Positions 1 to 64,000 of a DNA stretch of 64,000 nt are shown piece by piece. The stretch spans positions 72,121 through 136,120 of the forward strand of contig CAZOAL010000020.1 of assembly GCA_964577695.1 (NCBI GenBank). Reading direction: 5' to 3'. Source of the DNA: an uncultured bacterium. GTDB taxonomy: Bacteria; Poribacteria; WGA-4E; PCPOR2b. The translations under genes were made by a program, and so were the position numbers. How positions within the stretch are numbered: the first letter of the stretch is position 1; the number at the start of each line of letters is the position of its first letter. Under the pieces are notes generated by a model. That model did not search any database. It saw only the letters and a program-made list of their open reading frames with translations, and had not been told where the DNA came from.

Positions 1-291
1 CTTTCTTTCTTTAGGTGTGAATACCACTTCACCTGTTTCGGCATCCACAAGCAGTTCACCCACTTTTCTCAACACCCCTTGCCGGACATTACCGAGCAGG
101 ATGGGCACTTTCCAACCCGGCTTGCCATTCACGCGTCCCGATCGCTGATCGGGACACGGTTCTCCTGCCATCAGCAGATTTCCCACTTTCATTAACAGAA
201 AGTCGGCGGCAATATCCTGCGCCAACTCTGCCGTAATCACCGGATGCGCTTTCTTCTCTTTTGCTTGGCGCTTTCTTTTCTGACTTATCAT
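1..291 (-). CDS. hypothetical protein, partial (C-terminal part runs off the window)
   Basis: Open frame on the minus strand from ATG at 291..289 to position 1 (97 codons, no stop), preceded by an AGGAAG RBS-like motif. Not in the ORF track because it is truncated by the window edge. Confidence 0.35.
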   Translation of the reverse strand, partial: MISQKRKRQAKEKKAHPVITAELAQDIAADFLLMKVGNLLMAGEPCPDQRSGRVNGKPGWKVPILLGNVRQGVLRKVGELLVDAETGEVVFTPKERK

Positions 292-409
292 TTTCAATCT
301 TCCTTTAAGCAGATTGCATTGTCACCTATGTCTTCACCGGAGGTAATGCGCTAATGTCTTTCACTTTCAGGAACTAACGGGCCAAACCACTTTATTGCTA
401 CGCTACTGT

Positions 410-841
410 CTACATCGGTATAAGCGCTTCGACAATTGTCCGAGCGAGTTCCACCCCCTCTTCGGCAATTGCCAGTGCGTTGCGAGCCTCTGTCTCATCA
501 AACAACTCCCACGGTGTGACCCTCTGGGTCTCATCACCGTAATCGGTTCGCACATGTATGTCGAAACCCAACATCTCGGCACATTCAGCAATCCGCTGGA
601 CATGTTCTTGGTGATGTGAAGGGAATACAGCGTCTTGCAGTGCTTGCCTAAGCAACGATGCTGGATTGTGAGTCCGTCCGACCGGAGAAATTAAAGCCAA
701 CACGGCCTTGGCTGCGTTCTCAACAGCGAGTTGGGCATTATCCACAGCAGAGCGCCAGCGCTCCAACGCGACATCTTGACGGCTTTCCTCCAAGAATCCT
801 TGCGCAATCCGAAAGCGATATTTCACATCCTGGGGCGTCAT
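410..841 (-). CDS. HEPN domain protein (HEPN/MNT toxin-antitoxin module component)
   Basis: 143 aa, helical HEPN-like sequence. 4-bp overlap with the upstream MNT gene (838..841). Confidence 0.55.
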   Translation of the reverse strand: MTPQDVKYRFRIAQGFLEESRQDVALERWRSAVDNAQLAVENAAKAVLALISPVGRTHNPASLLRQALQDAVFPSHHQEHVQRIAECAEMLGFDIHVRTDYGDETQRVTPWELFDETEARNALAIAEEGVELARTIVEALIPM

Positions 842-1320
842 CGCTCACCTCCGTCCCATTCGAGAGACCAACCAAAACCCGGAAATTTATCCCATTGCCA
901 GGCAAAATCCTGCCCAACTTTTTCACGCCGCAATCCTTTTTGATAAATCAATGTCCTCAAACGAGTGAGTTTCTCATGGGCATAGCCCCGTGGGTCATAG
1001 AGAACCATCCCATCCAAGGCGATGTCTAAGTAAAGGGAGGACACCGAACTCTCAAATTCCTCCGGGGTTTTAGCCAGAATGGAAAAATCGGCACGCCACC
1101 TGGGGGGCAACTGTGCCTTCAGAAAGAGATGCCGCTGGAAGATACGGATGGGGAGGTCTTGAGCAATCACGAAGACATCCCAATCGCTTCCCTCATGGGC
1201 ATCGCCACGCGCTCGTGAACCGAAAAGGACGATGGCTATCAAACGCTCTCCGAGCCCTTTTTTCAGAGACTCAACCATCTGATTCAGAAGCAATTTTTGT
1301 GGTGGTGACAATTTGTCCAT
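838..1320 (-). CDS. Nucleotidyltransferase (MNT family, GSx10DxD motif)
   Basis: LFGSRARGDAHEGSDWDV matches the minimal nucleotidyltransferase motif. Translationally coupled to the HEPN gene. Confidence 0.65.
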   Translation of the reverse strand: MDKLSPPQKLLLNQMVESLKKGLGERLIAIVLFGSRARGDAHEGSDWDVFVIAQDLPIRIFQRHLFLKAQLPPRWRADFSILAKTPEEFESSVSSLYLDIALDGMVLYDPRGYAHEKLTRLRTLIYQKGLRREKVGQDFAWQWDKFPGFGWSLEWDGGER

Positions 1321-1467
1321 TCTTTATAATGTCCTTGAATCAACTCTTCGGCAGTAACTGAACCATGTCTGGACGAAGATGAAGACGCAAAGAAAATTCG
1401 TGAAGAATTACGAACATCCAAAACTGGATAGAATGGGGAAAATGTTACCTTTACTGACCTATCCTTA

Positions 1468-1740
1468 CTACGGGGGGAATATTGTATCCCTCAATTTTTT
1501 ATAGAGATTAAATTGATTTTGCGTAGGAACTTCATCGGCTATTTCTGCGGCAATTGATAGCGGCTCTGAGTGATAAAAGAGAATTTGTTCATCAGGATTC
1601 CTTCCCGTTAACCATTGCTCCAATCCATCCGCATCCGTTCCATGCTTATAAAAAATATCCTCAAGGGTTCTACGGACCAATTTCCAATATGTATCTGAAT
1701 CGATCTCAGAAGGTGCGCTCACGCTTTTTATATCAGCCAT
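1468..1740 (-). CDS. hypothetical protein (possible partner of the DUF3990-like gene)
   Basis: 90-aa ORF 12 bp downstream of the DUF3990-like gene on the same strand. Confidence 0.4.
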   Translation of the reverse strand: MADIKSVSAPSEIDSDTYWKLVRRTLEDIFYKHGTDADGLEQWLTGRNPDEQILFYHSEPLSIAAEIADEVPTQNQFNLYKKLRDTIFPP

Positions 1741-1752
1741 TGTTACCTCTCC

Positions 1753-2307
1753 CTAAATATATGGATGTGTTGGGTTCCCTTGGATGTGTATACTCGGCGT
1801 GGGCAATATCGCTAATGCAGCGGAAGTGTGAAGACTGACCTGGTCGCAATCCTTTATGACCAATGTCTGTGGCCACAGAGAAACGGGTCCAAAAACGACA
1901 TCATAATCCCTGGTGCCCCATAGCAGATGCGGGCTTCTTCCGTTTCGGCAATATGTTATAAAGTCCCAGTAATCTAGGTTTGAATTTTCAGTCACAAAAC
2001 ACAGGTGATGTAAGGTGGAGAGCAGATTTCTATCAACCTCGAATTTAATGACGACTGCAGACTGAGCTGGATTTCGTCTATTGAAGCGACGTCGCCTATA
2101 CCGCATGTTGGCCCAATTCCGGGCCTGGTTTAGGTTTGTTGTCGTGTAGAATCCTCCACCAAAATCTGCTGACGGGTTACAGTAAGATAAGTTTATGCTG
2201 TGGTTCATCGGTGGTGAGGGCAGTCTAATTGCTGATGCCGAAATATCTTCAGTTCCGTGATAAAGAACGATGGGACCATTCGTCCAAGGCATGTTTTTCT
2301 CCTTCAT
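1753..2307 (-). CDS. DUF3990-like protein (LYHGT...DFGGGFYTT...QARNWA motifs)
   Basis: 184 aa. The motifs LYHGTE, DFGGGFYTTT and ARNWA resemble the DUF3990 family often found in TA-like pairs. Confidence 0.45.
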   Translation of the reverse strand: MKEKNMPWTNGPIVLYHGTEDISASAIRLPSPPMNHSINLSYCNPSADFGGGFYTTTNLNQARNWANMRYRRRRFNRRNPAQSAVVIKFEVDRNLLSTLHHLCFVTENSNLDYWDFITYCRNGRSPHLLWGTRDYDVVFGPVSLWPQTLVIKDCDQVSLHTSAALAILPTPSIHIQGNPTHPYI

Positions 2308-2511
2308 GTCTGGGACAGGGGCTCGGAATTATATCTCCTTATCCCGATTTTCGCTCCACAGCGTTGAACCTTTAGTGATGATAAATTGTATAAGCCAACA
2401 TGATGATCGCCATCTGGATGTCGAGGCTTTAGCCGGTCTTGCTCTGGGAAAACCCGGCTAAAGCCAAGCGCCGCTAAGAAGTGGCTATTGTCATCTTGAC
2501 CATTACAGTTG

Positions 2512-2706
2512 TTATAAATTCGCAATCAACTCTTGCAATTTGCCATGACCTAAAGAGGCGTTACATTTCTTACAGACATTGACTTTTTTTTCCTTGATGT
2601 CATGGCTGTAAATCACTTTCACCCCTGTCCTTTTGCAGACAGGGCATGCGCCTCGACCGCTATTATAGAGTTTTCGGACGCCGATTCCTCTATGGGTTTT
2701 TGCCAT
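2512..2706 (-). CDS. small zinc-ribbon protein (CPVC...CKKC)
   Basis: 64 aa, basic, with two CxxC pairs. Confidence 0.4.
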   Translation of the reverse strand: MAKTHRGIGVRKLYNSGRGACPVCKRTGVKVIYSHDIKEKKVNVCKKCNASLGHGKLQELIANL

Positions 2707-2787
2707 TGTGACTCCTTTCTTGTTTTAACGAAAAAATTGAATATTCTGATTTCAATAGTATCGATACGTTGATTTCGGTGTGCTTCG

Positions 2788-3108
2788 CTACTCGGCACGT
2801 TTCATTGATGCATTTTGTTTGTTAAGGTATTCTTCTAATGCCAATATAATGAGAGGTTGCGGATTACTCAATCCCCTTTCTACGGCTAATTTTTGATAGC
2901 CTTCAATGAGATGCTTAGTGAGTTGTATTGATGTGATTAGGCTTTTATGGTTTTCACGGTCAGGGTCGAAATCCCAAGCATCTTCCGCATTCACTTCTAT
3001 CAGAGAATTTGCCCACTTTTCAAAATCCTCGTCACTCTTAAATCGAGCAAGAATGTCTTCATTCGGATATTCCTGTTTTGATTCGTTAGACATTTTAGGC
3101 CTCCTCAT
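2788..3108 (-). CDS. brnA: BrnA-like antitoxin (RHH/CopG-like)
   Basis: 106 aa. The C-terminal LIILALEEYLNK-type motif and a 4-bp overlap with the upstream BrnT-like gene support the call. Confidence 0.55.
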   Translation of the reverse strand: MRRPKMSNESKQEYPNEDILARFKSDEDFEKWANSLIEVNAEDAWDFDPDRENHKSLITSIQLTKHLIEGYQKLAVERGLSNPQPLIILALEEYLNKQNASMKRAE

Positions 3109-3389
3109 TCGCGAACACTGAATATTCGTGCAGTATCATATCTAATCAGGGTGAAAACGACTGCTAAACGTCCGCGTCGAACCATAAAATTTTTTAACCC
3201 CGTCCGTGGATGGCGCGAGACAAATCGAAACTTTGAAGCTCCTCTAACAATGTCTTCAAGCTCTTGTCTCAAGATATGCGGATGTGCCTGTTCCAGATGG
3301 CTTATATTTCCTTCATCCCAGATAAAGTGTTTGATTTGTGGCATCGTATATCCTATCTGACCTAAAAGCCATCTGTTTCTTTCGTTCAC
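3105..3389 (-). CDS. brnT: BrnT-like toxin (DUF497)
   Basis: 94 aa. FIWDEGNISHLEQ matches the BrnT signature F-E-W-D-x-x-K/N. Order is brnT then brnA. Confidence 0.6.
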   Translation of the reverse strand: MNERNRWLLGQIGYTMPQIKHFIWDEGNISHLEQAHPHILRQELEDIVRGASKFRFVSRHPRTGLKNFMVRRGRLAVVFTLIRYDTARIFSVRE

Positions 3390-3433
3390 TTCCTTTGCGC
3401 GGAAGTGCTGCCACTTGTACTGGAATCGTCGGG

Positions 3434-3471
3434 GGTGAGTGGTGACTGGGAGCTATTCCTCACCACTCACC
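3434..3471. terminator. 12-bp perfect inverted repeat hairpin (GGTGAGTGGTGA...TCACCACTCACC)
   Basis: Perfect IR between the BrnT start and the CoxS stop. No clear U-tract. Confidence 0.3.
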
Positions 3472-3487
3472 GAAAATGGCCCAGATG

Positions 3488-3994
3488 TTAAGCATTCGCA
3501 CGCATGACTTCTGCCGCGCTCATCACGGCTTCGATAATTTTGGTATATCCGGTGCACCGGCAGATGTTACCGCCGAGTGCATGTCGCAACGCTGCTTCCG
3601 TCGGATTGGGGTTTTCATCAAGGAAGGCTTTGGACGCGATGATGAATCCCGGCGTGCAGAACCCGCACTGATAACCGCCCTTTTCGATGAACTCACGCTG
3701 GATGGGGTGCAGATGACCATCGCGAGAGATGCCTTCAATCGTCGTGATGGATTTGCCATTTGCACGGACGGCGAGCATCATACAAGATGTCACCGCACTC
3801 CCATCGACGATGACCGTACATGCGCCGCAGTCACCTGTGCCGCAACCCTCTTTTGTTCCGGTCAAACCGATTGTCTCACGAAGGACCGCCAACAACGTTT
3901 TCCGGGGTTCAATCAGCAAATCGTACTGATCGCCATTGACCGTTAAACTCACTGGATGCTTTTTCATTTTATTTCTTCTATCCCTCCTGTTCAC
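3488..3994 (-). CDS. (2Fe-2S)-binding small subunit of a molybdopterin dehydrogenase (CoxS/XdhC-like)
   Basis: CGTGDCGACTV, CGFCTPGF and CRCTGY cluster motifs. Confidence 0.85.
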   Translation of the reverse strand: MNRRDRRNKMKKHPVSLTVNGDQYDLLIEPRKTLLAVLRETIGLTGTKEGCGTGDCGACTVIVDGSAVTSCMMLAVRANGKSITTIEGISRDGHLHPIQREFIEKGGYQCGFCTPGFIIASKAFLDENPNPTEAALRHALGGNICRCTGYTKIIEAVMSAAEVMRANA

Positions 3995-4061
3995 AGAATA
4001 ATTGCATCTTGCATCTTGAGAACTGGATTCAAAATGCAGGATTCTGGCTTCAGTTGATTTA

Positions 4062-4997
4062 TCATTGTGCTCTTGCCGCTGCCGCTTTCACTGCACGGTG
4101 GGTTAAGACTTTGACCATTTCCATGCGATAATCTGCTGAGCACCGCAGATCTGAGATTGGACTGGACTGCGCTGAAGCAGCGGAAGCCGCTTGCTCCAGA
4201 ATTGCCTCTGTCAGTGCGTTCCCGCGGAGAATCGCTTCGGCGTTGGTTGCACGGATGGGCTTGGGGGCAACGGCTGCGAGCCCAATCTTGGCATCTGCTA
4301 CCGTCCCATTTTTTAATTGTACGGAAGCTGCCACGCCAACAAAAGCAAGATCCATTACCTCTCGAATCTTTTGCTTGAGGTACTGCGAACCAGAATTTGC
4401 CTTGAGTGGTGGACATTCAAACGCTGTCACAATCTCGCCTTTCTTCAACACGGTTTTCCCCGGTCCTAGAAAAAAATCTTCAATCGGCACCGTGCGCTCG
4501 CCCTCTGCACTGGCGATTCTGACCTGTGCGCTGAATACCAACAGGGCAGCCGCCGTCTCGGCAGCGGGGGAGCCGTGACAAATGTTCCCGCCCAATGTTG
4601 CCAGATTTCGGATTTGGATGGAGCCGACCTCCGCCGCTCCTTCCGCGAGTGCAGTGTAGTCGCTTTGAAGGGTCGAAGATTGTTCGAGGGTTCGCATTTT
4701 TGTCATCGCGCCGATTCTCAAACCGCCCTCCGCATCGTACTGGATGCCGTCTAATCCCGGAATCTTTTCCAAGCTGATGACATATTCCGGAGTGAGTGCC
4801 CGATCTTTCATCGCAATAAGCAAATCGGTGCCGCCAGCCAAGAGCTGGGCTTTGCCATTGTATTGAATGAGCAGGGATGACGCTTCCTCAATCGTCGTGG
4901 GTTCAAAAAACTCGAAGTTTCTCAATATGAAGACCTCCCTGAACTTACGAGGCATCCCCGTGCCTCGCAGAATAGTTGGCACTTCCTTGAGTGCCAT
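4062..4997 (-). CDS. FAD-binding medium subunit of a molybdopterin dehydrogenase (CoxM/XdhB-like)
   Basis: 311 aa with AGGTDLL FAD-binding motif, immediately upstream of the 2Fe-2S subunit. No large Mo subunit in the window. Confidence 0.8.
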   Translation of the reverse strand: MALKEVPTILRGTGMPRKFREVFILRNFEFFEPTTIEEASSLLIQYNGKAQLLAGGTDLLIAMKDRALTPEYVISLEKIPGLDGIQYDAEGGLRIGAMTKMRTLEQSSTLQSDYTALAEGAAEVGSIQIRNLATLGGNICHGSPAAETAAALLVFSAQVRIASAEGERTVPIEDFFLGPGKTVLKKGEIVTAFECPPLKANSGSQYLKQKIREVMDLAFVGVAASVQLKNGTVADAKIGLAAVAPKPIRATNAEAILRGNALTEAILEQAASAASAQSSPISDLRCSADYRMEMVKVLTHRAVKAAAARAQ

Positions 4998-5240
4998 TTG
5001 TTTCTAAAGAATACCAAATCTGATTGGGGTTGTCAACACTTAAATGCGCTGATTTATCTCCAGTTCTTCTCCAAGCTGATCACAAAGGAAACAAAGGCAG
5101 GTGAGATGGAAGTCGAAGCGGATAAAACAGGCGGGCTGAAGGATGGAGGAATTTGGTGAGAGCGGGTCTTTTCTGTGAGCGCTTCATCGGCAGGAAAACG
5201 TTTCAGGTCAGCGATTCCCTTTGAAGTCTAATCGATCCTT

Positions 5241-6182
5241 TCAAACTTCCAAATTTCCTTGTCTTCTTTTCCAGCGAAGCGTAATCGCTCCTCCCGCCAA
5301 AACCAACTCTGCCGCAAGACTCCAGAGGCGGGACAACAGCGCCACAAGGGTAGCGGTTGCCGGCGGCAGATAGGCTGACAGCAGCAGGCTCAACACCCCT
5401 TCACGAATCCCCAATCCGCCGGGGGTGACCACGCTCAGAAATCCAACCGTCCACGCCGTAGCATAGATGCCCATCATCGCTGGAAACTGGTGCCATCCCA
5501 ATGGGGAAAGGCTTTTCACAAACAGAAAAAACGCCAGCCCGCAACAGCCCCACAGGAGCAGGTATGTCAAAAGGAAGCGAAGGAATTGGAAGAAAGAAAA
5601 TTTAAAAAGGATATCGGTTCGGAAAACCTTCCGTGAGATGAAATGGAACATCTTTTCGCCACAGCGGGCAAGGGTAAAAATCCCAACGACGACCATGATC
5701 AGAAAGAAGGGAATCAGCCGCGGGACGGGCCCTGTCAACGGGAAGTTCTGACCGGGGAGGAACAGAAGTCCACACAGGGAAATGAAAATGCCTGAAAGGG
5801 TGAGAAAACCCAGATGAAACCCAATGCTCAACAGGGCGTCGGTTTTACGGATACCTGCTTTTTCGCAGAGATACATCTGTCCGAAAAGGTGCCACATTTT
5901 TCCAGGAAGGTATTTGCCTAATTGGGAGAGGGAGAAGATCTGAAACCCTTTGCGATAAGGCAGTCCTTCGCCACGTTGCTTCAAATAGGCGAGCCACGGT
6001 TTGACCGACAAGCAGGAATAGAGCAAAAACGTAGTGAAAGAGGCAATCAGCCAGAGGAGATGGAAATGCCAGGAATAATCCTTGATCTCTCTCCACTTCA
6101 CAACCAGCATCTGCCCCAGAAAGAAGAGGATGGCAAAAGCGATGAGAAAGCCGAGAGATTTCTTGAGCCAATGAAAATTCAT
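5241..6182 (-). CDS. polytopic membrane protein (UPF0104 / lysyl-PG-synthase-TM-like flippase family)
   Basis: 313 aa, highly hydrophobic with multiple TM segments. Confidence 0.5.
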   Translation of the reverse strand: MNFHWLKKSLGFLIAFAILFFLGQMLVVKWREIKDYSWHFHLLWLIASFTTFLLYSCLSVKPWLAYLKQRGEGLPYRKGFQIFSLSQLGKYLPGKMWHLFGQMYLCEKAGIRKTDALLSIGFHLGFLTLSGIFISLCGLLFLPGQNFPLTGPVPRLIPFFLIMVVVGIFTLARCGEKMFHFISRKVFRTDILFKFSFFQFLRFLLTYLLLWGCCGLAFFLFVKSLSPLGWHQFPAMMGIYATAWTVGFLSVVTPGGLGIREGVLSLLLSAYLPPATATLVALLSRLWSLAAELVLAGGAITLRWKRRQGNLEV

Positions 6183-6281
6183 GCGGAAAATCGCCCCGAT
6201 TTCATGGAAAATTAAATGTGGTCATTTCTCAAAGCGATTTTTAGGCAATGGACAACTCGGTCCTGATCCGTTTCTGTCATA

Positions 6282-7082
6282 TCAGGGGATATTTGACTTT
6301 TCTGCGATGATGAAGAGGGATAAGCCCCAGCCAACATGAACGTGATTTTCAAAAAGAGCGAACCAGTGGTTCATGAGAAAATGAAAAAGGAAAGCCATCG
6401 GACTGTGTCTGGAGTATCTCAGTTTTTCATTGACGCGCCGCTTGAGAACCTTTTCGGAGAGATAGTATGGCACAACCCCCATCACATTCCAAAAGCGCAT
6501 CTTTTTGATTGTAAAGCCACATTGCTCTAATTTGTGTTGGATTTCCCTTTGACGGTAACGGCGAAAATGTCCCATTTCCCTGTCTCGAATGCCATATAAA
6601 CACGGATGTGCAGGCACAACCAGTAATAATCTGCCCTGTTCGCTTAATCTCCCATAAATTCCCACAAGTACGTCCACATCAGATTGAATATGCTCCAAAA
6701 CATCGACACCTGTAATCAAATCGAACACCTGGGGTTCAAGCTTGTGGATTTCCTCTGCCCTTAATGGGAGAATTTGTATCTGTCCTTGATACGCTTGGGT
6801 TGTCTGCTTTGTGAGTTCTACCATCTCTGGTGACATATCGATAGCAGTCACTGAAAATCCGCGTCCTAAGAGATCCAAAGCCAAATGGCCTGTTCCACAG
6901 CCGATTTCAAGCGCATGAGAGCCGATGGCGTATTTCAACACCATCTTTCTGAGATTGCTGTTGCGGAAATCCGTCTCCTGATATTCATAAAGCCTGGTAT
7001 AATGTTCAATCAGTTTTGACGGCTCTACGAAATGATCAGAAAGGCTCGGATGAGTTTTGGGGTAGTTTGTAGATCCACACAT
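6282..7082 (-). CDS. class I SAM-dependent methyltransferase
   Basis: LEIGCGTGHLALDL motif I. Overlaps the upstream GT39 gene, so likely an operon. Confidence 0.75.
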   Translation of the reverse strand: MCGSTNYPKTHPSLSDHFVEPSKLIEHYTRLYEYQETDFRNSNLRKMVLKYAIGSHALEIGCGTGHLALDLLGRGFSVTAIDMSPEMVELTKQTTQAYQGQIQILPLRAEEIHKLEPQVFDLITGVDVLEHIQSDVDVLVGIYGRLSEQGRLLLVVPAHPCLYGIRDREMGHFRRYRQREIQHKLEQCGFTIKKMRFWNVMGVVPYYLSEKVLKRRVNEKLRYSRHSPMAFLFHFLMNHWFALFENHVHVGWGLSLFIIAEKSNIP

Positions 7083-8865
7083 AATCGATATGATTCAGAC
7101 GGATCACCTGTTCGAGGGTGCCCTTGATATCATCGAGATGAACCCGATTGATTTGGAGGTCCCGAATATAGACGACTTCGTAATCAGGTGGAAATAGGAC
7201 CGGTTCTTGATCTCGCCGATAGGATGTGCCTTTGAAGTAATAACCGAAAAACTCAGCGGACAAAGGGGAAACACGCACCACCAGGTTCTTGGCGTTTGGT
7301 TTTTGGTTCAGGTAATCAGCGGCGAGATCTAAACCTGAACCATCTCCGATGGTGCACACTTTTGTAATATTCGTTATGCGCCAGCATGGATTGTAATAGG
7401 TGCCATAATAGGGGTGAAGTGTTAGCACTGGAATCACTTGAATGAGGCAGATCAGCCCTATAGCTAGCATATCAGCCACTTTTTTCATCACGGGCCAACG
7501 CTTAAACACTTCAAGTTGAGCGATCGGTTCGCTCAAAACAGACAATCCGATTGCCGCGAGAATATCCATGATTGGAAAGGCGGGTAGTAGATAACGGTTG
7601 AATTTTTTGGCACCTATTGACATGCAGATTGTAAACAAAACAACAAAAATCGAGAGTGCCAGGTATATCCTGTGTGTCCTCACATAGTGGGGCTTTTGCC
7701 TTTGCCACCATAGAACAACGAAACCCATCAAAGACAGGGGGCAGGTGAGTGCCCCACTATTGATGGATAGCATCAGGGGATAAAATCGCCAGCCTGGATC
7801 GAAAACAATCTTGCCGAGAAAATAATGATGGACATTGTGTTCAGTCGTTAGTGCCCAACCGATTCCGTCAACAAAAGGTTGAATCGCCTTATAAACGACA
7901 AAGCCAGTGATGATAAAGCCCATCCCACCAACAATCACAGCCGGTCTAATTGCGCTCCATGTTTCCGCCACAGCCGTTTTTATGATGAGATGTTTTAGCT
8001 TCCTCCCTGACCAAATTGTTATTCCGAGCAAACCAAGCGCAACGAGAGGGGAAATCGGAAGCCTGATTCCGGCAATTGACGGCCAGTAAACCCAGAGCAC
8101 TGGCCAGAAAGCAAAGAATGTCAAACCAGCCGTGCACAGCCAAGCCAAGAAGGCATAGAGAGCTCTACCCAACCCGGCCGTGAAGGTCGTCTGCCGAGAG
8201 GATAACGCGAAAAGCAATGGGAACCAAAACACAAGGATTAAGGCGTTACTTTTTGAAAGACAAGCCAGCCCAAAGCAGATTCCTGAAAATGTCAGATAAC
8301 GGTGGCGGGATGCGTTTTCTACATAGATCAGCAGGGCGAGGATTGCCAGTAGCAGAAAGTCTGCTGCGAGTGCATCTGTATGCAACCGCCGCGACTGTGC
8401 GAGGTAAATGGGGTCAACGGCAATAAAAATCCCTGCAATCGCAGCTATCTTTGTCCCCAGTAATTTTTGAATCAAAAAGAAAGCAATTAAAATGACACAA
8501 CTGGTTGTAATAGCGATTATCAAACGGGTTCTTGCCAGATTCGATGGAGACAGGAATGGATAACTGCGAAGCGAAGGAGCAACAGACAGGGCATGTTTGT
8601 ACTTTGCCCACAAACTGATACCGCCGAGCCACATGGTTGTCACGCCGGGGTGAAAAGACTGAAGGGTTTCGGAAAACTCTCCGTTCTGAAGGGAGAGCAT
8701 AAAATTCCGTGAGCGGTTCATCCAAAGGGTTTCATCAGATGACCAATGCGCATCAAGGGAAAGGACACGGGGGAAAAAGCTTAGGAACCAAATCCCAAAG
8801 ATAATTCCCATGTAACCATACTGTCTCAGAAACTGTCTCATTATTTTCAGCAAGTCCTTACCCAT
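7036..8865 (-). CDS. glycosyltransferase family 39 (ArnT/PMT-like) membrane protein
   Basis: 609 aa, polytopic, with the N-terminal DE-containing loop architecture typical of GT-C/GT39. Confidence 0.65.
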   Translation of the reverse strand: MGKDLLKIMRQFLRQYGYMGIIFGIWFLSFFPRVLSLDAHWSSDETLWMNRSRNFMLSLQNGEFSETLQSFHPGVTTMWLGGISLWAKYKHALSVAPSLRSYPFLSPSNLARTRLIIAITTSCVILIAFFLIQKLLGTKIAAIAGIFIAVDPIYLAQSRRLHTDALAADFLLLAILALLIYVENASRHRYLTFSGICFGLACLSKSNALILVFWFPLLFALSSRQTTFTAGLGRALYAFLAWLCTAGLTFFAFWPVLWVYWPSIAGIRLPISPLVALGLLGITIWSGRKLKHLIIKTAVAETWSAIRPAVIVGGMGFIITGFVVYKAIQPFVDGIGWALTTEHNVHHYFLGKIVFDPGWRFYPLMLSINSGALTCPLSLMGFVVLWWQRQKPHYVRTHRIYLALSIFVVLFTICMSIGAKKFNRYLLPAFPIMDILAAIGLSVLSEPIAQLEVFKRWPVMKKVADMLAIGLICLIQVIPVLTLHPYYGTYYNPCWRITNITKVCTIGDGSGLDLAADYLNQKPNAKNLVVRVSPLSAEFFGYYFKGTSYRRDQEPVLFPPDYEVVYIRDLQINRVHLDDIKGTLEQVIRLNHIDYVWIYKLPQNSSEPF

Positions 8866-11241
8866 TTAATTCTTGCCGGGGATGACACTAAAAAATGGAA
8901 CCCGAATGGTAGGCTGTATTGCACTATTTGTTTTTACCAGGATTTCACCCGAAAGCTGGCCGGGTGGAGCTGTTGGATTGATGGTCGCTGTGAGGTGATA
9001 ACTCATCCCATCTGCTTGTGGAGCGACTTTTGCCATGACATATTTCGAGTTCGATTGGACCCCAGTGATTTTGAAGGGTTGGGAGTTGATTGGGGAAATC
9101 GTCACCTTTTTAGAAACCGCTTTTTCGCCCTCAACGAGTCCGAAAAAGAAATTTCTTGGAGAAACAGCAAACTCCCCTAAAACCTCGCCGATGACTTCAA
9201 CCGTGTGCGTTGCTTTTTTGCCCTCATAGTTGTAGTCTATCAAGAGTTTCCAGTTGAAGGGACCGATTGGCATTGACTCCAGCAGGGCAACTTCGACCCG
9301 TATAATCTCGCTTTGTTTCTCAGAAACGATGTTTGCCCTCAAATCCGTTGAATTGACGCGAACGCCAGTTATGTGAACATCCTTTCCCACTCCGCGATGA
9401 ACCGTTAACGTCTTTTTCGGCGTCCCTTTCGATGGCACTTGGCCGAAGAATACGCGAGTGGGGAACGTTGTAATTGGCACAAACGCCGTTCCTTTGAGTA
9501 TCAGTTTCACCTTGTTTTGCATCGGATCGTTTGTGTAAACATCAACGCTTTCTTCCACTTCCCGATTCTCAGAGGGAACTTTCAGAACAGCTTCAATCAT
9601 TCCATATTCTCCCGGCAGAATTTCGTTCTTTGAGACAATCGTCGCCGTGCATGAACAGGAGTGTTCAACTTTCAATATCTTCAAGATATGGGTGCCGACG
9701 TTCTTGAGTTTAAAAGTGTGTTTTACCTGGCTTCCCCCATGGGCTTCACCAAAATCATAAAGCATAGAATCGGCAAGGACGCGGGGCACTGGTTCAGATG
9801 GGGCACGTTCGGGTTTATAATCAAAGATTAAAATCTCACCGCCCCAAATCTGAGACAGTTCCTTTGATGATAGGTAATGGTCATACTTCTTAGCCGGGTC
9901 AGAAATCAAGACGCCGTCAGAGACAGCCTTTTCAAAAACGAGAAAGTGGTTTCCTTTGAGGTAGGCAATCGCAGGCATTGGAATCTTCTTTAGTGCTTTT
10001 ACGTTTGCCTTGATTCCCTTGGGGTTTAAACCCTTATACTTTGCCGCCTGGAGGAGTCCTAGCATGGTTGTTCCGACGTTTGGATCAAAGTTGGAGAGTC
10101 TGGCAAGCTCTTCAAAGGAGGCATCAACCTTCAACAATTCGCAGATGCGTAACAAACTATTTGGGCCACATGATAGAAGGAGATCCTGTTCAAGTTGAGA
10201 TTTGTCTGGGAGTGGGGGTTCATAGGATCTTTTACCTAAGCTCTCCGCGGAGATTTCTGACCCGAGTTCGACCCTTAAGCCTTGATTGAGATAAGATTGA
10301 GGGTTTATCTCAAAAAAGTGGGCTGGGAAATCAATATTAAACCGCGCTTCCTTGACAAGAACTGTTTGGACGTTATCAATTTCTGTTTCCTGTTTTTTTA
10401 TCCATCGGGTCACTGAAGGAAACCAGATTTCTCCATACTTTTGAAAATCCTCATAAACTAACTCCCATGTCACCGGAGGTCTTATTTCTTCCTGCCTTCT
10501 TTCTTCTTTACGAATGCAGAACTGTTTCTGCGGATCCACCCACACTCTTACCACGTCTGTGGGAGCTTCGGCGTTTTTTGTCCGAAATTCAAGTAGGTAG
10601 CAATCTGCATTCCCAATCACCTGATGGCCTATCAGCTTTGCATCATAAGGAACTCGATTCAGAGAACGTCCGAACAGTTCAAAATCTTGAAAGCCTTCGT
10701 ACTTTGAATTCTTATAAAATGAAATAGATTGAGCGGGGAATCGATTTAAACCTTCAAAAACCTGAGTTTGTCCATCATAAGTAAGAACTCTGAAATAATC
10801 TCCTTCCGTATACCTTGCTTCATCACTAGACGGATCTAATCCTCTACGATCGATCGCGGTCATTTTGTATTGAAAATTTCCTGAATCCCCTCCAGAATCT
10901 TGGTATTGAATATTAAAAGCAACATTCGATTCCCGATGGACACTACGCCGATTCATGGTCGCACGAAAAGGGAGTGCCTTAAGGTATATTTGCTGGAGTT
11001 CTGACTGATCAGAAGCTGAGTATTGACTCCGAATTTTTTCTTTTTCCTTTTCCATCCACGTTTGGATCTCTTCAGGTGATTTTGGGTTGGCATAGTGTTG
11101 GGTAAAAATTAATCTCATTTCACCACTTTGGATAAGATTACGAGACTGGTTAACACCGGCAATAAGTTGTTCGCGGGTTAGTTCTTCAGACACACACAAC
11201 TGGCTTATCAGAAAAAACGCGATGCAGAATATTCGGAACAT
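8866..11241 (-). CDS. secreted protein with peptidase C39-like domain and DUF1573 repeats
   Basis: Signal peptide. C39-like region (LLLSCGPNSLLRI...GNHFLVFEK). C-terminal HSCSCT-type DUF1573 motifs. Directly abuts the GT39 gene (8865/8866). Confidence 0.55.
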   Translation of the reverse strand: MFRIFCIAFFLISQLCVSEELTREQLIAGVNQSRNLIQSGEMRLIFTQHYANPKSPEEIQTWMEKEKEKIRSQYSASDQSELQQIYLKALPFRATMNRRSVHRESNVAFNIQYQDSGGDSGNFQYKMTAIDRRGLDPSSDEARYTEGDYFRVLTYDGQTQVFEGLNRFPAQSISFYKNSKYEGFQDFELFGRSLNRVPYDAKLIGHQVIGNADCYLLEFRTKNAEAPTDVVRVWVDPQKQFCIRKEERRQEEIRPPVTWELVYEDFQKYGEIWFPSVTRWIKKQETEIDNVQTVLVKEARFNIDFPAHFFEINPQSYLNQGLRVELGSEISAESLGKRSYEPPLPDKSQLEQDLLLSCGPNSLLRICELLKVDASFEELARLSNFDPNVGTTMLGLLQAAKYKGLNPKGIKANVKALKKIPMPAIAYLKGNHFLVFEKAVSDGVLISDPAKKYDHYLSSKELSQIWGGEILIFDYKPERAPSEPVPRVLADSMLYDFGEAHGGSQVKHTFKLKNVGTHILKILKVEHSCSCTATIVSKNEILPGEYGMIEAVLKVPSENREVEESVDVYTNDPMQNKVKLILKGTAFVPITTFPTRVFFGQVPSKGTPKKTLTVHRGVGKDVHITGVRVNSTDLRANIVSEKQSEIIRVEVALLESMPIGPFNWKLLIDYNYEGKKATHTVEVIGEVLGEFAVSPRNFFFGLVEGEKAVSKKVTISPINSQPFKITGVQSNSKYVMAKVAPQADGMSYHLTATINPTAPPGQLSGEILVKTNSAIQPTIRVPFFSVIPGKN

Positions 11242-11357
11242 ATTCCTTTCAGCTCAACGGAAAAATAAGTGCGAAAGATGGAGTGAAATCACATTTGGAT
11301 CCTTTCTTTGCACTATCCCTTAACATGAGCCTTCCTTTCCTTAGAGTTGTTTATGCT

Positions 11358-11383
11358 GGTGTCCGGTAATAAAACCGGACACC
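11358..11383. terminator. hairpin GGTGTCCGG-N8-CCGGACACC
   Basis: Perfect 9-bp stem just downstream of the minus-strand gene 11391..11849. Confidence 0.3.
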
Positions 11384-11390
11384 AGACTTG

Positions 11391-11849
11391 TCAGATCGAT
11401 GTCCGACACGGTATTGTTAATAGCGGATAACAATGCTCTACAACAGGCCCATTGGTGCTTCTTAGTTCGCACTTAAACGGGAACACATACGCACACCATG
11501 TATCAATGTATGATACGATGCTATCCACATTGGCCTCATTGTAGGGTGGGGAACAATTCAGACACTGGACTATTGTGGGTGTACTGTGGTGGATAGTCCC
11601 GTCACAAGGCGGGGAATCATTCGAGCAATTAGCAAAATCCAAATGCCCTTCTGTCCTTGACCCTTGCCTTTTGCCAACTGTCCTTATGCCAACTGTTCCA
11701 CCACCAGTAAGACTTGCCATTCTCTCATAACTCAAAGTCTGAAACTCAGCCTGTGAACTATCAGATTCAACGAAAGAAAATAGCCCGATGAGTAAAAGTG
11801 TTCCACTGATAATGCAAGTGCTTACAAGCTCTACCTTTTTCTTTAGCAT
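11391..11849 (-). CDS. Cys-rich secreted hypothetical protein
   Basis: 152 aa with an N-terminal hydrophobic signal and many Cys. Confidence 0.45.
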   Translation of the reverse strand: MLKKKVELVSTCIISGTLLLIGLFSFVESDSSQAEFQTLSYERMASLTGGGTVGIRTVGKRQGSRTEGHLDFANCSNDSPPCDGTIHHSTPTIVQCLNCSPPYNEANVDSIVSYIDTWCAYVFPFKCELRSTNGPVVEHCYPLLTIPCRTSI

Positions 11850-11855
11850 TAGAGA

Positions 11856-12539
11856 TCACCTCCTTTCTTTTTCCCAAGCTTTATAAACCTTGTAATGTCT
11901 TATAGCAAATTCTTCAATAGTCAATCCATACCTCTGAGCAAATTCATTTTCGAGTTGATGTTGCCTCTCAACAAGAGGATTAAGTATAGCCTTTAATGTC
12001 TCCATTCGCTCTTCATTCCGATGAAGTTCTTCTATCAATCTTTTCGTTTCTTCTTCGCTCGCTCCGGTCAATTGCTTAAGAATTTCCATTTGTCTGTGAT
12101 TGAGATCAGCAAATTCTGGCTCAAAAGGAAGACGTTCTTTATAAAGAGCCCTCAGTTGTTCTACAAATTGTTTAAATCCGATGAAGATTTCTTCCAGTTC
12201 CGGGCTAATTCTTGTTTCACTGCCCTCTGCTTCAGCAGCAGTATCTGGTTGTGTACCCTCTGCTTCCCCTTCTGATTCCTCAAGGCTCCTGAGAAGGGCT
12301 TCAAACTCCTTCCATTCTTCCTTTGAAGGCGGTGGATTCTCGCTTACTGGCTTGGGTTGCGAAGCACTGATGGTGGGAGCATTCCTGACAGAAGTCTCCT
12401 TCAAAGTCTCTTTCGACTCTTTGGGCATTTCTTGTGGATTCTGAACTAATGGGCGCTCTTTATTCTTTATTATAAAGATGAAAAAAGCAACCGAAATCAA
12501 AACGATAGAACCTGCCAAAACCAAAAGTTTTCTTTGCAT
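11856..12539 (-). CDS. hypothetical membrane-anchored Glu-rich protein
   Basis: 227 aa with N-terminal TM segment and Glu-rich, low-complexity regions. Confidence 0.45.
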   Translation of the reverse strand: MQRKLLVLAGSIVLISVAFFIFIIKNKERPLVQNPQEMPKESKETLKETSVRNAPTISASQPKPVSENPPPSKEEWKEFEALLRSLEESEGEAEGTQPDTAAEAEGSETRISPELEEIFIGFKQFVEQLRALYKERLPFEPEFADLNHRQMEILKQLTGASEEETKRLIEELHRNEERMETLKAILNPLVERQHQLENEFAQRYGLTIEEFAIRHYKVYKAWEKERR

Positions 12540-12586
12540 TTCCTCCTCCTTTAGAACTTCTTAACTGAAAGCTTCTTAACAAGGGT

Positions 12587-13411
12587 TCATTTGTTCGATG
12601 CATCCTTTGCACAGCGAAATCCAATATTATAGGTTCGGCGATCTTCCTTATCATAATACCGATAAGTACATTGGAGTTGGAGGCGAATCGAATCCCAACC
12701 CCCGCCACGCAAAACCCGGTACTGCCCCTGATTAGGCCCCTTTGGGTTTTTCCCTGGGATCTGGGCATAGTAGACTTCTCCATACCAATCCGCTGTCCAT
12801 TCCCCAAGGCTGCCCGCCATGTCCATCACCCCATAAGGGCTTGCTCCTTGTGGAAAGCTGCCGATCGCTAGAATTTTCGTGACATGCGGGAAATAGTTGA
12901 GTTTGGAAAAATCCATCTCGTTTCCCCACGGGTAGATTCTCTGATCGGTGCCTCTTGCGGCTTTCTCCCATTCAGCTTCGGTTGGCAGACGCTTTCCCGC
13001 CCAGGTGGCGTAGGCGACCGCTTCATACCAACTCACGCCGATCACCGGCTGATCGGGTTCAGTCGATACTGAATTTTGCCCATATTTCAGAGGGGCTTCA
13101 ATCTGATGCTTCTGAATGAAGTCCCAGCCTTCCTGTGTCCAAAATTTCTTGTTTTTGTACCCACCGGCTAAGATAAACTCCTCATACTGGGCATTGGTCA
13201 CTTCGTGCTGGTCGATGTAGAAGGCATCTAAATCGACGGTATGGGCTGGGCGTTGGTCTGGGTTTACCTGTTCAGAGTCAGTTCCCATGATAAACTCGCC
13301 GCCTGGAATCAGTAGCATGCCTGCAGGGGCATCCGAGGAAGGAGAAGGCTGATCGCAAGCCGCTAAAATCGTCATCATGATCAAGCCTGACAAAAAACCA
13401 AGTAACCTCAT
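12587..13411 (-). CDS. formylglycine-generating enzyme (FGE/SUMF1) family lipoprotein
   Basis: Lipobox LAAC. GGEFIMGTD and RVLRGGGW motifs. Confidence 0.8.
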   Translation of the reverse strand: MRLLGFLSGLIMMTILAACDQPSPSSDAPAGMLLIPGGEFIMGTDSEQVNPDQRPAHTVDLDAFYIDQHEVTNAQYEEFILAGGYKNKKFWTQEGWDFIQKHQIEAPLKYGQNSVSTEPDQPVIGVSWYEAVAYATWAGKRLPTEAEWEKAARGTDQRIYPWGNEMDFSKLNYFPHVTKILAIGSFPQGASPYGVMDMAGSLGEWTADWYGEVYYAQIPGKNPKGPNQGQYRVLRGGGWDSIRLQLQCTYRYYDKEDRRTYNIGFRCAKDASNK

Positions 13412-14754
13412 CGTCTCACCTCCCTTCCATGCACAATCTTCGCCCAGTAACGCTCATACCCAAACCCCGGACTCATCTCAGATGTGTGGCACTGCACACA
13501 CGCCTTCGCCCGCTGCTGGCTATAGGTTGCTTGGGGATTAGCTACATGCCCACTGCCCGCCCCGTGACACGCCTCACACCCCACACTCGCCAACTGCGGC
13601 GTCTCATCCATGCTCACAAAGCCTCCAGCCTCACCGTAACCCGTCACATGACAGACGATACACTCCGGGTCATGCTCGCGTCCCTTCGCAATCAAGGTCT
13701 CGTAAGCGTGGGCATGAAGGCTACCCTTCCATACTGTGTGGTCAGCCTGATGGCACGTCTGACACGCGCCACTGCCAACATATTCAGACCCACCCTCGGA
13801 GGAGACGGTCATGACCTCCACACCCAATTGCTGGCTCATGTTCCTCACCATCGTGTGGTACAAATCCATCAACGCTCCCACCGTCGCGTCCTCGGCGTAA
13901 TCCTCCGAGAGGGCGAGGGATTGAACGTCGCGGCTGACGCCGTTCCTACGAACCTTCCCACCTTCTAAACGTAGCACGCACAGCCACTTCCCCTTCTCCC
14001 CCGGTGTCACCAGCAGGGTCTCTCCAACTTGCTGTGCCTCAACCAATGGCTGTTCACCGCCCCACGCCACCACCGCCGCGTACCCGGGCACCTGCTGTGC
14101 CAGCGATGCCGCGTCCTCAAGCCTCCCATGAAACAGCAGCACCTGCATCGCACTCTGAGAACGCAACGCTCCCAACGCATCACGCGCTGCCTCAGCCGGG
14201 TCTGTCCATGTCAACGAGGGGTCATACAGTTGCGCCTCTTTGGCGCGGGCTACAGACATCAGCCCGACGATTCCTATGCGCACCCCGCCGACTTCGCGCA
14301 CCACCCAGCCGGGGAAAAGGGGCTTTCCTTCCCAGCTCAGGTTGGCTGCCAGAAGAGGGAGGTCATGATTCATGGCTTGCGTCTGAAGGAACTCCCTGCC
14401 CAGGCTGACCTCTCCTACCCCCAGGTTCATCGCCGCGTAGTCCATCTCCCCCATGGCAGCCAGCGCCGTTTCCAGCTTTAACTCCTGCTGCCAGCCCGGT
14501 TCGGCAATTATGCCGCCGTTGTGTACCAACAAGAGCGGTTGTCCGGTTGAACGGAGTTCCGCAATTGCCGTGGCGCGTCTCGCCAGGCCTCCCAACTGCG
14601 CCAGGGCGCAACCGCACGGCTCAATAAAACCTGCCTCCTCCCCTGAAAAGACCAGGGACACCTCCCCCCCCCTGTCGGATGGCGCGGTGCAGGAGACGAG
14701 GGCGCAGGAACCTATCGCGTAGAGGAGGGTGAATGCGATGTATTTTACGTTCAT
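13408..14754 (-). CDS. lipoprotein fusing a 5'-nucleotidase/phosphoesterase-like N-terminal domain to a C-terminal tetraheme cytochrome c
   Basis: Lipobox LVSC. Four CxxCH motifs (CQTCH, CIVCH, CEACH, CVQCH). 4-bp overlap with the FGE gene. Confidence 0.7.
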   Translation of the reverse strand: MNVKYIAFTLLYAIGSCALVSCTAPSDRGGEVSLVFSGEEAGFIEPCGCALAQLGGLARRATAIAELRSTGQPLLLVHNGGIIAEPGWQQELKLETALAAMGEMDYAAMNLGVGEVSLGREFLQTQAMNHDLPLLAANLSWEGKPLFPGWVVREVGGVRIGIVGLMSVARAKEAQLYDPSLTWTDPAEAARDALGALRSQSAMQVLLFHGRLEDAASLAQQVPGYAAVVAWGGEQPLVEAQQVGETLLVTPGEKGKWLCVLRLEGGKVRRNGVSRDVQSLALSEDYAEDATVGALMDLYHTMVRNMSQQLGVEVMTVSSEGGSEYVGSGACQTCHQADHTVWKGSLHAHAYETLIAKGREHDPECIVCHVTGYGEAGGFVSMDETPQLASVGCEACHGAGSGHVANPQATYSQQRAKACVQCHTSEMSPGFGYERYWAKIVHGREVRR

Positions 14755-15282
14755 GCGTTCAGTAGTTCAAAACAAAAAAGGCGTCCCTGAAGGCAAAAGT
14801 GACCTTCAAAGACGCCTTGATGATTGCAGAATGGGATTAAACCGCTCCGTGAAACCGGAACAGAAATATCCCCTCGAGGGCGGCGATTCTGGCCCCCCCG
14901 CAAATCCAGTCGTGGCGCGGGTTCTAGGGTTTTTTTGTGGGGATTCTCAAAATCTTCAAATAAAGCCATTATTTTTTCCACCAAAAATGAAGCCATTATT
15001 TCCTTAAAAATTTTGATATTATAGCATACTCATAGATTCTCTGTCAAGCAAAAAATTGTCCACCAGGAAGTCCCGTTTTGCGTTGACAGAATTTTGACTT
15101 TATCGTATGATGAAGACCAACCTGGGATATTATACCTATTCTGATCGATCATCAAGCATGACCTCTGGAAGAGATGGAAGGAAAGGAGGGAATCCTTCCG
15201 TTTCTTCCCTTCCTTCCTTTCCTTCCAAAAGTGTAAAAGTATCTCAATACATCCTCTTTGCAACACTCTCTCTTCCACTTAT

Positions 15283-17226
15283 CATGATGACAAAACAGAC
15301 AAAAAACCATCAAGCACCGAACGCCGGCGTAACATTCCGAGCGGTGATGCTCGGGTTGATGCTGATTCCGGTTAACACCTACTTTATCATGGCAAACCAT
15401 CTCAAGTACTGGAGTACGTTGCCGACCACCATCTCACTCATTTATAACGTGATTATCACCTTAACGGTGCTGTTGACTTTTAACCAGTTGCTCCGGTATT
15501 TGCTGCCGCGTTTTGCCCTCAAACAAGGTGAACTTTTGACCATCTATGTGATGCTGTCGATTTCGTCAGCGATCGCCGGGCATGACATGATGCAAACCCT
15601 CGTGCCGGTGATTCCCAACGGCTTTTGGTTTGCTACCCCCGAAAATGAATGGAAAGAACTCTTCTGGCGATATCTCCCGCGTTGGCTCACCTCGGATAAC
15701 CTTTCGACGTTGAAGGATTTCTATGATGGTGAGACCACGTTTTACACGAAATCACATCTCCAGGACTGGCTACGTCCCATCCTCTGGTGGACACTGTTTT
15801 TTACGGTTCTCATCTGGGTCATGATTTGTCTGGATATGCTGTTCAGGAAACAGTGGATTGAGCGGGAGCGGTTGACCTATCCAATCGTCCGGTTGCCGTT
15901 GGAGATGACGCGCCCTGACGGGTGGCTGTTTCGCTCGAAGATGATGTGGATTGGATTTGCAATCGCCGGCGGGATTGATTTGATAAACGGGCTGCATGTT
16001 TTTTTCCGGTTTTCCCAGAAATCCCGGTGCGCAAAGCCGAAATTGGTCACTACTTTGCCGAAAAGCCGTGGGACGCGATGGGCTGGACGCCGGTTTATAT
16101 TCTCCCCTTCGGTCTTGGACTGGCGTTCCTGATGCCGTTGGAGATGTCCTTTTCGCTCTGGTTCTTTTACCTTTTCTGGAAAGGGGAACGGGTGTTGGGA
16201 AGATGGCTTGGGCTCCACAATTTCCCCGGCTTTCCTTATGATGGGGCGCAGGGGGCAGGCGCTTATCTAGCGGTTGCGTACTTCGCGCTTTTTGGGGGGC
16301 GACGCAACTTCTACGCCATCTTGAAAGGGCTTTTTCAGCGTCGGGGCCGAAATGGTCCTTCCCAAGGGAGATTGGTCGCGGAAAAGGAACCGATGACATA
16401 TCGGTGGGCTGTTTGGGGACTGGTCGGGGGATTGATTGTTCTGGGGGCTTTTTCCCACCGAGGCGGGATGGCGATTTGGACAATAACGCTTTATTTTCTG
16501 GTCTATTATCTTTTGGCGATCAGCATCAGCAGGATTCGCGCAGAAGTCGGCCCGCCGACGCACGAAATGTTCGTGGTGCATCCGCATCAATTTCTCACGG
16601 ATGTATTCGGTTCCCGACGGCTTTCGCACGGGAGTTTAACGATGATGGCACTTTATTATTCATTTAACCGCGGCTATCGCGCCCACCCGATGCCTCACAC
16701 GCTTGAAGGGTTCAAATTAGCCGAGGCATCGCAGATGAACCCGCGCCGATTGGTTTTCGCTATGATGTTAGCGACGGTGGTGGGTATCCTTGCAGCTTTC
16801 TGGGCATACCTGGTTGTGTCTTACAAAATGGGTGCCAATCCTGGCCTTGGCAGCGGGGGATACGATTTACTCCGCGGCTGGATATATTCTCCTACTGAAA
16901 CTGACTTCCCCGCTGTGATTTTTATTGGGGTCGGTTTTCTCTTTACGGGGTTCCTCTGGTGGATGCGAACGCGGTTTCCCCTCTGGCCCTTTCATCCAGC
17001 AGGTTACGCCGTTGCCAGCAGTATATGGACATTCGGATGGCTGTGGTTTTCCGTCTTCGTCAGTTGGGCAATCAAGACGATGCTGCTGAAGGTCGGCGGC
17101 ATCCGACTCTATCGCAAGGCGCTCCCCCTCTTTCTGGGAATCCTTCTGGGCGAGTTTATCGTCGGCGGGGCGTGGGTGCTGGTTCGGCTTTTTTGGAATA
17201 TTGAGGTTTATTCGTTTTACCGGTGA
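15283..17226 (+). CDS. large polytopic membrane protein, interrupted by a frameshift at a T7 homopolymer near 16001-16007 (pseudogene or sequencing error)
   Basis: ORFs 15107..16132 and 16027..17226 are both hydrophobic and read continuously if one T is removed (…GLHVFF/PVFPEIPVRKAEIGHYF…). Likely true start MMTKQTK at 15283, since the upstream part is a GGAAGG repeat. Confidence 0.5.
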
Positions 17227-17256
17227 ATGGGATTGTGCGATGCGTAAGGCGTGAAT

Positions 17257-17306
17257 CGTAAAACGTGAAACGTGATGCGTGAGATTTTTACGTTTCACGT
17301 TTTACG
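17257..17306. terminator. 17-bp perfect inverted repeat (CGTAAAACGTGAAACGT...ACGTTTCACGTTTTACG) between convergent genes
   Basis: Perfect palindrome with a loop containing TTTTT. Lies between the + gene ending at 17226 and the - gene ending at 17378. Confidence 0.45.
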
Positions 17307-17377
17307 TTTCAAGTTCAGATGCAGCTAGGACGCGGCTTCTCGCAGGTTAAGTGATATCACGGGAATTTGAAACATAC

Positions 17378-17740
17378 CTATATTTCATTAAAATCACTCG
17401 TGAAATCCGTCCGTTCCAGGTCGGTGAGGGTCCGCCTCACCCATGCCAGGAAAATGGTGCCATCTAACGTGAGCGGAGGTAATTCTGTCGTTTCCAGGGT
17501 GGGCTCGCTTGTCGGCCTTGTAAAACTGAACACTTCAGCCTCCAGGCGACGGGAAGGGTCTTTCAGCAGGTCATACGCCTCACGGATGTGTTTGAATTGC
17601 TCCGCATGTTTCTCTGGCGTAAATTGCCGCACCATCTTAAAGTAGGCTTTCTTGACCTCTGCATCAGAGGCGGTTTCATCCACTCCCAAGACATCAAAAG
17701 GGTTCATCATCGTATTCGTATTCACCAAAAATTCCTCCAA
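17378..17740 (-). CDS. J-like domain protein (DnaJ N-terminal-like; HPD replaced by TPE)
   Basis: PFDVLGV...AYFKMVRQFTPEK...AYDLLKD resembles a J domain but lacks HPD. Overlaps the upstream TPR gene. Confidence 0.5.
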   Translation of the reverse strand: MEEFLVNTNTMMNPFDVLGVDETASDAEVKKAYFKMVRQFTPEKHAEQFKHIREAYDLLKDPSRRLEAEVFSFTRPTSEPTLETTELPPLTLDGTIFLAWVRRTLTDLERTDFTSDFNEI

Positions 17741-19973
17741 AAGTTTCCCGAAATGAGAGTATCATTTCTAAGGTTGAGAGCATCTCCAATACTTCAAAAT
17801 CTCCGGCTGCTGTCGCCAGTTTTCGCAACTGATTCGCCGTTCGCCGCACCAGCGTAAAGTCTTCCATCGTCATGGCAGTCGTGATCAGGCAGATCAGGAG
17901 GGGGAGCGATTGCGGAAACACTTTCAATCCACGGTTCAATATCTGTTGGGCGAGTTCGGGTCTATCGGCATCTAACAACTCACGGGCAATCTTTTCAAAC
18001 ACTTCCGGATTCCCCGGCTGGCTTGCAATCAGCTTATTCAAATAGTGATTTGCCTTGCGCATATCATACGGCATATACGCTGTTCCGATCGTCAGCAACA
18101 CATCGGGGTGTTCAGCCCCCAACCTCTCCGCTTCCTCAAAATAAACCGCCGCATGTTCAAAATATTCCGCATACATGTAGGCTTTGCCAACGTGTGCGTG
18201 CGCCAGGGCTTTATCTTCAGCTATCTCAATGCACTTGCCCAGAATCTCCTCCGCCTCTGTTAGCCTGTCCTGGTCAAGGAGTGCCTCACCCAACAGGGTA
18301 TAAAAAGGCAAATAGGCCGTGTCCGCCTGTATCAAACTTTGCAACAAACGCACCGCCTGGCGCTGCTGGTTTGTTTCACACAGTTCTTTGGCCTGATTGC
18401 AACCCAAGGAGCGTAACAACCCGCGGGCAGACTCGTTTTTCGGGTCAAGCTTGAGGAGGTCAAGCGTGCTCTGAAGGGCTTTGGAGTAATCTCCGACCTC
18501 AAGGTGGGCAGTCACTGTAATTTCCAGAACGCGAACGTTATCTGGGTGCCGCCGACGCAATTCCCTTAGCTGACAGAATGCCGCATCAAAATCTTCCTCT
18601 TCAAGGGTGAGGCTGACAAGTCTCAGGCGGATTTCTAGGTCGTCTGGGGTATATGTCAAAGCCTTCTGATAGGCATTTCGGGCCGCATATAGCTCTTCCA
18701 AATGCCCTGCCAGTTCACCGATACGTCGATACACAAGAGACAGTTTCTGTTTCATCTCCTCGCGATTCGGTGCAGTCGGCAGTTGACGCTCCCATACCGC
18801 CGCCAGTTGCCCCCAGGTTTCCATTGCCGCCTCATAATTTTCATTGCGATCACAGGCAATCGCATAATTCTGAAGCAGTGCGGTGTGCTGAACCCCTTGA
18901 TTGATTAAACGCCGCCAGAGACGCATCGCTTGACTGAAATTGCCCTCCGAGGCGTAACGATAGCCGTCCTGGAGTGCGACAGCCACCGCGTTATCCGCGG
19001 CGGCATCCTGTGGGGCTAGTTGCGCGATTTTATTCCAGAGGCGATTTGCCTTGTCCTGTTCACCGGCTTCAGCATACTTCACCGCCAGTCGCTTGTACAC
19101 ACCGAGTAAAATCGGTTCGCACACCGCTTTCAGATGTGGCGCATTCATCGCAGTTTCCAGGTGTTTGATCGCGCTTGGAAATTTGCCCTCTTGCGAATAG
19201 ATCAAGCCGAGATAGTAAGGAACGACCGACGCATATTGAGGGGCAGTATATTGATTGAATCGCTTTTTCGCTTCCGTGTAGTTACCTTGCATTGCATAGA
19301 CGTACCCCTCAAACAGGTTGTGAATCTCGCCCAAAGGGTGCTGCTTTAACGTTTCATGGGCTTCCGCATATTTCCCCTGCTGCACCAACTGGAGGATTTC
19401 TGCTTTAGGGTCGTGGACTTCCTGACCCGACTCAGTCAGCGCGAACTCCAAATGGCTCTGGAAGCGTGCATCCCCGGGGCGCAGCTTCAGTGCCTGACGA
19501 TAAGCGGTTATCGCCTTATCGTACTGCCCCTTACGATGATAAGCCAATCCAAGATGATAGTGATAAATCGCCACATCCGGAGCGCGTTGAATTGCCTGAT
19601 GCAGTTCCGAAATCAACTGCGTTATCTGACGTTCGCGGTCTAAAGAGAGGGCGTAGCGAAAGTGCGCTTCTGCTAATTTTCGGGCGAGATTCGTTTCGGG
19701 CACTTGCACTTTCATCGCCGCTCGCCACGCTTTTATCGCAGCCGCATAGTCCCCTCTCCGAAAATAAATCTCCCCCTTCTGATAATGGCCGCCGCTGACA
19801 TTGGCCGTTATGATTGGTGCCCGATGTTTCTTCTTCCTTTTCTTCACCACACGACCCTCCTTTACATAATGCGTAATGCGTAACGGACGCATCATGTTCT
19901 CAACTGAAACCTCACTGGATGCCTGTCGACAACCTCTTGCGCCCATTATAATCCTACCGGTAATTCTTGTCAA
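17694..19973 (-). CDS. TPR repeat protein
   Basis: 759 aa with many AxxYxxLG/A-Y-type 34-residue repeats. Confidence 0.75.
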   Translation of the reverse strand: MTRITGRIIMGARGCRQASSEVSVENMMRPLRITHYVKEGRVVKKRKKKHRAPIITANVSGGHYQKGEIYFRRGDYAAAIKAWRAAMKVQVPETNLARKLAEAHFRYALSLDRERQITQLISELHQAIQRAPDVAIYHYHLGLAYHRKGQYDKAITAYRQALKLRPGDARFQSHLEFALTESGQEVHDPKAEILQLVQQGKYAEAHETLKQHPLGEIHNLFEGYVYAMQGNYTEAKKRFNQYTAPQYASVVPYYLGLIYSQEGKFPSAIKHLETAMNAPHLKAVCEPILLGVYKRLAVKYAEAGEQDKANRLWNKIAQLAPQDAAADNAVAVALQDGYRYASEGNFSQAMRLWRRLINQGVQHTALLQNYAIACDRNENYEAAMETWGQLAAVWERQLPTAPNREEMKQKLSLVYRRIGELAGHLEELYAARNAYQKALTYTPDDLEIRLRLVSLTLEEEDFDAAFCQLRELRRRHPDNVRVLEITVTAHLEVGDYSKALQSTLDLLKLDPKNESARGLLRSLGCNQAKELCETNQQRQAVRLLQSLIQADTAYLPFYTLLGEALLDQDRLTEAEEILGKCIEIAEDKALAHAHVGKAYMYAEYFEHAAVYFEEAERLGAEHPDVLLTIGTAYMPYDMRKANHYLNKLIASQPGNPEVFEKIARELLDADRPELAQQILNRGLKVFPQSLPLLICLITTAMTMEDFTLVRRTANQLRKLATAAGDFEVLEMLSTLEMILSFRETFGGIFGEYEYDDEPF

Positions 19974-20136
19974 GATTATTTTAGCCCATTCAGTATAAAT
20001 TTACTAACGTTATTGCCCGCACCTGATAAGACGGGAGCGAGGCATCAAATGACGGGCATCCCTAAAATTTTTTCTCATGCACGCAATACGCATTACGTTT
20101 TACGCATTACGTATCACGTTTCACGCATCATTTCAT

Positions 20137-20166
20137 TTGACGGGTTTTCAAGCGGTAAGGTATAAT
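20137..20166 (+). promoter_or_regulatory. sigma70-like promoter (TTGACG-N18-TATAAT)
   Basis: Good -35/-10 match about 50 bp upstream of the 20219 start, followed by a GAAGGA RBS. Confidence 0.4.
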
Positions 20167-20218
20167 TCACCAATACTTACAAATGAAATCTCCCGGTGTT
20201 GGGAAAGAAGGAAATTGA

Positions 20219-22597
20219 ATGCGATTCACTTATCTTTGGCCATGGTGGGCTGTGATGTTAGGGCTCGCAATCATGGCCGGTGTTACGGTGTATGCTTACC
20301 TCCGTCTGAAACGTCCGCTGGATGGAAGAATCCGAGCGCTCTTAATGAGTTTACGAATTTTAGCGGCATCCGTGTTGCTACTCTGCTTGCTGGAGCCGGT
20401 GCTGGTTGAACGAAAAGACATCACCCCACCGATGAATCTGTTAATCCTTGCCGATACTTCTCAAAGCATGCAACTGGAAGATGTGGACTTAGGCGGTCAG
20501 CCTGTGACCCGTTTAAGTCTTGTCAATCGTCTTTTATTTGACCCATCTCGCCATTTTCTGAAAGACCTTGCGGTTCGGTTTGATATTCACCTCTATCGGT
20601 TTGATAAGCAACCGAAACAGCTTTCCAATCCGATTGAGCGCAACGCCCCCCCGTCCACGGGGGGGCAGGGAGGGGAACCGCGTAGCGGAACCACACCCCT
20701 CAAAGCCGAAGGCGGATTAACGGACATTGCCTCCTCCATCCGCGATGCGTCCAAAGAGTGGCGAGGGCAACCGATTGCCGGCATAGTGCTCATTACCGAC
20801 GGGGCACATAACGCCGCAACGTTCTCAATGAATAACCTCACTGAACTGCAAATCCCCATTTATACGGTCGGCGTCGGAAACCCCCACCCTCCAAAAGACC
20901 TCAAAATCTCAAAGGTTGAGGTGAGTCCGGTCGTTTATACGAAGCACGATGTACCCATCCGTGTCACAGTGAGTCATACAGGCTATGAAGGCAGTAAGGT
21001 TCGCCTTTCACTGATGCAGGTCAAGCGAAGCGAAGATTCCGCTTCGCGGAATGAGCGAAGCGAAATCCCGCATAGCGGGGGGGATAAGGTGGCCGATGCG
21101 GCGACGATCACCTTGACCGATCAGCCAAGCCAGATTATTGAATTCACGCTGAATCCCCAGGAGGAAGGAATTTTTCAATACCTCCTCTCCTTGCCAGTGC
21201 TTCCAGACGAGCTCACGCCTGAGAATAACGAGAAAGCATTCCTCCTGAAAGTTGTCAAGACAAAACTGCGTGTGCTTTACATTGATGGGCGTCCGCGTTG
21301 GGAATATACCTTTCTCAAGCGCACCCTGGAACGTGACCCGAATATTGATGCAACCTGCACCATCCTATCGAGTCGGACGCCCGCCCAACTTCGGGCAACG
21401 CTGCTGGAACGTTCAGGCCGCTATTATCCACAGACTACGGATGTGAATAAAGTGCCGCGCTTCCCTGATACACGCCAGGCGCTTCAGGGGTATGATGTGC
21501 TAATCATCGGCGACCTCCAGCCAAGCATGCTGACTCAAGAACAACAGGCGGCTGTCGTCGATTTCGTCGAAAAGGGGGGCAAGGCCATTATCTTTCTGGG
21601 AGGAGGGAACTCGCTGGGTATAGATGGCTTTGGGAAAACAGCACTGGCGAATCTGTTGCCGATTGTCATTCCACCCACCGGTTGTTTTTTTCGAGATGAG
21701 GATTTCAATCCTGGATTAACCCAACAGGGTGCCTACCATCCCATCACGCGGTTGAAAGAGGCGCAAGCCAGCAATGAGGCGCTGTGGAGAGATTTGCCGA
21801 CCCTATCGCACTGGTACGGTGGATTTCAACTCAGGGGTGGGTCAACAACACTTGCTGAATATCGTCAAAATAGGACGGATAGAACGGTGCCGATCATTAT
21901 TTTCCAGAGATCCGGCCTGGGTAAAAGCCTTCTGATTACCGCTGAGGGGCTGTGGAACTGGGCATTTGGAGTTTGGAATTCCAAAGTGGAAGACAATACC
22001 TACGCTCGATTTTGGGGACAGACCATCCGCTGGATGGCAACGCAAGCGGATGCCAAACAGATCAACGTCACAACGGATGAGACGACCTATTCGGTGGGTG
22101 ATGAGGTCCAAATCACCGTGTATGCCTACAATGAGAGCTATCAGCCAGTGGACAACGCAGAACTCAAAATTGATGTGACCCCACCGGACGGGAAGCTATT
22201 TCAAGTTCGACCGGGCAAAAGCTCGCAACTCTCCGGTGTATATACAGCGCAATTTCTCGCGAATCAGAAAGGGAGCTACCAGATTCGCGTTTCGGGCAAT
22301 TCCGGTTCATCTCCACTCGGTGAGGATTCAGCGCAAATTTTTGTCCAAGCCCCGCTTGCGGAGTTTGAAAATCCGCAACTCAACGAAGCGCTGTTAAAGG
22401 AGTTAGCGGCAAAAACCGGCGGGGTCTATACGCCGATTGCCCAGGCGGAATCGTTACCTGATAAGATTAAAGAGGTTAGAGAGCGCGTCTTTGCGGTTCA
22501 AGAGCAAGACCTGTGGGATAATCCGATTGTCTTGATCCTTGCTGTTGGGTTCCTGGGGGCAGAATGGTTTCTGCGCAAGCGGAGGGGGTTGGTGTAA
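20219..22597 (+). CDS. von Willebrand factor A domain membrane protein (BatA-like N-terminus, C-terminal TM anchor)
   Basis: N-terminal TM plus LILADTSQSM (MIDAS-like DxSxS). C-terminal hydrophobic segment followed by RKRRG. Confidence 0.55.
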   Translation: MRFTYLWPWWAVMLGLAIMAGVTVYAYLRLKRPLDGRIRALLMSLRILAASVLLLCLLEPVLVERKDITPPMNLLILADTSQSMQLEDVDLGGQPVTRLSLVNRLLFDPSRHFLKDLAVRFDIHLYRFDKQPKQLSNPIERNAPPSTGGQGGEPRSGTTPLKAEGGLTDIASSIRDASKEWRGQPIAGIVLITDGAHNAATFSMNNLTELQIPIYTVGVGNPHPPKDLKISKVEVSPVVYTKHDVPIRVTVSHTGYEGSKVRLSLMQVKRSEDSASRNERSEIPHSGGDKVADAATITLTDQPSQIIEFTLNPQEEGIFQYLLSLPVLPDELTPENNEKAFLLKVVKTKLRVLYIDGRPRWEYTFLKRTLERDPNIDATCTILSSRTPAQLRATLLERSGRYYPQTTDVNKVPRFPDTRQALQGYDVLIIGDLQPSMLTQEQQAAVVDFVEKGGKAIIFLGGGNSLGIDGFGKTALANLLPIVIPPTGCFFRDEDFNPGLTQQGAYHPITRLKEAQASNEALWRDLPTLSHWYGGFQLRGGSTTLAEYRQNRTDRTVPIIIFQRSGLGKSLLITAEGLWNWAFGVWNSKVEDNTYARFWGQTIRWMATQADAKQINVTTDETTYSVGDEVQITVYAYNESYQPVDNAELKIDVTPPDGKLFQVRPGKSSQLSGVYTAQFLANQKGSYQIRVSGNSGSSPLGEDSAQIFVQAPLAEFENPQLNEALLKELAAKTGGVYTPIAQAESLPDKIKEVRERVFAVQEQDLWDNPIVLILAVGFLGAEWFLRKRRGLV

Positions 22598-22704
22598 TCG
22601 TCCTGAAGCAGTCAGCGAATCCGTATCCTATGAAAGTTTTGATGAGAAGGTGCGTGTCACTTTGACTGGGTTCCGGTATTAAAGAAATACGGGAGAGACA
22701 TAAG

Positions 22705-25038
22705 ATGAGTGAAGCCCAAAAGAGCAACTACAGTCTCTACCTTGATGAACTGACTGAACTTGCCAAACAGGAGATAGAGGACCGCTTAAAAACAAAGCTC
22801 CGAGCGCGTATTTACGAAAAAGACGGTCCGTCCCTGTTAAGGGATGAGTACGATGAGACCGATGTACTGTTCCTGGTTTACGCTGAACGACGTAAGGCAG
22901 GAGATGAGAGATCTATTCGTCACCTCAGAAAAGTGGCAGTTGAACTGTTTATGGAGGCAATGAATGAAACGCATCCAGATTTGACAGTCATCAACCACCT
23001 GGGACATCTGGTTGCACTCTATGAATTCAGAAAAGATAAGTTGCTGGCTGACCATCTTTCTAACGAACTGTTTGGATTTTTGAGTAGTCGATTGCCTCTA
23101 CCACTGGAAGATATCGCTGATTTGGATGGAAGGCAATTAGCATTGGCGGTCAATGCGTTGGATATGTGGATTGCAACCAACTCTTTTTCGGATAAACCGC
23201 ACTTACCTGAGCACACCTTGGAAAGAATAAAAAACCTCTTTCTGCAAACGGTAGAAATCGTTGGAAATAGTGTAAATCCCAGCGAAGAAAAATTTCGTCT
23301 TCTCCTCATCACCTTTCAAGCCATCATCCTGATTCAACCGCGTTGGACGGGTCGAGAAGGACTGCTCAAAATGATCGATGCCATATACAAATTGAGCCGT
23401 GATTTCAAAATTTCCAAAAGACGATGGTTCGGGGTATGTCGCGAGTATGCCGCGCTTTTTCGGCAGATTCCTGAATGGAGGACAACGTTTTGGAAAGGTG
23501 TGCGTGAACTGATACAGAGTGGACAGTTGACAAGAATTGGGGATTTACTCCCTTTGTTGGAAGATAGTTTAGGGCGCTTGGGATTTCAAGAAGAAATAAA
23601 AGAGGTCAGCAAACTGGGGCATTTTGAGGTAGTAGAAGAACCCCATCGAAATGCCATTGAACTGAATCCAAAGGGTGCTAACCATTACTTTGATTGGGGC
23701 AAGCTAATATATCCCTTTTGGGGAATTGTTGAGGCTGTGTTATTGAATCCCAAGGGTACTCATCCTGACTTTGATTTGGACAGGGTAATGGATTATTTTT
23801 GGGGGATTGTTGACGAAATGTTGAGGCCTAATAGGGCCTCTTTGGCCATATATGATAGTTCATCAGGCGAATATCGAATTAAGGCCCATCGAGGACTTAT
23901 ACCCAAAATTGCTTCTAGCATTAAACTTATACCAGAAGATGCCTTGCCAAATTGGATGATCATAGAGGGTAGATTTATCACCCAATCTGAAGCCGAATTG
24001 AAGGTTTCCAGCCCCCGCTTCCGACAGATCAATTCTGAACTTGAAATGTTACAAGCGGTTGCGAGCATCCCTCTGCTAGTCGGTGGAAATCTGGTAGGAA
24101 TTTTAAGTATAGGTAAGCGTATTACAGGCGTTTCTTACACCAATCCAGAACTGGAAACCCTCTTCAGACTTGCCCACTATGTGGGGTTTTTGATTCAAGG
24201 TATGAGATGGTATTACCAGATTCAAGATCAGAAGACATACATCGTATTTGAAGATCTTTCTCAGCAAAAGCAGTTGGAGCAAGAGCGAAGACGTTCGACA
24301 GAGCTGGAGCTATTCAATGGGATTATGGCAACAATGGCACATGAGATTAAAAACCCTTTAGGATCATTTCGGACCTTTGTGGAGCTTTTGCCTTCACAAT
24401 TTGAGGATACGGAATTTCGGAATCATTTCGCCCCAATTATCCTAAACGATGTCAAACGACTTGAAGAACTGGTTGAAAAAATGGTCTCTTTCGCGAGTCC
24501 CGAACCGCCCCGGTTTGAGGCGGGCAATCTTGAGGCACTTTTGAACGAATGTATGGACCTGTTAAAAGATGAGAACCCAGATAAAAGCGTGGAGGTCTCC
24601 ATAAAGTGCCAGGCTCAAATTCCGTCCATGAGATATGACAAAGTGAGAATGACAAAGGGATTTCTGTATCTCATGAGATTTCTCGTCCGGGAGGCTGACT
24701 CGCCCGCTAAAGTGTCCATCTACCTTAACTTTCTAGGTTCGGATGGGAAAGAAAAAGGGGAGGCTGAAAGGAGTATATCATACATAGAAATTGAAATGAG
24801 AGGCGATAGCAAGCGTGTCCCACCTGAATCTTTAACTCATCTTTTCAGCCCATTTTCAGAATCACACACGAGCACAGCAGATCTCGGATTGTGGGTCAGT
24901 CAAAAAATCATCGAAGATCACGGGGGGCGTCTGGAAGCAAAACCATTGGCTGAAGGCAAACTCGCTTTTCAAATATACATTCCTGCTTCTCGTCGACAGA
25001 AGGTAGGTCAGGCTGTGCCTGACGAACAGCGTGCATAG
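22705..25038 (+). CDS. sensor histidine kinase with GAF-like domain
   Basis: H-box MATMAHEIKNPLGSF. C-terminal HATPase-like region (GLGLWVSQKIIEDHGG). Confidence 0.8.
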   Translation: MSEAQKSNYSLYLDELTELAKQEIEDRLKTKLRARIYEKDGPSLLRDEYDETDVLFLVYAERRKAGDERSIRHLRKVAVELFMEAMNETHPDLTVINHLGHLVALYEFRKDKLLADHLSNELFGFLSSRLPLPLEDIADLDGRQLALAVNALDMWIATNSFSDKPHLPEHTLERIKNLFLQTVEIVGNSVNPSEEKFRLLLITFQAIILIQPRWTGREGLLKMIDAIYKLSRDFKISKRRWFGVCREYAALFRQIPEWRTTFWKGVRELIQSGQLTRIGDLLPLLEDSLGRLGFQEEIKEVSKLGHFEVVEEPHRNAIELNPKGANHYFDWGKLIYPFWGIVEAVLLNPKGTHPDFDLDRVMDYFWGIVDEMLRPNRASLAIYDSSSGEYRIKAHRGLIPKIASSIKLIPEDALPNWMIIEGRFITQSEAELKVSSPRFRQINSELEMLQAVASIPLLVGGNLVGILSIGKRITGVSYTNPELETLFRLAHYVGFLIQGMRWYYQIQDQKTYIVFEDLSQQKQLEQERRRSTELELFNGIMATMAHEIKNPLGSFRTFVELLPSQFEDTEFRNHFAPIILNDVKRLEELVEKMVSFASPEPPRFEAGNLEALLNECMDLLKDENPDKSVEVSIKCQAQIPSMRYDKVRMTKGFLYLMRFLVREADSPAKVSIYLNFLGSDGKEKGEAERSISYIEIEMRGDSKRVPPESLTHLFSPFSESHTSTADLGLWVSQKIIEDHGGRLEAKPLAEGKLAFQIYIPASRRQKVGQAVPDEQRA

Positions 25039-25061
25039 CAGTCAGGCACAGCCTGACCTAC
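25003..25061. repeat. 21-bp perfect inverted repeat (GTAGGTCAGGCTGTGCCTGAC-N17-GTCAGGCACAGCCTGACCTAC) enclosing the HK stop codon
   Basis: Perfect palindrome. Terminator-like but without a U-tract. Confidence 0.5.
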
Positions 25062-25071
25062 GACTGAGCAT

Positions 25072-25308
25072 TTGGGCCCGGATGGGACACCGTCGCTCGA
25101 TGAGAATCGTCAGATTCGACTTGATGATCGAGAGATCCGGACCAACGTGATGGTGGAAGTCACGAATCGGTGGGACAAGATTGATACCGATAACTTCCGC
25201 GAGCTCTCCGATTACGAAGGGTACAAGCGCGAGTTTCGCAATTTGTTCGGGTTTGAAGTCGATGGCGTTGATTATGAAGAAGCGGTGGAAACATCGCTCA
25301 TCCTTTGA
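25072..25308 (+). pseudogene. possible C-terminal gene remnant (enoyl-reductase-like DYEGYKREFRNLFGFEVDGVDYE tail)
   Basis: 78-aa ORF right after the long IR. Resembles only the C-terminal end of a larger enzyme. Confidence 0.25.
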
Positions 25309-25617
25309 ACCTTTGACTCATACAAGGTCACCCGGAGGAACCGAGTTTCTCAGAGGGTGTGTGAAAGGGAGTTCTTTGCGAACCTTCGGAAGGTTACAGA
25401 GCAGATTGGCAACGATTGTGGACATAAAACGGTGTTATTGGTCTCCGTCTCTGCCTTCACAAACCTTCCGAAGGGTTCGTTGGACTTCTCACACACGCTC
25501 TTAGATGGTGCTATAGGATTCTGGACCCAAAAAGGGGGATAAACGCCCCCCTCTTTCCTTCCAATCTTCCACCCTTCCATCCCAAAACCTAAGCCCTAAC
25601 CCACAACACCTGATACC

Positions 25618-26253
25618 CTACCATCCCACCTGTTTGAGAAACTCCAACGCCAGCAGCGTATGTCCCTCTGGGTTGGGGTGAACGCCATCCCGCGTCGTCC
25701 ACAACGCACCGGGCCTTGCAGCAACGGCGCGATCAAACGCCTCATTTACCTGAATCAATCGGGCGTTAAATTCGTCGGCGAGCCGGTGAATGATTTCGTT
25801 GTAGGCATCAACGGCGAGTGGACGTGGTGCCTCAACATCTTCTTCAATATAAAAGATCTCAAACATGAAAAGCCCCGGGTTCAACTCATCCCGCGCGCGG
25901 GTGAGGATACGTCGATAGCACACCTCCCACTCTGGCAGATATTCTGCGTTCGGAATGCCAGCCCCGAGCTGTCGGGCGGAGTTGTTGATGCCAATCTTCA
26001 CCGAAAGCCAGTCCGGTTTTTCAGCAATCACGTCCTCGTCCCACCGCTTTTCCAGCCCCTCGACGACATCCCCCCCGATGCCTTTGTTGACATATTCAAT
26101 TTGACGTTCGGGGTATTTTGCCGCGATGAGTTCGGTCACTTTTCTGACATAGCCATTTCCAAATGGTGCCTGGTCTCCACGGCGACCACAGTCCGTAATA
26201 CTGTCGCCAATGAAAAGCACTTTTTCACCCGATTGAAATAATAGATTGCTCAT
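25618..26253 (-). CDS. SGNH/GDSL hydrolase family protein
   Basis: VLFIGDSITDCG block I. DGVHPN block V. Confidence 0.8.
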   Translation of the reverse strand: MSNLLFQSGEKVLFIGDSITDCGRRGDQAPFGNGYVRKVTELIAAKYPERQIEYVNKGIGGDVVEGLEKRWDEDVIAEKPDWLSVKIGINNSARQLGAGIPNAEYLPEWEVCYRRILTRARDELNPGLFMFEIFYIEEDVEAPRPLAVDAYNEIIHRLADEFNARLIQVNEAFDRAVAARPGALWTTRDGVHPNPEGHTLLALEFLKQVGW

Positions 26254-26336
26254 AGATTCTCCTTTTCACTTTCTAATTTCCCTATTTACTTCCTTCTTGA
26301 TGGGAGATACAATTGTAGAGTATTCAGCGATCTCTG

Positions 26337-26450
26337 TCAAGATTAAAGATCAGAAATACAAGACGCAGGATACAGGATTCAAGATTCAGGATTCACTTGT
26401 ATCCTAAATCTTGAATCTTGCATCTTGTCTCCTGTTGAATCCTGAATGAT
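26337..26450. repeat. tandem/inverted heptanucleotide repeats (AGGATTC / GAATCTTG / CAAGATG units) in a divergent promoter region
   Basis: caggattcaagattcaggattca...tgaatcttgaatcttgcatcttg...tgaatcctgaatg. Confidence 0.6.
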
Positions 26451-26529
26451 AAAAAAAATTCGACCCCTGTCACATTTTCGCTCTCCCATTCGTCTTACTC
26501 TATGAACCCACGATGATAGGAGTAAAACC

Positions 26530-28371
26530 GTGCGCACGGAAGATGGCTATATCATCAATCAATGCCTCAATGGAAGTCCGGAGGCGTTTGGCTTGCTCGT
26601 GGACAAATACAAGGAAAGCGTCTACGCGCTGGCGTACAGCAAACTCCGAAACTTCCATGACGCTGAAGACATAACTCAAGAGGCCTTCATCAAGGCGTTT
26701 CAGAAGCTCCGCACCCTGAAACGGGGGGATAGCTTTCTGGCATGGATTTTTTCGATCACTGCCAACCTGTGCAAGGACCTTCTGCGATCGAGCTCTGTCC
26801 GTCCAGACGGTGAATACGCCGAAGACCAGGAGGAGGATATTCTGGAACGCCCTTCGATGGACGCCTATCACGAAGAACAGCGGTATGCGTTACTGCATGA
26901 CGCATTGGCGGAGTTGCCGGAGATGTATCGGCAAGTCCTGACGCTCTACTACCTTGCTGACATGAGCACAAAGGAAATTGCCCGATTTCTGGGAACGCCG
27001 CACGATACCGTCAGGCAGCGACTCAGCCGTGCGAGAACACAACTCAAAGAGGAGATGCTGACGATGATGACAGCAACGTTTGAAACACACCGATTGCAGC
27101 CCGGTTTTACGTTCCATATTGTCGAAATGATTAAGCATACGAAGATCGAGCCCGTCCCCCGCGCAACCCCGCTCTCGTTGGGGCTTTCGGTCACGGCGGG
27201 ACTGATTGCCGTTCTGCTGAGTTTCACCTTTCCTTACAGCCCCCTTTATCCGATTGGCGAGCTGATTGGTTCGGCCCTGCCCAGCAAAACGCAGGTCGCG
27301 GAGAAGGGCGTGATTCCCGTGGAAAAGGTCGATATAACGAAAATCACCATCCTTACCAGCGAAAGTGGGAAAAAGAATTTCGGACAAAAGCACAAACCGA
27401 AGATCCAGATGAACGCTCCGATGATTCAAGAGGGTCGATGGACCCGGAAGAAGGCGGAGATGCCAACCCCAAGGGTAGGATTCGGGTTTGGTGAGGTGAA
27501 TGGTAAGATTTATACCATTGGGGGAAGGATAATAATTGGCTTCAGGGGAGAGGTTGCAATCGTGGAAATGTACGACCCAGAAAGAGATAGATGGACAAAG
27601 CGGGCGGACATGCCAACGCCACTCTCACTTTTTGCCACTGCTGTGGTGAATGGAAAGATTTATGTGATGGGAGGGACACCAGACGGAGGTATAAACAATC
27701 TTTCGAGCGTGTATATGTACGATCCAACGACAGACGTATGGACCAAGAAAGCGGATATGCCAACAGCAAGAAGTCATTTCTCCGCAAGGGAGATAGATGG
27801 AAAGATTTATGCCATCGGCGGGTGGAATAGAGGGCCGGTTTTATCAACTGTGGAAATGTACAACCCTGTGACAAACACCTGGACAAAGCGAGCGGACATG
27901 CCCACCGCAAGGTATCTTTTCTCCACCTGTGTAGTGGATGGAAAGATTTACGTCATTGGAGGAGGAGAAAATGTGGGAACTCTCGCAACAGCAGAGGAAT
28001 ATGACCCTGTCACCGACATCTGGACGAAAAAGGCGGACATGCCAACCCCAAGATGGGGTTTATCCACCAGCGTAGTGAATAAGAAGATCTATGCGATGGG
28101 AGGGGAGACAATTCCTAATAGCGGTATTATGCTTTCAACCGTGGAAGTATATGACCCCGCGACGGACATCTGGACTCAAGAAGCGGACATGCCAGTTCCA
28201 AAAGCGTTTTGGGGGCTGTCTTTCCCTGTAATAGAGGGGAAGATTTATGTGATTGGCGGGGCTGGAAAGGAGATATTTTCGACCGTAGACGTCTTTGACC
28301 CCGGATTGCCCCACAGCGTTAATGCGGAGGGGAAACTCGCCACGCTGTGGGGGAAACTCAAAGCCAGGTAG
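26530..28371 (+). CDS. ECF sigma-70 family factor fused to a transmembrane helix and extracytoplasmic Kelch-repeat beta-propeller
   Basis: Regions 2 and 4 of ECF sigma in residues 1-190. TM helix (LGLSVTAGLIAVLLSF). At least 6 Kelch-like repeats (GKIYVIGG...WTKKADMPT.R). Confidence 0.7.
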   Translation: MRTEDGYIINQCLNGSPEAFGLLVDKYKESVYALAYSKLRNFHDAEDITQEAFIKAFQKLRTLKRGDSFLAWIFSITANLCKDLLRSSSVRPDGEYAEDQEEDILERPSMDAYHEEQRYALLHDALAELPEMYRQVLTLYYLADMSTKEIARFLGTPHDTVRQRLSRARTQLKEEMLTMMTATFETHRLQPGFTFHIVEMIKHTKIEPVPRATPLSLGLSVTAGLIAVLLSFTFPYSPLYPIGELIGSALPSKTQVAEKGVIPVEKVDITKITILTSESGKKNFGQKHKPKIQMNAPMIQEGRWTRKKAEMPTPRVGFGFGEVNGKIYTIGGRIIIGFRGEVAIVEMYDPERDRWTKRADMPTPLSLFATAVVNGKIYVMGGTPDGGINNLSSVYMYDPTTDVWTKKADMPTARSHFSAREIDGKIYAIGGWNRGPVLSTVEMYNPVTNTWTKRADMPTARYLFSTCVVDGKIYVIGGGENVGTLATAEEYDPVTDIWTKKADMPTPRWGLSTSVVNKKIYAMGGETIPNSGIMLSTVEVYDPATDIWTQEADMPVPKAFWGLSFPVIEGKIYVIGGAGKEIFSTVDVFDPGLPHSVNAEGKLATLWGKLKAR

Positions 28372-28398
28372 CACCCTATCGAAACTTTAGAAACGAAA

Positions 28399-28446
28399 GC
28401 CCTCGATCAACAGGGGATTCAGCGGTTGATCGGGGGCTTTTTTTGC
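28399..28446 (+). terminator. rho-independent terminator
   Basis: AGCCCTCGATCAAC...GTTGATCGGGGGCT stem followed by TTTTTTTGCTTT. Confidence 0.7.
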
Positions 28447-28538
28447 TTTCGCTTGACAACGACTTTTCAAAGCGATTCTATTTTACAACCATGTCAAGTA
28501 GAACATTTGTCTAATTTAACAATGTCAAGGTAGAATCC

Positions 28539-29606
28539 CTAAAAAAGCCCAGAGATCGAAATCCGCTGAGAATCTCCAAGTTCATGGGCGTTGAAAGCGT
28601 AATCCGCAAATAGCGTCGCCTCACCAAAACGGAGGCGAAGCCCAGCGCCTGCCGCAAGTTTATCCCCTTCTGCGCCGATGCGGAGGGCAACCACGTTAAA
28701 CATCCAGTATTCTGCGCCGTAACGGAAAAGCACGCTACTGCCAGAAGCATTGCCAGCCTCAAGGTCTTTCCGGTCTGTCTCCAAATCTATCCCGAATGTT
28801 GCATGACCTATCCTCGGAAAGGGGAGATGGTAAGACGCGCCAAGCCTGAAGCGGGCGTCACGGGTGAATGTCGGGCGAGCGGGCGTATCCCAACTGATTT
28901 GCGTGCCGGTGGCGTCCTCTAACATCGCCCCGAGCCTGAAGCCGCGAAATAACTCCAGCATCAAGCCCAAATCAATTCCGAAACCGCTCCCGCTGTTTTC
29001 AAAAATCGACTGTCTGAGGAGCTTGAGATTCCCACCGAGCGCAAGCCTTTGATTGACCTGACGCGCATAAGAGATCAACACCGCATTATCTGTGTTACTG
29101 AAATATTCCGCTACTTCGGGGCGATCAATATACAACTCACCGGGGTCTTTGAGCCCGTTGCCGTTCTTATCTTGAAAATCCCCCAGGATGCCATTGCCGT
29201 TGGTATCTCTGAAAGTGGTGCGAGGAATATCGTCCACACCGAGTCGGATCCAACTGATGCCCACGCTCCCAATATTTTCAATCTGCTGAACATAATTAAC
29301 GAAGTTGTAATTGACCAGGCCTTTGTTGAGAAAACTCCCCTCTCCGGTCCCAAAGGAATCAGAGTACATTGCAGAGAAGGCATGCTTTTGAACAATCCGG
29401 GTAAGTCCTGCGGGATTCCAGTACGTCGCAGTGGCATCGTCAGCGATGGACACGAACACACTCCCCATGCCCAAAGCGCGCGCCCCGACGCCGTGGCTGA
29501 GGAACTCCGCGGCATGGCTCCCTTCTTCGGCATACCCCATCGTTGAGATGGCAATGAAACCGAGGGAGAACGTGAATAGAAATACAACCCAATCTTTTTT
29601 GAACAT
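28539..29606 (-). CDS. putative outer-membrane beta-barrel protein (PorV/FadL-like)
   Basis: Signal peptide, alternating amphipathic strands, C-terminal ...ISISGLF. T9SS cargo is present in the window. Confidence 0.35.
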   Translation of the reverse strand: MFKKDWVVFLFTFSLGFIAISTMGYAEEGSHAAEFLSHGVGARALGMGSVFVSIADDATATYWNPAGLTRIVQKHAFSAMYSDSFGTGEGSFLNKGLVNYNFVNYVQQIENIGSVGISWIRLGVDDIPRTTFRDTNGNGILGDFQDKNGNGLKDPGELYIDRPEVAEYFSNTDNAVLISYARQVNQRLALGGNLKLLRQSIFENSGSGFGIDLGLMLELFRGFRLGAMLEDATGTQISWDTPARPTFTRDARFRLGASYHLPFPRIGHATFGIDLETDRKDLEAGNASGSSVLFRYGAEYWMFNVVALRIGAEGDKLAAGAGLRLRFGEATLFADYAFNAHELGDSQRISISGLF

Positions 29607-29635
29607 AATGAAATGCCTCTCAGATTTGCAAATTT

Positions 29636-30765
29636 CTACACTCGATATTTCTCCAATGCGTCCAGGTCTAACTCACAACCCAAGCCGGGGGATTGGGGGA
29701 CCGGCGTGAACCCGCCTTCAAAAGTCAATCCCTCAACGATTAGATCATCGACGCGGGTCCAACTCCCGACGAAATCGCTGGCGAGGACGCAGTTGGGCGC
29801 GACGCTCGCCGCATGCAGATACGATATCTCCATGATGCCGAGGTCATTTCCCGAACCGTGCCACACCGGAATGCCGGCCGCATGGGCAGCGAAGCGGGGG
29901 CGCATTTGACAAAGTTGACCATCGACCCCCCGAGATTGAGATAATCAATCGCATCGGCGCGGATGGCTTTGAGCACGGATGCCGCGTCTCCCAGGTGCAA
30001 CGCAAGTGGGAATGGAAGTTTATCTCTCAGGTATCGATACTGCGCCAAGACATCATCTCGCAAGCCCTTTTTCGGAATCGGGTCTTCAAACACTTCAACG
30101 TTATCAAACCCCTTCAATTGCGATGCCAGTTCAAGGGTCTGTTCAACCGTATAGAAGCGTTCATTCGGGTCCACCGTCACTTTGAAATCAGACCCACCCA
30201 TCTCCCAAATCGCCCGCAATCGATCAACCATCGGTTCCTGAATTGTGCATTTCGTTTTGAGTCCGGTAAAACCGCGCCCAATCGCGATTTTTGTGCTCCG
30301 CGCGGTGTGCGCCGGCGTCTGATGCCCGATCCAAAAATCCGCCCTCACCTTCTCTCGGCAGGCACCGCCGAGAAGCGCATGGGCGGGCACCCCCATCCGT
30401 TTGCCGATGAGATCGAAGCTTGCCATCTCAAACGCCTCGTAGCCTGCGGGGTAGGGACCGAGATTCATCTCCCATTCGTTCGGCGCTTGAGGCGTTGGTT
30501 TCAGCGGCTCCGTGCGAAAGACGTTCTGGAGACACATCTGCATCACGTCCCGGCCCTTCAACTGTTCAGCCACTTGGATAACCGCCGCTGCGGATTGCCC
30601 CCGCCCCGTTTCACCGATTCCGCTGATGCCTTCGTCGGTGTGAACTTGAATAATCTGTTTGGGCACTTTTGCCCATTCAGGATAGCCGCCGTATTCCTCG
30701 CTATGCACTGCCTCCGGGAACACCGGCACAACAACAGTCCAAACATCGATGTGTGTGATTTTCAT
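29636..30765 (-). CDS. enolase-superfamily (MR/MLE-type) enzyme with a frameshift near 29890-29910 at G5/C6 homopolymers
   Basis: ORF 29740..30765 carries the N-terminal and barrel domains. ORF 29636..29905 carries the C-terminal ...PGLGCELDLDALEKY. The two are in different frames. Confidence 0.55.
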
Positions 30766-30862
30766 CGAAGCCTCCCTCGTTTGAAAAACTGTGAGGATAA
30801 GTGTAGCAGGAAGGGATTCTCAAGTCAAGGTTTTTAAACTTTCTCTTTTGGGGAGATTCTTC

Positions 30863-31648
30863 CTACTTTTTCAACTTGCCCCAGGTTGTTGCCAGCTTAC
30901 CGGCAGGGTCAACCGCTAAAGGACCGCCAAATTTCAGTTTGCCGAGATTCCCCGCCTCATCCGGATTCACACCGCCCCAGTCCATGAAGATAGGTCCCGC
31001 CTTCTTTTCAGGGTTATCCGTCCCCTCCTCATAGCCGGGGGTAAAGCCAATCTCAACGCCTTCCTTGATCTTCCTTTTCGTGAGGAGCTCGAACGGCATT
31101 GCGACTTCGTAAATCATCCCGCCTTTGCCCAGCTCGGGACGCGGGACGATAGCAATCTCGGATTGAAAGAGCTGTGGATTGTTCCCGAAGTTAGACACGG
31201 CGGCTTTCTTGTTAATCAACGCAAAGTTTGGCTTACTGGGGGGCGCTCCGACTTTCACGTTGTCCCAATCAATGTACAGGAAAATCGTATCTCCTAGCCA
31301 GGGCTGTGCGGGGTTTGCCGAAGCGGAAAAAATATCATCTCGCACGGCGGCAGCGAAGTAGAAATTCTTCTCATCATACATCGTTGCCCAGGTCACGCTG
31401 AGATCGTCTTTGCCTTTCCATGCGCCCTTGCCTCGAAGGAGCTCCCTCTCCGAGTCAAAGGCGATCCAGATGGCATGTTTCCAGTCATCTAAATCCCCAT
31501 CAATTTTGGGCGTGGTGGGAGGGATGCCGACGATCGATTCGCCATATTTGAGCCCGAATTTATCACCGTTTGGCTCCGGCAGGAAGTGCCCCGCCCAGAC
31601 TGTCGTGTGGAATAAAAGCACTGCACTTAAATAAGCTATCCATTTCAT
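30863..31648 (-). CDS. secreted carbohydrate-binding (CBM9/DOMON-like) protein
   Basis: Signal peptide from MKWIAYLSAVLL. DGDLDDW...NFYFAAAVRDD motifs. Confidence 0.5.
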   Translation of the reverse strand: MKWIAYLSAVLLFHTTVWAGHFLPEPNGDKFGLKYGESIVGIPPTTPKIDGDLDDWKHAIWIAFDSERELLRGKGAWKGKDDLSVTWATMYDEKNFYFAAAVRDDIFSASANPAQPWLGDTIFLYIDWDNVKVGAPPSKPNFALINKKAAVSNFGNNPQLFQSEIAIVPRPELGKGGMIYEVAMPFELLTKRKIKEGVEIGFTPGYEEGTDNPEKKAGPIFMDWGGVNPDEAGNLGKLKFGGPLAVDPAGKLATTWGKLKK

Positions 31649-31695
31649 TTGAGGTTCCTCCTTATGTTCTGATGAAATTGGTGATGGACAAGCGC

Positions 31696-31726
31696 TCCAG
31701 ACTTCGGAAGTTTGGAAAACTTCCGA
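31696..31726. promoter_or_regulatory. 14-bp perfect palindrome GACTTCGGAAGTTT-GGA-AAACTTCCGAAGTC about 50 bp upstream of the CBM9-like gene
   Basis: Member of the dispersed CTTCGGAAG palindrome family. Confidence 0.35.
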
Positions 31727-32113
31727 AGTCTCGTGATGGATTGAATCCATACTCTTGTTTCAATTATAATATAACAACGCAATTGTTGACAAGGAGTAAC
31801 TGTCACATCCAGAAAAACTCCGTTTCTCGCGCCCAAGGCGAAAAGACGAAAACTGACGTTCGTGTACATACGTGTTAGCTCACTCACAGTAATACTATTG
31901 ACTCTCCTCTTTTTGTGAGGTATCATATTAGCGATTTTTTGCGATGGTTCGACGATGGGATGGATTTTCTCAGTCCGTTCGGTAGAGCGGGGCAGGCAGA
32001 AAACCATCGTTTTAAGAAATGTCAAAGTGCTTCACCACCTTAAATTTGATGGTAGTGGCGACTTCAGTCGCTTAGGTCGTTCATAGGGCCTTATGCTCGT
32101 TTCGCCGGAAACT

Positions 32114-32135
32114 CCTGAATCCTGAATCCTGAATC
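32114..32135. repeat. tandem heptamer repeat (CCTGAAT)x3
   Basis: cctgaatcctgaatcctgaatc upstream of trxA. Confidence 0.7.
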
Positions 32136-32229
32136 TTTGAGGAATTGGGAACCGCATCCACGAAAAGAGAGGCTTTGGTCAAAAAACGAGCATAAGGCCC
32201 TAATAAGACTGTTCATAAGGAGAAAAATC

Positions 32230-32556
32230 ATGGCTGAAAACATTTTAGAAATCACCGACACTAATTTTGAAGAGAGCGTCTTAAAATCAGATATGCCGAT
32301 TGTTGTCGATTTTTGGGCGGAATGGTGCGGCCCGTGCAAAATGATTGCCCTATCCCTCGAACAACTCGCGAAGGAATATGTAAGCAAATTCAAAGTGGGT
32401 AAGCTTAATGTCGATGACAACCGTGCGACGGCAATGCGATACAACGTCCGCAGCATCCCGATGTTGCTGGTCTTCAAGGGCGGAGAAGTTGCCGAACAGA
32501 TCGTCGGAGCATATCCGAAAGAGTTACTCAAAAGCAAGATCCTCGCCGCGCTGTAA
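32230..32556 (+). CDS. trxA: thioredoxin
   Basis: WAEWCGPCKMIAP active site, about 108 aa from MAENIL. Confidence 0.9.
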   Translation: MAENILEITDTNFEESVLKSDMPIVVDFWAEWCGPCKMIALSLEQLAKEYVSKFKVGKLNVDDNRATAMRYNVRSIPMLLVFKGGEVAEQIVGAYPKELLKSKILAAL

Positions 32557-32600
32557 GCATGAAACCTGAAACCTGAAACGTAATGGAAGAGTGGAAGAGT

Positions 32601-32632
32601 GGAAGGATGGAAAAGTGGGTTCCCATCCTTCC
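32601..32632. repeat. palindromic GGAAGGATGG-N12-CCATCCTTCC hairpin repeat
   Basis: Also at 37184..37223 and, degenerate, at 34150..34200, 15150..15250, 25530..25600 and 48105..48130. Confidence 0.6.
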
Positions 32633-32696
32633 CTTCCTTCCATCCTTCCTTTTCTTCCTTTCACGTTTCACGTTTCACGCATCACGTCTGACGTCT

Positions 32697-33992
32697 ATGC
32701 TCTGGGAAATCCTCTATAACACCATTGCAGTTCCTGCGCTATTCGTTGGTTTTCATACGGCGGCTCAGTTTAACCCCAAGGTGCGTGAAGGGCTCGCCGG
32801 CAGAAGAGGCGTTTTCGATTCCCTGAAAAATCAGTTACTGGCAGGGCGAAAGCTGAATCAAACCGCCTGGTTTCATTTTACCTCCGTCGGCGAATTTGAG
32901 CAAGCCAAACCGTTAATCGAAGCAATCAAAGACGAGGCACGGATCGTCTTAACCTACTTTTCCCCTTCCGTTCACCCCAACGTTGCAAGGTATCCCCATC
33001 GTGACGCCGCCATTTATCTGCCCCTTGACACCTACCGAAACGCAGAACAACTCGTTCAGCTCATCAATCCATCTCTTCTGGTCTTTTCCAAATTTGACAT
33101 CTGGCCTAACCTGGTCTGGTGTCTTTCCAGGCATAAGGTTCCGATCATCCTCATTGCGGGGACGCTACATGCAGCATCCCAACGTCTGGCACCCTTCGCG
33201 CGACCTTTCTTCAGAAGCGTTCACCGACATATCGCTGTCCATTGCGTCATCTCAGCGGGCGATGCCGGACGCTTCCACCACATTTGCCCCCCGGACGCCC
33301 GAATCGTTGTCACCGGGGATACCCGTTTTGATCGCGTCTATCAACGGGCAATCGCTGTCGATGCGGACACGGAATTTTTCCCCGGTCAATCGACCTTGAA
33401 ACGCCCCATCCTGATTGCGGGAAGCACTTACTCGGCGGATGAACGGGTCTTGCTCGAAGCCTGCGTTCACTTACGCAAGGATTCGCCACAGGTCATGCCG
33501 CATTTAATTCTGGTCCCCCACGAGCCAACAGATGAACGAATCCGAGAGATTCGGGGACAGTTGGCCCAGTGGGGATTTTCACACATCTGTTTTTCAGCGC
33601 TCAAGGGTGGGGTTGACCTGAGCCCAATCGATGTGATTGTGATTGACACGGTGGGTCTGCTGGCAAAGCTCTACCGGTTCGGCGACATTGCTTTCGTCGG
33701 CGGGAGTTTTCACGGCAGCGTGCACAACGTGATGGAGCCAGCGGCGATGGCGAAACCCATTTTATTCGGCCCCACCATCCATAACGCTTATGAAGCGTAT
33801 GTGCTGAAGGAGCGGGGGGCAGCGCGAGTGGTCAATAATGCGCAGGAGATGGCAGAGGTTCTCAAAGCATGGCTTGCGGACGCAGAGGGACGGGCACAAA
33901 TGGGACAGATCGGGGTGCAGGTCATTGAGGAGAATTTGGGGGCATCTGAGCGGACGCTGGTGCATCTGAGAGCTTATCTGCATAAAACATAA
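32697..33992 (+). CDS. waaA: 3-deoxy-D-manno-octulosonic acid (Kdo) transferase
   Basis: WFHFTSVGEFEQAKPLIEAIK is the KdtA N-terminal signature. Start taken as MLWEILY after the repeat-derived upstream ORF part. Confidence 0.7.
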   Translation: MLWEILYNTIAVPALFVGFHTAAQFNPKVREGLAGRRGVFDSLKNQLLAGRKLNQTAWFHFTSVGEFEQAKPLIEAIKDEARIVLTYFSPSVHPNVARYPHRDAAIYLPLDTYRNAEQLVQLINPSLLVFSKFDIWPNLVWCLSRHKVPIILIAGTLHAASQRLAPFARPFFRSVHRHIAVHCVISAGDAGRFHHICPPDARIVVTGDTRFDRVYQRAIAVDADTEFFPGQSTLKRPILIAGSTYSADERVLLEACVHLRKDSPQVMPHLILVPHEPTDERIREIRGQLAQWGFSHICFSALKGGVDLSPIDVIVIDTVGLLAKLYRFGDIAFVGGSFHGSVHNVMEPAAMAKPILFGPTIHNAYEAYVLKERGAARVVNNAQEMAEVLKAWLADAEGRAQMGQIGVQVIEENLGASERTLVHLRAYLHKT

Positions 33993-34013
33993 AACGTATG
34001 AGTCGGGCGAGAG

Positions 34014-34042
34014 CCTTCCGAAGGTTTCAAACCTTCGGAAGG
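34014..34042 (+). terminator. hairpin CCTTCCGAAGG-tttcaaa-CCTTCGGAAGG downstream of waaA
   Basis: 11-bp stem, 22 bp after the stop. CTTCGGAAG family. Confidence 0.45.
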
Positions 34043-34072
34043 TTGGTTGAACCGACTTGAGTCACTTAAAAC

Positions 34073-34287
34073 GGCATGTTTCAAATTTCCCGGAAAATAA
34101 CTTGACACTTTGAGAGCAGGAAACCTGCACGGATGGAAGAATGAGAGCAGGGAACCTGCACGGATGGGAGGGATGCCTTCCAATCTTCCATCCTTCCATC
34201 CCGCCGGATTGAGCTCCGTTCCGAGAGTCTTCGACCTGTCGAAATCTTCCGCTCACAAAGCGTGTCAAGAGGTTTCTGAAACATGCC
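34073..34287. mobile_element. MITE-like element with GGCATGTTTCA...CTTGACAC terminal inverted repeats (copy A, 215 bp)
   Basis: Left GGCATGTTTCAAATTTCCCGGAAAATAACTTGACAC. Right reverse-complement GGCATGTTTCAGAAACCTCTTGACAC. Interior carries GGAAGGATGG-type repeats. Confidence 0.6.
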
Positions 34288-34301
34288 AAAATCAGCAACT
34301 A

Positions 34302-34661
34302 TTATCTCTTGTCCCGTATCGTCCAAACATCCAGGGTGACTTCCGTCTCAGAATCAAGGAGGGCCTCTGTTAATTTAATCTCGAACAGGCACCTTGGAAA
34401 AAGGGCGCGTAGGTGTGGTTTCCACACGTCCCGAATTTTGATTCCCAGTTCCCTTTGTTCCTCCAGATGGGGCGTGAGATCGCTGAGATGGAGGTGATTC
34501 AGGGTCGCTTCCACTTTGGTCGGATTTTCGAGCGCCAATCTGTGCCAATGCGCTTTATAGGTTGCTTCAGAAAAATGGGATTCAAACAACACACAATCGT
34601 CTCGAACAATAAAGTGAGGGGATAAAATCTGAAGGAGGTAATCTTTATCAAGGATTTCCAT
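34302..34661 (-). CDS. hypothetical protein
   Basis: 119-aa ORF. Adjacent to a 76-aa ORF, possibly a small operon. Confidence 0.4.
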   Translation of the reverse strand: MEILDKDYLLQILSPHFIVRDDCVLFESHFSEATYKAHWHRLALENPTKVEATLNHLHLSDLTPHLEEQRELGIKIRDVWKPHLRALFPRCLFEIKLTEALLDSETEVTLDVWTIRDKR

Positions 34662-34662
34662 A

Positions 34663-34893
34663 CTATTTCACCTCTTTGAAAATTAGTTCTTCTGCCTCCA
34701 CGGGGATTCTTTCTTTTTTGCCGCCTGGGACGTGTTTATCCCAATGGGCATAGTGCATCTCATCCTCTGGATGAAATCGCCATCTCTCACCCGTTTTGGG
34801 GTTGACCCAGTATTTCCCTTCTTTTCTCCATTTATTGGTAAAGCCGGGCGGCTTGGGGCCTCTATCCCTTGGCTTTCCAGTCTTTTTACTCAC
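34663..34893 (-). CDS. hypothetical basic small protein
   Basis: 76 aa, Lys/Arg-rich. Confidence 0.35.
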   Translation of the reverse strand: MSKKTGKPRDRGPKPPGFTNKWRKEGKYWVNPKTGERWRFHPEDEMHYAHWDKHVPGGKKERIPVEAEELIFKEVK

Positions 34894-34907
34894 GGAGTGT
34901 TTCTCCC

Positions 34908-37115
34908 TTACTTGAGCAGCAGCATTTTCCCACTCTCATGATACGCTCCGGCTTGCAGGTGGTAAAAGTAGACCCCGCTCGGAAGCAACTCACCCACGTC
35001 ATTTCTGCCATCCCAATGAATGGCATCCGCTTTTGCCCGATAAATACCAGTAGATTTTTCCCCCAAAGCCAGCGTGCGGATGAGATGCCCTTGGGCGTCG
35101 TAAATCGTCAGGGTCACATCGGATGAAGTTGCCAATTGGTACGGAATCCAGGTGTCGGGGTTGAAGGGATTGGGAAAGTTCGGCAACAAGGCGGTGCGTT
35201 TGACCTGCCCCCAAAGCGTCGGCTGTATCTTCGCGGGCGCAACAGGGGATGCAAGGTCCACATCCCATAACTCGATTTTCTCGCCGAGCGTGATGAGGCG
35301 TTTCCCATCTCTGCTGAATGAAAAATTCCGGTCATAGCCAGGCAGGTTGAATGTTAAACTGTCCACCACTTCTCTATCCTTCCACTGAAATGCCGTGATT
35401 TTTCCCTGGTAGATTTGGCCCAGCACCGGCGTTTCCCAGAGGAGATACCCGCCATCGGGACTGAAGGTCAGCAACCGGGCTGGCACCGGATAGGAGGCGA
35501 TTTTTTCATTCTTTTGAATATCCCAGAAAAACAGGTTGCTCCCATCCGCTGAAACCAGAATCCGCCCATCTGGACTAAAAGTGAAAGACGACGCGCCTCT
35601 CTCATGTCCGCGAAGCACCAGATCGACTTTGCGCTCATCTACATTCCAGATGAAGATGTTCTTCTTGAGTGCATTACCTGCGGAAGCTAGGAACTTACCA
35701 TCGGGGCTGATGGCAAATAATCCCGCCTCCCCTCTGAACCCGACCTCCTCGCCCTGCACATTCAGGACCCTTTTTTCTGAATCGATATCCCACCCCAGAA
35801 TCTCGTGCTCATCATTGACGGCGTAGATGCGTTTGCTGTCAGGGCTGAACACTGCCCGCTTTGGTCCTTGAAAGGCGAAGTTGACGCGCTCTCTCCATTT
35901 CGTTGCGTCCAAAATGCGTACCGCATCGCCATCCGCAACGACCAGCAGTTCCCCGTTGGGGCTGAAGTCCAGCGTCCTGAAATCCAACCCCCGGCCGGCC
36001 CAGCGTTTCCGCTCGACCCCCTGCTGGATGTCCCAGAGCCGAACCGTGTCGTCGCTGTGAAGGGTGGCGAAGGACTCCCCGTCGGGACTGATGACAACGG
36101 AGCTCACCCCGCCCGTATGGGTTTCCTTTTGAATGGTGGGCTTTCGCGTCGCCACATCCCAGATTTGGATGGTTGTACTATTAGAGATGATGGCGAATCG
36201 GTCCCCCGCCGGGTGAAAACTCAAAGAACTAACACCGCCATTGACTGGAAACTGGGCGACCTCCACTTTCGCTACGATATCCCACAACCGAATTGGGCTA
36301 TTCCACCCCCAGAAAACCATCTGGTTTCGATTCGGAGTTGCGATCAGAACACTGCTCTGTATGTCCTTTATCACGTCGATTTGCTCGCCGGTGTCAACGT
36401 CCCAGAATTTCACGTCTGCCGTAAGATTGGCGACAGCAATAGAAAACAGCGTTTTCCCGTCCGCGCTGAAGGCGATTGCCGGCCAGGTGGCTTGATGGTT
36501 CAGGGTGTGGATGAGGGCTTGGGTTTCAAGGTCAAAGATCAGGATTTTGCCCCAATCGCCAGCGACCGCAATCAAGCGCCCATCCGGGCTGAAAAGGGCG
36601 TTTCTGGGTTGCTCCCCGGCCCGCCGGATGACATACCCAAAATCGGCGGCCTGCTCCTGCTTCTGGACATCCCAGAGGTAGAGGGTGCCGTCCGAGGAGG
36701 AAGAGGCTAAAAGTGCCCCATCCGGACTGAAATTGACCGAGTTCACAGCGTAAGTGTGCCCGGCGAAGGTGGCGACCTCCTGTCCCGTCGCCATCTCCCA
36801 CAACCGAACCACACCATCAGACCCACCGGATGCAAGCCATTGACCGTCGGGACTGGTAGCGATTGTATTGATCCGACCCAAATCGGCGGCAAAATGCGCA
36901 ACCTCCGTGAGTGTCGAGGCGTCATACAACCAGATGCCATCACGACCAGAGACCGCGAGGCGTTCGCCGTCGGGGGAGTAGACAATCTGGTTAATCCAAC
37001 CGTTGCCGTAGGCTCTGGTTGGGGCCTCCGGGAAAATCTTGGCCGACGCCATCCCCACAGAAACGGTCAGTTGAATGAACACGACAGAGATCAGTAATCC
37101 GTAAATCCTTCTCAT
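34908..37115 (-). CDS. WD40-repeat beta-propeller protein with C-terminal T9SS (Por) sorting domain
   Basis: Repeated ...SPDG..LAS...DG.I.LWD units. C-terminal ...LPSGVYFYHLQAGAYHESGKMLLLK is characteristic of the T9SS C-terminal domain. Confidence 0.7.
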   Translation of the reverse strand: MRRIYGLLISVVFIQLTVSVGMASAKIFPEAPTRAYGNGWINQIVYSPDGERLAVSGRDGIWLYDASTLTEVAHFAADLGRINTIATSPDGQWLASGGSDGVVRLWEMATGQEVATFAGHTYAVNSVNFSPDGALLASSSSDGTLYLWDVQKQEQAADFGYVIRRAGEQPRNALFSPDGRLIAVAGDWGKILIFDLETQALIHTLNHQATWPAIAFSADGKTLFSIAVANLTADVKFWDVDTGEQIDVIKDIQSSVLIATPNRNQMVFWGWNSPIRLWDIVAKVEVAQFPVNGGVSSLSFHPAGDRFAIISNSTTIQIWDVATRKPTIQKETHTGGVSSVVISPDGESFATLHSDDTVRLWDIQQGVERKRWAGRGLDFRTLDFSPNGELLVVADGDAVRILDATKWRERVNFAFQGPKRAVFSPDSKRIYAVNDEHEILGWDIDSEKRVLNVQGEEVGFRGEAGLFAISPDGKFLASAGNALKKNIFIWNVDERKVDLVLRGHERGASSFTFSPDGRILVSADGSNLFFWDIQKNEKIASYPVPARLLTFSPDGGYLLWETPVLGQIYQGKITAFQWKDREVVDSLTFNLPGYDRNFSFSRDGKRLITLGEKIELWDVDLASPVAPAKIQPTLWGQVKRTALLPNFPNPFNPDTWIPYQLATSSDVTLTIYDAQGHLIRTLALGEKSTGIYRAKADAIHWDGRNDVGELLPSGVYFYHLQAGAYHESGKMLLLK

Positions 37116-37137
37116 TTTTATTTCCTCCTGGTATCCG

Positions 37138-37281
37138 CCATGTCAAAAACGCAAACGCAAAAGACAGGCGTGAAACGTTGAAAGGGTGGAAGGATGGAAG
37201 ATTGGGCACCCATCCTTCCACCCTTCTATTCTTCCAACCACCAAGCGTATCAAGCAGTTTCTGAAACATGCCTCATTCCAG
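37138..37281. mobile_element. MITE-like element copy B (degenerate left end) containing the GGGTGGAAGGATGG...CCATCCTTCCACCC palindrome
   Basis: Right end reverse-complement GGCATGTTTCAGAAACTGCTTGATAC. Palindrome at 37184..37223. Confidence 0.45.
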
Positions 37282-38559
37282 CGGAATCGTCAGATCGAGA
37301 CGGTTCCCATCTCGCAAAACGACAATCGGGATTTGCGTCCCCCCCTTATAGTTCAGACGCACACGAACATTCAACTGGAGAGACGTTTCATTCTGTTCGC
37401 TACCATCAAATGACACGATGACATCGTTGTCACGGAGCCCCGCCTGACGAAGCGCTTTGCCGAAATATTGCGCTTTGAGGGCGAGACGGTCAGGCGCAAT
37501 GCCCAACGCTTTCTTCTCATCGATGGACAGTTCTGGTGCCCACAGTTCCAGTTTCGGGTGCAGCCCCCACATCGAGCCGCGCCATGAAATATCCCGTTTG
37601 CGCCAATCGCCATCAACCGTGAGCGTCGTCAGATATAATTTGTTGTCTCGGGAATACTCCACTTGCAAAGTTCCTGGTGTCGGCAAATGGTGGAGCACCC
37701 ACTGAATATCCGCCTGCGAGAGAATGATCTGACCATTGAGGGTGTGGATGACATCGCCCGATACGAGACCGCTTTTCTCGGCGAAGGAGTTAGGCAGGAT
37801 TTCCCTCACCTTCGTTCCTTCGTCCACATCCATCAACAGTCCAACGTTTTCGGGAAGCGGATAAACCCAGATCTCATCCTGCTTAAAGGTCCCTTCGGTG
37901 TATTCGACATCACGAATCCCTTCGTAGACCTCATGGCAGTGGATACAGCCTTCCGCCTGCTCTTTAGGATCGCCGTGGCGTTTGGACTGCAATTTGGTTT
38001 TCAGCGGGGTAATCTCTTGAACTGACTTGAAACGCGGTTCAGGACCCCGTTTCCCTTCAAACAGAGGGCGGTTGTTCGGGTAGTCCGCGTGAAGTTCGAG
38101 GGCTTGTTTCATTGCCTTCTTCAGAGAAGCCAACGATATATGCGTCATTCCATCCCGAGCGGCGCGAGTTCCATATCGCCCGTAAATCGTCCCGTCGGCG
38201 TTCATGAAAAACGCTGACCATGTCAGGTCGTAATCGAACTGAAAGAGGTTCAAGTCCGCATCATTCATGCGCACAATGCGCACAGGGACAAACTGTTTTG
38301 AGAGTTCCGTTAATTCTGAGTCGAGACGAGCAACCTGCCCGTCGAAGGCTTTGCAAGCCATTCAGGGGACTCAGCGAAAAAGAACAAAAAGCGGTTTCCC
38401 TTCGCTCTTGGCTTTGGTGACCGCTGCCTGGAAATCGTTGTAAATCCAGTGGTCTCCGACCTCAAAGTCTTTCAGTTGCTCCTGAAGATTCTGAGCGTAA
38501 GCAATCCACAAGATCGATAACAATAAGATCGGCAGTAAAAACACAACACGTTTTCGCAT
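37273..38559 (-). CDS. secreted TlpA/DUF255-like thioredoxin-fold protein with two C-terminal PDZ domains, carrying two in-frame TGA codons (38371-38373 and 38362-38364) at the positions of the CxxC cysteines; candidate U-V-P-U selenoprotein
   Basis: ORFs 38371..38574 and 37273..38361 are in the same frame, separated only by TGA-GTC-CCC-TGA. Context ...KPLFVLFR-U-V-P-U-MACKAF... aligns with F.A.WC-VP-C of TlpA/ResA and STCHWCHVMA of DUF255. Signal peptide MRKRVVFLLPILLLSILWIAYA. Confidence 0.5.
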
Positions 38560-38620
38560 AATAAAATCCTCCAAAAATAAGGGGCTGTTTCATTTCCCCC
38601 AACATGAGTTGACAGTTTGG

Positions 38621-38713
38621 ATGTAAGATACAAGATGTAAGATACAAGATGCAAGATGCAGGTGAATCTCCGATCCATCGGAGCTCTGAATCCTGAATCC
38701 TGAATCCTGAATC
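38621..38713. repeat. tandem heptamer repeats: (ATGTAAG/ATACAAG/ATGCAAG) array 38621..38662 and (CTGAATC)x4 38686..38713
   Basis: Lie in the promoter region upstream of the selenoprotein-candidate gene. TTGACA at 38610. Confidence 0.7.
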
Positions 38714-38769
38714 TGGTATTCATGAAGTGTCGATCTGTTTTTGAACCATCCCCGACTCCATTTAGGTAT

Positions 38770-39198
38770 TTAGTGAGGCCTATCGGGGAGCGGCTCAAAA
38801 CTGGCACGCGCCCAGTACTCGAGCATGTGCCCGTCAGGGTCTTCAAAGTCGATGTGGACCTCGCCGTTCTCCTTGACCCGTGGGCCGTAATATCGCACAC
38901 CGTGACGCTGCAGGTTCGCTAGAGCGGCATCGGCGTCGGCGAGATCGATATAGAAGACAATGTGGTTGCGGCTGCCGCCCTCTAGCCGAATCGGGGCGGA
39001 GTTTCCACTCGGTGGAATCTCCCAGGCCCCGGGCAGCCAGAGACCGATGAAGCCATTGGCCAGCCGCACGGTTACGCTCCGCCCCGGCTCACGCATGAAC
39101 ACCGGTAGCCCGAGAACCTCTGTGTAAAACTGCTCCGAGCGTTCCAGATTCCTCACGACTAATGCAACTTCAGCAATCTGCTTAATTGGAACAGGCAT
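38770..39198 (-). CDS. VOC/glyoxalase family protein
   Basis: MPVPIKQIAEVALVVRNLERSEQFYTEVLGL is a typical glyoxalase N-terminus. Confidence 0.7.
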   Translation of the reverse strand: MPVPIKQIAEVALVVRNLERSEQFYTEVLGLPVFMREPGRSVTVRLANGFIGLWLPGAWEIPPSGNSAPIRLEGGSRNHIVFYIDLADADAALANLQRHGVRYYGPRVKENGEVHIDFEDPDGHMLEYWARASFEPLPDRPH

Positions 39199-39317
39199 CC
39201 TTTCCCTCCTTTCCTTTTCATTCAGATCGAATGAAAAATGCTTCATCTTCTACCAATGATTATATATTTTACCTCATGTCTATGGATTAGGCAACTTCTT
39301 TAATGAAATGAGAATTG

Positions 39318-39428
39318 GGCATGTTTCAGAAAACCGTTGACACTGAGACAAGATGCAAAATTCAGGGCAGGCTCTGAATCCTGAATCCAAAGTGTCAACA
39401 CATTTTTGCGGAAATTGGAAACATGCCT
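39318..39428. mobile_element. MITE-like element copy C (about 110 bp) with the same TIRs; solo TIR at 39443..39461
   Basis: GGCATGTTTCAGAAAACCGTTGACAC ... GTGTCAACACATTTTTGCGGAAATTGGAAACATGCC. Interior carries CTGAATC heptamers. Confidence 0.55.
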
Positions 39429-39611
39429 TCCCTTTTACCTCTCTACTGGCATGTTTCAAATTTCTGTCTATTTATTTCATTTTTTCCTTGCATTTTTTGT
39501 AGAAATCTTGCACACTTATCTAGGATAATTCATTCTTTGTAAACCACCAGAGAAATGAATCATTCCTTGGGCCAAATTATTTAATCTACGAGGAACCATT
39601 GAGGAGATGTC

Positions 39612-42600
39612 ATGAAAAATTATACATATCCAGAAAAGCACGGTCTATACGACCCAGCTTATGAGCACGACAGTTGTGGTGTGGGGTTTATCGCCCACAT
39701 CAAGGGAAAACGTTCACATCAGATTATTCTTGACGCCAATCAAATCCTGTGCCACATGGACCACCGCGGGGCCCGCGGCTGCGAAGTAAATACCGGTGAT
39801 GGCGCTGGCATACTCACCGCACTGCCGCATGAATTTCTGAAGCGGGTTGCGGCTGAAGAACTCAACGTCGATCTCCCCGCCCCCAATTATTTTGCCGCGG
39901 GGATAGTTTTTCTGCCAACTGATGCGGTAGAACGACAATTTTGCAAAAGAACCGTTGAGAAGATTATTGCCGAACAAGGGCAAAAATTCATCGGTTGGCG
40001 GAGTGTGCCCGTCAATCCAGACGATGCGGATATTGGCCCATCTGCACGAGCAGGCGAGCCAGTTATTGAGCAACTGTTCGTCGCCGCTGATGACAAACTG
40101 GAACCCGAAGCTTTTGAGCGGCAACTCTATGTCATTCGCAAGCGGGCGAGCCATCAATTGCGTATCCATAGTGGACTGCGCCAGGCACGTATGTTTTACA
40201 TTTGCACGCTCTCAATGAAGGTTATCGTTTATAAGGGACAGTTAATCCCAAGTCAGTTGATGCTCTACTATCCTGATCTACTTGAGCCAGATTTTAAGTC
40301 ACACCTGGCCATGGTCCACTCACGATTTTCGACCAACACCTTTCCATCCTGGGATCGCGCGCACCCGAATCGCTTTATGTCCCATAACGGCGAAATTAAC
40401 ACGCTACGCGGCAATACCAACTGGATACATGCCCGCCAGGGCGTGATGCAAAGTGAACTGTTCGGAGATGACTTGAAGAAACTGTTCCCGATTATCGAGC
40501 CTGACTGCTCCGATTCAGGTAACTTCGACAACGCTTTGGAACTGCTGCTCATGGCGGGGCGTTCACTACCCGAAGCTGTGATGATGATGATTCCGGAGGC
40601 ATGGGAGAACCATGAGTCAATCTCGCCGGCCAAACGTGCTTTCTATGAATATTATTCTTGCCTTCAGGAACCGTGGGATGGTCCTGCGTCGATTGCGTTC
40701 AGTGATGGCCACTACATCGGCGCCGTATTAGACCGCAACGGTCTACGTCCGAGTCGTTATTATGTCACGCACGATGATCGGGTGATTATGGCGAGTGAAG
40801 TCGGCGTGTTACCGGTGCCGCCGGAGCAGGTCAAGATTAAAGGGCGTCTACAGCCCGGTCGCATGTTCCTGGTTGATTTTGAACAGGGACGATTGGTGCC
40901 TGACGATGAACTCAAGCATGATATTGCCACACGCAAGCCTTACGGCGAGTGGTTAGAAAGACAGCGCATCCGATTAAGCGAACTCCCAAAAACCGAATCG
41001 CCATGGGAGGGCGAGGCTCCTGCCGAGTCCTACGATATAGACGAATTGTTGACCCGGATGCAGGCTTTCGGCTACACCGTTGAAACGCTAGAATTTATGC
41101 TGAAGGGGATTGTGGAATCGAAGAAAGACCCCGTTGGATCGATGGGCAACGATGCCGCATTAGCGTGCTTATCGGATACGCCGCGTATGCTGTACGACTA
41201 CTTCAAACAGTTGTTCGCACAAGTGACGAATCCGGCGATTGACTCCATCCGTGAAGAAATTATTATGACGCTTGAGTGCTTCATCGGTCCCGAAGGAAAC
41301 CTGTTGGAAACAACAGAGGCGCAGTGCCACCGCTTGCGAATCCCGGAACCGATTCTGACCAATGAGGAGCTCGCGACGATTAAACATCTGGATTACCGGG
41401 GATGGCGGTCAAAAGTCATCGACATGACTTACCCACGGACTGAAGGCGTCATGGGGCTAGAGCCTGCTTTGGAACGCATCTGTGAGGAAGCGACTGCGGC
41501 GATTGAGGAAGGCATTCAGCTAATCGTCCTCTCTGACCGCAACATGGGGCCAAACCGCGTGGCAATCAGTTCCCTGCTCGCTACAGGGGCTGTGCATCAC
41601 CACCTGGTACGCACGGAGAGTCGCACCCGCATCGGTATTGTGGTAGAGAGTGGTGACGCCCGCGAAGTCCATCACTTCTGCTTGCTAGTTGGCTACGGTG
41701 CTGACGCGATTAACCCATACATCGCTTTTGAGTCCCTATACCAGTTAAATCGGGATGGGGCGTTCGAGAAGGATATCACCGACGATCAACTGCTTGAGTC
41801 CTACATTGAGGGCGTTTGCAAGGGGATTTTGAAAGTCACGTCCAAAATGGGCATCTCGACTCTGGCAAGCTACAAAGGGGCTCAGGTATTTGAGGCCGTC
41901 GGTCTGAATAGCGGTGTTGTTGACCAGTGCTTCGCCGGGACTGCCAGCCGTATCCAGGGGGTTGGCTTCGATGTCCTCGCCATTGAAGCATTGCGTCGGC
42001 ATGAACTGGGGTATCCAACCCGCGAAATTGTTCGTATGCCTGTGTTGCCCAACGACGGACAGTTCCACTGGCGTAGCAGCGGGGAACAGCACCTATATAA
42101 CCCGGAAACTATCATGGACCTGCAACTCGCGGCTCGAACGAACAGCCGCGCGGCCTACGAAAAGTTTGCAGCGTACATTAACGATTATAACCGCAATCGA
42201 TGTACGTTGCGTGGGCTACTGATGTTCAAGAAGGGGGTTCCGATTCCATTAGAAGAAGTTGAACCCGCCAAGGAGATTGTCAAACGATTCTGCACCGGTG
42301 CGATGAGTTTTGGCTCGATCTCAAGAGAAACTCACGAAACACTAGCGATTGCGATGAATCGCCTGGGCGGTAAGTCCAACACAGGCGAGGGTGGCGAGGA
42401 CTACGAACGGTTTAAGCCATTGCCCAACGGTGACAGCAAGCGGTCCGCCATCAAGCAGGTTGCCTCCGGTCGATTCGGCGTAACGTCCTGGTACCTGACC
42501 AATGCCGACCAGCTTCAAATCAAGATTGCTCAAGGTGCCAAGCCCGGCGAAGGTGGTGAGCTACCCGGTTATAAGGTCAGCGAAGAGATTGCCGCGACAC

Positions 42601-44168
42601 GCCATACGACGCCGGGGGTAGGGCTCATTAGCCCACCGCCGCACCACGACATCTACTCCATTGAAGACCTCGCGCAACTCATCCACGACCTGAAGAACGC
42701 CAATCCATCGGCACGGATTAGCGTGAAACTGGTCTCCGAAGTGGGTGTGGGTACGATTGCCGCAGGTGTGGCGAAAGGGCATGCCGACCATATCCTGATT
42801 TCTGGCCATGAGGGAGGGACTGGGGCTTCACCGTGGACCTCGATTATGCACGCTGGCTTACCGTGGGAGCTGGGAATTGCTGAAACGCACCAGACATTGG
42901 TGATGAATGACCTTCGCTCCCGTGTGCGATTGGAGACTGACGGCAAGCTGTTGACGGGACGTGACGTGGTCATCGCGGCACTGCTGGGCGCTGAGGAATT
43001 TGGCTTCGCAACTGCGCCATTGATTACGCTAGGTTGTATCATGATGCGGAAGTGCCACCTGAATACCTGTCCGGTGGGTGTCGCTACGCAAGACCCTGAA
43101 CTTAGGAAGAAATTTACCGGCAAGCCTGAGCACGTCGTCAACTACTTCTTCATGGTCGCTGAAGATGCACAGAAAATTATGGCAGAACTCGGCTTCCGCA
43201 CATTTGACGAAATGATTGGGCGTGTCGATATGCTTGAGGCAGACAAAGCAATTGAACACTGGAAAGCCAAGGACCTGGACCTGACACCGATTCTAACGCC
43301 AGCGCGAAAGCTTCATCCGGGAGTGGAAGTTTACTGTACCATCAAACAGGACCACGGGTTGGAGAGAGCGTTGGACAATGAATTGATTCAGTTGGCTAGA
43401 CCTGCCTTGAAGCGAGGTGAAAAGGTTTACATTGATTTGCCTGTCCAAAACATCAACCGCGTTATCGGTACGATGCTCAGTCACGAAGTGTCAAAGGTTT
43501 ACGGTGCTGAAGGCTTGCCGCGGGACACAATCCACATCAAACTTAGCGGCTCTGCCGGTCAGAGTTTAGCCGCCTGGTTGGTCTCCGGCGTCACCATTGA
43601 GCTAGAAGGCGATGCGAATGACTATGTAGGCAAAGGCCTGTCCGGCGGGGTACTGATTGTATATCCGCCGAAAAACGCCACCTTCAAGCCCGAAGAAAAC
43701 ATCATCATCGGTAATGTGGCGTTATACGGTGCGATTGCGGGGAAGGCATTTTTCCGCGGGATGGCGGCCGAGCGGTTTGCGGTTCGCAATTCTGGCGTTC
43801 ACGCTGTCATCGAAGGGGTCGGCGACCACGGCTGCGAGTACATGACCGGTGGACGAGTGGTGGTTCTCGGTTCGACGGGACGCAACTTCGCCGCAGGCAT
43901 GTCTGGCGGCATCGCCTATGTCTGGGACATTGATGGCAAGTTTGCAGGTCGCTGCAATCTGGAGATGGTCGAACTGGAGAAGATAGAAACCGACGAGGAG
44001 AAAGCCGAAGTGCGGAACCTCATCGAGTTGCACTATCGCTATACCGGTTCAGCCGTGGCGAAGCGAATCCTTGACGATTTTGATTCCTACGTGCCGGATG
44101 GATTCGTGAAGGTCATGCCCACTGATTACAAACGGGTGCTTGAGAAACAAAAGCGACGTGCTTCGTAA
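39612..44168 (+). CDS. gltB: glutamate synthase large subunit
   Basis: 1518 aa. N-terminal amidotransferase [11 protein letters not shown] and 3Fe-4S regions. GXGXG C-terminal domain. Confidence 0.95.
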
Positions 44169-44254
44169 GCCCCAACGCGGGGAAATACGGCTTAGGCTTC
44201 ATGTACTGGTATGGGCTCAGTTCAACAAGAATGGTGAAAAATTCTGGGTAAAAA

Positions 44255-44282
44255 GATGAGACGGAATTTTTTCCGTCTCATC
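44255..44282. terminator. hairpin GATGAGACGG-aatttttt-CCGTCTCATC downstream of gltB
   Basis: 10-bp perfect stem. T-run on the minus-strand side and A-run on the plus side (bidirectional-type). Confidence 0.4.
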
Positions 44283-44386
44283 AAGAGTTAGGACGAAGTG
44301 AAAAACGTGAAGGATGCCACTCTCGCGTAGCGGGACAAGTGTGCGGATCGCACCACAAGTAGCAAGGTTGCTTTCAAAAAAGGAGT

Positions 44387-45451
44387 GTGACACTGATGGA
44401 AAGATCGCTGTGCTATCTTGTTCTGGGTAATAACGAGTCGCCCGATGAGGTGCTACGCACCCTGCAAATGTGCGTATGGTTAAGGAATGAGCCCCCCGGA
44501 CTGAATGACGGACACTCGCGGACGGCAACAGTGAAGCTATGCCATATGGAGATAACAAAAGAGGCTTTAGATAATAGGCAACTCGGCAAATGGAAAAAAT
44601 GTATTCAATTCTGTGTTGCTAATGGAGTCGGTGTGATTCCGCTGCAGACAGAGCAGCTTATATCCCCTTATCTCACGTCTGCTCTTACCTTTGCCATGCT
44701 TAAGATTGAGAACTCCTATGACTGTCTTTTTCTTATGGCGGGTAGTGCATCCAGATCTCCGCTAGGGGATACATCTACCAATGCTATTTGGCGCGCCGTT
44801 GAAGCTCTTTATGGTGAACCCGAGGTGTGGCTACTCATCAGCAAGTCAAGGGAATTCGCTCTGATGCGGTCACGCTTTTTCAGACAATGGTACCCCATGT
44901 ACTTCGCATCGGAAGGACGGACCTGTCGCCGAGCAAGCCTGTTCTCCCCGCTTCTGCGGCGTGGAAAGATTTGGACACTGGAGCCAACTGTTTCACCGGA
45001 CAACGCATATGACCACTTAGCTGCGGTCTTTCGGGGAATGAACGCTGTGGGCGTTCTTGATGGATACCTTGCATGGAAACTGCGTATGTACCGACTAGAG
45101 ACGAAGATGCCCGAGCATTATATGCTACTGGACTTCTTATGGATGTTGGAGTTGTGTTCGCGTCTGAGAAATATCCCATTGATGGTTCTTCCGATTACTG
45201 CGAAGACGTGGACATCAGAAGGAATCAAAGCGGGGGCGCTTTTGCATGCCCCTGAGAGCATTGGTCTGCCAACGAGGTCGGGGACCAAGTTCTTGGGCAT
45301 GATGTTGGTGCTCCCATTTCTTGGAGCGGCACTAGGAACGGCTATCGGCACCCATTGGGGTAACTGGAAGTTGGGTGGTTTCTGTGGTCTGATGGCGGGC
45401 ATGACGCTCTCGGTACTTGGGCAGCTTTTGTTCTTCCAGCGAAATAGGTAA
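44387..45451 (+). CDS. hypothetical protein with C-terminal TM helices (possible first, attC-degenerate cassette)
   Basis: 354-aa ORF with no recognisable recombinase motifs. Followed by a degenerate CCCTAAC...GTTAGAA segment at 45487..45573. Confidence 0.35.
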   Translation: MTLMERSLCYLVLGNNESPDEVLRTLQMCVWLRNEPPGLNDGHSRTATVKLCHMEITKEALDNRQLGKWKKCIQFCVANGVGVIPLQTEQLISPYLTSALTFAMLKIENSYDCLFLMAGSASRSPLGDTSTNAIWRAVEALYGEPEVWLLISKSREFALMRSRFFRQWYPMYFASEGRTCRRASLFSPLLRRGKIWTLEPTVSPDNAYDHLAAVFRGMNAVGVLDGYLAWKLRMYRLETKMPEHYMLLDFLWMLELCSRLRNIPLMVLPITAKTWTSEGIKAGALLHAPESIGLPTRSGTKFLGMMLVLPFLGAALGTAIGTHWGNWKLGGFCGLMAGMTLSVLGQLLFFQRNR

Positions 45452-45585
45452 CTTTGGTGCGAGGTGCAGAGAGCATATCGTGGTCCCTAACCCACAAAGG
45501 AAGCCCTAACAAGGTGCCCCGCCTGACGGCAATTCCGTTGTGCTCCATTGTCGCAGGTGAGCTTGGGTGTTAGAAGGAGGTAGCG

Positions 45586-46188
45586 ATGAGCAACCTAGGT
45601 CATAAGAAGTGGAAGCGGCTCGCGGTTTGGATACCAGTCAACTTGATTATCTTTGTCGCAGTCGCGATAACGAACGGACTGCTCGTATTCGCCATCGGTG
45701 CGTTCTCTTCAAACCTGTTCAGTCTTTGGATGCTTACCGCTTTCGTTCTCAAGAAAGATCACGGTCATAAACTCTCGTCGGGCAAGAAGGTCACGCTGAT
45801 CGCACTCGGTACGCTCGTAGGAGCAGCTTTTGCCTACGGTCATCCACTGTATCTTGGGCTTACGCTTGCCTTCGTGATTCATGAAATGATTCTTCTGGAC
45901 CGATTCGGACTAGGTGCCTTCAGTGCGTTCTGCGCTCCTGTTGTTAGTCTTGTTCCGATTGTTAATATATCACATGCGTCATACACATTACTGACGTTAT
46001 CGTCGGCAACGTATCAATTCGAGGCCATCATTGGATACGCGGTCGTGACAATACTGCTTGTAACGAGTGTTGCGCTACTTAAGAGAGATGACAAGCAATT
46101 GCTACCGATCGTTGGCAAGACAGAACTCGAGTATGGAATTGAAAAGATAGGTGCTCACAGATGGCTGCGTTTGTTTTTCAGAGTGTAG
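45586..46188 (+). CDS. hypothetical membrane protein (cassette-encoded)
   Basis: 200 aa, 5-6 TM segments. Followed by attC-like site 1. Confidence 0.5.
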   Translation: MSNLGHKKWKRLAVWIPVNLIIFVAVAITNGLLVFAIGAFSSNLFSLWMLTAFVLKKDHGHKLSSGKKVTLIALGTLVGAAFAYGHPLYLGLTLAFVIHEMILLDRFGLGAFSAFCAPVVSLVPIVNISHASYTLLTLSSATYQFEAIIGYAVVTILLVTSVALLKRDDKQLLPIVGKTELEYGIEKIGAHRWLRLFFRV

Positions 46189-46230
46189 GTTGGGTTGAGG
46201 TGCGAAATCCAACAGAATTAATCCAGCTTC

Positions 46231-46427
46231 GCCTAACCAGTCGTTGCAGTTGACGGTCCGATAGATCGGACGAGCACGGGAGCTGTGGTTTTATGAACGT
46301 TTTTGGGGTTGCGGCGGTTTTTGGTTTGTCGGACGCTTTTCGGCAAACGCCCGCCGTGCTCGTCCGATCTATCGGACCTGTCTGCGTGCGGCACGCACAG
46401 GCAGACAACTGAACTGGGTCGTTAGGT
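46231..46427 (+). repeat. attC-like site 1 (197 bp)
   Basis: GCCTAACCAGTCGTTGCAGTTGACGGTCCGATAGATCGGACGAGCACGG ... CCGTGCTCGTCCGATCTATCGGACC ... CAACTGAACTGGGTCGTTAGGT. Long complementary L''/L' arms. Confidence 0.65.
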
Positions 46428-46696
46428 AGAGCGCAAGACAACAGCACCACAAACCGAATATGGGTGTTTACTTTCTAAGGTGAATAAGGAGAACTCATGC
46501 CAACTGGCATCCTTAGCTCTTTTCCCGATAACTTCGACGCTCCCATGCCAGAGTTTAACGCTGATGGCTTCCGCCAGACCACTCGCTTTACGAACGTATT
46601 ACGGCCGAGGCCATCAGATATTGGACAAAGTGGTTTGGACAGACTCGAAACCTTACTCCAAAAGGCCGAGTTTGGGCGACAACAGGAGGGCTACCA

Positions 46697-46923
46697 TGAA
46701 CGACGAACCTATTATTCGTAAGCCTGCAATCATCCAAGAGGAGATAGATGATCTTCGACGGTATCTTAACGGAATCCCGGAGCAATTAAGAACGAGCGGT
46801 GCATTTAATTCTTATGAACAGCGGCTGGTCGAACTAAACAGGGAACTGGTAGTAAGCCGCAATCAGAAACAGCATTCTTGGAGATCAAAAGCGAAGGAGA
46901 AGACCATGCCTAAAGAAGAGTGA
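46697..46923 (+). CDS. hypothetical small protein (cassette 2)
   Basis: 75 aa from MNDEPII with an AGGAGGG RBS. Confidence 0.4.
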
Positions 46924-47005
46924 AGAAAGGCAATTGACAGTATTACTGAAGACGATATGGAACGAGAGCTGAACAACTAGAGGTTAATAGTGAGGTGATT
47001 GTCAG

Positions 47006-47614
47006 ATGGCATTTACGGATTTTAAATCCATCCAGCAAGTTCAAGAAGCCTTCAATATAAAATATACTGAAGAAGATTACATTGACTATGATGAGATAGA
47101 ACCTTCTAAAGCCTTTCTAGAAGAGTTTGAATTTAGTCGGCGAAATATTGATGTGTTCTCATCAGAAGCATCGCGTTGCGAAAATGTCATATATCCGATA
47201 ATTCGAGATGTTTATAAGAATTATGTCGGGAAATACGCGCTATGGAGCCATAAATCGATTTTTTATGACCCCGTCCTTAGCGGTATAGCCGACTACATGA
47301 TCTCAACGAAATCAGAATTAGGGAAAACGATTTTGGGTCTTCCCGTTGTTGTGGTGGTCGAAGCGAAGCAAAATAACTTTGCGGAAGGTTGGGGGCAATG
47401 CCTAGCAGAACTGGTTGCGGTTCAGAAAATCAACAAAAATGAAGTGCTCCCCGTTCATGGAATTGTGACAGATGCCGAACTCTGGCATTTTGGAAAATTG
47501 GTTGGTAATCTTTTTACAAAGAATGAGACGGTTTTGGCGATAAGTGAACTGAAAAAAGTGTTTAGTGCGATCAGTTATTTAATTAGGTCGAGCATGAATT
47601 ACATTGAAGCCTAA
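47006..47614 (+). CDS. hypothetical protein (cassette 2)
   Basis: 202 aa. Stop TAA lies inside the inverse core GCCTAAC of attC 2. Confidence 0.5.
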   Translation: MAFTDFKSIQQVQEAFNIKYTEEDYIDYDEIEPSKAFLEEFEFSRRNIDVFSSEASRCENVIYPIIRDVYKNYVGKYALWSHKSIFYDPVLSGIADYMISTKSELGKTILGLPVVVVVEAKQNNFAEGWGQCLAELVAVQKINKNEVLPVHGIVTDAELWHFGKLVGNLFTKNETVLAISELKKVFSAISYLIRSSMNYIEA

Positions 47615-47682
47615 CCCGCCGTTGCAGTTGACCTGCCTGCACCGTGCCTTGCGCGGCTGGCAACTGAACTGGGTCGTTAGGC
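47609..47682 (+). repeat. attC-like site 2 (74 bp)
   Basis: GCCTAACCCGCCGTTGCAGTTGACC...GGCAACTGAACTGGGTCGTTAGGC. Confidence 0.65.
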
Positions 47683-47691
47683 AGTAAAGAG

Positions 47692-47925
47692 GTGATTGAT
47701 ATGGAAGTCATGGAATTAATACCGCAATTGCGCCAATTAAGCCACGCTGATAAGTTATATGTCATGCAGTTCTTGGTATCCGAACTGGCTCAGGAACAAA
47801 CTGACCTCCTTCAACCGAATCTGAACTATCCAGTTTGGTCTCCTTATGATGCCTTTGAAGCTGCCAACACAATGCTTCAGGTATTGAAAGCAGCCGAGCC
47901 GTTGAGGACAGCTCCTGATGCGTAA
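47692..47925 (+). CDS. small protein, first gene of the aspartyl-protease cassette (copy 1)
   Basis: 77 aa, about 97% identical to 50967..51200. Overlaps the downstream gene by 8 nt. Confidence 0.5.
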   Translation: MIDMEVMELIPQLRQLSHADKLYVMQFLVSELAQEQTDLLQPNLNYPVWSPYDAFEAANTMLQVLKAAEPLRTAPDA

Positions 47926-48199
47926 TAGCGAACAATACCCGTTTACTCCTGCTGATAGTACACTTGGCGAAGCCAGTCTCCGACCCTACTTGCCAATCAC
48001 ATTGACCTATCAAGGGCAATCAGTAACGGTTTCAGGTTTGCTTGATACGGGTTCTATGGTTGAAGAAAAAACGGCATGTTTCAGAAATCTTTTTACACTC
48101 TCCGCCGCTGGAAGAATGGAAGGATGGAAGGATGGGGGGCGGGAGTTCATCCCGATGCGGGCGGGAGTTCATCTCCCACTCTTCCACTCCTTGGGTTGA
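47918..48199 (+). pseudogene. retropepsin-like aspartyl protease, truncated by a MITE-like insertion after ...LLDTGSMV
   Basis: Identical to 51193.. up to nt 48059, then diverges into the GGCATGTTTCA-TIR element. The intact copy at 51193..51606 has the DTGS active site. Confidence 0.6.
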
Positions 48200-48268
48200 G
48201 CCTGTCGAAACCTTCCATCCTTTCATGCCAAGTGTAAACTGATTTTTTCGGAAATTTGAAATATGCCC
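48073..48268. mobile_element. MITE-like element copy D (about 196 bp) inserted in the cassette protease gene
   Basis: Left TIR GGCATGTTTCAGAAATCTTTTTACAC. Right TIR reverse-complement GGGCATATTTCAAATTTCCGAAAAAATCAGTTTACAC. Interior has GGAAGGATGG repeats. Confidence 0.6.
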
Positions 48269-48290
48269 TGCTACGCGGACAAAGGAAAAA

Positions 48291-48740
48291 ATGACACTTC
48301 CCAATCTCAATCATGCAGGTGAGTTACCTGAAGGCGTGCATCAGACAACAATGGATGAAGTGATTGCACGATTTGGTAGCGGAACTTCACAACGACAAAC
48401 TGTCACAGCACGATTGCAACGGCTCTATCAACTCGCCAAAGATACAGCCAAACTGCAACGATTAATCATCTTTGGGAGTTATATCACCACAAAACCCGAA
48501 CCGAATGACATCGACATCGTGCTAATCTTTGATGACGATTTCGACATCACCGCTTGTCGCGAAGAAACGAAGATGCTTCTAGAGCATCAGCAAGCAACTG
48601 AGACGTTTGGAGCAAGCGTTTTTTGGATTCGTCCTTCGTTGCTATTCCTTGAAACCCTCGACGAGTTTATTGCAGGCTGGCAAGTCAAGCCGATCAGACC
48701 CGTCGCGGAATCGTGGAGGTCAGAGAATGATTCACAATAA
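48291..48740 (+). CDS. nucleotidyltransferase (MNT-like; GSx9DxD)
   Basis: LIIFGSYITTKPEPNDIDIVLIF. Confidence 0.6.
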   Translation: MTLPNLNHAGELPEGVHQTTMDEVIARFGSGTSQRQTVTARLQRLYQLAKDTAKLQRLIIFGSYITTKPEPNDIDIVLIFDDDFDITACREETKMLLEHQQATETFGASVFWIRPSLLFLETLDEFIAGWQVKPIRPVAESWRSENDSQ

Positions 48741-48969
48741 TAAAGAACTAAAAGCAACTCAGGAACGTATTGAATATTTTCAAAATTTACTTTTACAATT
48801 GCGTGTCAAAGCCACGCCTGAAGAATTCCCTCTCATTTCAAGTGGGTATCGGGCGGAGATCGAACAGATGCAAGGCGAAGTGCTTGAATATCTGACACGA
48901 CATTCAAGTGAGCTGATGCCGACAGAGGCGACTTCAATAGAAGTAGCCGCCGTGTCAAGCAGCACCTAA
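48727..48969 (+). CDS. small helical partner protein of the NTase (possible HEPN-like or antitoxin)
   Basis: 80 aa from MIHNNKELK. 14-nt overlap with the NTase gene. Stop TAA lies inside the inverse core of attC 3. Confidence 0.4.
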   Translation: MIHNNKELKATQERIEYFQNLLLQLRVKATPEEFPLISSGYRAEIEQMQGEVLEYLTRHSSELMPTEATSIEVAAVSSST

Positions 48970-49116
48970 CCCGCCGTTGCCGTTGATGACGGTCCGATAG
49001 ATCGGACGAGCACGGGGAACTGTGGTTTTATGACTGTTTTTTGGGCTTGCGGCGAGTTTTGGTTTGTCGGATGGTTTTGACAAATCCCCCGCCGCGCCTG
49101 AACTGGGTCGTTAGGC
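48964..49116 (+). repeat. attC-like site 3 (153 bp)
   Basis: ACCTAACCCGCCGTTGCCGTTGATGACGGTCCGATAGATCGGACGAGCACGG...GCCTGAACTGGGTCGTTAGGC. Confidence 0.6.
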
Positions 49117-49147
49117 AGCAAAACAAGAAAGGATTGGGTTGTACATT

Positions 49148-49423
49148 ATGGCAACGGTTACCATAGAAATTCCCGATGAACTTGCAGAACAGTTCAATAG
49201 CGTGGACGAGATTCGTCGAGCCGTGTATGAAGATTTCATCATTGAGCAACGCCAAAAAGGAAATCTCAGCTTTGGTCAAGCAGCAGAACTGCTTGGAATC
49301 ACCTACACTGAGTTCTTTGACCTTCTTGGAAAGAAAGGGGTTTCCTTTATCAATGCAACACCTGACGAACTGAATGAAAGCTACCGTCGGTTTGAGGGGA
49401 TTATGGAGCAAACAGGCACATGA
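49148..49423 (+). CDS. UPF0175-family antitoxin-like protein
   Basis: VTIEIPDELAEQF...LSFGQAAELLGI HTH-like region. Overlaps the downstream DUF3368 gene by 4 nt. Confidence 0.5.
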   Translation: MATVTIEIPDELAEQFNSVDEIRRAVYEDFIIEQRQKGNLSFGQAAELLGITYTEFFDLLGKKGVSFINATPDELNESYRRFEGIMEQTGT

Positions 49424-49863
49424 TTGTTATTTCAAATGCAAGCCCACTCATTGCTTTGAGTCGGATTGACCTCTTACATCTTCTCAAAGATCTATTTGCT
49501 GACGTGTATATTCCTGACGCGGTTTACCAAGAAACCGTCACAAATTGTGATATTATCCTTCAGAAAACCCGAATATCACAGGCAACTCATGAGTTTATCA
49601 AGGTTGTTGTACCCACGGTTCGACATGTATTTTCAAGGCGTCTCGGAGCAGGTGAACAGGGAGTACTCAATCTCGCCCTGGAGAAACACGCTCAACTGGT
49701 CCTAATCGATGATAAGAAGGCGAGACGTGAAGCGCTTGAATTGGGGTTGGTTCCAGCGTTTACGACAGACATCCTCAAGAGAGCCGAACATCAAAGATTA
49801 ATTGTCTCATATCAGCAGGTGGTGCAGGCTCTTCAGAAGTTGGGTATATATTTGCCGGAGTAG
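49420..49863 (+). CDS. DUF3368 (PIN-like) toxin-like protein
   Basis: 147 aa, MIVISNASPLIALSRIDLLHLL. Classic UPF0175/DUF3368 gene pair. Confidence 0.5.
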   Translation: MIVISNASPLIALSRIDLLHLLKDLFADVYIPDAVYQETVTNCDIILQKTRISQATHEFIKVVVPTVRHVFSRRLGAGEQGVLNLALEKHAQLVLIDDKKARREALELGLVPAFTTDILKRAEHQRLIVSYQQVVQALQKLGIYLPE

Positions 49864-49906
49864 TCAGATTAAGGTCATGTCGGAACCATCGAAGGGAAGG
49901 GGATAT

Positions 49907-50066
49907 GCCTAACCCGCTGTTGCAGTTGACGGTCCGATGGATTGGACGAGCCCGGGGAACTGTGGTTTTATGAATGTTTTCTGGGTTGCAGCAGGTTTTG
50001 GTTTGTCGGACGTTTTTCGGCAAACCCCCGCCGTGCTCGTCCGTGCAGCGGACAACTGAACTTATC
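49907..50066 (+). repeat. attC-like site 4 (R' end degenerate)
   Basis: GCCTAACCCGCTGTTGCAGTTGACGGTCCGATGGATTGGACGAGCCCGG...CCGTGCTCGTCCGTGCAGCGGACAACTGAACTT, lacking the canonical GGGTCGTTAGGC core. Confidence 0.5.
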
Positions 50067-50138
50067 ATACCAGGCTGAAGATGAACCAACCACATAAAGT
50101 AAACGCCTATCTGTTACCTTATGCGTAAACGAATCTAC

Positions 50139-50594
50139 ATGGAAACCACTATACCAAGTTACCTTACTGCTCGACCCAGCCGAGATATAGTCCAAGCCGC
50201 ACGGCAACAACTGACACGCGAGTGGTGGGATTCAGAACGGCACAGCTACGTTCTTTGCATATCGCAAATTGTATTAGACGAAGCCGCGGCAGGTAATGAA
50301 GATGCCGCACAAAGACGCATGGCGGTGTTAGCTGATTTGCCGTTGCTTGACCTGACGTTAGATGTCGATGAATTGGCCTTAAAAATTATGGCATCTGGGC
50401 TGCTTCCAGAGAGAGCATCTCGTGATGCCATTCATATCGCTGTGGCATGTGTTCATCATGTGGATTTTCTGTTAACGTGGAATTGTAGACATATTGCCAA
50501 CGCGACCATACTCAGAGATTTGCAGAACATTATCGTTGATGCCGGCTATGAAATGCCCGTGATATGTACGCCTGAAGAATTGATAGGAGATTAA
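50139..50594 (+). CDS. PIN-domain protein (VapC-like)
   Basis: About 150 aa, IYMETTIPSYL...DAIHIAVA.... Confidence 0.5.
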   Translation: METTIPSYLTARPSRDIVQAARQQLTREWWDSERHSYVLCISQIVLDEAAAGNEDAAQRRMAVLADLPLLDLTLDVDELALKIMASGLLPERASRDAIHIAVACVHHVDFLLTWNCRHIANATILRDLQNIIVDAGYEMPVICTPEELIGD

Positions 50595-50595
50595 A

Positions 50596-50781
50596 ATGGC
50601 AGTCATAGACATTGAGAAAATAAAGACACAAGATGAAGTCATTTTGGAAGTTAGAAAGATTAAGGACGATTTGGCTAGTGCCTTTTCTTATGATATTAAG
50701 AAAATGCTGGCTGAGGCAAGACTCAGACAGAAGGTAAGCTGTCGCACAGTTGTATCGCCATCTGCCAAGAAGGATGCCTAA
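50596..50781 (+). CDS. small hypothetical protein following the PIN gene
   Basis: 61 aa. Stop TAA lies inside the inverse core of attC 5. Confidence 0.35.
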   Translation: MAVIDIEKIKTQDEVILEVRKIKDDLASAFSYDIKKMLAEARLRQKVSCRTVVSPSAKKDA

Positions 50782-50957
50782 CCAGCCGTTGCAGTCTTCT
50801 TAGTCCCGATTTATCGGGGTGACGGCGGGGCGGGGAATTTCGGATTGCGGATTATGAAGACGGTACAATCCGCAATCGCCAATCCGAAATCCGAAATCGT
50901 CAGCCCCCGCCGTGCTCGTCCGAGAATCGGACCGCAACTGAACTTTTTTCGTTAGGC
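50776..50957 (+). repeat. attC-like site 5 (182 bp)
   Basis: GCCTAACCAGCCGTTGCAG...CCGCCGTGCTCGTCCGAGAATCGGACCGCAACTGAACTTTTTTCGTTAGGC, with several internal hairpins. Confidence 0.6.
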
Positions 50958-50966
50958 AGCAAAGAG

Positions 50967-51200
50967 GTGATTGATATGGAAGTCATGGAATTAATACCAC
51001 AACTGCGCCAATTAAGCCACGCTGATAAGTTATATGTCATGCAGTTCTTGGCATCCGAACTGGCTCAAGAACAAACTGACCTCCTTCAACCAAATCTGAA
51101 CTATCCAGTTTGGTCTCCTTATGATGCCTTTGAAGCTGCCAACACAATGCTTCAGGTATTGAAAGCAGCCGAGCCGTTGAGGACAGAGCCTGATGCATGA
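50967..51200 (+). CDS. small protein, first gene of the aspartyl-protease cassette (copy 2)
   Basis: Near-identical duplicate of 47692..47925. Confidence 0.5.
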   Translation: MIDMEVMELIPQLRQLSHADKLYVMQFLASELAQEQTDLLQPNLNYPVWSPYDAFEAANTMLQVLKAAEPLRTEPDA

Positions 51201-51606
51201 TAGCGAACAATACCCGTTTACTCCTGCTGATAGCACACTTGGCGAAGCCAGTCTCCGACCATACTTGCCAATCACATTGACCTATCAAGGACAATCAGTA
51301 ACGATTTCAGGTTTGCTTGATACGGGTTCTATGGTTAATGTATTGCCTTATCAAGTGGGCGTGGAGCTAGGAGCAGTATGGGAACAACAGAAGACACCGC
51401 TTCAGTTGACAGGTAATCTGGCAAGATATGAAGCACGGGCACTGGTTGTCTCTGCAACCGTTGGGCGGTTTGAACCTGTGCAACTTGTATTTGCTTGGAC
51501 TCAAATCACAGATGTTCCATTGCTGTTGGGGCAAGTCAACTTCTTCATGGAATTTGATGTTTGCTTCTATCGCTCCCAGCTGTCCTTCGAGGTTCGCCCC
51601 AAATAG
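51193..51606 (+). CDS. retropepsin-like (clan AA) aspartyl protease
   Basis: 137 aa with LLDTGSMVNVL active-site motif. Translationally coupled to the upstream small gene. Confidence 0.55.
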   Translation: MHDSEQYPFTPADSTLGEASLRPYLPITLTYQGQSVTISGLLDTGSMVNVLPYQVGVELGAVWEQQKTPLQLTGNLARYEARALVVSATVGRFEPVQLVFAWTQITDVPLLLGQVNFFMEFDVCFYRSQLSFEVRPK

Positions 51607-51629
51607 GTTTCTTCTTGAGAGATATAGCG

Positions 51630-51759
51630 GCCTACCTAGTCGTTGCAGTTGACGGCGGAATCTGTGGTTTTTGAAAGTCTATCGGTAAACAGCAGGCTTT
51701 GGGTTTGTCGGACGTTTTTCGGCAAATCCCCCGCCGCGGCTGAACTTGGGTCGTTAGGC
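51630..51759 (+). repeat. attC-like site 6 (130 bp)
   Basis: GCCTACCTAGTCGTTGCAGTTGACGG...CCGCCGCGGCTGAACTTGGGTCGTTAGGC. Confidence 0.55.
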
Positions 51760-51802
51760 TGAAGGATAGAATCTCTACCGTACACGATCAGTTGGTGGCC
51801 AA

Positions 51803-52090
51803 ATGCCTCAATATGGTTGGTACCGGTTTGAGTGGGATGATGAAAATCAGAAAAACGGGAACGTCCAGCATTTGCGCGATCACGGTATCGAGCCAGAAGA
51901 AGCAGAGGAATGTTTTTCCCACGACTATCAATGGTGTCGAGATGAGTGGCGATTTGATGATGTCTACATTTTAGACGGCAGAACAGATCGCGGAAGACGG
52001 TTGCGTCTGGTTTTCCAGGATAAAGGGAACGGGCTTGCCCGGGTGTTTACCGGTTGGGATTTGAAACGGAAAAAGAGGAGGAAAAGATGA
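51803..52090 (+). CDS. brnT: BrnT-like toxin (DUF497), cassette-encoded
   Basis: FEWDDENQKNGNVQHLRDHGIEPEEAEECF. Confidence 0.6.
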   Translation: MPQYGWYRFEWDDENQKNGNVQHLRDHGIEPEEAEECFSHDYQWCRDEWRFDDVYILDGRTDRGRRLRLVFQDKGNGLARVFTGWDLKRKKRRKR

Positions 52091-52404
52091 AAAAACAATT
52101 CAGCGATTTATCCAAAGCCGAACAGGAAAAAATCGAACTGGAATATCATCATAAGAATCCGGCTGAATTTGATGACCTGATGTCTCAGACCCAAACCTAC
52201 ACCACTGCGTCGATCCGTTTGCCCGGTGAGTTGGTTGAAACGTTGAAAGTGGTAGCGAAGTTGGAGGGTGAACGGGGGTATCAGTCAATGGTGAGAAAAT
52301 GGATCACCGAGCACTTGCAACAAGAGGCCCGACTGGCGTTGCGATTGTCAGAGATGCCTCTCAAAGAGGTTGTCGCGGTTTTGGAGGGGCAACTCACCAA
52401 ATGA
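52087..52404 (+). CDS. brnA: BrnA-like antitoxin, cassette-encoded
   Basis: 106 aa from MKKQF with an AAAGAGGAGG RBS. Overlaps the brnT stop. C-terminal RHH-like region. Confidence 0.5.
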   Translation: MKKQFSDLSKAEQEKIELEYHHKNPAEFDDLMSQTQTYTTASIRLPGELVETLKVVAKLEGERGYQSMVRKWITEHLQQEARLALRLSEMPLKEVVAVLEGQLTK

Positions 52405-52417
52405 GTGCTTCGGCCGT

Positions 52418-52476
52418 GCCTAACCAGCCGTTGCAGTTGACGGTCCGAGAATCGGACAACTGAACTTTGTTCGTCC
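52418..52476 (+). repeat. attC-like site 7 (short, 59 bp, core degenerate)
   Basis: GCCTAACCAGCCGTTGCAGTTGACGGTCCGAGAATCGGACAACTGAACTTTGTTCG. Confidence 0.45.
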
Positions 52477-52495
52477 GGAGGATAGAGAGCACATT

Positions 52496-52729
52496 ATGGA
52501 GGTCAAACTATCAAAGGAGATTCCAATCATGTCAAATGTAGAGGAAATTAAAGTCGCCATCGAAGCCCTTCCTGAAGCGGATTATGTCCGATTGAGGCAA
52601 TGGTTTACTGAAAAAGACTGGGAAAAATGGGATAGACAGATCGAGGCAGACTCAAAGTCAGGAAAATTGGATTTCTTAATCGCAGAAGCCCTTGAAGAAA
52701 AAACGAAGGGAACACTCAAGGAGCTTTAA
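52496..52729 (+). CDS. putative addiction-module antitoxin-like small protein
   Basis: 77 aa, acidic and helical. Immediately followed by a possible degenerate RelE/ParE-like ORF. Confidence 0.35.
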   Translation: MEVKLSKEIPIMSNVEEIKVAIEALPEADYVRLRQWFTEKDWEKWDRQIEADSKSGKLDFLIAEALEEKTKGTLKEL

Positions 52730-52963
52730 ATGCACCGAACAACCAGTCGCTTCTGGAGATGTTTCGAGGAACTTCCGGAATCGGTTCAAACGAAGTTCTC
52801 GTCTCGGCAATGCACGGTTTTCAGTCGTTGGTTTGAATCGTTACGTGGCGGCAAGTATGTCGTCGTCGTTGTGGTCAGCCATCCTGCGCCAAAGGCGCGT
52901 CATTGGATTATTACAGCTTATATCGCCAGAGAATTGGCAAAGGAAGTGGAGGTAAGAGAATAA
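52730..52963 (+). CDS. possible degenerate RelE/ParE-like toxin
   Basis: 77 aa. Starts 1 nt after the previous stop. Contains a GTC-repeat (VVVVV) stretch. Confidence 0.25.
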   Translation: MHRTTSRFWRCFEELPESVQTKFSSRQCTVFSRWFESLRGGKYVVVVVVSHPAPKARHWIITAYIARELAKEVEVRE

Positions 52964-53127
52964 TTCACAATAATAAAGATAGGACTTACCTTGACTTTGG
53001 TAAATTAAACTGGCGATCCAGTCGTAGAGCATGCGGCTCGCTTGTTCAAAACTTCGGTGAACCAGCCAGCGGCAGGCTCTACATGCCGATCGTTCCCCTA
53101 ATGTAACAAAGTCAAGTTACGCACTTC

Positions 53128-53192
53128 ATCACTTACTTTTACAATTGCGTGTCAAAGCCACGCCTGAAGAATTTCCTCTCATTTCAATGTTA
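53128..53192. repeat. approximately 60-bp duplicate of cassette sequence 48775..48845 abutting the gltD start
   Basis: ACTTTTACAATTGCGTGTCAAAGCCACGCCTGAAGAATT(T/C)CCTCTCATTTCAA is present at both loci. 52962..52985 also repeats 48730..48753. Confidence 0.6.
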
Positions 53193-53227
53193 TCTCTCAT
53201 TAATAAATTTCAAGGAGGCTAAAAATT

Positions 53228-54709
53228 ATGGGTAAAACCACGGGATTCATGGAATACAGTCGGAAAAAAGTTTATGAGCGTGTGCCTAAGGAACGTATCA
53301 AAGACTTCGATCTGTTCCTAATCCCACTTGATGAGGAGGAACGTCGTATTCAAGGTGCTCGTTGTATGGACTGCGGCATCCCATTTTGCCAGTCTGCCGC
53401 GGGGTGCCCCATCGACAACCTGATTCCCGAATGGAACGACCTCGTTTACCGCGGTCACTGGCGTGAAGCACTAGACCGACTCCACAAAACCAATAACTTC
53501 CCCGAGTTCACCGGTCTGGTTTGCCCGGCACCGTGCGAGGGGGCCTGCTGCCTGGGCATCAACGAGCTGCCCGTCACTATCAAGAACAACGAATATGCTA
53601 TCATCGAGCGTGGCTTTGAAGAGGGGTGGGTTCGACCCAATCCGCCTCGACATCGTACAGGCAAGAAAGTGGTAATCATTGGATCCGGTCCAGCCGGTCT
53701 GGCAGCCGCCGATCAACTCAACAAGGTCGGTCACACGGTAACGGTATATGAACGTGCAGACCGCATCGGGGGGCTACTGATGTACGGCATTCCAAACATG
53801 AAACTCGACAAGCGAATCGTCCAACGTCGTCTGGATGTCATGGCGGCCGAAGGTGTCGAGTTTGTTACCAACGCCCATGTCGGTGTCAATGTCGATGTCA
53901 CTATTTTGCGTGAGACGTTCGACGCGATTGTGCTCGCTTGTGGGGCGATCCACCCGCGTGATTTGCGCGTCCCGGGTCGTGAACTTCAGGGGATTCATTT
54001 TGCCGTGAAATTCCTGCACGAGAATACGAAGAGTCTATTGGATTCCGACCTTAAGGATGGGCAGTATATTTCAGCCAAGGACAAGCACGTCATCGTCATC
54101 GGCGGCGGGGATACGGGCAATGATTGCCTCGGCACATCGATGCGTCATGGGTGCAGGAGCCTGACCAACTTTGAGATCTTGCCTGAACCGCCTGCCGAAC
54201 GCGCTCCCGATAATCCTTGGCCACAGTATCCACGAATCTATCGTGTCGATTATGGCCATGAGGAAGCGGCATACGTGTTCGGCAAAGACCCGCGTGAATA
54301 CTGTATATTGACCAAAGCGTTTGTCGGCGACGGTAATGGAAATGTCAAGACTGCTCGCACCGTACGCGTTGGGTGGGAAAAAGATGAAAGTGGCAGATTC
54401 CAGATGAAAGAGATAGTGGGCAGCGAAGAGGAATGGCCTGCCGATCTCGTGTTTCTAGCCATGGGTTTTCTGGGACCCGAAGAAATCCTTGTGAAGCAAT
54501 TTGGCTTGGAGACCGATCCCCGCTCCAACATGAAGGCTGAATATGGCCGATTTGCGACCAGCATTGACGGAATCTTCGCCGCTGGCGATTGCCGACGCGG
54601 TCAGTCATTGGTGGTGTGGGCAATCGCTGAAGGACGTGGTGCCGCCCATGCCGTTGATAAATACTTGATGGGCTCCTCCGCCCTGCCAATCCCCGGTATG
54701 ATACTTTGA
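53228..54709 (+). CDS. gltD: glutamate synthase small (NADPH) subunit
   Basis: N-terminal Cys cluster CMDCGIPFC...[23 protein letters not shown] dinucleotide fold. Strong GGAGG RBS. Confidence 0.9.
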
Positions 54710-54987
54710 GCCTTGAGATGATATACGGACGGTAACGCGACAACGAATTGAGGAAAGAACGAATTCGTGGTTTCCCCAATTTGCTGTCGTGCGCCATTCA
54801 CTTGTATACCCTCATATTGATTCTTAACCTAAGTTGCCACCTATCACGAAAATCGTCTGTAGTCTAGCCCCCCCGATAGATCGGCCTGTCCCGATCCCTC
54901 GGGGGGCAGGCGTGTGGGCGTCGATTGACCCAAACGCCCACGAGGGGCTAGACTACGACTGCACTTTCCCGAGTTCGTCAACACAGC

Positions 54988-55335
54988 CTAAACCTTTTCA
55001 AGGGTATCTGTCGAGATCTGAACCTTTCCGCTCATTGTGCGAACACGCAGATCGATTGCCGGTGAATCCCACGGGAGCGTGCCAACGTAGATTCGATGTC
55101 CATCGCTGTAATGCGGTCCCGTCTGTTGAGTTTCCCAGCCACCGTAGTCAATGCAACCGTATTCCGTTTCCAGCCCAACGTTGAATTTGGCTGCTGCCTC
55201 ACGGGACAAGGTAATCGAGATGTTCCCCGTCGTTGAGTCAAACTTCAATGTGCTCCCTTCGTGAGGGATGTCGATATGTGCTGTCGTATTCCCCGCCATA
55301 TTTTTGACATCCATCCCACTCCGCACGCCCTTCAC
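54988..55335 (-). CDS. hypothetical protein (frame open further upstream without ATG)
   Basis: 115 aa from ATG. A TATAAT-like -10 lies about 60 bp upstream on the minus strand. Confidence 0.35.
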   Translation of the reverse strand: MKGVRSGMDVKNMAGNTTAHIDIPHEGSTLKFDSTTGNISITLSREAAAKFNVGLETEYGCIDYGGWETQQTGPHYSDGHRIYVGTLPWDSPAIDLRVRTMSGKVQISTDTLEKV

Positions 55336-55497
55336 CTCAACGTTGAACTTCGAGCAATCCAGACGTAGCTCGCCGCTGACGTTCTCGATCTTGACGGTGG
55401 GGACTTCCCCCAGACGTAATGGATTTCAAAATAAGATCCGATTATAGCGAACCTTTTTTTATGAATTTCGTATTTATTAAAAGAGGGAGATTTCAAG

Positions 55498-56526
55498 ATG
55501 AATAGCGTTATATCAGATGCAGAGTTCGTCTATCGAACGCTGGAGGGAGATTTCGAGGCGTTTGGTGCTTTGGTGCAGCGGTATCAGGAGATGGTCTACG
55601 GAGTGGCTTACTCTTATGTGCGAAACTTCCGCGACGCTCAGGATGTGACCCAGGAAGTCCTGATTAAGGCGTATCAAAATCTGGCGAAGTATGACACGAA
55701 ACGTCCGTTTGGTGCTTGGCTCTACGTCATAGCGAAAAGAACCGCCTTAGATTGGCTCAGAACCCAAAGCCCCACCACTGAAATAGAGATTGAAACCGAG
55801 AGGGACACCAAGGAAATTGCTGATACGGCTCCAGGCCCGGAGGCCATCGCTGAAAAACGTGAGATGGAACACCTGCTACGCAAGGCGCTGGAGTCTCTCT
55901 CCGATGTGAACCGGGAGACGTTCTGTCTTTACCACGTCAACGGTTACTCTATTCAGGAGATTAGCCAATTCCTCGCTGTACCAATAGGAACGGTGAAACG
56001 CCGATTACACGTTTCCCGAAAGCAACTTCATGAGGAGGTTATGAGAATGGTAGAGGAGACGTTTGATCAAAACAAGCTGACATGGAAGTTTACACAAGGC
56101 GTGGTCGATAAGGTGAAGAACTTAAAAAATCGTTTACCGGGTTATATCCCCCAGGAGTTCATGGAACTCGTCCAGATGACAGTTGATGAGTTAAACGAGA
56201 GGCAGAAAAAGCTGCTTCGTTCGCTTGCTGACGTCCTTTCCGTAGACTTGGAGAAGTTCAAGCTGGACCAGGAGCACCTTGTTTCCGTCGCCGAATTGCT
56301 TCCTGAGCAGAGGGATTATCTCTATCAGACACTCCATGAACTTGAGCTGATAACAATTATCAGTATGTTAAAACGAGGTACAAGTTTCACCCCTCTGATT
56401 GAGGATTTTCAGTCCATTCAGGTAGCGTTTGGGCTATACGACACCTCAGATTATCGTCCTTATGTCCGATTCTTTCGCCGCAATCCCGATGGGTCTCAGC
56501 ACTCCATCAAGATAAATGCAACATAG
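55498..56526 (+). CDS. ECF sigma-70 factor with about 150-aa C-terminal extension
   Basis: Region 2 (AYSYVRNFRDAQDVTQEVLIKAY) and region 4 (ETFCLYHVNGYSIQEISQFLAVPIGTVKRRLHVSRKQL). Confidence 0.75.
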   Translation: MNSVISDAEFVYRTLEGDFEAFGALVQRYQEMVYGVAYSYVRNFRDAQDVTQEVLIKAYQNLAKYDTKRPFGAWLYVIAKRTALDWLRTQSPTTEIEIETERDTKEIADTAPGPEAIAEKREMEHLLRKALESLSDVNRETFCLYHVNGYSIQEISQFLAVPIGTVKRRLHVSRKQLHEEVMRMVEETFDQNKLTWKFTQGVVDKVKNLKNRLPGYIPQEFMELVQMTVDELNERQKKLLRSLADVLSVDLEKFKLDQEHLVSVAELLPEQRDYLYQTLHELELITIISMLKRGTSFTPLIEDFQSIQVAFGLYDTSDYRPYVRFFRRNPDGSQHSIKINAT

Positions 56527-56534
56527 GAGGTCTT

Positions 56535-58205
56535 ATGAAGCAGCAGAATTCAGTTCTTGGAGCTTTTCTGAGCGTAGTTCAGCCATCCGTCGTATACGGC
56601 GCAAATATAGGAATGGATTCCTTCCTGAAGGCTTTATTGAAGCATAGCTCCTTCGATGAAATCCATATATTCTTCGATGCAATCTCCTTAATCAATTCCC
56701 AACAGAGCCTGAGCGAACTCCTCAAATCGAGAGAAGAGTTTTCAAAGCTGAAACTTAAAAATCTTCTTGACCTTTCAAGAGACCTCCAGGATGGAAACTA
56801 CGTCGCTTTCTATCAGGGAAATCCCTTCATTGGCAATCTCAGCTACCTTAGAAGCGAGTTTTCCGGTTTTAACTTCCCTGTCACTGGCACCGCGCACACC
56901 ATCAGTTATCATTTCGTCCTTGTTGACCTGTTTTTAACTTTTGCCTCAAGGATACAGCCTTTTGATTCAATCGTATGCACAAGTAGAGCTCAGAAGAAGG
57001 CACTGGCGGAACTTTTCTTAATTGCATCCGAAAACTTAAAATCCAGCTTAGGGGTTGAGCCTTCATACGGTGGAAGATTGGATATTATCCCTTTCGGCGT
57101 TGACTCGGTACTCTATCATCCGAGGGATAAAGAGGATTTGCGCAATCAGCTTGAACTGCCGAAAGAGAAGCTTATTATTCTCTGGGTTGGAAGGTTCTCA
57201 GCTTACGACAAGGTTGATCTTTGTCCTCTCCTCCTTGTTTTTAAGGAGATTCTTGAAAAGGAAGCAGATGTGGTCTTGCTGCTTGCCGGAGATGACAAGC
57301 ACAAGTATGCTGGGAAAGTAAAGGTTTTTGCGGATGAGCTTGGAATAGCTGATAAAATCATTATTATGACCGACCCTCCATTGAAGCTTGTGCCTTTGCT
57401 TTATTCCGCCTGTGATATCTTCCTTGCTCCAAGCGATAACCTTCAGGAGACTTTTGGACTTGTGGTTATAGAGGCAATGGCGTCAGGACTGCCGGTAGTC
57501 GTATCAGACTTTGACGGTTACAGAGAACTTGTGATTCACAATGAGACCGGCTTCGTCGTTCCGACATACTGGGCAAAGTGTGATCAGATGATAAATTCCG
57601 CTGCTCCTCTCTCATCATGGCTCTTGAGCCACCTCTACCTGAGTCAATCAATCTGTGTAGATTTTACCAAGATGAGAGAATATGTCCTTGTCCTTGTTGA
57701 GAACCCCGAGCTCAGGCGAAAGATGGGTGAAGCGGGGAGAAAGCGTGTGCTTGAAAATTACGATTGGCATATCATCATCAAGCAGTATGAGGAACTGTGG
57801 AGAGAGTTGAGCCAGGAAGCCAAAGGAGTGGAGCAGATTCAATCAGGAGCTTTGTTCAAACCGCAGTATTTCAGGGCTTTTAAGCATTACACGACTTCTC
57901 TATTAGATGAGGAGAGCGAGATCAATCTGAGCGAGAGAGGAAAAGACCTCCTTGGGGAGAAGGCAAAACCCGTTGATTTTTACGCAGAGATGGGTGTTTT
58001 GCTCAACCCTGGCGTTATGGAAGGAGTCATTGTTACACTTGGTGAGGGTGGATGGATGAAAGTTGGGAATGTCGTAAGGAAGATGGAGGAAGTGTATGGC
58101 ATTGCTTCAGAGATGGCAATTTATCAGATTATGTGGATGATGAAATATGGGGTTTTAGAAGCGAAAACCGGTAACTTGAGCAATCATGTTGATATTGAGT
58201 CTTAG
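56535..58205 (+). CDS. glycosyltransferase family 4 (GT-B) with long N-terminal domain
   Basis: ETFGLVVIEAMASGLPVVVSD (EX7E motif). Confidence 0.75.
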   Translation: MKQQNSVLGAFLSVVQPSVVYGANIGMDSFLKALLKHSSFDEIHIFFDAISLINSQQSLSELLKSREEFSKLKLKNLLDLSRDLQDGNYVAFYQGNPFIGNLSYLRSEFSGFNFPVTGTAHTISYHFVLVDLFLTFASRIQPFDSIVCTSRAQKKALAELFLIASENLKSSLGVEPSYGGRLDIIPFGVDSVLYHPRDKEDLRNQLELPKEKLIILWVGRFSAYDKVDLCPLLLVFKEILEKEADVVLLLAGDDKHKYAGKVKVFADELGIADKIIIMTDPPLKLVPLLYSACDIFLAPSDNLQETFGLVVIEAMASGLPVVVSDFDGYRELVIHNETGFVVPTYWAKCDQMINSAAPLSSWLLSHLYLSQSICVDFTKMREYVLVLVENPELRRKMGEAGRKRVLENYDWHIIIKQYEELWRELSQEAKGVEQIQSGALFKPQYFRAFKHYTTSLLDEESEINLSERGKDLLGEKAKPVDFYAEMGVLLNPGVMEGVIVTLGEGGWMKVGNVVRKMEEVYGIASEMAIYQIMWMMKYGVLEAKTGNLSNHVDIES

Positions 58206-58266
58206 AACTGACATTCCACGATGCGGGATGTCGATAGCACAAAAAGAAAGAAGGAGGTGTTTTGAG

Positions 58267-58497
58267 ATGGAAGCGAAAGTCGAGAGGAGAGATTTCCTGA
58301 AGAAAGTCCCGCTTTTCGGTGCAGGTCTAGCTCTGAGTCTGATTCCCCTGGCTGCTGTTGGCGAGACGCCGCAGATGGGGAAGCTTTCGGAAAATTACTT
58401 TGCCGCCTCATGCAGCCCTACCGGAGTTACGAACTGCAATCCAGGTGTTAACGGAAGTTGTGGGCCTGGAACTATCAATTGCGGTACAGGAGCATAA
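58267..58497 (+). CDS. small Cys-rich peptide with twin-arginine (Tat) signal-like leader; candidate RiPP precursor
   Basis: MEAKVERRDFLKKVPLFGAGLALSLIPLAAVG leader with RRDFLK. Core ...AASCSPTGVTNCNPGVNGSCGPGTINCGTGA has 5 Cys. GAAGGAGG RBS 7 nt upstream. Confidence 0.5.
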   Translation: MEAKVERRDFLKKVPLFGAGLALSLIPLAAVGETPQMGKLSENYFAASCSPTGVTNCNPGVNGSCGPGTINCGTGA

Positions 58498-58634
58498 TCT
58501 GGAAGCATAAATCGAGAGCGTGCTCCAAGTTGGCACATTTGTAGATGCGGAAGAGGGGAAAGCGGTGGTATTTTTCCCCCTTCCGCTCTCAGAATGAACA
58601 AGGTCAAAGCAGCAAAGAAGATTGGAGGGTTGAT

Positions 58635-60008
58635 ATGGCTACCTTTTTACTGAGGAATCCCCAAGTTACCCTTTTAAAAGAGGAGGGAGGCGGTATTTTT
58701 TATAACTCCGATACAGCGGATACTTATGCCATCAACGAAGCGGGTGTTGTCATCTGGGAGCTATGCGATGGAACACATACAAAGGAGGAGATTGAGGAGG
58801 CAATCAAGAAAAGCTTTGGGGGGAAAAAACAAATCTGTAAAGATACGCTGGATTTCCTTAACCATCTAATCGATGAGAATTTGCTTTTAACTCCCCCAAA
58901 AAGAAGTGGTATTGAAGGTGAAGCAGGGTCTGGGCATAAAGAAGCATCCGTCCTAACCCACTTATATCTTTATATTACAAACCGGTGTAATCTTGCCTGC
59001 CGCCATTGCTGGATTACACCCACCTTCACGGATGAGTTCGTTGAAGGGAAGGTAAGCTTTGAAGAATACGCAGAGTTCATTGGGCAGGCTATCCCTCTTG
59101 GGCTTTCAGGGGTGAAAATAACAGGCGGCGAGCCTTTGCTCTATAAACCGCTTCCAAAACTCGTTGAATTTTTGAACTCCAGAAAAATCGGCATCACCAT
59201 TGAGACCAACGGAACACTCATAAATGATGACCTCGCCTCCCTCTTCCATTCCGCCAACGTTTTCACAAGTGTCAGCATAGATGGGGCTGAAAGCGAAATC
59301 CACGATTTATTTAGAGGGAGAAAAGGTGCCTTCGACATGGCGATAAACGGGCTTAAGCTCCTACTTCAACATAATGTTAACCCCGTTGTGATTATGTCAC
59401 TGTACAGCGGAAACAAGAACCAGATAGAACCCCTTCTGAAACTCTGTTCAGAGCTTGGGGTTAAGCGATTCAAGATAAATCCCATAATTGAAATTGGTCG
59501 TGGAAAATCGCTTGGTAAAAAACAACTGCTCCTCTCAAGGGAAGAACTCACCGAACTCCTTGAAAAATCAGAGGGTGACTGGCAGGAGAAATATGGAATC
59601 AAGGTTTTATTTTCCTATCCATGTTCTCTCAAACCGATAGACTTTCTCATAAAAGGAGATATTCCTATCTGTCCGTTTAGAAACTTGCTCTCTGTGCTTG
59701 AAGATGGGAGCATAACCTTCTGCGGATTTGGATATTCGGAACCGAAGTGGATTATGGGAAACATAAGGGAAACAAGGTTGGAACATCTCTGGAAGGAAGC
59801 AGAGCAACTCAAGGAAGCGCGGGAGAAAATCCCGGACAAGCTTGGGGGCGTGTGCGGCAGATGTTTCATAAAAAAGAGATGTCAGGGAGGCTGCAGAGCG
59901 ATGGCTATGGCAGCCTATGGTTCCCTTATAGCTCCTGACCCAACCTGTCAAACTTTCTTTGAACTCGGTCAATTCCCTAAATCCCGTTTAGCCCCGGTGG
60001 TTGGTTAA
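58635..60008 (+). CDS. radical SAM/SPASM-domain peptide maturase with N-terminal PqqD-like RRE domain
   Basis: RRE-like N-terminus (FYNSDTADTYAINEAGVVIWELCDG). CNLACRHCW rSAM motif. C-terminal Cys-rich SPASM (CPFRNL...CGFG...CGRCFIKKRCQGGCRA). Confidence 0.75.
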   Translation: MATFLLRNPQVTLLKEEGGGIFYNSDTADTYAINEAGVVIWELCDGTHTKEEIEEAIKKSFGGKKQICKDTLDFLNHLIDENLLLTPPKRSGIEGEAGSGHKEASVLTHLYLYITNRCNLACRHCWITPTFTDEFVEGKVSFEEYAEFIGQAIPLGLSGVKITGGEPLLYKPLPKLVEFLNSRKIGITIETNGTLINDDLASLFHSANVFTSVSIDGAESEIHDLFRGRKGAFDMAINGLKLLLQHNVNPVVIMSLYSGNKNQIEPLLKLCSELGVKRFKINPIIEIGRGKSLGKKQLLLSREELTELLEKSEGDWQEKYGIKVLFSYPCSLKPIDFLIKGDIPICPFRNLLSVLEDGSITFCGFGYSEPKWIMGNIRETRLEHLWKEAEQLKEAREKIPDKLGGVCGRCFIKKRCQGGCRAMAMAAYGSLIAPDPTCQTFFELGQFPKSRLAPVVG

Positions 60009-60062
60009 TTCACAGAATTCGCACTTTGAAACACCAGATAAGGGAATTTTTGCCAGCCGTCA

Positions 60063-61157
60063 ATGACCCATTCATTGATCCACGAAAGAGATGCCGAAAT
60101 GCCACTTGCAATTGACACGAAGAAACTCACGAGGCAATTTAAATTAACATCGTACGGAAAATTCCTCAATATGGGCGATAGTCCCGGAAGTCTGCTAGAA
60201 GCAGCTGCACTTCGCATACTGAAACGGACTTCGGTGAACCATGTGACAGCAGTGGACAACGTGACCCTTCAAGTGGCAGAGGGTGAATTCCTTGGGATTT
60301 TGGGTCCGAACGGTTCAGGGAAATCGACCCTTCTCAAAATACTCGCGGGACTGATTTATCCAAGCAGTGGAGAGGCGACAATTCTGGGCTATAATCTTTG
60401 GAAAGATCGAGAGAAAATCGCAAGCTGCACCAACTTCATTCCTGGTATCCTGACAGGAGGGGCTTGGATTGATCCAAGTCTCACGGCAAAGCGGAATTTA
60501 CAGTCCGTGGCGGAGCTTTTCGGTCTTCCTCCTCACAAGGTGGAAGAAGCCCTGGTCTTTTCAGGTTTGAAAGAATTCGCGGAAGTCCGGGTTGGAACTT
60601 TTTCCTCGGGGATGTCAGCGAGGCTTCAGCTTGCCTTTAGCCTCATGAGGGAGTCGCCGCTTTTTCTGCTGGATGAGCCCACAGAAGGGATATCGCCGGA
60701 GGCTGTGAAGGAAATTCGAGACCATATTGTAGAACTGAATCGAAAGGCAGGTGTGACCGTTCTTTACGCCACTCATCACGTTTTAGAGGCCCAAGCGATG
60801 TTTACGAAGGTCGCCATCATGGACCGAGGAAAAATCGCCGTTATTGACACCGTGTCTTCCCTCATCAAATCGTTGGGAGAAAGGGAAGCGCTGACAATGG
60901 AAGTTTCTCAATTTCATCCCGCTTTAGAAAGTCAGTTGTCAAACCTGGATAGAGTGAGTGACTTCGCCTGTGATATCACAGACCGGGTCTCCGGGCGGGC
61001 AACGGTGAGAATGCTGCTTCAAGACAGCAGAACCGTCTTAGCGGATATTGTCGATTTGACCGTTAAAGCCGCGAACTGTAAAATCCACCACATCACACTT
61101 TCAGAGCCGAACCTGGAGGATGTTTATCTGCACTACACCGGAAGGAGGATTGCATGA
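60063..61157 (+). CDS. ABC transporter ATP-binding protein
   Basis: Walker A GPNGSGKST, signature SSGMSARL, Walker B LFLLDEPT. Alternative start at 60099. Confidence 0.8.
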   Translation: MTHSLIHERDAEMPLAIDTKKLTRQFKLTSYGKFLNMGDSPGSLLEAAALRILKRTSVNHVTAVDNVTLQVAEGEFLGILGPNGSGKSTLLKILAGLIYPSSGEATILGYNLWKDREKIASCTNFIPGILTGGAWIDPSLTAKRNLQSVAELFGLPPHKVEEALVFSGLKEFAEVRVGTFSSGMSARLQLAFSLMRESPLFLLDEPTEGISPEAVKEIRDHIVELNRKAGVTVLYATHHVLEAQAMFTKVAIMDRGKIAVIDTVSSLIKSLGEREALTMEVSQFHPALESQLSNLDRVSDFACDITDRVSGRATVRMLLQDSRTVLADIVDLTVKAANCKIHHITLSEPNLEDVYLHYTGRRIA

Positions 61158-62026
61158 GTTCTTCTTTCATCGCCTCATTGAAAAGGAACCTTAAACTCTT
61201 CTGGGTTCTCTTCAAACGAGATATGTGGCAGCGTTATGCCTGGCTGCAATGGTTCCTCCCTTTTGAAGCCATCAGTCTCATTACGGGAGCAGCCACATGG
61301 TTTTTTTATGGCAAGATGTTCGGTGTCAACGCTCCGATCCTTCAAAATTATGGTGGTGATTTTCTGACCTATTTAATTCTAGGTATTGCGTTTAATGCCA
61401 TCCTTCAACACAGCATGGGGAGCATTTATCAAATCATCTTGGGGCTGTACCGTTGGTCCTGGTCATCGCAAGGGGTGCGACTCAGCATGGGGGAATACAT
61501 TAGCATGGCAAAAATCCCAACTTGGGTCTACATCCTGTCAAACATTACTTGGGGCTATTGCCAGGTGTTTATCCGATTTGCGATTTATCTTTTGGCAGGA
61601 ATTTTCGTTTTTGGAATGGCTCTTCAGCCCTCAATTAATTACGGCGGCATCCTCTTAGCGATGTTCTTCGGCATGCTTGCCTGTGTTGGCATTGGTCTAA
61701 TCAGTTCGAGTATGGTCTGGCACGCGGGAGCATGGCATGGCATGGAGCCCATTCAATGGGCTATAGGTTTGCTCGCTCCTTTGGTAAGCGGCGTCTACTT
61801 TCCGTCCGAAGTGCTGCCAAAGTCGCTTCAAATCATCTCAGTCCTTTTTCCCCAGACTTACGCGCTTCGAGCCTCACGGCAGGCCGCGATGGGAATGGGC
61901 CATTCTAATCTCATCCATGACTATGTCGTTCTCGCAACGTTTGCCATCATCTCCCTTGTTTTAGGAATTCTCCTATTGAAATCGTCAATGGAAGTGGCAC
62001 GGCACAAAGCCTCCCTCGGTTCCTAG
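61154..62026 (+). CDS. ABC-2 type transporter permease
   Basis: 290 aa, 6 TM. 4-nt overlap with the ATPase gene. Confidence 0.7.
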   Translation: MSSSFIASLKRNLKLFWVLFKRDMWQRYAWLQWFLPFEAISLITGAATWFFYGKMFGVNAPILQNYGGDFLTYLILGIAFNAILQHSMGSIYQIILGLYRWSWSSQGVRLSMGEYISMAKIPTWVYILSNITWGYCQVFIRFAIYLLAGIFVFGMALQPSINYGGILLAMFFGMLACVGIGLISSSMVWHAGAWHGMEPIQWAIGLLAPLVSGVYFPSEVLPKSLQIISVLFPQTYALRASRQAAMGMGHSNLIHDYVVLATFAIISLVLGILLLKSSMEVARHKASLGS

Positions 62027-62170
62027 CCAGGAACCCATCTTGTTCCTAACCCCGATCAGAGATCGGGGCGTTTATTTTGAGCCACAAAATGACCCATTCA
62101 ACGCCGGAGTCTTAACACAACCGCGGGTTGATATAACCCTCTCCTGTCCCCAAATCGCACGCAACCAACC

Positions 62171-63121
62171 GTGGGCAAGAAAGTCGATACCCATTCGGAG
62201 GGAATAATGACAACGATAGAAGGCATCCTGACCAGAAAGCTTCCCCAATTTCCCAGAGTGGTTGAATTCCTCACCACCTCCTACACGGATTTTATCGAGA
62301 ACGGTGTTTCCGGCGTGGAAGAAGAATTTTGGCAAAACTATGAAGAGATTCTTGAGGAAATTTCTGCTATTTCTGGGTTGACGTGCCAGGAAATTTATGA
62401 GGAATTAAAGCGTTTCCAAATTGTGAGAAGCAACTGCGCGCCAATTATTGAAGCGCAACCCCAAGAATCACGGTTCGGCTTGGTTCGTGAAAAAATTTAT
62501 GAGCAAGATGCGTACCCGATTTTAGAACACTTTTACTTTGCATACGCCCCATACACAATTCAGAGAAAGGAGTTCGTCATTCAGCAAGTCCAAGTGATGA
62601 ACTCTCAACCGTCTCTCTTTTGTGATCTCGGGGTTGGGCCTGGAGTCCTCTTTTCAAGAGTTCTCCGCGAGCAGCAAAATTGGATGGGATACGGGGTGGA
62701 TATAAGCGCCAAATGCGTTGCCTATGCTAAGAAAATGGTGGATTTCCATCATCTCTCCCATCGCGCTTTTATCATACAGGCAGATGTACGTTCCACCCCC
62801 TATGAAGCCAATTTCTTCGATGTAGTGATAGCCAGCGAAGTTTTGGAACACATACCCGATCCGAAAGTGGGGCTCAGAGAGTTAACTCGAATTTTGAAGT
62901 TGGACGGTTCTGCGATGATTGCTCTCCCCATTTGTCTTGAACAGCCCGAACATCTTTATGTTTTCAGGGGGGAAGATGAGTGCAAAAAGGCTTGCGAGGA
63001 CGTCGGATTACACATTGAGCATTTCGAGAAATGGGAATCAGGAGGTGCTTTCATAGATAGCTTCGCGGTATGCAGAAAAGTTGCTTTGAATCCCGATGAA
63101 ATCGGGGAGGCAAATTACTGA
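62171..63121 (+). CDS. class I SAM-dependent methyltransferase
   Basis: LFCDLGVGPGVLF motif I ... VVIASEVLEHIPD. Confidence 0.7.
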   Translation: MGKKVDTHSEGIMTTIEGILTRKLPQFPRVVEFLTTSYTDFIENGVSGVEEEFWQNYEEILEEISAISGLTCQEIYEELKRFQIVRSNCAPIIEAQPQESRFGLVREKIYEQDAYPILEHFYFAYAPYTIQRKEFVIQQVQVMNSQPSLFCDLGVGPGVLFSRVLREQQNWMGYGVDISAKCVAYAKKMVDFHHLSHRAFIIQADVRSTPYEANFFDVVIASEVLEHIPDPKVGLRELTRILKLDGSAMIALPICLEQPEHLYVFRGEDECKKACEDVGLHIEHFEKWESGGAFIDSFAVCRKVALNPDEIGEANY

Positions 63122-63359
63122 AGAACTTTGGAGAGAGTTATACAGGCTCTCCCAGAATTTTGAGCCACCCCTTAAAAAGATGCCGATGCTGTTTCCAATC
63201 ATTCAGGCCATCCTTGGGGTGGCGCGTGAAACGAAGCGTGTGGGAGAGGTGGAGGCAGAGGTGCTCAAAAAGTATCAAAAATACTCCCCCATGCCTCAAG
63301 ATATCAAGTACCAGATGGCGTGGCTGCTGAAACAAGGGTTGTTGGAGGTTGTGAGTTGA
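63096..63359 (+). CDS. hypothetical small protein
   Basis: 87-aa ORF overlapping the MT 3' end. Confidence 0.3.
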   Translation: MKSGRQITEELWRELYRLSQNFEPPLKKMPMLFPIIQAILGVARETKRVGEVEAEVLKKYQKYSPMPQDIKYQMAWLLKQGLLEVVS

Positions 63360-63360
63360 T

Positions 63361-63723
63361 ATGAAAAAATGTGAGATTTTCGTCGCTGATGCAACTATTA
63401 TAATGAGAAGGGAAAAATATCTAACCAGGAGGATAAGAATAATGTCAACTACCCCCAGGAAGCAAGAGCGCGAGATTGTGAATGAAAACAACGCACAGGT
63501 ATACACAGGGCGACATGTGAAGGTTGCAGTTGTAGATGATGGCATTTGCTTATCCCACCCGAATATCAAGGAAGTGTGTGGCGGTGTCAGTATCCATGTT
63601 ACCTCTGGTGGAACTATAATCTTGGGTGAAGATTACCTGAACGAATCCTTAACCGGATTTGCTGTGTGTTCCACCGTTGCTACTCAGACATCAAGCCACT
63701 TCCCAAAGAGCTGCCGGTCATAG
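63361..63723 (+). CDS. hypothetical small protein (possible second peptide substrate or accessory)
   Basis: 120-aa ORF. Internal start MSTTPRK at 63442 is possible. Confidence 0.3.
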   Translation: MKKCEIFVADATIIMRREKYLTRRIRIMSTTPRKQEREIVNENNAQVYTGRHVKVAVVDDGICLSHPNIKEVCGGVSIHVTSGGTIILGEDYLNESLTGFAVCSTVATQTSSHFPKSCRS

Positions 63724-63753
63724 GGAATGGAACCTCCTAACGAAGGATCATAA

Positions 63754-64000
63754 ATGGTACATTTTAAGAAAATTGTAGGATTTCTAAAGGATTTCACCTC
63801 TTTACTAAAGAGTGCCCCCAAAATGATGGGGCTGGTCTATCGGGCATCACCGTTCTACTTCTTTGTCTCCTTCGCATTGGTGTTACCAGAATCACTTCTA
63901 CCACCGGCACAAATCTGGATATCAAAGCTAATCATCGATTCTGTCGTCTCCCAAATAGAGGATTTAAGGAAAGGGGGAGAGGCGGATCTATCCTCCCTGT
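63754..64000 (+). CDS. ABC exporter (transmembrane-domain N-terminus), partial
   Basis: AAGGA RBS. Open frame to the window end with hydrophobic N-terminus, typical of peptide-export ABC TMDs. Confidence 0.45.
   Translation, partial: MVHFKKIVGFLKDFTSLLKSAPKMMGLVYRASPFYFFVSFALVLPESLLPPAQIWISKLIIDSVVSQIEDLRKGGEADLSSL

Follow-up and report, generated by a model that had tools for sequence, protein, structure and literature searches.

Two open reading frames (ORFs) on the minus strand of a contig from an uncultured poribacterium (CAZOAL010000020.1, of which 64,000 nucleotides were analysed, hereafter called the window) share one frame and are separated only by TGA-GTC-CCC-TGA. This arrangement raises the question of whether the two TGA codons are genuine stops in a decayed or misassembled gene or whether they are recoded during translation, and in the latter case, which residue is inserted and which RNA elements assist. 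The reading favoured here, with a probability of about 0.8, is that of an intact gene for a secreted Trx7/PDZ protein, in which both UGAs of a CVPC motif are probably recoded, most likely to selenocysteine (Sec), aided by hairpins within the ORF.

The gene and its protein family

Translation of the minus strand from 37273 to 38574 yields ...KAKSEGKPLFVLFR*VP*MACKAFDGQ..., with both stops in frame, as originally predicted. A single gene extends from 38559 to 37273, and its sole interruption, TGA-GTC-CCC-TGA, is located at the CVPC cysteines. The earlier claim that the TGAs fall on the cysteines of a CxxC motif was borne out by the Cys-containing homologues, which read FRCVPCxxC at exactly these positions. 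Read through, the redox motif of the Trx7 domain becomes U63-V-P-U66-x-x-C69 (Sec predicted). The features of the gene are as follows:

37273..38559, minus strand: read-through coding sequence of 428 codons (signal peptide, Trx7 domain, helical linker, two PDZ domains)
38371..38574 and 37273..38361, minus strand: upstream and downstream ORF, both in the ORF list
38568..38572, minus strand: GGAGG, Shine-Dalgarno-like, read from the sequence
38491..38559, minus strand: predicted Sec-type signal peptide MRKRVVFLLPILLLSILWIAYAQ, read from the sequence
38200..38448, minus strand: Trx-like domain Thioredoxin_7 (PF13899), Pfam, residues 38-120
38371..38373, minus strand: UGA1, codon 63, first Cys position of CVPC
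38362..38364, minus strand: UGA2, codon 66, second Cys position of CVPC and the Sec position given in reviews (CxxU)
37933..37947, minus strand: C205-I-H207-C208-H209, CXXCH-like, in the helical linker
37282..37824, minus strand: two tandem PDZ domains, approximately residues 246-313 and 340-426, Pfam PDZ_2 stretches
37275..37273, minus strand: the gene's own stop, TGA

The likely start codon, judged from the sequence, is the ATG at 38559 with GGAGG 8 nt upstream. The N-terminus encoded from there resembles a Sec-type signal peptide, and the aligned homologues possess similarly hydrophobic N-termini. Together with the two PDZ stretches and the homologue alignment, this agrees with the original description of a secreted thioredoxin-fold protein with a signal peptide in front, two PDZ domains behind, and TGAs at the CxxC motif.

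The protein is a member of a known family, NF041199 ("Trx7/PDZ domain-containing (seleno)protein", NCBIfam), and the family is therefore not new. With U replaced by C, the profile was matched with 454.4 bits (cut-off 300), residues 37-426 covering profile positions 1-389 of 390. The family architecture, Thioredoxin_7 followed by two PDZ domains, is present, and the second C-V-P-C position, reserved for Sec or Cys in this family, is occupied by UGA2 (TGC, TGT, or TGA in homologues). The CIHCH motif of the linker is invariant in two alignments (A1, 14 sequences; A3, 96 sequences). The family's prediction as a CxxU selenoprotein dates from a 2008 paper on ocean metagenomes (GOS), in which the "putative secreted serine protease MucD" with a CxxU motif is probably the same family. 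In reviews of 2022 and 2026 it figures as a CxxU family with a single Sec; the UxxU variant with two UGAs and its pair of hairpins are not part of these listings.

An AF2 model of a homologue (pLDDT 93) shows the fold. For the PDZ tandem the matching structures are DegQ/DegP; for the Trx part they are DUF255/DsbH-type structures and a protein related to cytochrome c biogenesis that is exported (3f9u). A sequence search of the PDB matched the PDZ region only and returned no solved structure of the NF041199 family. The original assignment to TlpA/ResA-type oxidoreductases holds for the shared CVPC motif, not for family membership by HMM: at E<=0.1 the Pfam matches of the Trx family comprise Thioredoxin_7 and a weak Thioredoxin_2 (E=0.079), and the Redoxin, AhpC-TSA, and Thioredox_DsbH (DUF255, PF03190) models are not among the matches listed.

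Conservation of the two TGA codons

The earlier note had proposed to inspect homologues for Cys, Sec, or mixed codons. Among 81 genome loci (80 species and the window) the CVPC positions are encoded by Cys/Cys in 69 cases, TGA/TGA in nine, and TGC/TGA in three; the UxxC form was not seen in this set. The nine TGA/TGA carriers span Poribacteria and Planctomycetota. In metagenomes, 29 of 120 hits carry TGA at the position of UGA1, and these contigs have TGA at both positions. Neither TAA nor TAG occurs at either position in the 81 genome loci or the 120 metagenome hits. The argument that two nonsense mutations precisely at both cysteines would hardly arise by chance is reinforced by this recurrence.

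Decay or an assembly error would leave as the true product either a 362-aa ORF starting from the ATG at 38361 or nothing. Gene callers do split the gene, two relatives (P0014, P0060) appear in public records as truncated "PDZ domain-containing proteins", and one metagenome copy (L165) harbors extra stops. Against this, the same two TGAs are found with frames intact on either side in the eight other species and in the 29 metagenome contigs, the in-frame conservation upstream of them (...GKPLFVLFR) is retained, and a second, independent assembly (L148) with 98.8% identity over the gene keeps both TGAs. Met follows UGA2 in the window and in this near-identical strain copy alone, the genome relatives having R, Q, H, E, K, or A instead; a downstream start codon is hence not conserved, and a product from 38361 would be devoid of signal peptide and active site. 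Furthermore, the hairpins described below co-vary with the TGAs. Taken together, the comparison strongly favours recoding of both TGAs, and a pseudogene or sequencing artefact appears very improbable.

Reassignment of TGA throughout the genome, e.g. to Trp or Gly, has no specific observation in its favour. TGA terminates 15 of the 35 long ORFs of the window, this gene included, in line with the original remark that it serves as a normal stop. A scan for further TGA-split ORFs in the window gave no other convincing case, and the in-frame TGAs are confined to Cys positions. Such a reassignment can be regarded as next to impossible.

Hairpins downstream of the UGA codons

Two stem-loops follow the UGAs within the coding sequence:

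38347..38359, minus strand: hairpin A, GGCUU-GCA-AAGCC, the hairpin of the original prediction, between UGA2 and hairpin B
38325..38343, minus strand: hairpin B, GACGGGC-AGGUU-GCUCGUC, 18 nt after UGA2 and 27 nt after UGA1

Hairpin B, with the consensus GACGGGC-AGGUU-GYYCGUC (7 bp, loop AGGUU, coding for D-G-Q-V-A-R), is common to all Sec forms examined, does not differ between CxxU and UxxU forms, and is not found in Cys forms. It occurs in 12/12 Sec-form genome loci with a mean of -9.65 kcal/mol, compared with -2.35 kcal/mol for the region in the 69 Cys forms (p=4e-8; as the sequences share ancestry, this and the following p-values overstate independence). Its base pairs are formed in 98.1% of cells, compared with 28-63% in slid controls, and 47 cells are compensatory, i.e. 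changed on both sides; the retrieval pattern for metagenomes fixed part of the 5' arm, and the search-independent parts are the 3' arm and the slot of hairpin A. One compensation combines a synonymous change (Asp, GAC to GAU) with a non-synonymous one (Arg to His, CGU to CAU). The loop bases AGGU are invariant in 115 sequences. Hairpin B is hence a Sec-form-specific structure with covariation.

The start of the hairpin B loop is 25 nt from UGA2 and 34 nt from UGA1. In bSECISearch, the apical loop is expected at about 16-37 nt from the UGA, a range that accommodates this in-ORF stem-loop. The bSECIS loop rule, as quoted in a 2026 study of UXXU hydrogenases, is obeyed by hairpin B (A-G-G-U-U) and, in 32 of 34 UxxU sequences, by hairpin A. 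No Rfam family was matched anywhere in the window at gathering thresholds. Judged by sequence comparison, hairpin B is the main SECIS-like element and the candidate SelB-binding SECIS.

Hairpin A is present as described in the original prediction, which gave its location in plus-strand positions and suggested that it might be part of a bSECIS. It proved to be a real feature specific to UxxU forms; the conserved SECIS-like element, however, is hairpin B. The stem of hairpin A begins 11 nt downstream of UGA1, and its loop contains the UGC codon of Cys69. The corresponding slot is far more stable in UxxU sequences (-5.25 kcal/mol, n=34) than in CxxU (-1.89, n=80) or CxxC forms (-2.10, n=69), with p about 1e-11 to 1e-12. 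The slot also exceeds the stability of synonymous recodings in 34/34 UxxU sequences (-2.05, p=1.2e-10), and CxxU forms show no such excess (p=0.18). These UxxU slots encode 27 different peptides by many different stem sequences. Their loops start 13-17 nt (mode 16) after UGA1, and in 32 of the 34 the first or second loop base is G. Column-wise, 47% of cells pair, no better than in slid controls; the signal is seen by folding each sequence separately, not in alignment columns. This pattern of stability indicates selection on the RNA that appears to be tied to the first UGA. An outer stem enclosing both hairpins, present in the MFE structure of the window sequence, was dropped, as it recurs in only 11/34 UxxU and 25/80 CxxU sequences.

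It could be argued that one SECIS, hairpin B, serves both UGAs and that hairpin A is a by-product without a role in recoding. Both UGAs lie at suitable distances from the loop of hairpin B, and the loops of hairpin A are devoid of its AGGU. A single downstream SECIS has also been proposed for UXXU hydrogenases (2026 study). A by-product would, on the other hand, hardly show such an excess of stability in UxxU over CxxU and CxxC forms, nor would it surpass synonymous recodings in every UxxU sequence across so many peptides and stems. A single-SECIS arrangement is for these reasons considered unlikely.

Proposed decoding and comparison with known systems

According to the preferred reading, both UGAs would be recoded in translation, most probably to Sec. 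Hairpin B, shared by CxxU and UxxU forms, would act as the SelB-binding SECIS, and hairpin A, selected in UxxU forms only, may render decoding of the upstream UGA possible. Hairpin A might do so as a second, dedicated SECIS, its loop beginning some 16 nt downstream of UGA1 with G as the first or second base, or by compacting the spacer such that hairpin B comes to lie at a workable distance from UGA1. As the loops of hairpin A (GCAA, GCA) differ from the invariant AGGU of hairpin B, it may not bind SelB. The most specific version, in which two UGAs 9 nt apart are both read as Sec via two tandem hairpins and each change of the first Cys codon to UGA is accompanied by the emergence of hairpin A, is put forward as a tentative possibility. 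If it holds true, a bacterial UxxU motif served by two hairpins would here be described for the first time, and the product would be a periplasmic diselenide-site enzyme fused to a DegP-like substrate-binding PDZ pair.

The residue inserted at one or both UGAs could, alternatively, be Cys, delivered by a SECIS-dependent Cys-accepting tRNA (tRNA-ReC / SelC*) and resulting in CxxU, UxxC, or CxxC. This was explicitly raised by the 2026 hydrogenase study, in which tRNA-ReC-like genes were reported in ~56% of UXXU genomes as opposed to ~2% of other Sec-type genomes. The window harbors no tRNA by ARAGORN and nothing else that would identify the decoder, and the 38 related loci yield only a tRNA-Lys. 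Then again, the second CVPC position is already an accepted Sec site in the family (reviews), hairpin B is identical in CxxU and UxxU forms, and maintaining a costly UGA plus an RNA structure merely for Cys is less parsimonious, with TGC/TGT one mutation away and in use in 69/81 relatives. Cys insertion is thus judged to be distinctly improbable, and Sec remains the favoured residue.

Genes of the Sec machinery were searched for around the locus: selA, selB, and selD were absent from the 64-kb window (NCBIfam scans of 30 window ORFs), and these genes as well as tRNA-Sec were absent from the flanks of the 38 related loci. Poribacteria are among the phyla reported to possess Sec-type hydrogenases (2026 UXXU hydrogenase study), and SelA and SelB were reported to co-occur in sponge-symbiont bins. 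Comparison of 17 loci showed no conserved neighbourhood, and gene context therefore gives no clue to function. An UshA-like (seleno)protein (13408-14754) was considered as a second selenoprotein of the window and rejected, as it is the Cys form (EPCGCA).

The protein is a putative selenol/thiol-disulfide oxidoreductase with a Trx-like domain where DegP/DegQ have their protease domain, and the DegP/DegQ-like PDZ pair would hold substrate polypeptides. Being secreted and of Trx fold, with a probable diselenide and a third Cys close by, it would lend itself to a test of the idea, derived from work on selenoglutathione, that diselenides catalyse oxidative protein folding efficiently. The family moreover allows CxxC, CxxU, and UxxU forms to be compared as they occur in nature, the main SECIS being identical. 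How bacteria decode two UGAs three codons apart was raised as an open question in the 2026 UXXU hydrogenase study; since the extra hairpin occurs in the UxxU state only, the question becomes directly testable with reporter constructs. For annotation, a simple rule, TGA-GTN-CCN-TGA followed by a GACGRRC-AGGU hairpin, would recover the UxxU members, which public records now present in split or truncated form under the name "PDZ domain-containing protein".

Several known systems share parts of this arrangement. HtrA proteases (DegP/DegQ) and RseP possess a trypsin-like or metalloprotease domain, which is replaced here by a Trx-like redox domain; HtrA profiles match the PDZ region only (50 bits, cut-off 416), and no Trypsin match was found in Pfam. 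Compared with TlpA/ResA/CcmG and DsbD-gamma/DUF255 (Thioredox_DsbH) proteins, the present one shows an additional third Cys (CxxCxxC), the invariant CxHCH, and two PDZ domains.

A UxxU motif in a thioredoxin fold is shared with SelL of aquatic eukaryotes and with bacterial SelL-related redox proteins. SelL is Prx-like and devoid of PDZ domains, and a eukaryotic SECIS in the 3'-UTR serves both of its UGAs; the profile of the SelL-related redox proteins (NF040769) reached 16.5 bits here, far below its cut-off of 120. Shchedrina and colleagues are said to have named a diselenide, in 2007, as the expected oxidised state of the SelL UxxU, a state that U63 and U66 may also adopt.

The original view of UxxU as a rarity of SelL-type proteins turned out to be too narrow. 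In bacteria, the motif has also been reported in a Prx-like thiol:disulfide oxidoreductase (UxxC/UxxU), the FmdB family, a putative MerA-like metal-binding protein (NF041115), and large subunits of group 4 [NiFeSe] hydrogenases. These likewise harbor two UGAs three codons apart in a CxxC motif and a SECIS within the ORF, but belong to families unrelated to NF041199. The CxxU forms of NF041199 itself are alike in family, architecture, Sec at the second C-V-P-C position, and hairpin B; here, by contrast, the first Cys is also replaced by UGA, and an extra UxxU-specific hairpin is placed between UGA2 and the SECIS. While a single downstream SECIS was proposed for the UXXU hydrogenases, the gene described here carries a second hairpin tied to the UxxU state.

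The double-UGA gene and its product

The Trx7/PDZ gene occupies a single minus-strand frame with TGA-GTC-CCC-TGA as its sole interruption. It opens with an ATG at 38559, 8 nt downstream of a GGAGG, and closes with the TGA at 37275..37273. Minus-strand translation bears out the original observation of two same-frame ORFs split at this stretch. TGA also serves as an ordinary stop in the window, as had been stated, closing 15 of 35 long ORFs, the Trx7/PDZ gene among them. The elements discussed below are located as follows.

Features linked to the proposed recoding of the Trx7/PDZ gene (window positions)
38373..38371, minus strand: UGA1, in-frame TGA at the first Cys position of the CVPC motif, codon 63
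38364..38362, minus strand: UGA2, in-frame TGA at the second Cys position, codon 66
38359..38347, minus strand: hairpin A, GGCUU-GCA-AAGCC, between UGA2 and hairpin B
38343..38325, minus strand: hairpin B, SECIS-like, with the 3' arm GCUCGUC in the window

With Cys put in at both TGAs, the product comprises 428 aa and matches NCBIfam NF041199 (Trx7/PDZ domain-containing (seleno)protein) over its full length (454 bits, cut-off 300). The N-terminus (MRKRVVFLLPILLLSILWIAYAQ) reads by eye as a Sec-type signal peptide. Pfam places Thioredoxin_7 at residues 38-120 and then two PDZ stretches, in agreement with the domain order proposed earlier; a protease domain is absent from Pfam and NCBIfam scans. 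For the Cys homologue P0004, AF2 modeling on a 96-sequence alignment (pLDDT 93, pTM 0.90) gives a Trx-like domain followed by a helical linker and a pair of PDZ domains. The third Cys of CxxCxxC is retained almost without exception, and the linker has an invariant C-x-H-C-H motif. The protein is likely a periplasmic selenol/thiol-disulfide oxidoreductase whose polypeptide substrates would be held by the DegP-like PDZ tandem, and a diselenide would be expected on chemical grounds.

The gene neighborhood of Trx7/PDZ loci gave no clue to function. Immediately downstream in the window lies the gene for a 735-aa beta-propeller protein that carries a T9SS-type sorting domain at its C-terminus (34908..37115, minus strand), and a PorV/PorQ-family (type IX secretion) protein is encoded at 28539..29606 (minus strand); this would be unexpected if the organism is a poribacterium. 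An UshA-like (seleno)protein ORF of the NF041198 "PCGU" family (13408..14754, minus strand; 264 bits, just below the cut-off of 275) is a Cys form (EPCGCA) with several CXXCH motifs in its C-terminal part (CQTCH, CIVCH, CEACH, CVQCH). It is adjoined by an FGE-sulfatase/EgtB C-terminal-like ORF (12587..13411, minus strand) whose scores against ergothioneine EgtB (173 bits) and against selenoneine synthase SenA (146 bits, cut-off 420) stay below threshold. Residues 493-585 of a 791-aa ORF (8866..11241, minus strand) match the OS_HP2 family (seleno)protein NF041425 too weakly to pass its cut-off (69 bits, cut-off 100); since this ORF is uninterrupted, no Sec form is present there. The glutamate synthase genes GltB (39612..44168, plus strand; large subunit) and GltD (53228..54709, plus strand; small subunit) lie ~9 kb apart and are not adjacent.

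Recoding weighed against decay

Searching protein sequences yielded 2,257 relatives, the nearest named ones being from Poribacteria (46-53% identity). Full-length relatives carry FRCVPCxxC, which places the TGAs at both CxxC cysteines as predicted. Numerous others appear as 330-369 aa "proteins" whose start falls just 3' of the CVPC motif, the signature of miscalled Sec genes, and public annotations list the UxxU (TGA/TGA) genes as truncated "PDZ domain-containing proteins", e.g. P0060 (locus L004). Homologues with Cys, TGA, and mixed codons were all found.

Codons at the two CVPC Cys positions (the window together with 80 loci drawn from contigs representing one genome per species)
Cys / Cys (CxxC): 69 loci
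TGA / TGA (UxxU): 9 loci
TGC / TGA (CxxU): 3 loci

TAA or TAG occurs at neither position in these 81 loci. Of the nine TGA/TGA loci, one is that of the window, six come from MAGs of Poribacteria, and two from MAGs of Planctomycetota. Metagenome contigs were scanned with a DNA pattern that fixed part of the hairpin B 5' arm and left the 3' arm free; at least 120 matches were obtained, with at least 29 TGA/TGA and at least 91 TGY/TGA among the matches listed. The frame 5' of UGA1 (...GKPLFVLFR) is conserved at the protein level. Only the window and L148, a nearly identical strain copy, have Met directly after UGA2, so a conserved restart codon is absent. Over 1,101 nt, L148 shares 98.8% identity with the window (12 mismatches) and retains both TGAs, ruling out a one-off assembly error. 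The comparison strongly favors recoding of the double TGA over decay or error. One UxxU-type metagenome copy, L165 (2396-2461 and flanks), has extra in-frame stops upstream and just past hairpin B (VVH*) and a weakened hairpin B; the likely cause is decay of this copy or poor contig quality.

Two Poribacteria MAGs harbor CxxC and UxxU paralogues together (L003/L004 in JABGQA01, co234_bin45; L005/L008 in CAYYPK01), and UxxU forms fall in at least three places of an NJ tree. Among the 81 genome loci, Sec at the first position occurs only jointly with Sec at the second; the lack of any UxxC form in this set suggests that the motif may have passed from CxxC via CxxU to UxxU.

Two hairpins and their proposed part in decoding adjacent UGAs

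Hairpin B, in the shared form GACGGGC-AGGUU-GUCCGUC, is common to 12/12 Sec-form genome loci. Across Sec forms its slot folds at a mean of -9.65 kcal/mol, versus -2.35 across the 69 loci with Cys (Mann-Whitney p=4e-8). An ungapped alignment of 115 sequences has 98.1% of cells paired, versus 28-63% once partner columns are slid; double changes occur at two pairs (47 cells), and the loop bases AGGU are invariant. At one of these pairs, GAC to GAU, which leaves Asp unchanged, is accompanied by CGU to CAU, which turns Arg into His. In Sec forms the hairpin fixes the peptide as D-G/E-Q-V-V/A-R, and Cys forms differ there. Hairpin B would be the family SECIS, serving UGA2 in CxxU and UxxU forms.

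Conservation of hairpin A by column was rejected, with 47% of cells pairing, no better than slid controls. The 18-nt slot was then folded separately per sequence.

Folding of the slot from UGA2 to hairpin B
UxxU, 34 distinct sequences: mean -5.25 kcal/mol; 79% at or below -4 kcal/mol
CxxU, 80 sequences: mean -1.89 kcal/mol; 16% at or below -4 kcal/mol
CxxC, 69 sequences: mean -2.10 kcal/mol; 17% at or below -4 kcal/mol

The UxxU slot differs from CxxU (p=3.5e-12) and CxxC (p=3.6e-11). As a control for protein-level selection, every slot peptide was recoded with synonymous codons: the UxxU slot is more stable than its recoded mean in 34/34 cases (-5.25 versus -2.05, Wilcoxon p=1.2e-10), whereas CxxU slots have no stability excess (p=0.18). 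Hairpin A is therefore real and tied to the first UGA. The small hairpin had been proposed as part of a bSECIS; it stands as a UxxU-specific structure, and the conserved SECIS-like element is hairpin B, beginning 18 nt 3' of UGA2. Stems of hairpin A (4-7 bp) vary widely in sequence, and 27 distinct x-x-C-x-x-F peptides are represented. The loop, mostly GCAA or GCA, holds the Cys UGC codon, has G at position 1 or 2 in 32/34 UxxU sequences, and begins 13-17 nt after UGA1 (mode 16 nt). An outer stem around both hairpins in the window MFE structure was dropped, as it lacks conservation.

Hairpin A would appear when the first Cys codon turns UGA. Starting 9-12 nt past UGA1, it would lie where mRNA enters the ribosome when UGA1 occupies the A site, and would have to melt as the ribosome advances 9 nt to UGA2. 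The best spacing of the E. coli fdhF SECIS is ~11 nt. Hairpin A might act as a second SECIS or as a foldable spacer drawing hairpin B nearer UGA1; its loops depart from AGGU, a modest argument against its binding SelB directly. Insertion of Cys, via the SECIS-dependent Cys-accepting tRNA-ReC, is conceivable; Sec machinery was not found within the 64-kb window or the flanks of related loci, and Sec use by the lineage is supported indirectly.

Relation to known selenoproteins

A large CVP-U set of metagenome loci (L082-L200, e.g. L082, L083, L089, L091) has another N-terminal signature, GW...GKPLMVVxR-CVPU-xDC-xEFDGQVVRLExIKD, and does not match a regular expression for the family FQFDYD..W motif. 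Its hairpin B is the same, almost base for base, and this SECIS therefore appears common to several Thioredoxin_7 subfamilies.

In the 2008 GOS selenoproteome paper, CxxU was described for a "putative secreted serine protease MucD". This protein probably belongs to the Trx7/PDZ family, because later reviews credit the family's discovery to that paper; a 2022 review lists "PDZ domain-containing protein, Thioredoxin_7, CxxU", and a 2026 review likewise gives CxxU with a single Sec. The family is thus already catalogued, and its UxxU form, absent from the 2008, 2022, and 2026 family/review sources, is real and recurrent. The most useful novelty is the UxxU-specific hairpin A, which bears on how bacteria decode two adjacent UGAs. 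UxxU had been described as very rare and reported for SelL-type proteins; it also occurs outside SelL and is on record for bacterial Prx-like oxidoreductases, a putative MerA-like metal-binding protein, and FmdB-family proteins, as well as for GOS Prx-like 2 sequences and 16 group 4 [NiFeSe] hydrogenases.

Follow-up and report, generated by a model that had tools for sequence, protein, structure and literature searches.

What separates gltB from gltD, and how did it come to lie there? We addressed this for a 64-kb stretch of DNA (the window) whose host bacterium is, to judge from its sequence, Poribacteria-like (the C-terminal 400 aa of GltB were 87% identical to a protein of a Candidatus Poribacteria MAG). 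The two glutamate synthase genes are 9,059 bp apart, and the intervening DNA is filled by small genes of the same (+) strand. The reading of this DNA as an array of attC sites without an integrase (a CALIN) survived every test run and is supported; the array is well formed and of a type already known, and its place appears to be unusual.

Content of the gltB-gltD insert

Both housekeeping genes are intact (Table 1). GltB matched all four glutamate synthase domains in Pfam (GATase_2, Glu_syn_central, Glu_synthase and GXGXG, E 1e-87 to 1e-183), an identical GltD protein is present on two other assemblies, and coordinates and Pfam domains agree with the gene placement given in a preliminary description of the window. 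The regions flanking the array hold ordinary chromosomal genes, and GC content is 47.4% in the insert versus 53.3% in gltB and 53.9% in gltD. Eight attC sites lie 727-1,378 bp apart between 45504 and 52479, all in the orientation of gltB and gltD, and each unit of the array comprises one or two small genes and ends in an attC site. The preliminary description had reported at least seven sites; the array itself stood, while the count is corrected to eight canonical sites plus one atypical element.

Table 1. Features between and including gltB and gltD, in window positions (R1 and R2, covariance models)
Feature	Position	Strand	Description	Search result
gltB	39612..44168	+	glutamate synthase large subunit, 1518 aa, intact	
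leader	44169..44287	+	119 nt; ends GAG|TTAGGAC; native spacer or remnant	
cassette 1	44288..45569	+	351-aa ORF (44396-45451); ends in attC0	no family match (Pfam, NCBIfam)
attC0	45504..45575	+	72 nt; divergent sequence type; missing from the preliminary list	R1 27.0 bits, E 1.3e-5; R2 25.9 bits, E 1.1e-5; bottom strand in both
cassette 2	45570..46421	+	200-aa ORF (45586-46188)	sub-threshold Pfam match only
attC1	46231..46427	+	197 nt; both arms carry a nested, perfect 25-nt inverted repeat; folds	R2 79.4 bits across 46257-46376
cassette 3	46422..47676	+	overlapping small ORFs (46480-46923); 202-aa ORF (47006-47614)	no family match
attC2	47609..47682	+	74 nt; fully canonical	R1 54.2 bits, E 1.8e-14 (bottom strand) vs 16.4 bits (top strand); R2 43.8 bits
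cassette 4, composite	47677..49110	+	truncated cassette 7 copy fused to nucleotidyltransferase pair (48291-48740, 48727-48969)	DUF6932 E 1.4e-22; Polbeta E 3e-5
atypical palindrome	48066..48272	+	about 205 nt; AAC-GGCAT-GTTTCA ... TGAAAT-ATGCC-CTG; at the boundary inside cassette 4	not detected by R1 or R2
attC3	48964..49116	+	153 nt; 5' motif with 2 mismatches	R2 66.4 bits, E 1.3e-18
cassette 5	49111..50075	+	UPF0175 antitoxin-like ORF (49139-49423); PIN-like ORF (49420-49863)	UPF0175 E 3.7e-13; PIN-like ORF weak (PIN-TPR-GreABC E 0.0016, DUF3368 E 0.046)
attC4	49907..about 50075	+	about 169 nt; R' core decayed to ACCAGGC, GTT triplet gone	R2 77.4 bits across 49932-50053
cassette 6	50076..50951	+	PIN protein (50121-50594); 61-aa ORF (50596-50781)	PIN 23.2 bits, under Pfam cut-off 23.6
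attC5	50776..50957	+	182 nt; L'' arm diverged, centre of different type; 5' motif with 3 mismatches, exact 3' motif CAACTGAACTTTTTTCGTTAGGC; folds	missed by R1 and R2
cassette 7	50952..51753	+	77-aa ORF (50967-51200); 137-aa retropepsin-like ORF (51193-51606)	Asp_protease_2 E 3.6e-4, under cut-off
attC6	51630..51759	+	130 nt; of a widespread 130-nt attC type, full-length identity 75-81% to sites from other phyla	R2 104 bits, E 1.4e-30
cassette 8	51754..52473	+	BrnT-like ORF (51803-52090); CopG/BrnA-like ORF (52087-52404)	BrnT_toxin E 3e-4, CopG_antitoxin E 6e-5, both under cut-off
attC7	52418..52479	+	62 nt; R' core GTCCGGA, cleavage triplet altered	R1 43.2 bits, E 7e-11; R2 40.2 bits
decayed tail	52480..53181	+	77-aa ORF (52496-52729); chimeric 77-aa ORF (52730-52963); remnants; palindrome; no attC	no R1/R2 match at E <1; sole match 9.2 bits, E 7.6 (52785-52837)
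gltD leader, native	53182..53227	+	ribosome-binding site AAGGAGG; common to L095 and L096 (97% and 94% gltD relatives)	
gltD	53228..54709	+	glutamate synthase small subunit, 493 aa, intact	Pfam Fer4_20, Pyr_redox_2

By sequence, the cargo appears to be mostly toxin-antitoxin pairs and small genes without assigned function. Among the names proposed earlier for these genes, UPF0175 (E 4e-13) and DUF6932/Pol-beta nucleotidyltransferase (E 1e-22) held in the family searches, whereas PIN, BrnT, CopG-type, Asp_protease_2 and DUF3368 stayed under their cut-offs; the other cargo ORFs had no family match in those searches. The pairing of the two ORFs of cassette 8 is supported by their adjacency, and the ORF of cassette 2 probably encodes a membrane protein, its translation being hydrophobic as judged by eye. 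Cassette 5 has a homologue in Desulfonema array L050, and the PIN protein of cassette 6 shares 52% identity with a cassette gene from Desulfonema array L039 and 45% with one from Poribacteria locus L082. Cassette stop codons had been described as embedded in the inverse cores, which is so in three of the eight cassettes (ORF ends 47614, 48969 and 50781) but not in the others. Cassette 4 carries a duplication (47660-48061 versus 50934-51336, 95.5% identity, blastn) and looks like a deletion fusion; the palindrome within it is possibly an attC of another type that has decayed, and its 3' arm is 84% identical (arm alignment) to the sequence that touches the gltD leader in L095 and L096.

Identity of the repeats and absence of an integrase

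Seven of the eight sites were detected, all on the bottom strand and at E 1e-5 to 1e-30, by R1 and R2, which were trained solely on attC sites from other genomes, bearing out the proposed attC identity; attC5, missed by both models, was assigned from motifs and folding only. The 5' motif, CCTAAC-N5-GTTGCAGTTGAC, is present in seven copies at ≤3 mismatches, all on the + strand inside 46231-52441, with no further copies anywhere in the 64 kb and none expected over that length from 100 shuffles at this threshold. A looser regular expression gave an extra match at 9235, which was a chance three-mismatch match. The 25-nt perfect inverted repeat quoted in the preliminary description is real (repeat search), and several motif copies hold nested small hairpins.

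The folded bottom strands presented the R box, spacer, L box and two extrahelical bases, all at canonical positions, in line with the attC architecture originally read from the repeats. Their consensus fold runs from GTT/AAC through an extrahelical base, a 6-bp stem and an extrahelical T to the variable stem, so that the extrahelical bases correspond, 6-bp spacing included, to positions 16 and 23 of Nivina et al. 2016 (PMC5027507); the base at position 16 is C in the site type of this array, versus the usual G. The variable stem was 83% paired, versus ≤56% when the partner was slid, and showed covariation (69 double-change cells versus 32 ± 4.7 in shuffles, with 0 of 500 reaching 69). Bases following GTT differ from site to site, a pattern predicted by crossover at G|TT. 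The folding models showed that the bottom strands adopt the structure recognised by integron integrases.

Sites of the same type adjoin TIGR02249 integron integrases in other genomes (L033, 384 bits against a cut-off of 265; L060 and L038, divergently arranged) and occur in a Poribacteria integron whose intI is truncated. Could they nevertheless be a generic REP- or MITE-like palindromic element rather than integron sites? The motif is scattered in Poribacteria MAGs, mostly as one copy per 8-kb block, stands at four distant positions on one complete chromosome, and holds the small hairpins mentioned above. We give this explanation next to no credence, and it is already contradicted by the attC anatomy with its asymmetric extrahelical bases, by the stem covariation, by the linkage to integron integrases, by the homologous cassette genes in other arrays, and by gene-sized spacing and single orientation both in the window and in other genomes. 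The preliminary description had named a generic REP repeat unrelated to gene-sized units as the finding that would overturn it; what was found instead were arrays such as L077, in which the same motif forms 13 sites in 8 kb in one orientation and at gene-sized spacing.

As the preliminary description had stated for the flanks, no integron integrase was found in the 64-kb window by tblastn with IntI1 (E≤1e-3) or with an IntI HMM (E≤10), leaving 44 kb upstream and 10 kb downstream of the array integrase-free. The array is therefore classed as a CALIN (Cury 2016, PMC4889954). It shares with CALINs the presence of two or more attC sites on a single strand at distances <4 kb, the lack of an integrase within 4 or 10 kb and of any nearby intI pseudogene, and cargo unrelated to resistance genes; it differs in being bigger than most (8 sites, where 83% of CALINs have <6; Cury 2016, PMC4889954) and in lying inside a housekeeping operon, co-oriented with its genes. 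The literature searched gave no substantive link between Poribacteria and integrons. The Poribacteria integron L181-L183 (GCA_021162805.1) resembles the array in its related host phylum, in attC sites found by the same model (43.5-44.8 bits) and in cargo of MNT/HepT and small-gene type, but keeps a 153-aa intI remnant, divergent from the cassettes, where the window has none. Sedentary chromosomal integrons rich in toxin-antitoxin cassettes (e.g. of Vibrio; Sci Adv 2024, PMC13108822) likewise have related attC sites, many small genes without assigned function, toxin-antitoxin-like pairs and one orientation, whereas this array has no intI, attI or Pc, has heterogeneous attC sites (62-197 nt), and is short and seemingly decaying.

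Position in the operon and assembly support

In the closest long-contig relatives (80-84%), gltB and gltD are adjacent, as the preliminary description had presumed, with a spacer of 39-49 nt and no insert; the gltD leader of the window aligns to this entire spacer. The gap was 11-287 nt in 63 of 70 distant gltBD loci, with a maximum of about 1.5 kb. The location had been called unusual; the spacer itself is not uniquely odd, about 10% of the surveyed loci carrying small inserted genes there, though without attC sites. From these comparisons the position of the array appears unusual and strain-specific.

Other assemblies match the window at 99.9-100% over 43823-46260, 51235-53088, 53021-64000 and 53133-54854. 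A Logan contig (L098), 100% identical to 43823-46260, runs from gltB through cassettes 1 and 2 into attC1, and a JGI contig (L179), matching 51235-53088 at 99.9%, takes in cassettes 7 and 8 as well as the tail, overlapping a gltD-carrying contig. Both junctions are thus reproduced by other assemblies and are not artefacts of one. A chimera in which the array was misjoined between the two genes is very improbable: attC repeats do break short-read assemblies, other contigs stop inside attC1 (46260) and a palindrome (53021, 53088), and 46261-51234 is covered by one assembly only, but the Logan and JGI contigs contradict a misjoin, and a chance event would not give gltB and gltD in the right order and strand.

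Junctions and probable origin

At the left junction, GAG|TTAGGA, cassette 1 starts with TTAGGA, the complement of the attC0 R'' (CCCTAAC). In the leader before it, a terminator scan picked out a 12-bp hairpin (44255-44282) whose T-tail is on the minus strand; against a real-sequence background, the leader did not significantly resemble the attI regions of related integrons. At the right junction a gene remnant, not an attC, meets the gltD leader, with an 8-nt repeat, CATTTCAA, bridging the two. Remnants in the tail (52946-52979 and 53125-53187) duplicate 48713-48841 and are split by a 145-nt palindrome (52980-53124; repeats and fold). In L095, the 97% relative, an attC-like arm, ...AAC-ATGCC-G|TTATTTCAATG, runs straight into the gltD leader; the element at this position in L095 and L096 is atypical, with a fully paired stem without unpaired spacer or extrahelical bases, and was not detected by R1 or R2.

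We consider it likely that this CALIN arose by insertion at a secondary GTT site in the gltB-gltD spacer, through an integrase acting in trans. An integron integrase encoded elsewhere would have placed a cassette, or several, into a secondary G|TT through the attC x attG pathway described by Loot et al. (bioRxiv 10.1101/2022.09.11.507474), whose work covers genome insertion by the integrase at GWT sites and expression driven by resident promoters; later cassettes would have been gained or rearranged by attC x attC recombination. Like their SALIN/attG events, the array is off-platform, at a G|TT/GWT junction downstream of a resident promoter able to express it, and shows the attC loss (by slippage) that they discuss. 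Their experiments, in E. coli, concerned single-cassette events, whereas this array is natural and multi-cassette, has partly preserved junctions and is known from sequence without its integrase. The integrase in trans is an assumption of this reading, against which stand the unexplained 119 nt that separate the gltB stop from the first G|TTAGGA, the gene remnant at the right junction together with the atypical leader-abutting element of L095 and L096, and the number of cassettes (8-9), large for secondary-site insertion.

Two other histories seem unlikely to us, to an equal degree. A whole integron (intI, attI and cassettes) may have sat in the spacer and later lost intI and attI. Poribacteria do carry integrons with intI truncated to 153 aa, several deletions are seen in the array, and integrase loss is one CALIN route according to Cury et al. 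(PMC4889954). However, no intI fragment was found in the 119-nt leader or the rest of the 64 kb even at E≤10, the leader resembles the attI regions of L060 and L182 no more closely than unrelated parts of the window do, and a whole integron would need another vehicle to reach a short operon spacer, yet the DNA shows no transposase, IS or terminal repeat; moreover, 95% of CALINs are without nearby intI pseudogenes (Cury et al., PMC4889954). Alternatively, a cassette block of a larger sedentary integron at another place in the genome may have been moved by rearrangement, through homologous or illegitimate recombination with no integrase at the junctions. Rearrangement is another CALIN route in Cury et al. 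(PMC4889954), the 8-nt repeat at the right junction is a signature of illegitimate recombination, and the left leader is unexplained. Against such a move, the two housekeeping genes are undamaged, as is the gltD leader, and no flanking repeat is fit for homologous recombination (the sole candidate, a 17-nt match with p about 0.001, overlaps an A-rich terminator tail). In L095 and L096, the leader is preceded by a different left-hand sequence, yet the join falls within 1 nt of the same place, at G|TT or G|TC, so that these junctions look site-specific rather than random.

In its present position gltD keeps its own 46-nt leader and ribosome-binding site, and the toxin-antitoxin-like pairs would stabilise the array. 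No cassette promoters are recognisable, promoter-like and terminator-like matches being at chance level, so the cassettes would most likely be transcribed by read-through from the gltB promoter, as judged from orientation alone. The array appears to be decaying, since two sites are without the GTT triplet, one cassette is a fusion and the last is truncated; this terminal cassette appears to have lost its attC through a deletion between two copies of the 8-nt repeat.

Anatomy of the repeats

The 9,059 bp between gltB and gltD are made up of small + strand ORFs interspersed with one repeat family, and have a GC content of 47.4% (versus 53.3% for gltB and 53.9% for gltD). A scan of the 64 kb for the 5' motif of the repeats, CCTAAC-N5-GTTGCAGTTGAC, returned seven copies with at most three mismatches, all on the + strand between 46231 and 52441, and no further copies elsewhere in the 64 kb (none were expected in shuffles). 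Five of the repeats terminate in a 3' motif, CAACTGAAC-N5-7-GTTAGGC. A looser pattern gave one extra match, at 9235 with three mismatches, which was dismissed as chance. Rfam contains no attC family, and apart from chance microRNA-like matches on the hairpins, nothing relevant came up in it with either gathering or E-value thresholds; attC anatomy was therefore examined directly.

On the top strand, the repeats begin with an inverse core (RYYYAAC) and end with a core (GTTRRRY). The outer 5' box, R'', is GCCTAAC or ACCTAAC in six sites, GCCTACC in attC6 and CCCTAAC in attC0, and its 3' partner, R', is GTTAGGC, GTTAGGT or GTTAGAA in six of the eight sites. R' has decayed to ACCAGGC in attC4 and GTCCGGA in attC7, with the GTT triplet gone from both. 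Bases after GTT differ among sites (GTTAGGA, GTTATGC, GTTCGGC and others), as expected if a G|TT crossover swaps the downstream sequence, and the 5' inverse core was fixed by the search. When folded as single-stranded DNA, the ends pair (GCCTAAC/GTTAGGC), followed by a short unpaired spacer (5–8 nt in this site type) and then by GTT/AAC and CAGTTG/CAACTG pairing. In a consensus fold computed for 14 bottom strands of the window and other genomes, a single bulged base separates the 3-bp helix from the 6-bp helix CAGTTG/CAACTG, and a second bulge, a T, separates the latter from the stem that follows. These bulges fall at positions 16 and 23, and both their positions and their 6-bp spacing agree with known attC sites, which have extrahelical bases at positions 16 and 23, a 6-bp stem apart, and an unpaired central spacer of 5–6 nt (Nivina et al. 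2016, PMC5027507). Position 16 is C in the window's site type, whereas G is usual and occurs in attC0.

Beyond the inner L box, stem sequence changes between sites while complementarity is kept. Among 39 distinct sites, 69 cells were changed on both sides, compared with 32 ± 4.7 after shuffling (0 of 500 shuffles reached 69), the covariation score was 0.232 versus 0.104, and stem pairing was 83% versus no more than 56% with the partner column slid. The foreign sites used for covariation and modelling were gathered with the window-derived 5' motif, so the 5' half of the attC evidence is not independent, whereas the 3' half and the structure are. Two covariance models built on sites outside the window (R1 on 32 foreign sites, centre trimmed; R2 on 13 complete foreign sites of a 130-nt type) were scanned across the whole 64 kb with filters off. 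They detected seven of the eight window sites (E 1e-5 to 1e-30), every match being on the bottom strand, and no other position in the 64 kb below E 0.1. Missed by both models, attC5 is called solely on its motifs and fold. Cores, fold, covariation and foreign-trained models agree on the architecture RYYYAAC...GTTRRRY proposed in the preliminary description, although its list of sites lacked attC0, which both models recovered.

The sites are 62, 72, 74, 130, 153, 169, 182 and 197 nt long, compared with a reference range of ~57–141 nt. Long sites contain nested hairpin insertions, and much of their unusual length is accounted for by an accessory hairpin, GTCCG-N5/6-CGGAC, often with GTGCTC before or GAGCAC after it. 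This hairpin is nested in five window attC sites and also in Poribacteria sites (L009, L017, L020, L022 and L079). The 145-nt palindrome near gltD was rejected as an attC, being undetected by R1 and R2.

Features of the window, with bit scores from the attC models R1 and R2, and loci sharing its ~130-nt site type
Feature	Position or loci	R1	R2	Remark
ECF sigma-Kelch fusion	26530-28371
WD40-repeat protein	34908-37115			735 aa
gltB	39612-44168			+ strand, 1518 aa
12-bp hairpin	44237-44282			just past gltB
17-nt repeat	44237 and 53221-53237			16/17 match
First cassette start	44287/44288			GAG|TTAGGA
attC0	45504-45575	27.0 bits, E 1e-5	26 bits
attC1			79 bits
attC2		54.2 bits, E 2e-14 (top strand 16.4 bits)	44 bits
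attC3			66 bits
attC4			77 bits
attC5		missed	missed
attC6			104 bits
attC7		43.2 bits	40 bits
attC6, of the ~130-nt type	51630-51759
~130-nt attC type, other loci	L007, L013, L023, L025, L038, L046, L051, L060, L066, L080, L082, L089, L092
Accessory hairpin copies	46255-46279, 46354-46378, 48991-49015, 49931-49955, 50025-50053, 50904-50932, 52442-52458
Palindrome at cassette boundary	48066-48272			205 nt, imperfect
Palindrome in tail	52980-53124	undetected	undetected	145 nt
gltD	53228-54709			+ strand, 493 aa

The attC type in other genomes

A motif scan of one genome per species found at least 88 loci in many phyla, with Candidatus Poribacteria MAGs the commonest hosts among the matches listed; the attC type of the window is common to Chloroflexota, Planctomycetota and others. 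Complete or partial integrases accompany it at several loci. An integrase beside this attC type at L033 scores 384 bits on TIGR02249 (cut-off 265), while L060 and L038 carry N-terminal integrase fragments divergent from a cassette ending in a 130-nt-type attC. The L060 fragment is 73–78% identical to Roseiflexus/Anaerolineae IntI; its closest named match (86%) comes from a Poribacteria MAG (GCA_021162805.1, loci L181–L183), where DUF2283 and MNT/HepT cassettes, with one attC after each (168-236 and 944-1013 in L182:1-2170; R1 43.5–44.8 bits), are arranged in classical integron geometry facing a truncated intI of 153 aa. A glycoside hydrolase gene immediately follows this intI, and the same truncated gene is present on eight contigs from several samples. 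By association with the TIGR02249 integrases (L033, L060, L038) and the truncated intI (L182), the window sites would be recombinable by an integron integrase.

Were the repeats a generic REP element, as the preliminary description had considered, they would be unrelated to gene-sized units. Instead, copies of the motif elsewhere are lined up in a single orientation at gene-sized intervals (L077 with 13 sites in 8 kb, L063 with six), and homologues of the window's PIN cassette gene occur in a Desulfonema array (52%) and a Poribacteria attC locus (45%). Taken together, the arrays, the adjacent integrases and the shared cassette gene rule out the REP reading.

The ~130-nt attC type is 75–88% identical across loci, central region included, and its hosts are MAGs labelled Poribacteria, Anaerolineae, Scalindua, Bacteroidetes and Spongiihabitans, in addition to unclassified ones. 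This distribution across phyla agrees with the observation that attC types group by environment and not by host phylogeny (Ghaly et al. 2021). In 12 of 13 aligned sites (the exception being L066), the inner hairpin, GGTTTGTCG-loop-CGGCAAACC, has a top-strand T-G wobble that is a C-A mismatch on the bottom strand, an asymmetry suggesting that the hairpin may matter on the top strand or in a transcript.

In Poribacteria MAGs, attC sites are mostly solitary or far apart (18 model matches in 27 loci, 164 kb), and many copies are half-sites or contain nested short repeats such as CCCTTCGCTTCGCTCGAGGGCAGGCTTCG. On a complete 6.35-Mb chromosome (OZ244587.1), for example, they are scattered at 5.48, 4.00, 0.57 and 5.56 Mb (L009, L017, L022 and L025). 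The host of the window is itself Poribacteria-like, given that GltB shares 87% identity over its C-terminal 400 aa with a Candidatus Poribacteria MAG protein (next named match Phycisphaeraceae, 73%) and that an extra hairpin, GTGCTC-GTCCG-N5-CGGAC before AACTGAAC, is common to window attC and Poribacteria MAG sites. Assignment from gltD alone was ambiguous (Planctomycetota, 72%), and was settled by the GltB C-terminus. The locus indicates that Poribacteria-like bacteria carry integron cassettes and at least integrase remnants; the literature searched held no paper linking Poribacteria to integrons in a substantive way.

A cassette cluster inside gltBD

Start to start, the eight attC sites are 727–1378 nt apart, all on the + strand. 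In keeping with the earlier claim that the flanks lack an integrase, no integron integrase was detected in the 64-kb window by tblastn with IntI1 (E ≤ 1e-3) or by an IntI HMM on six-frame ORFs (E ≤ 10). The IntI1 query recovered genuine, NCBIfam-confirmed integrases in the loci from other genomes. With eight attC less than 4 kb apart on one strand and no integrase nearby, the insert is a CALIN as defined by Cury et al. 2016 (two or more same-strand attC spaced by <4 kb, and no integrase nearby). These clusters are frequent, most being without nearby intI pseudogenes (Cury et al. 2016). The insert lacks the intI, attI and Pc that lie beside the first cassette of a complete integron, and could possibly be the in-situ relic of one. 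The 119-nt leader had no significant similarity to the attI regions of L060 and L182; the score with the L060 attI exceeded shuffles, but unrelated parts of the window scored equally, and attI homology was rejected. Promoter-like and terminator-like matches were at chance level.

Flanking the operon are ordinary chromosomal genes, encoding a glyoxalase, a PDZ protein, a WD40 protein, a Kdo transferase and an ECF sigma-Kelch fusion upstream, and an ECF sigma factor, a glycosyltransferase, a radical SAM protein and an ABC transporter downstream. Eukaryote-like repeat proteins, such as the Kelch and WD40 types, are typical of Poribacteria.

All four glutamate synthase domains are present in GltB. 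Contigs in other assemblies match the window at 43823-46260 (100%; gltB end, cassettes 1 and 2, into attC1), 51235-53088 (99.9%), 53021-64000 (99.97%) and 53133-54854 (100%), and end inside repeats, as expected. They represent different assemblies but not necessarily different data, coming from two samples alone (SRR6155503 and JGI 3300010391) that may include the window's own source. No existing record matched gltB or the cassette-7 protease exactly, and the exact pattern of the gltD start had no match in metagenome contigs. A follow-up protein scan yielded relatives of at most 70% identity, which were used in the spacer survey and not for strain comparison.

The preliminary description called gltB and gltD normally adjacent, and the closest long-contig relatives (gltD 84, 83 and 80% identical) have 49, 49 and 39 nt between the two genes, which fits an empty site. 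In a distant survey of 83 loci, gltB was upstream on the same strand in 70, with gaps of 11–287 nt in 63 and 573–1,525 nt in seven (L104, L105, L107, L113, L125, L145 and L158). Those seven gaps hold one or two co-oriented small accessory genes, by eye Uma2-type nuclease-, nucleotidyltransferase-, HicB-, GxxExxY- and retropepsin-like, and a Poribacteria MAG contig (L180:1816-2680) has a frameshifted Rpn/DUF4351-like gene beginning 29 nt past gltB. R1 found no attC in these small insertions, L180 included. The gltB–gltD spacer seems to tolerate the arrival of selfish genes generally, and the array, of an already known kind, is unusual in its position, as claimed earlier, though not unique.

Among the cargo, UPF0175 and a DUF6932/Pol-beta nucleotidyltransferase are firmly identified. 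PIN, BrnT/CopG, retropepsin-like and DUF3368 fell below family cut-offs and remain plausible names, supported by gene pairing. Proteins of 351, 200 and 202 aa and several small ones had no family, and NCBIfam gave no match for 17 cargo proteins. Cassette 4 is a fusion. In it, the beginning of cassette 7 is duplicated over 403 nt (95.5% identical) and breaks off midway through the protease-like gene, after which come the 205-nt palindrome and then the nucleotidyltransferase pair. The palindrome ends AAC-GGCAT-GTTTCA ... TGAAAT-ATGCC-CTG, and was rejected as a canonical attC, its stem base being fully paired without spacer or bulges. Past attC7 the tail has no attC. It consists of a small ORF pair, after which come two fragments with 94% identity to 48713-48746 and 48779-48841. 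These fragments are split by the 145-nt palindrome (-31 kcal/mol as DNA, with terminal inverted repeats of ~22 nt), which replaces 32 nt in a remnant of the nucleotidyltransferase partner gene and has no second copy in the window or in the loci from other genomes.

Junctions, origin and expression

The last 46 nt upstream of the gltD start are common to L095 and L096 (relatives with gltD 97% and 94% identical, from SRR12113388 and SRR22387992), and constitute the native gltD leader, since the entire short spacer of the 80–84% relatives aligns with them. In the window, the second tail fragment joins this leader through an 8-nt CATTTCAA present in both partners, which reads as the signature of a slippage deletion that would have removed the last attC; such loss occurs readily in folded attC sites (Loot et al.). 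Left of the shared leader, L095 and L096 differ from the window. There (L095:1-55, L096:1-29) they match the 3' arm of the window's 48066-48272 palindrome at 84% identity (score 54, against a null maximum of 42), and the L095 sequence ends ...GAAAC-ATGCC-G|TTATTTCAATG (G|TC in L096), which amounts to AAC, 5 nt and G|TT exactly at the leader start. At the other end of the insert, the first recognisable cassette opens with the complement of the inverse core found in its own attC0.

Two different left partners meeting the leader at the same point within 1 nt, one in attC-G|TT form, are as integrase recombination at GWT would leave. Cassette insertion outside att sites and expression from resident promoters have been demonstrated experimentally (Loot et al.), and the array may have arisen likewise, by integrase-mediated insertion of cassettes at a secondary GWT site in the gltB–gltD spacer. 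We judge this route about evenly balanced between right and wrong. Against it, the expected right junction (ATGCCG|TTATTTC) is present in L095 only, with an atypical abutting element that, as in L096, is unseen by R1 and R2, and that of the window is a deletion scar; moreover, the 119-nt stretch after the gltB stop has no explanation, and eight to nine cassettes is large. Translocation of a cassette block is also a possible origin. As an example from nature, the locus fits the attC x attG route established by experiment, and leaves the current understanding of integrons unchanged.

All insert genes are co-oriented with gltB and gltD, and gltD retains its leader and ribosome-binding site. Given also the chance-level promoter-like and terminator-like matches, read-through from the gltB promoter would be the simplest route for expression of both the cassettes and gltD. 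Whether the genes within CALINs are expressed or useful was stated as unknown by Cury et al. 2016; a CALIN within an operon whose downstream gene must be made is a natural test of promoterless-cassette expression from a host promoter, and allows the cost of such an insertion to a central nitrogen-assimilation operon to be asked. A further, rather improbable reading is that the spacer serves as an integrase-less surrogate integron platform, with a recurrent attG-like site immediately downstream of a strongly expressed housekeeping gene, an integrase acting in trans that would capture cassettes there time and again, read-through from gltB and swapping among strains. It is hinted at by the two left sequences at the same leader within 1 nt (in strains 94–100% identical in gltD), the one junction in attC-G|TT form and the other small selfish genes in ~10% of surveyed spacers; if true, operon-embedded CALINs would be working expression platforms and not relics.

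The 17-nt repeat AAAAATT[C/A]TGGGTAAAA has its copies in the A-rich flank of the hairpin just past gltB and in the gltD start region; it is the best such pair in the window, with a p of only ~0.001. It was rejected as a target-site duplication or att core, being A-rich and overlapping the T-tail of a minus-strand terminator hairpin, and as a junction signature, as it lies off the insert ends if the native spacer starts at 53182. With its T-run on the minus strand, that 12-bp hairpin would act as a terminator of antisense transcripts.

Follow-up and report, generated by a model that had tools for sequence, protein, structure and literature searches.

Closest described systems

Which known pathways does this locus most resemble? 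Its nearest relative is the SynChlorMet (SCM) cassette, which was defined through comparative genomics and comprises the precursor ScmA, ScmC, ScmD (PqqD), ScmE, and the radical SAM/SPASM enzyme ScmF (NCBIfam TIGR04248-04252); we found no published work on its chemistry. At ordinary ScmF-like loci the precursors are of the ScmA type, with C-x-x-G cores behind a PqqA-like (Y)E-x-P leader, and the peptide of NaphS2 matches the ScmA model TIGR04252 with 69 bits. Small CxxG-rich ORFs were present at 56 of 80 ScmF-like genome loci; one (L014) is of the twin-arginine (Tat) type treated here, and most others carry the (Y)E-x-P leader.

In the maturation of quinohemoprotein amine dehydrogenase (QhpC/QhpD/QhpE/QhpF), a radical SAM/SPASM enzyme cross-links cysteines in a small peptide, which a subtilisin-like protease of the cytoplasm then processes and an ABC exporter moves to the periplasm. 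Streptosactin/GggB, from the sactipeptides with tandem 4-residue rings, and freyrasin/PapB, from the repeat-motif ranthipeptides, share with our locus a radical SAM/SPASM maturase with a recognition domain and repeated short cysteine units in the core, and streptosactin carries two 4-residue sactionine rings that are not nested (PMC9389541). Their precursors, however, have ordinary leaders and no signal peptide, the systems have no glycosyltransferase, and the maturase studied here is distant from theirs (PapB 69 and StsB 113 bits, far under the cutoffs).

A general secretion signal on a bacterial peptide natural product has been termed "highly unusual" (PMC12452194, PMC11626156, PMC13056109). 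In the bufferins and oxazolins, and in a Chryseobacterium lipoprotein-pathway peptide, such a signal replaces or joins the leader on modified peptides rich in Cys, as it may do here. Those systems pair the Sec or lipoprotein route with MNIO (DUF692) enzymes, whereas ours pairs a twin-arginine signal with a radical SAM/SPASM enzyme; the text of the MNIO survey never uses the word "Tat". We found no described precedent in the literature for a Tat-type precursor with an ever-adjacent sugar-adding enzyme in such peptides.

Gene content of the locus

The locus lies at the end of a 64-kb stretch of DNA (the window) and is a genuine biosynthetic cluster whose product is a small modified peptide; within a radical-SAM family that is itself uncharacterised, it forms a rare side branch. 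An earlier note, made from the sequence, had listed a sigma factor, a GT4 glycosyltransferase, a small ORF with a strong ribosome-binding site, a radical SAM enzyme, an ABC pair, a methyltransferase, further small ORFs, and a second exporter; all lie on the forward strand at the places given, and their coordinates were borne out throughout (Table 1). The 137-nt gap that it gave between the precursor and enzyme genes is correct if the enzyme starts at ATG 58635 (GGAGG at 58624-28), and Pfam recovered each of the three enzyme domains it had read: a PqqD-like recognition element (39 bits, about 58710-58886), radical SAM (96 bits, about 58971-59441), and SPASM (28 bits, about 59679-59864). The cluster extends past the window end, where the SCM-type ABC exporter (618 aa in full, extending to around 65610 on the parent contig) is followed by a cytoplasmic, QhpE-like S8 protease.

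Table 1. Features of the cluster, in window positions
Feature	Position	Strand	Evidence or remarks
ECF-type sigma factor, 342 aa	55498..56526	+	TIGR02937 119 bits; Pfam Sigma70_r2 and r4_2
GT4-family (GT-B) glycosyltransferase, 556 aa	56535..58205	+	Glycos_transf_1 110 bits
Shine-Dalgarno AGGAGG	58252..58257	+	9 nt before precursor ATG; direct sequence reading
Precursor ORF, 76 aa, starts MEAKVERRDFLKKVPLFGAGLALSLIPLAAVGE	58267..58497	+	4 Cys, all within last 28 residues
Precursor residues 1-30, twin-arginine-type signal segment	58267..58356	+	RRDFLKK closes n-region, then h-region VPLFGAGLALSLIPLAA
Precursor residues 31-48 (VGETPQMGKLSENYFAAS), putative ScmA/PqqA-like leader counterpart	58357..58410	+	hhalign; E-x-P spacing
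Precursor core, residues 49-76, plus stop codon	58411..58497	+	CSPTG-VTN-CNPG-VNGS-CGPG-TIN-CGTG-A
Stable hairpin between precursor and enzyme gene	58543..58589	+	RNA fold; no T-tract
Radical SAM/SPASM maturase with fused N-terminal PqqD, 457 aa	58635..60008	+	Pfam PqqD, Radical_SAM, SPASM
ABC transporter ATPase, DrrA-like	60063..61157	+	TIGR01188 205 bits
ABC-2 family permease	61154..62026	+	PF12698 36 bits; overlaps ATPase gene by 4 nt
Terminator-like hairpin	62050..62068	+	8 pairs, 6 GC, then T-rich tail
Class I SAM-dependent methyltransferase, 316 aa	62171..63121	+	Methyltransf_11 62 bits
87-aa ORF	63096..63359	+	Called as gene on L013; weakly resembles GT4 C-terminal extension
120-aa ORF, truncated paralogue of downstream S8 protease N-terminus	63361..63723	+	34% identity over 68 aa, E 1e-11
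Fused permease/ATPase ABC exporter, start only in window	63754..64000	+	L013 gene table, translation, MsbA/HlyB-type matches
S8 protease fused to TIGR04066/DUF1611 domain, 645 aa	about 65611-67548, beyond window end		Downstream of exporter

A conserved precursor family

Is the 76-aa ORF a gene? It is a real and conserved one, called in independent assemblies, and no other ORF of the window combines RRxFLK with an uncharged hydrophobic stretch. Among 1.84 billion representatives we recovered 22 homologues in five distinct 50% clusters, which all share a leader with invariant RR-x-F-L-K and vary in the core. Residues R7, R8, F10, and L11 are invariant across 19 family members, as are the C and G columns of the core in both alignments (A1 and A2), and identity is 56% in the leader versus 24% in the core columns other than C and G. 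As many as five copies stand on one contig, and the window peptide is the most divergent member of the family after the signal. Conservation beside the radical SAM gene, on which the earlier note's reading turned, was found throughout: wherever a related locus was recovered, a family member stood beside an enzyme homologue, and these loci span at least three lineages (Poribacteria-like, a 42%-identity clade, and Armatimonadota). Where that note had put the core at some 45 aa, the cysteine-bearing part spans about 28 aa, and of the four cysteine units it had read, three are CxxG and the first, C-S-P-T-G, is Cx3G.

A divergent branch of the SCM family

The earlier note could name no RiPP class for this gene set. 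The locus can be placed as a divergent branch of the bioinformatically defined SCM cassette, a kind that is itself uncharacterised, and it is linked to a glycosyltransferase. The family search that the note had suggested put ScmF on top (TIGR04251, 268 bits against a cutoff of 400), ahead of AhbD (145 bits), NirJ (122), StsB (113), sulfatase maturase (93), SkfB (78), and PapB (69), and the enzyme grouped with neither the sulfatase-maturing nor the cofactor enzymes. Its CxxxCxxC motif and all seven SPASM cysteines are present and invariant, leaving the Fe-S motifs intact. In a neighbour-joining tree, drawn without support values, the enzymes of all Tat-type loci fall within one clade nested among ScmF-like sequences.

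The precursor descends from the ScmA design and is that design lengthened at the N-terminus by about 28 residues, which read as a Tat signal. Cysteines fall within CxxG units at the same rate, 94%, in Tat-type (88/94) and canonical precursors, and the median distance from the E-x-P motif to the first cysteine is 18 residues in both; the first cysteine itself lies at residue 52 in Tat-type precursors versus 24 in canonical ones. An hhalign comparison places the Tat-type GE-x-P...L on the canonical (Y)E-K-P...L of ScmA (probability 63%, E 7e-5), which makes residues 31-48 the stretch where the PqqD domain, a recognition element of the type that SCM also employs, probably docks. The differences from SCM are equally clear. 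Neither the enzyme nor the precursor reaches the curated cutoff of its model (ScmF and ScmA, respectively), the precursor having no match at all to TIGR04252; PqqD is fused to the maturase here and separate (ScmD) in SCM; and ScmE, ScmC, and an S26-type peptidase are absent from this cluster.

The glycosyltransferase is a further distinction. A GT-B gene lies within 5 kb at 7/7 Tat-type loci and at 0/79 canonical loci, the seven representing only three to four independent lineages, and three different glycosyltransferase types are involved. The GT4 enzyme of the window shares 56-58% identity over its whole length with the gene adjacent to the maturase in L003, L006-L010, and L095, and its C-terminal extension, conserved and about 130 aa long, has the motif ...IYQIMWMMKYGVLE. 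Among the flanking genes that the earlier note had listed, only the glycosyltransferase is a conserved partner, whereas the sigma factor, the ABC-2 pair, and the methyltransferase are confined to this contig.

Proposed pathway and route of export

How might these genes work together? Our overall reading, which we consider reasonably likely, is a glycosyltransferase-linked SCM variant that makes a cysteine-crosslinked peptide, probably exported by Tat. The precursor would consist of a Tat-type signal of ~30 residues, an E-x-P...L leader of ~18 residues, and four C-x-x(x)-G units making up a 28-residue core. The PqqD domain of the ScmF-like enzyme would hold the E-x-P segment in the cytoplasm while the radical SAM/SPASM domains act at each cysteine unit. 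The adjacent GT4 would then glycosylate the peptide or a molecule produced along with it, and the compact, cross-linked product would leave in finished form through the general Tat pathway, signal peptidase removing the signal. The sigma factor, ABC-2 pump, methyltransferase, SCM-type exporter, and S8 protease carried by the cluster in this organism may tailor the product, protect the cell, or offer a second way out. Glycosylation of the peptide itself we propose tentatively, at somewhat less than even chances; the solved relatives nearest to GT4 act on small molecules, which we counted against it.

The chances that the product leaves by Tat seem to us even or slightly better. The leader that the earlier note had called a textbook twin-arginine signal has the RR-x-F-L-K motif and the h-region (mean Kyte-Doolittle 1.4-1.9), although the window peptide scores 16.5 bits against TIGR01409, just below the 16.7 cutoff; that model matches 10 of 19 family members at E<=0.1. 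The signal segment ends in ALA or ALS, each followed by E, in homologues, and in the less canonical PLAA, followed by V, in the window copy. In L003 a TatA-like segment (Pfam, 52.5 bits) sits between precursor and enzyme. The window itself contains neither tatA nor tatC, on which 64 kb of a genome says little.

Could the peptide instead follow a classical route, the RR N-terminus being only part of a long leader that the enzymes recognise and that the S8 protease removes before the SCM-type exporter pumps out the core? QhpE and QhpF, which process and export QhpC, provide a model for such cleavage followed by pumping, and the exporter and S8 pair retained at this cluster, unlike at other Tat-type loci, is sufficient for it. 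The exporter has full-length homologues (32-36% identity) beside canonical ScmF genes. The S8 domain has QhpE as its best family, has no signal peptide, and keeps the Asp, His, and Ser boxes of an intact triad, and the window peptide's subthreshold score and want of a clean AxA site also fit. The resemblance to Qhp is partial: the S8 domain reaches 127 bits to QhpE (NF049966; cutoff 165) and is fused to a TIGR04066/DUF1611 domain (89 bits to TIGR04066), QhpD is not among the maturase's top families, and no dehydrogenase subunits occur here. RR-x-F-L-K is invariant even though L003, L006/L095, L010, L011, L012, and L014 have neither exporter nor S8 in the locus sequence examined; exporter loss at Tat-type loci is not in itself significant (present in 1/7 versus 18/79 canonical, p = 1). 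The extra segment is built like a complete signal peptide, with n-, h-, and c-regions, and, by analogy with ScmA, its 28 residues would not be needed for recognition, because the ordinary motif persists downstream at its usual distance from the core. A terminator-like hairpin also separates the precursor operon from the exporter and protease genes. We therefore regard this route as unlikely, if far from negligible.

Cysteine chemistry

For the Tat-exported SCM variant that we favour, the most likely product at each unit would be a small thioether ring from the cysteine sulfur to a nearby carbon. One possible acceptor is the alpha-carbon of the invariant glycine at +3, which would give rings of the same size as the 4-residue sactionine rings of streptosactin. 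We hold thioether chemistry to be about evenly balanced. The solved structure closest to the maturase is SkfB (E 2e-22), and the nearest solved relatives comprise thioether-forming SkfB, anSME, and CteB.

The presence of anSME in that group would also fit a Tat-exported periplasmic peptide whose free cysteines bind a metal or cluster, bufferin- or metallothionein-like, the radical SAM enzyme performing cysteine oxidation or epimerisation; sulfatase maturases oxidise cysteine. Also in its favour are the abundance of Cys and Gly in the core, the ECF sigma factor at the head of the operon, and the known examples of copper-binding, signal-bearing Cys-rich modified peptides (PMC11626156, PMC12452194). 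We nevertheless find this improbable, as the cluster contains no metal-handling gene and the family scores (ScmF 268, SkfB 78, and StsB 113 bits versus 93 for sulfatase maturase) speak against it. Recognition-domain/SPASM maturases acting on Cys-rich cores, moreover, typically form thioethers, as is established for sactipeptides and ranthipeptides.

That the small ORF is no substrate and the enzyme serves cofactor or haem-type chemistry, as its secondary AhbD and NirJ matches might suggest, is scarcely credible and already contradicted by co-occurrence: ORF family and enzyme clade stand together at each recovered locus, in three phylum-level lineages. Those matches lie far under their cutoffs (500 and 515 bits) and under the ScmF score, and the enzyme carries a fused PqqD domain, which binds peptides.

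Regulatory and accessory features

The ECF sigma factor is likely the regulator of the cluster copy on this contig. A gap of 9 nt separates its gene from the GT4 gene downstream, and its Sigma70_r2 and r4_2 domains lie within residues 25-177; profile searches gave no family match for the C-terminal ~150 aa. Homologues are absent from every related locus, with none upstream in L095. The hairpin at 58543..58589 could be an attenuator or RNA stabiliser, the fold of 58495-58640 (-45 kcal/mol) being of weak significance (z = -1.9). The terminator-like hairpin probably closes the first operon, in a region where such sites do not exceed shuffled expectation in total.

Because it has only weak matches in related loci (26-32% identity in 8 loci, best in L055), the ABC ATPase is not a conserved partner. 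The ABC-2 permease, possibly a self-protection or export pump, has its sole related-locus match in L055 (30% identity). The methyltransferase, whose N-terminal ~130 aa fall outside any assigned family, has no counterpart at related loci and is unique to this contig. NCBIfam and Pfam profile searches found no family match for the 87-aa ORF, and its kinship to the GT4 C-terminal extension (pairwise BLASTP E 0.005) is only suggestive. The 120-aa ORF is probably a remnant, because it has kept the Asp box and lost the His box.

A Precursor Family beside a ScmF-Like Radical SAM Enzyme

The genes reported in the earlier note (an ECF sigma factor, a GT4 glycosyltransferase, a small ORF, a radical SAM enzyme, an ABC-2 ATPase/permease pair, a second ABC exporter, and a methyltransferase) were all recovered, each in its place, and from 55.5 kb to the window end every gene lies on the plus strand with tight spacing.

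Genes from the sigma factor to the end of the window (window positions)
Feature	Position	Strand	Remarks
ECF-type sigma factor	55498-56526	+	342 aa; sigma domains at residues 25-177, rest without family match
GT4 glycosyltransferase	56535-58205	+	556 aa
Small ORF (precursor)	58267-58497	+	76 aa; AGGAGG 9 nt upstream of ATG
Radical SAM enzyme	58635-60008	+	
ABC ATPase	60063-61157	+	
ABC-2 permease	61154-62026	+	
Class I methyltransferase	62171-63121	+	
Small ORF	63096-63359	+	87 aa
Small ORF	63361-63723	+	120 aa
Fused ABC exporter	from 63754	+	initial 82 codons within the window

The enzyme opens with a PqqD domain; its radical SAM core carries CxxxCxxC, and all seven cysteines of the SPASM domain are in place. 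Its top family is ScmF of the SynChlorMet (SCM) cassette (TIGR04251), at 268 bits against a cutoff of 400. AhbD (145 bits), NirJ (122 bits), and sulfatase maturase (93 bits) all scored far lower, and on these scores we rejected a cofactor, haem, or sulfatase-maturase identity, in line with the peptide-modifying assignment of the earlier note. Among solved structures, SkfB, anSME, and CteB come nearest to it.

Is the small ORF a genuine peptide precursor? With the window peptide (MEAKVERRDFLKKVPLFGAGLALSLIPLAAVGETPQMGKLSENYFAAS-CSPTGVTNCNPGVNGSCGPGTINCGTGA) as the sole query, a word-indexed search returned nothing except the peptide itself, and the family was detectable only with a profile built from relatives read out of neighboring loci. 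The closest homologues of the enzyme, 62 to 65% identical and one of them named Candidatus Poribacteria, each adjoin one to five small ORFs that share a leader, RRR(D/E)FLKKVPLFGAGxALGLxALxExxExPKARKLSGxD, and carry a cysteine core that differs from copy to copy. Two precursor-type ORFs also stand immediately downstream of the enzyme in a clade at 42% enzyme identity and two immediately upstream of it in an Armatimonadota genome (45%). The profile recovered 22 precursor proteins from the word-indexed database, an exhaustive search of 1.84 billion representatives gave only 5 distinct precursor clusters, and a metagenome scan seeded with a leader-only alignment found just 2 loci, one on the same contig as the Poribacteria-type locus L006. 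The invariant columns are R, R, F, and L of the leader and all C and G of the C-x-x-G units; identity is 56% over leader columns and 24% over variable core columns. Ribosomally made modified peptides typically pair a conserved leader with a variable core. Judged from its sequences the family is real, though rare, and conservation of the small ORF beside enzyme homologues, on which the earlier proposal depended, extends over Poribacteria-type loci, the 42% clade, and Armatimonadota. The cysteine-rich core described there also stands, but it is 28 aa long, not 45, and the first of its cysteine units is Cx3G, the rest being CxxG.

A glycine three residues past each cysteine is the sole fixed feature of the core across the family, the Cx3G unit of the window copy aside, and this C-x-x-G rule predicts the enzyme's sites of action. 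With sactipeptide and ranthipeptide systems the window enzyme shares a radical SAM domain, SPASM auxiliary clusters, and a leader-recognition domain; the thioether runs from the cysteine sulfur to an alpha-carbon in sactipeptides and to a beta- or gamma-carbon in ranthipeptides. A thioether from each cysteine to a nearby carbon would be the most economical guess here. Linkage to the glycine alpha-carbon would create tandem four-residue rings, a ring size reported for streptosactin (PMC9389541).

Several related loci hold further small reading frames around the precursor genes. A second precursor copy without a start codon (…KPRRDFLKKVPLFGAGLALGLSALAETDETPKARKLASGD…CNRG…) occurs in the Poribacteria-type locus L003 (2305-2691; also L004:505-830 and L005:223-608), where it reads in frame into a TatA-like segment (Pfam TatA_B_E, 52.5 bits) and the joint frame runs over the beginning of the radical SAM gene; in two other assemblies the frame shifts at an A-run in this stretch. 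The arrangement may be a genuine precursor-TatA fusion, an oddly started TatA gene, or the scar of a recombination event. Small proteins are interspersed among the precursor genes of other Poribacteria-type loci (L006:1138-1644 and 2926-3294, equal to L095:6772-7275 and 8560-8919; L010:2499-2891), with the motif …G[IT]PI[TV]TVYK.G…FI[RK]K.GKI.MVNEDRTLR.PTE.ELRE… ahead of a coiled-coil tail rich in Glu and Lys and, in L010, with a signal-like N-terminus; they match no family and are absent from the window. Directly upstream of the five-precursor array of L095, a repetitive region (5024-5950) gives repeats of …KGQGAKSKEHHAPCSMLHAP… in several frames.

Relation to the SynChlorMet Cassette

How does the window system relate to the SCM cassette? 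A scan of one genome per species yielded 309 confirmed enzyme relatives, spanning bacteria and methanogenic archaea, and found none above 45% identity in these species-representative genomes; 80 loci were retained for comparison. Of these, 56 have a small ORF with at least three CxxG units near the enzyme. One of these (L014) is Tat-type, that is, with a twin-arginine-like N-terminal segment, and most of the non-Tat ORFs have (K)YE(K)PxLxxLG, a PqqA-like leader, at their start. The locus of delta proteobacterium NaphS2 is a full canonical cassette (exporter, ScmF, ScmD, ScmE, ScmA, ScmC, and an S26-type peptidase); its peptide matches the ScmA model at 69 bits, and its true ScmF scores 591 bits on TIGR04251, more than twice the window enzyme. 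A second radical SAM gene (ScmE) and the HprK-related ScmC were not found among the genes at 55.5-68 kb. The counterpart of ScmD in the window is the fused N-terminal PqqD domain (Pfam, 39 bits), whereas the Armatimonadota relative encodes its PqqD-type partner separately, in a gene whose top family is ScmD. The ScmA model (TIGR04252, cutoff 35 bits) did not match the window peptide at E ≤ 0.01 or the Poribacteria-type, 42%-clade, and Armatimonadota-type precursors at E ≤ 1.

The precursors nevertheless share a design. Cysteines fall in CxxG units at 94% in both groups (152/162 in canonical loci, with ordinary ScmA-type leaders; 88/94 in Tat-type loci), the E-x-P motif stands a median 18 residues before the first cysteine in canonical and Tat-type peptides alike, and GE-x-PKARKL falls on YE-K-P-x-x-x-x-L when the two leader profiles are aligned (probability 63%, E 7e-5). 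The median position of the first cysteine is 24 in canonical versus 52 in Tat-type peptides. Because of the common CxxG use, the E-x-P spacing, the leader alignment, and the shifted first cysteine, the precursor reads as a ScmA-type peptide with ~28 added N-terminal residues, a relative in design and not a member of the model. Enzymes with Tat-type precursors form one clade among the ScmF-like enzymes in a neighbor-joining tree of 86 enzyme cores drawn without support values. The searchable literature held no paper on SynChlorMet or its TIGRFAM numbers and no SCM chemistry. The window system is thus a variant of a bioinformatically defined, chemically uncharacterized family, and offers a foothold on what the number of relatives indicates is a widespread one.

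In most of the ScmF-like loci L015-L093, from bacteria and methanogenic archaea, there are one to three small ORFs in which a PqqA-like leader precedes 3-8 C-x-x-G units (e.g., L034:2626; L081:2443; L085:9148; L046:45 and 4302; L069:9493 and 10074). Most of these stay below the ScmA model cutoff, and on such sequences the current model appears to fall well short of the breadth of the ScmA-type precursor family.

The N-Terminal Segment as a Putative Tat Signal

Tat substrates carry an N-terminal (S/T)-R-R-x-F-L-K, a moderately hydrophobic h-region, and a cleavage site in the c-region, and they require TatABC and the arginine pair for export. Throughout the precursor family RR-x-F-L-K is invariant, and the 15-16 residues after it are uncharged and moderately hydrophobic (mean 1.4-1.9); the window precursor has RRDFLKK and then 16 uncharged residues, and is the sole ORF across the 64-kb window with RRxFLK and an uncharged hydrophobic stretch. 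The twin-arginine leader previously called textbook is present in motif and stretch, but on the Tat-signal model TIGR01409 the peptide scores 16.5 bits, just under the cutoff of 16.7. Ten of 19 family members match this model at E ≤ 0.1, one relative reaching 20.6 bits, and a 42%-clade peptide, scored apart from the 19, exceeds the cutoff. The putative cleavage site reads ALA/E or ALS/E in most relatives and PLAA/V, a poor site, in the window copy (slash, predicted point of cleavage). The sole genomic hint of Tat dependence comes from one Poribacteria lineage (L003), in which the TatA-like segment (52.5 bits) separates the precursor genes from the enzyme; a search for tatA and tatC found none in the window and none in the other loci except L003-L005.

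Could the peptide leave by another route? Together, the SCM-type exporter and the cytoplasmic protease of this cluster could achieve export without Tat. An SCM-type exporter is present, by strict count, in 1/7 Tat-type versus 18/79 canonical loci (P = 1) and, by loose count, in 41/80 genome loci; exporter loss was accordingly dropped as support for Tat. Weighing these sequence features together, we consider Tat export of the precursor family slightly the likelier case, and somewhat less likely in the window organism than in the family.

Sec signals on modified-peptide precursors, as in the bufferins, are a recent finding and have been called highly unusual (PMC12452194, PMC11626156, PMC13056109); Tat goes unmentioned in that literature. 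The searchable literature held no paper combining Tat signals with radical SAM peptide products (RiPPs) and no account of a modified peptide that uses Tat.

A downstream aldo-keto reductase in the Poribacteria-type loci L006 (9136-9639) and L007 (6825-7328) starts with its own twin-arginine motif (DRRQFLKLLGGAALTG), and this lineage therefore appears, by sequence, to use ordinary Tat signals.

Glycosyltransferases and a Proposed Tat-Routed Product

Each of the closest enzyme homologues adjoins a GT4 of 541-548 aa that is 56-58% identical to the window GT4 over its full length, including the C-terminal extension. With five glycosyltransferases as queries, 7/7 Tat-type and 0/79 canonical loci were found to have a GT-B gene no more than 5 kb from the enzyme (Fisher P = 1.9e-10), the seven Tat-type loci representing only three or four independent lineages. 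Three kinds of transferase are represented in these loci (a long GT4, a GH38 glycoside hydrolase with three transferases, and a MurG-like enzyme), so the link seems to have arisen repeatedly and not by inheritance alone. Such a link would suit a sugar-bearing, cross-linked product in need of a translocase for finished cargo, the peptide being a possible acceptor of the sugar. Glycocins are bacteriocins glycosylated on Cys, Ser, or Thr; their transferase is of the SunS/GT2 type, whereas that of the window is GT4/GT-B.

Modified peptides normally exit by dedicated pumps once the leader has been removed, and Tat proofreading chaperones hold cofactor enzymes until these are complete. We tentatively propose, while rating the whole scheme a little less probable than its failure, that these clusters represent the first natural peptide-natural-product family to travel via Tat. 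An ordinary ScmA-type precursor would have acquired a twin-arginine signal at the same evolutionary point at which the cluster gained its glycosyltransferase; the peptide, cross-linked by the radical SAM enzyme, sugar-bearing, and hence bulky, would leave finished through the translocase for folded cargo; and the PqqD domain would retain the precursor until modification is complete, akin to the proofreading chaperones. If true, this would be a new coupling of cytoplasmic modification to export, in the form of a Tat-routed, cross-linked, and possibly glycosylated peptide. It would also offer a natural test of how Tat judges small cargo to be finished and a portable signal for the secretion of engineered cyclic peptides.

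A URO-D-family gene (uroporphyrinogen decarboxylase/corrinoid methyltransferase fold) occurs in two Poribacteria-type lineages, after an MFS-transporter gene in L003 (5693-6745) and directly after the enzyme in L006 (6768-7889), with scores of 74 and 85 bits, and also in L007-L009 and L095. The window has its class I methyltransferase downstream, where relatives have the URO-D gene, and from sequence the two may be alternative means of methylation.

Operon Structure and Genes beyond the Window End

A terminator-like hairpin at 62050-62068 suggests, at the sequence level, two operons split at this point; a hairpin between the precursor and enzyme genes was rejected as a terminator (T-tract absent, z only -1.9). 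Related loci contain nothing equivalent to the sigma factor or the methyltransferase and only weak counterparts of the ABC-2 pair.

A metagenome contig with a near-identical copy of the region (L013; 99.7-100% protein identity, offset +53020) extends past the window end. On it the exporter is 618 aa long, of MsbA/HlyB type, and is followed by a 645-aa two-part protein. The N-terminal part is a subtilisin-type S8 protease that has Asp, His, and Ser boxes and lacks a signal peptide, and the C-terminal part matches TIGR04066 "peptide maturation system protein" and DUF1611. Although its top family is QhpE, the S8 part scores 127 bits against a cutoff of 165, QhpD is absent from the top families of the radical SAM enzyme, and the dehydrogenase subunit genes of Qhp systems are absent at the window locus. 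The 120-aa ORF is a shortened paralogue of the protease start (~first 70 residues, 34% identity) that retains the Asp box and lacks the His box; it is probably a decayed duplicate.

The 87-aa ORF ends …IKYQMAWLLKQGLLE and resembles the conserved tail of the GT4 extension (…IYQIMWMMKYGVLE, 58035-58160; pairwise E 0.005), and a small domain for binding peptide or DNA might be common to both. The GT4 extension could be a peptide-binding winged helix; its single-sequence structure model reached a mean pLDDT of 47.8, too poor for judging the fold. Upstream of the cluster, a pair of 77-aa ORFs matching no family (52496-52963) follows two overlapping small ORFs (51803-52404) with weak similarity, short of the family cutoffs, to a BrnT toxin (21 bits) in one case and a CopG/BrnA antitoxin (23 bits) in the other.
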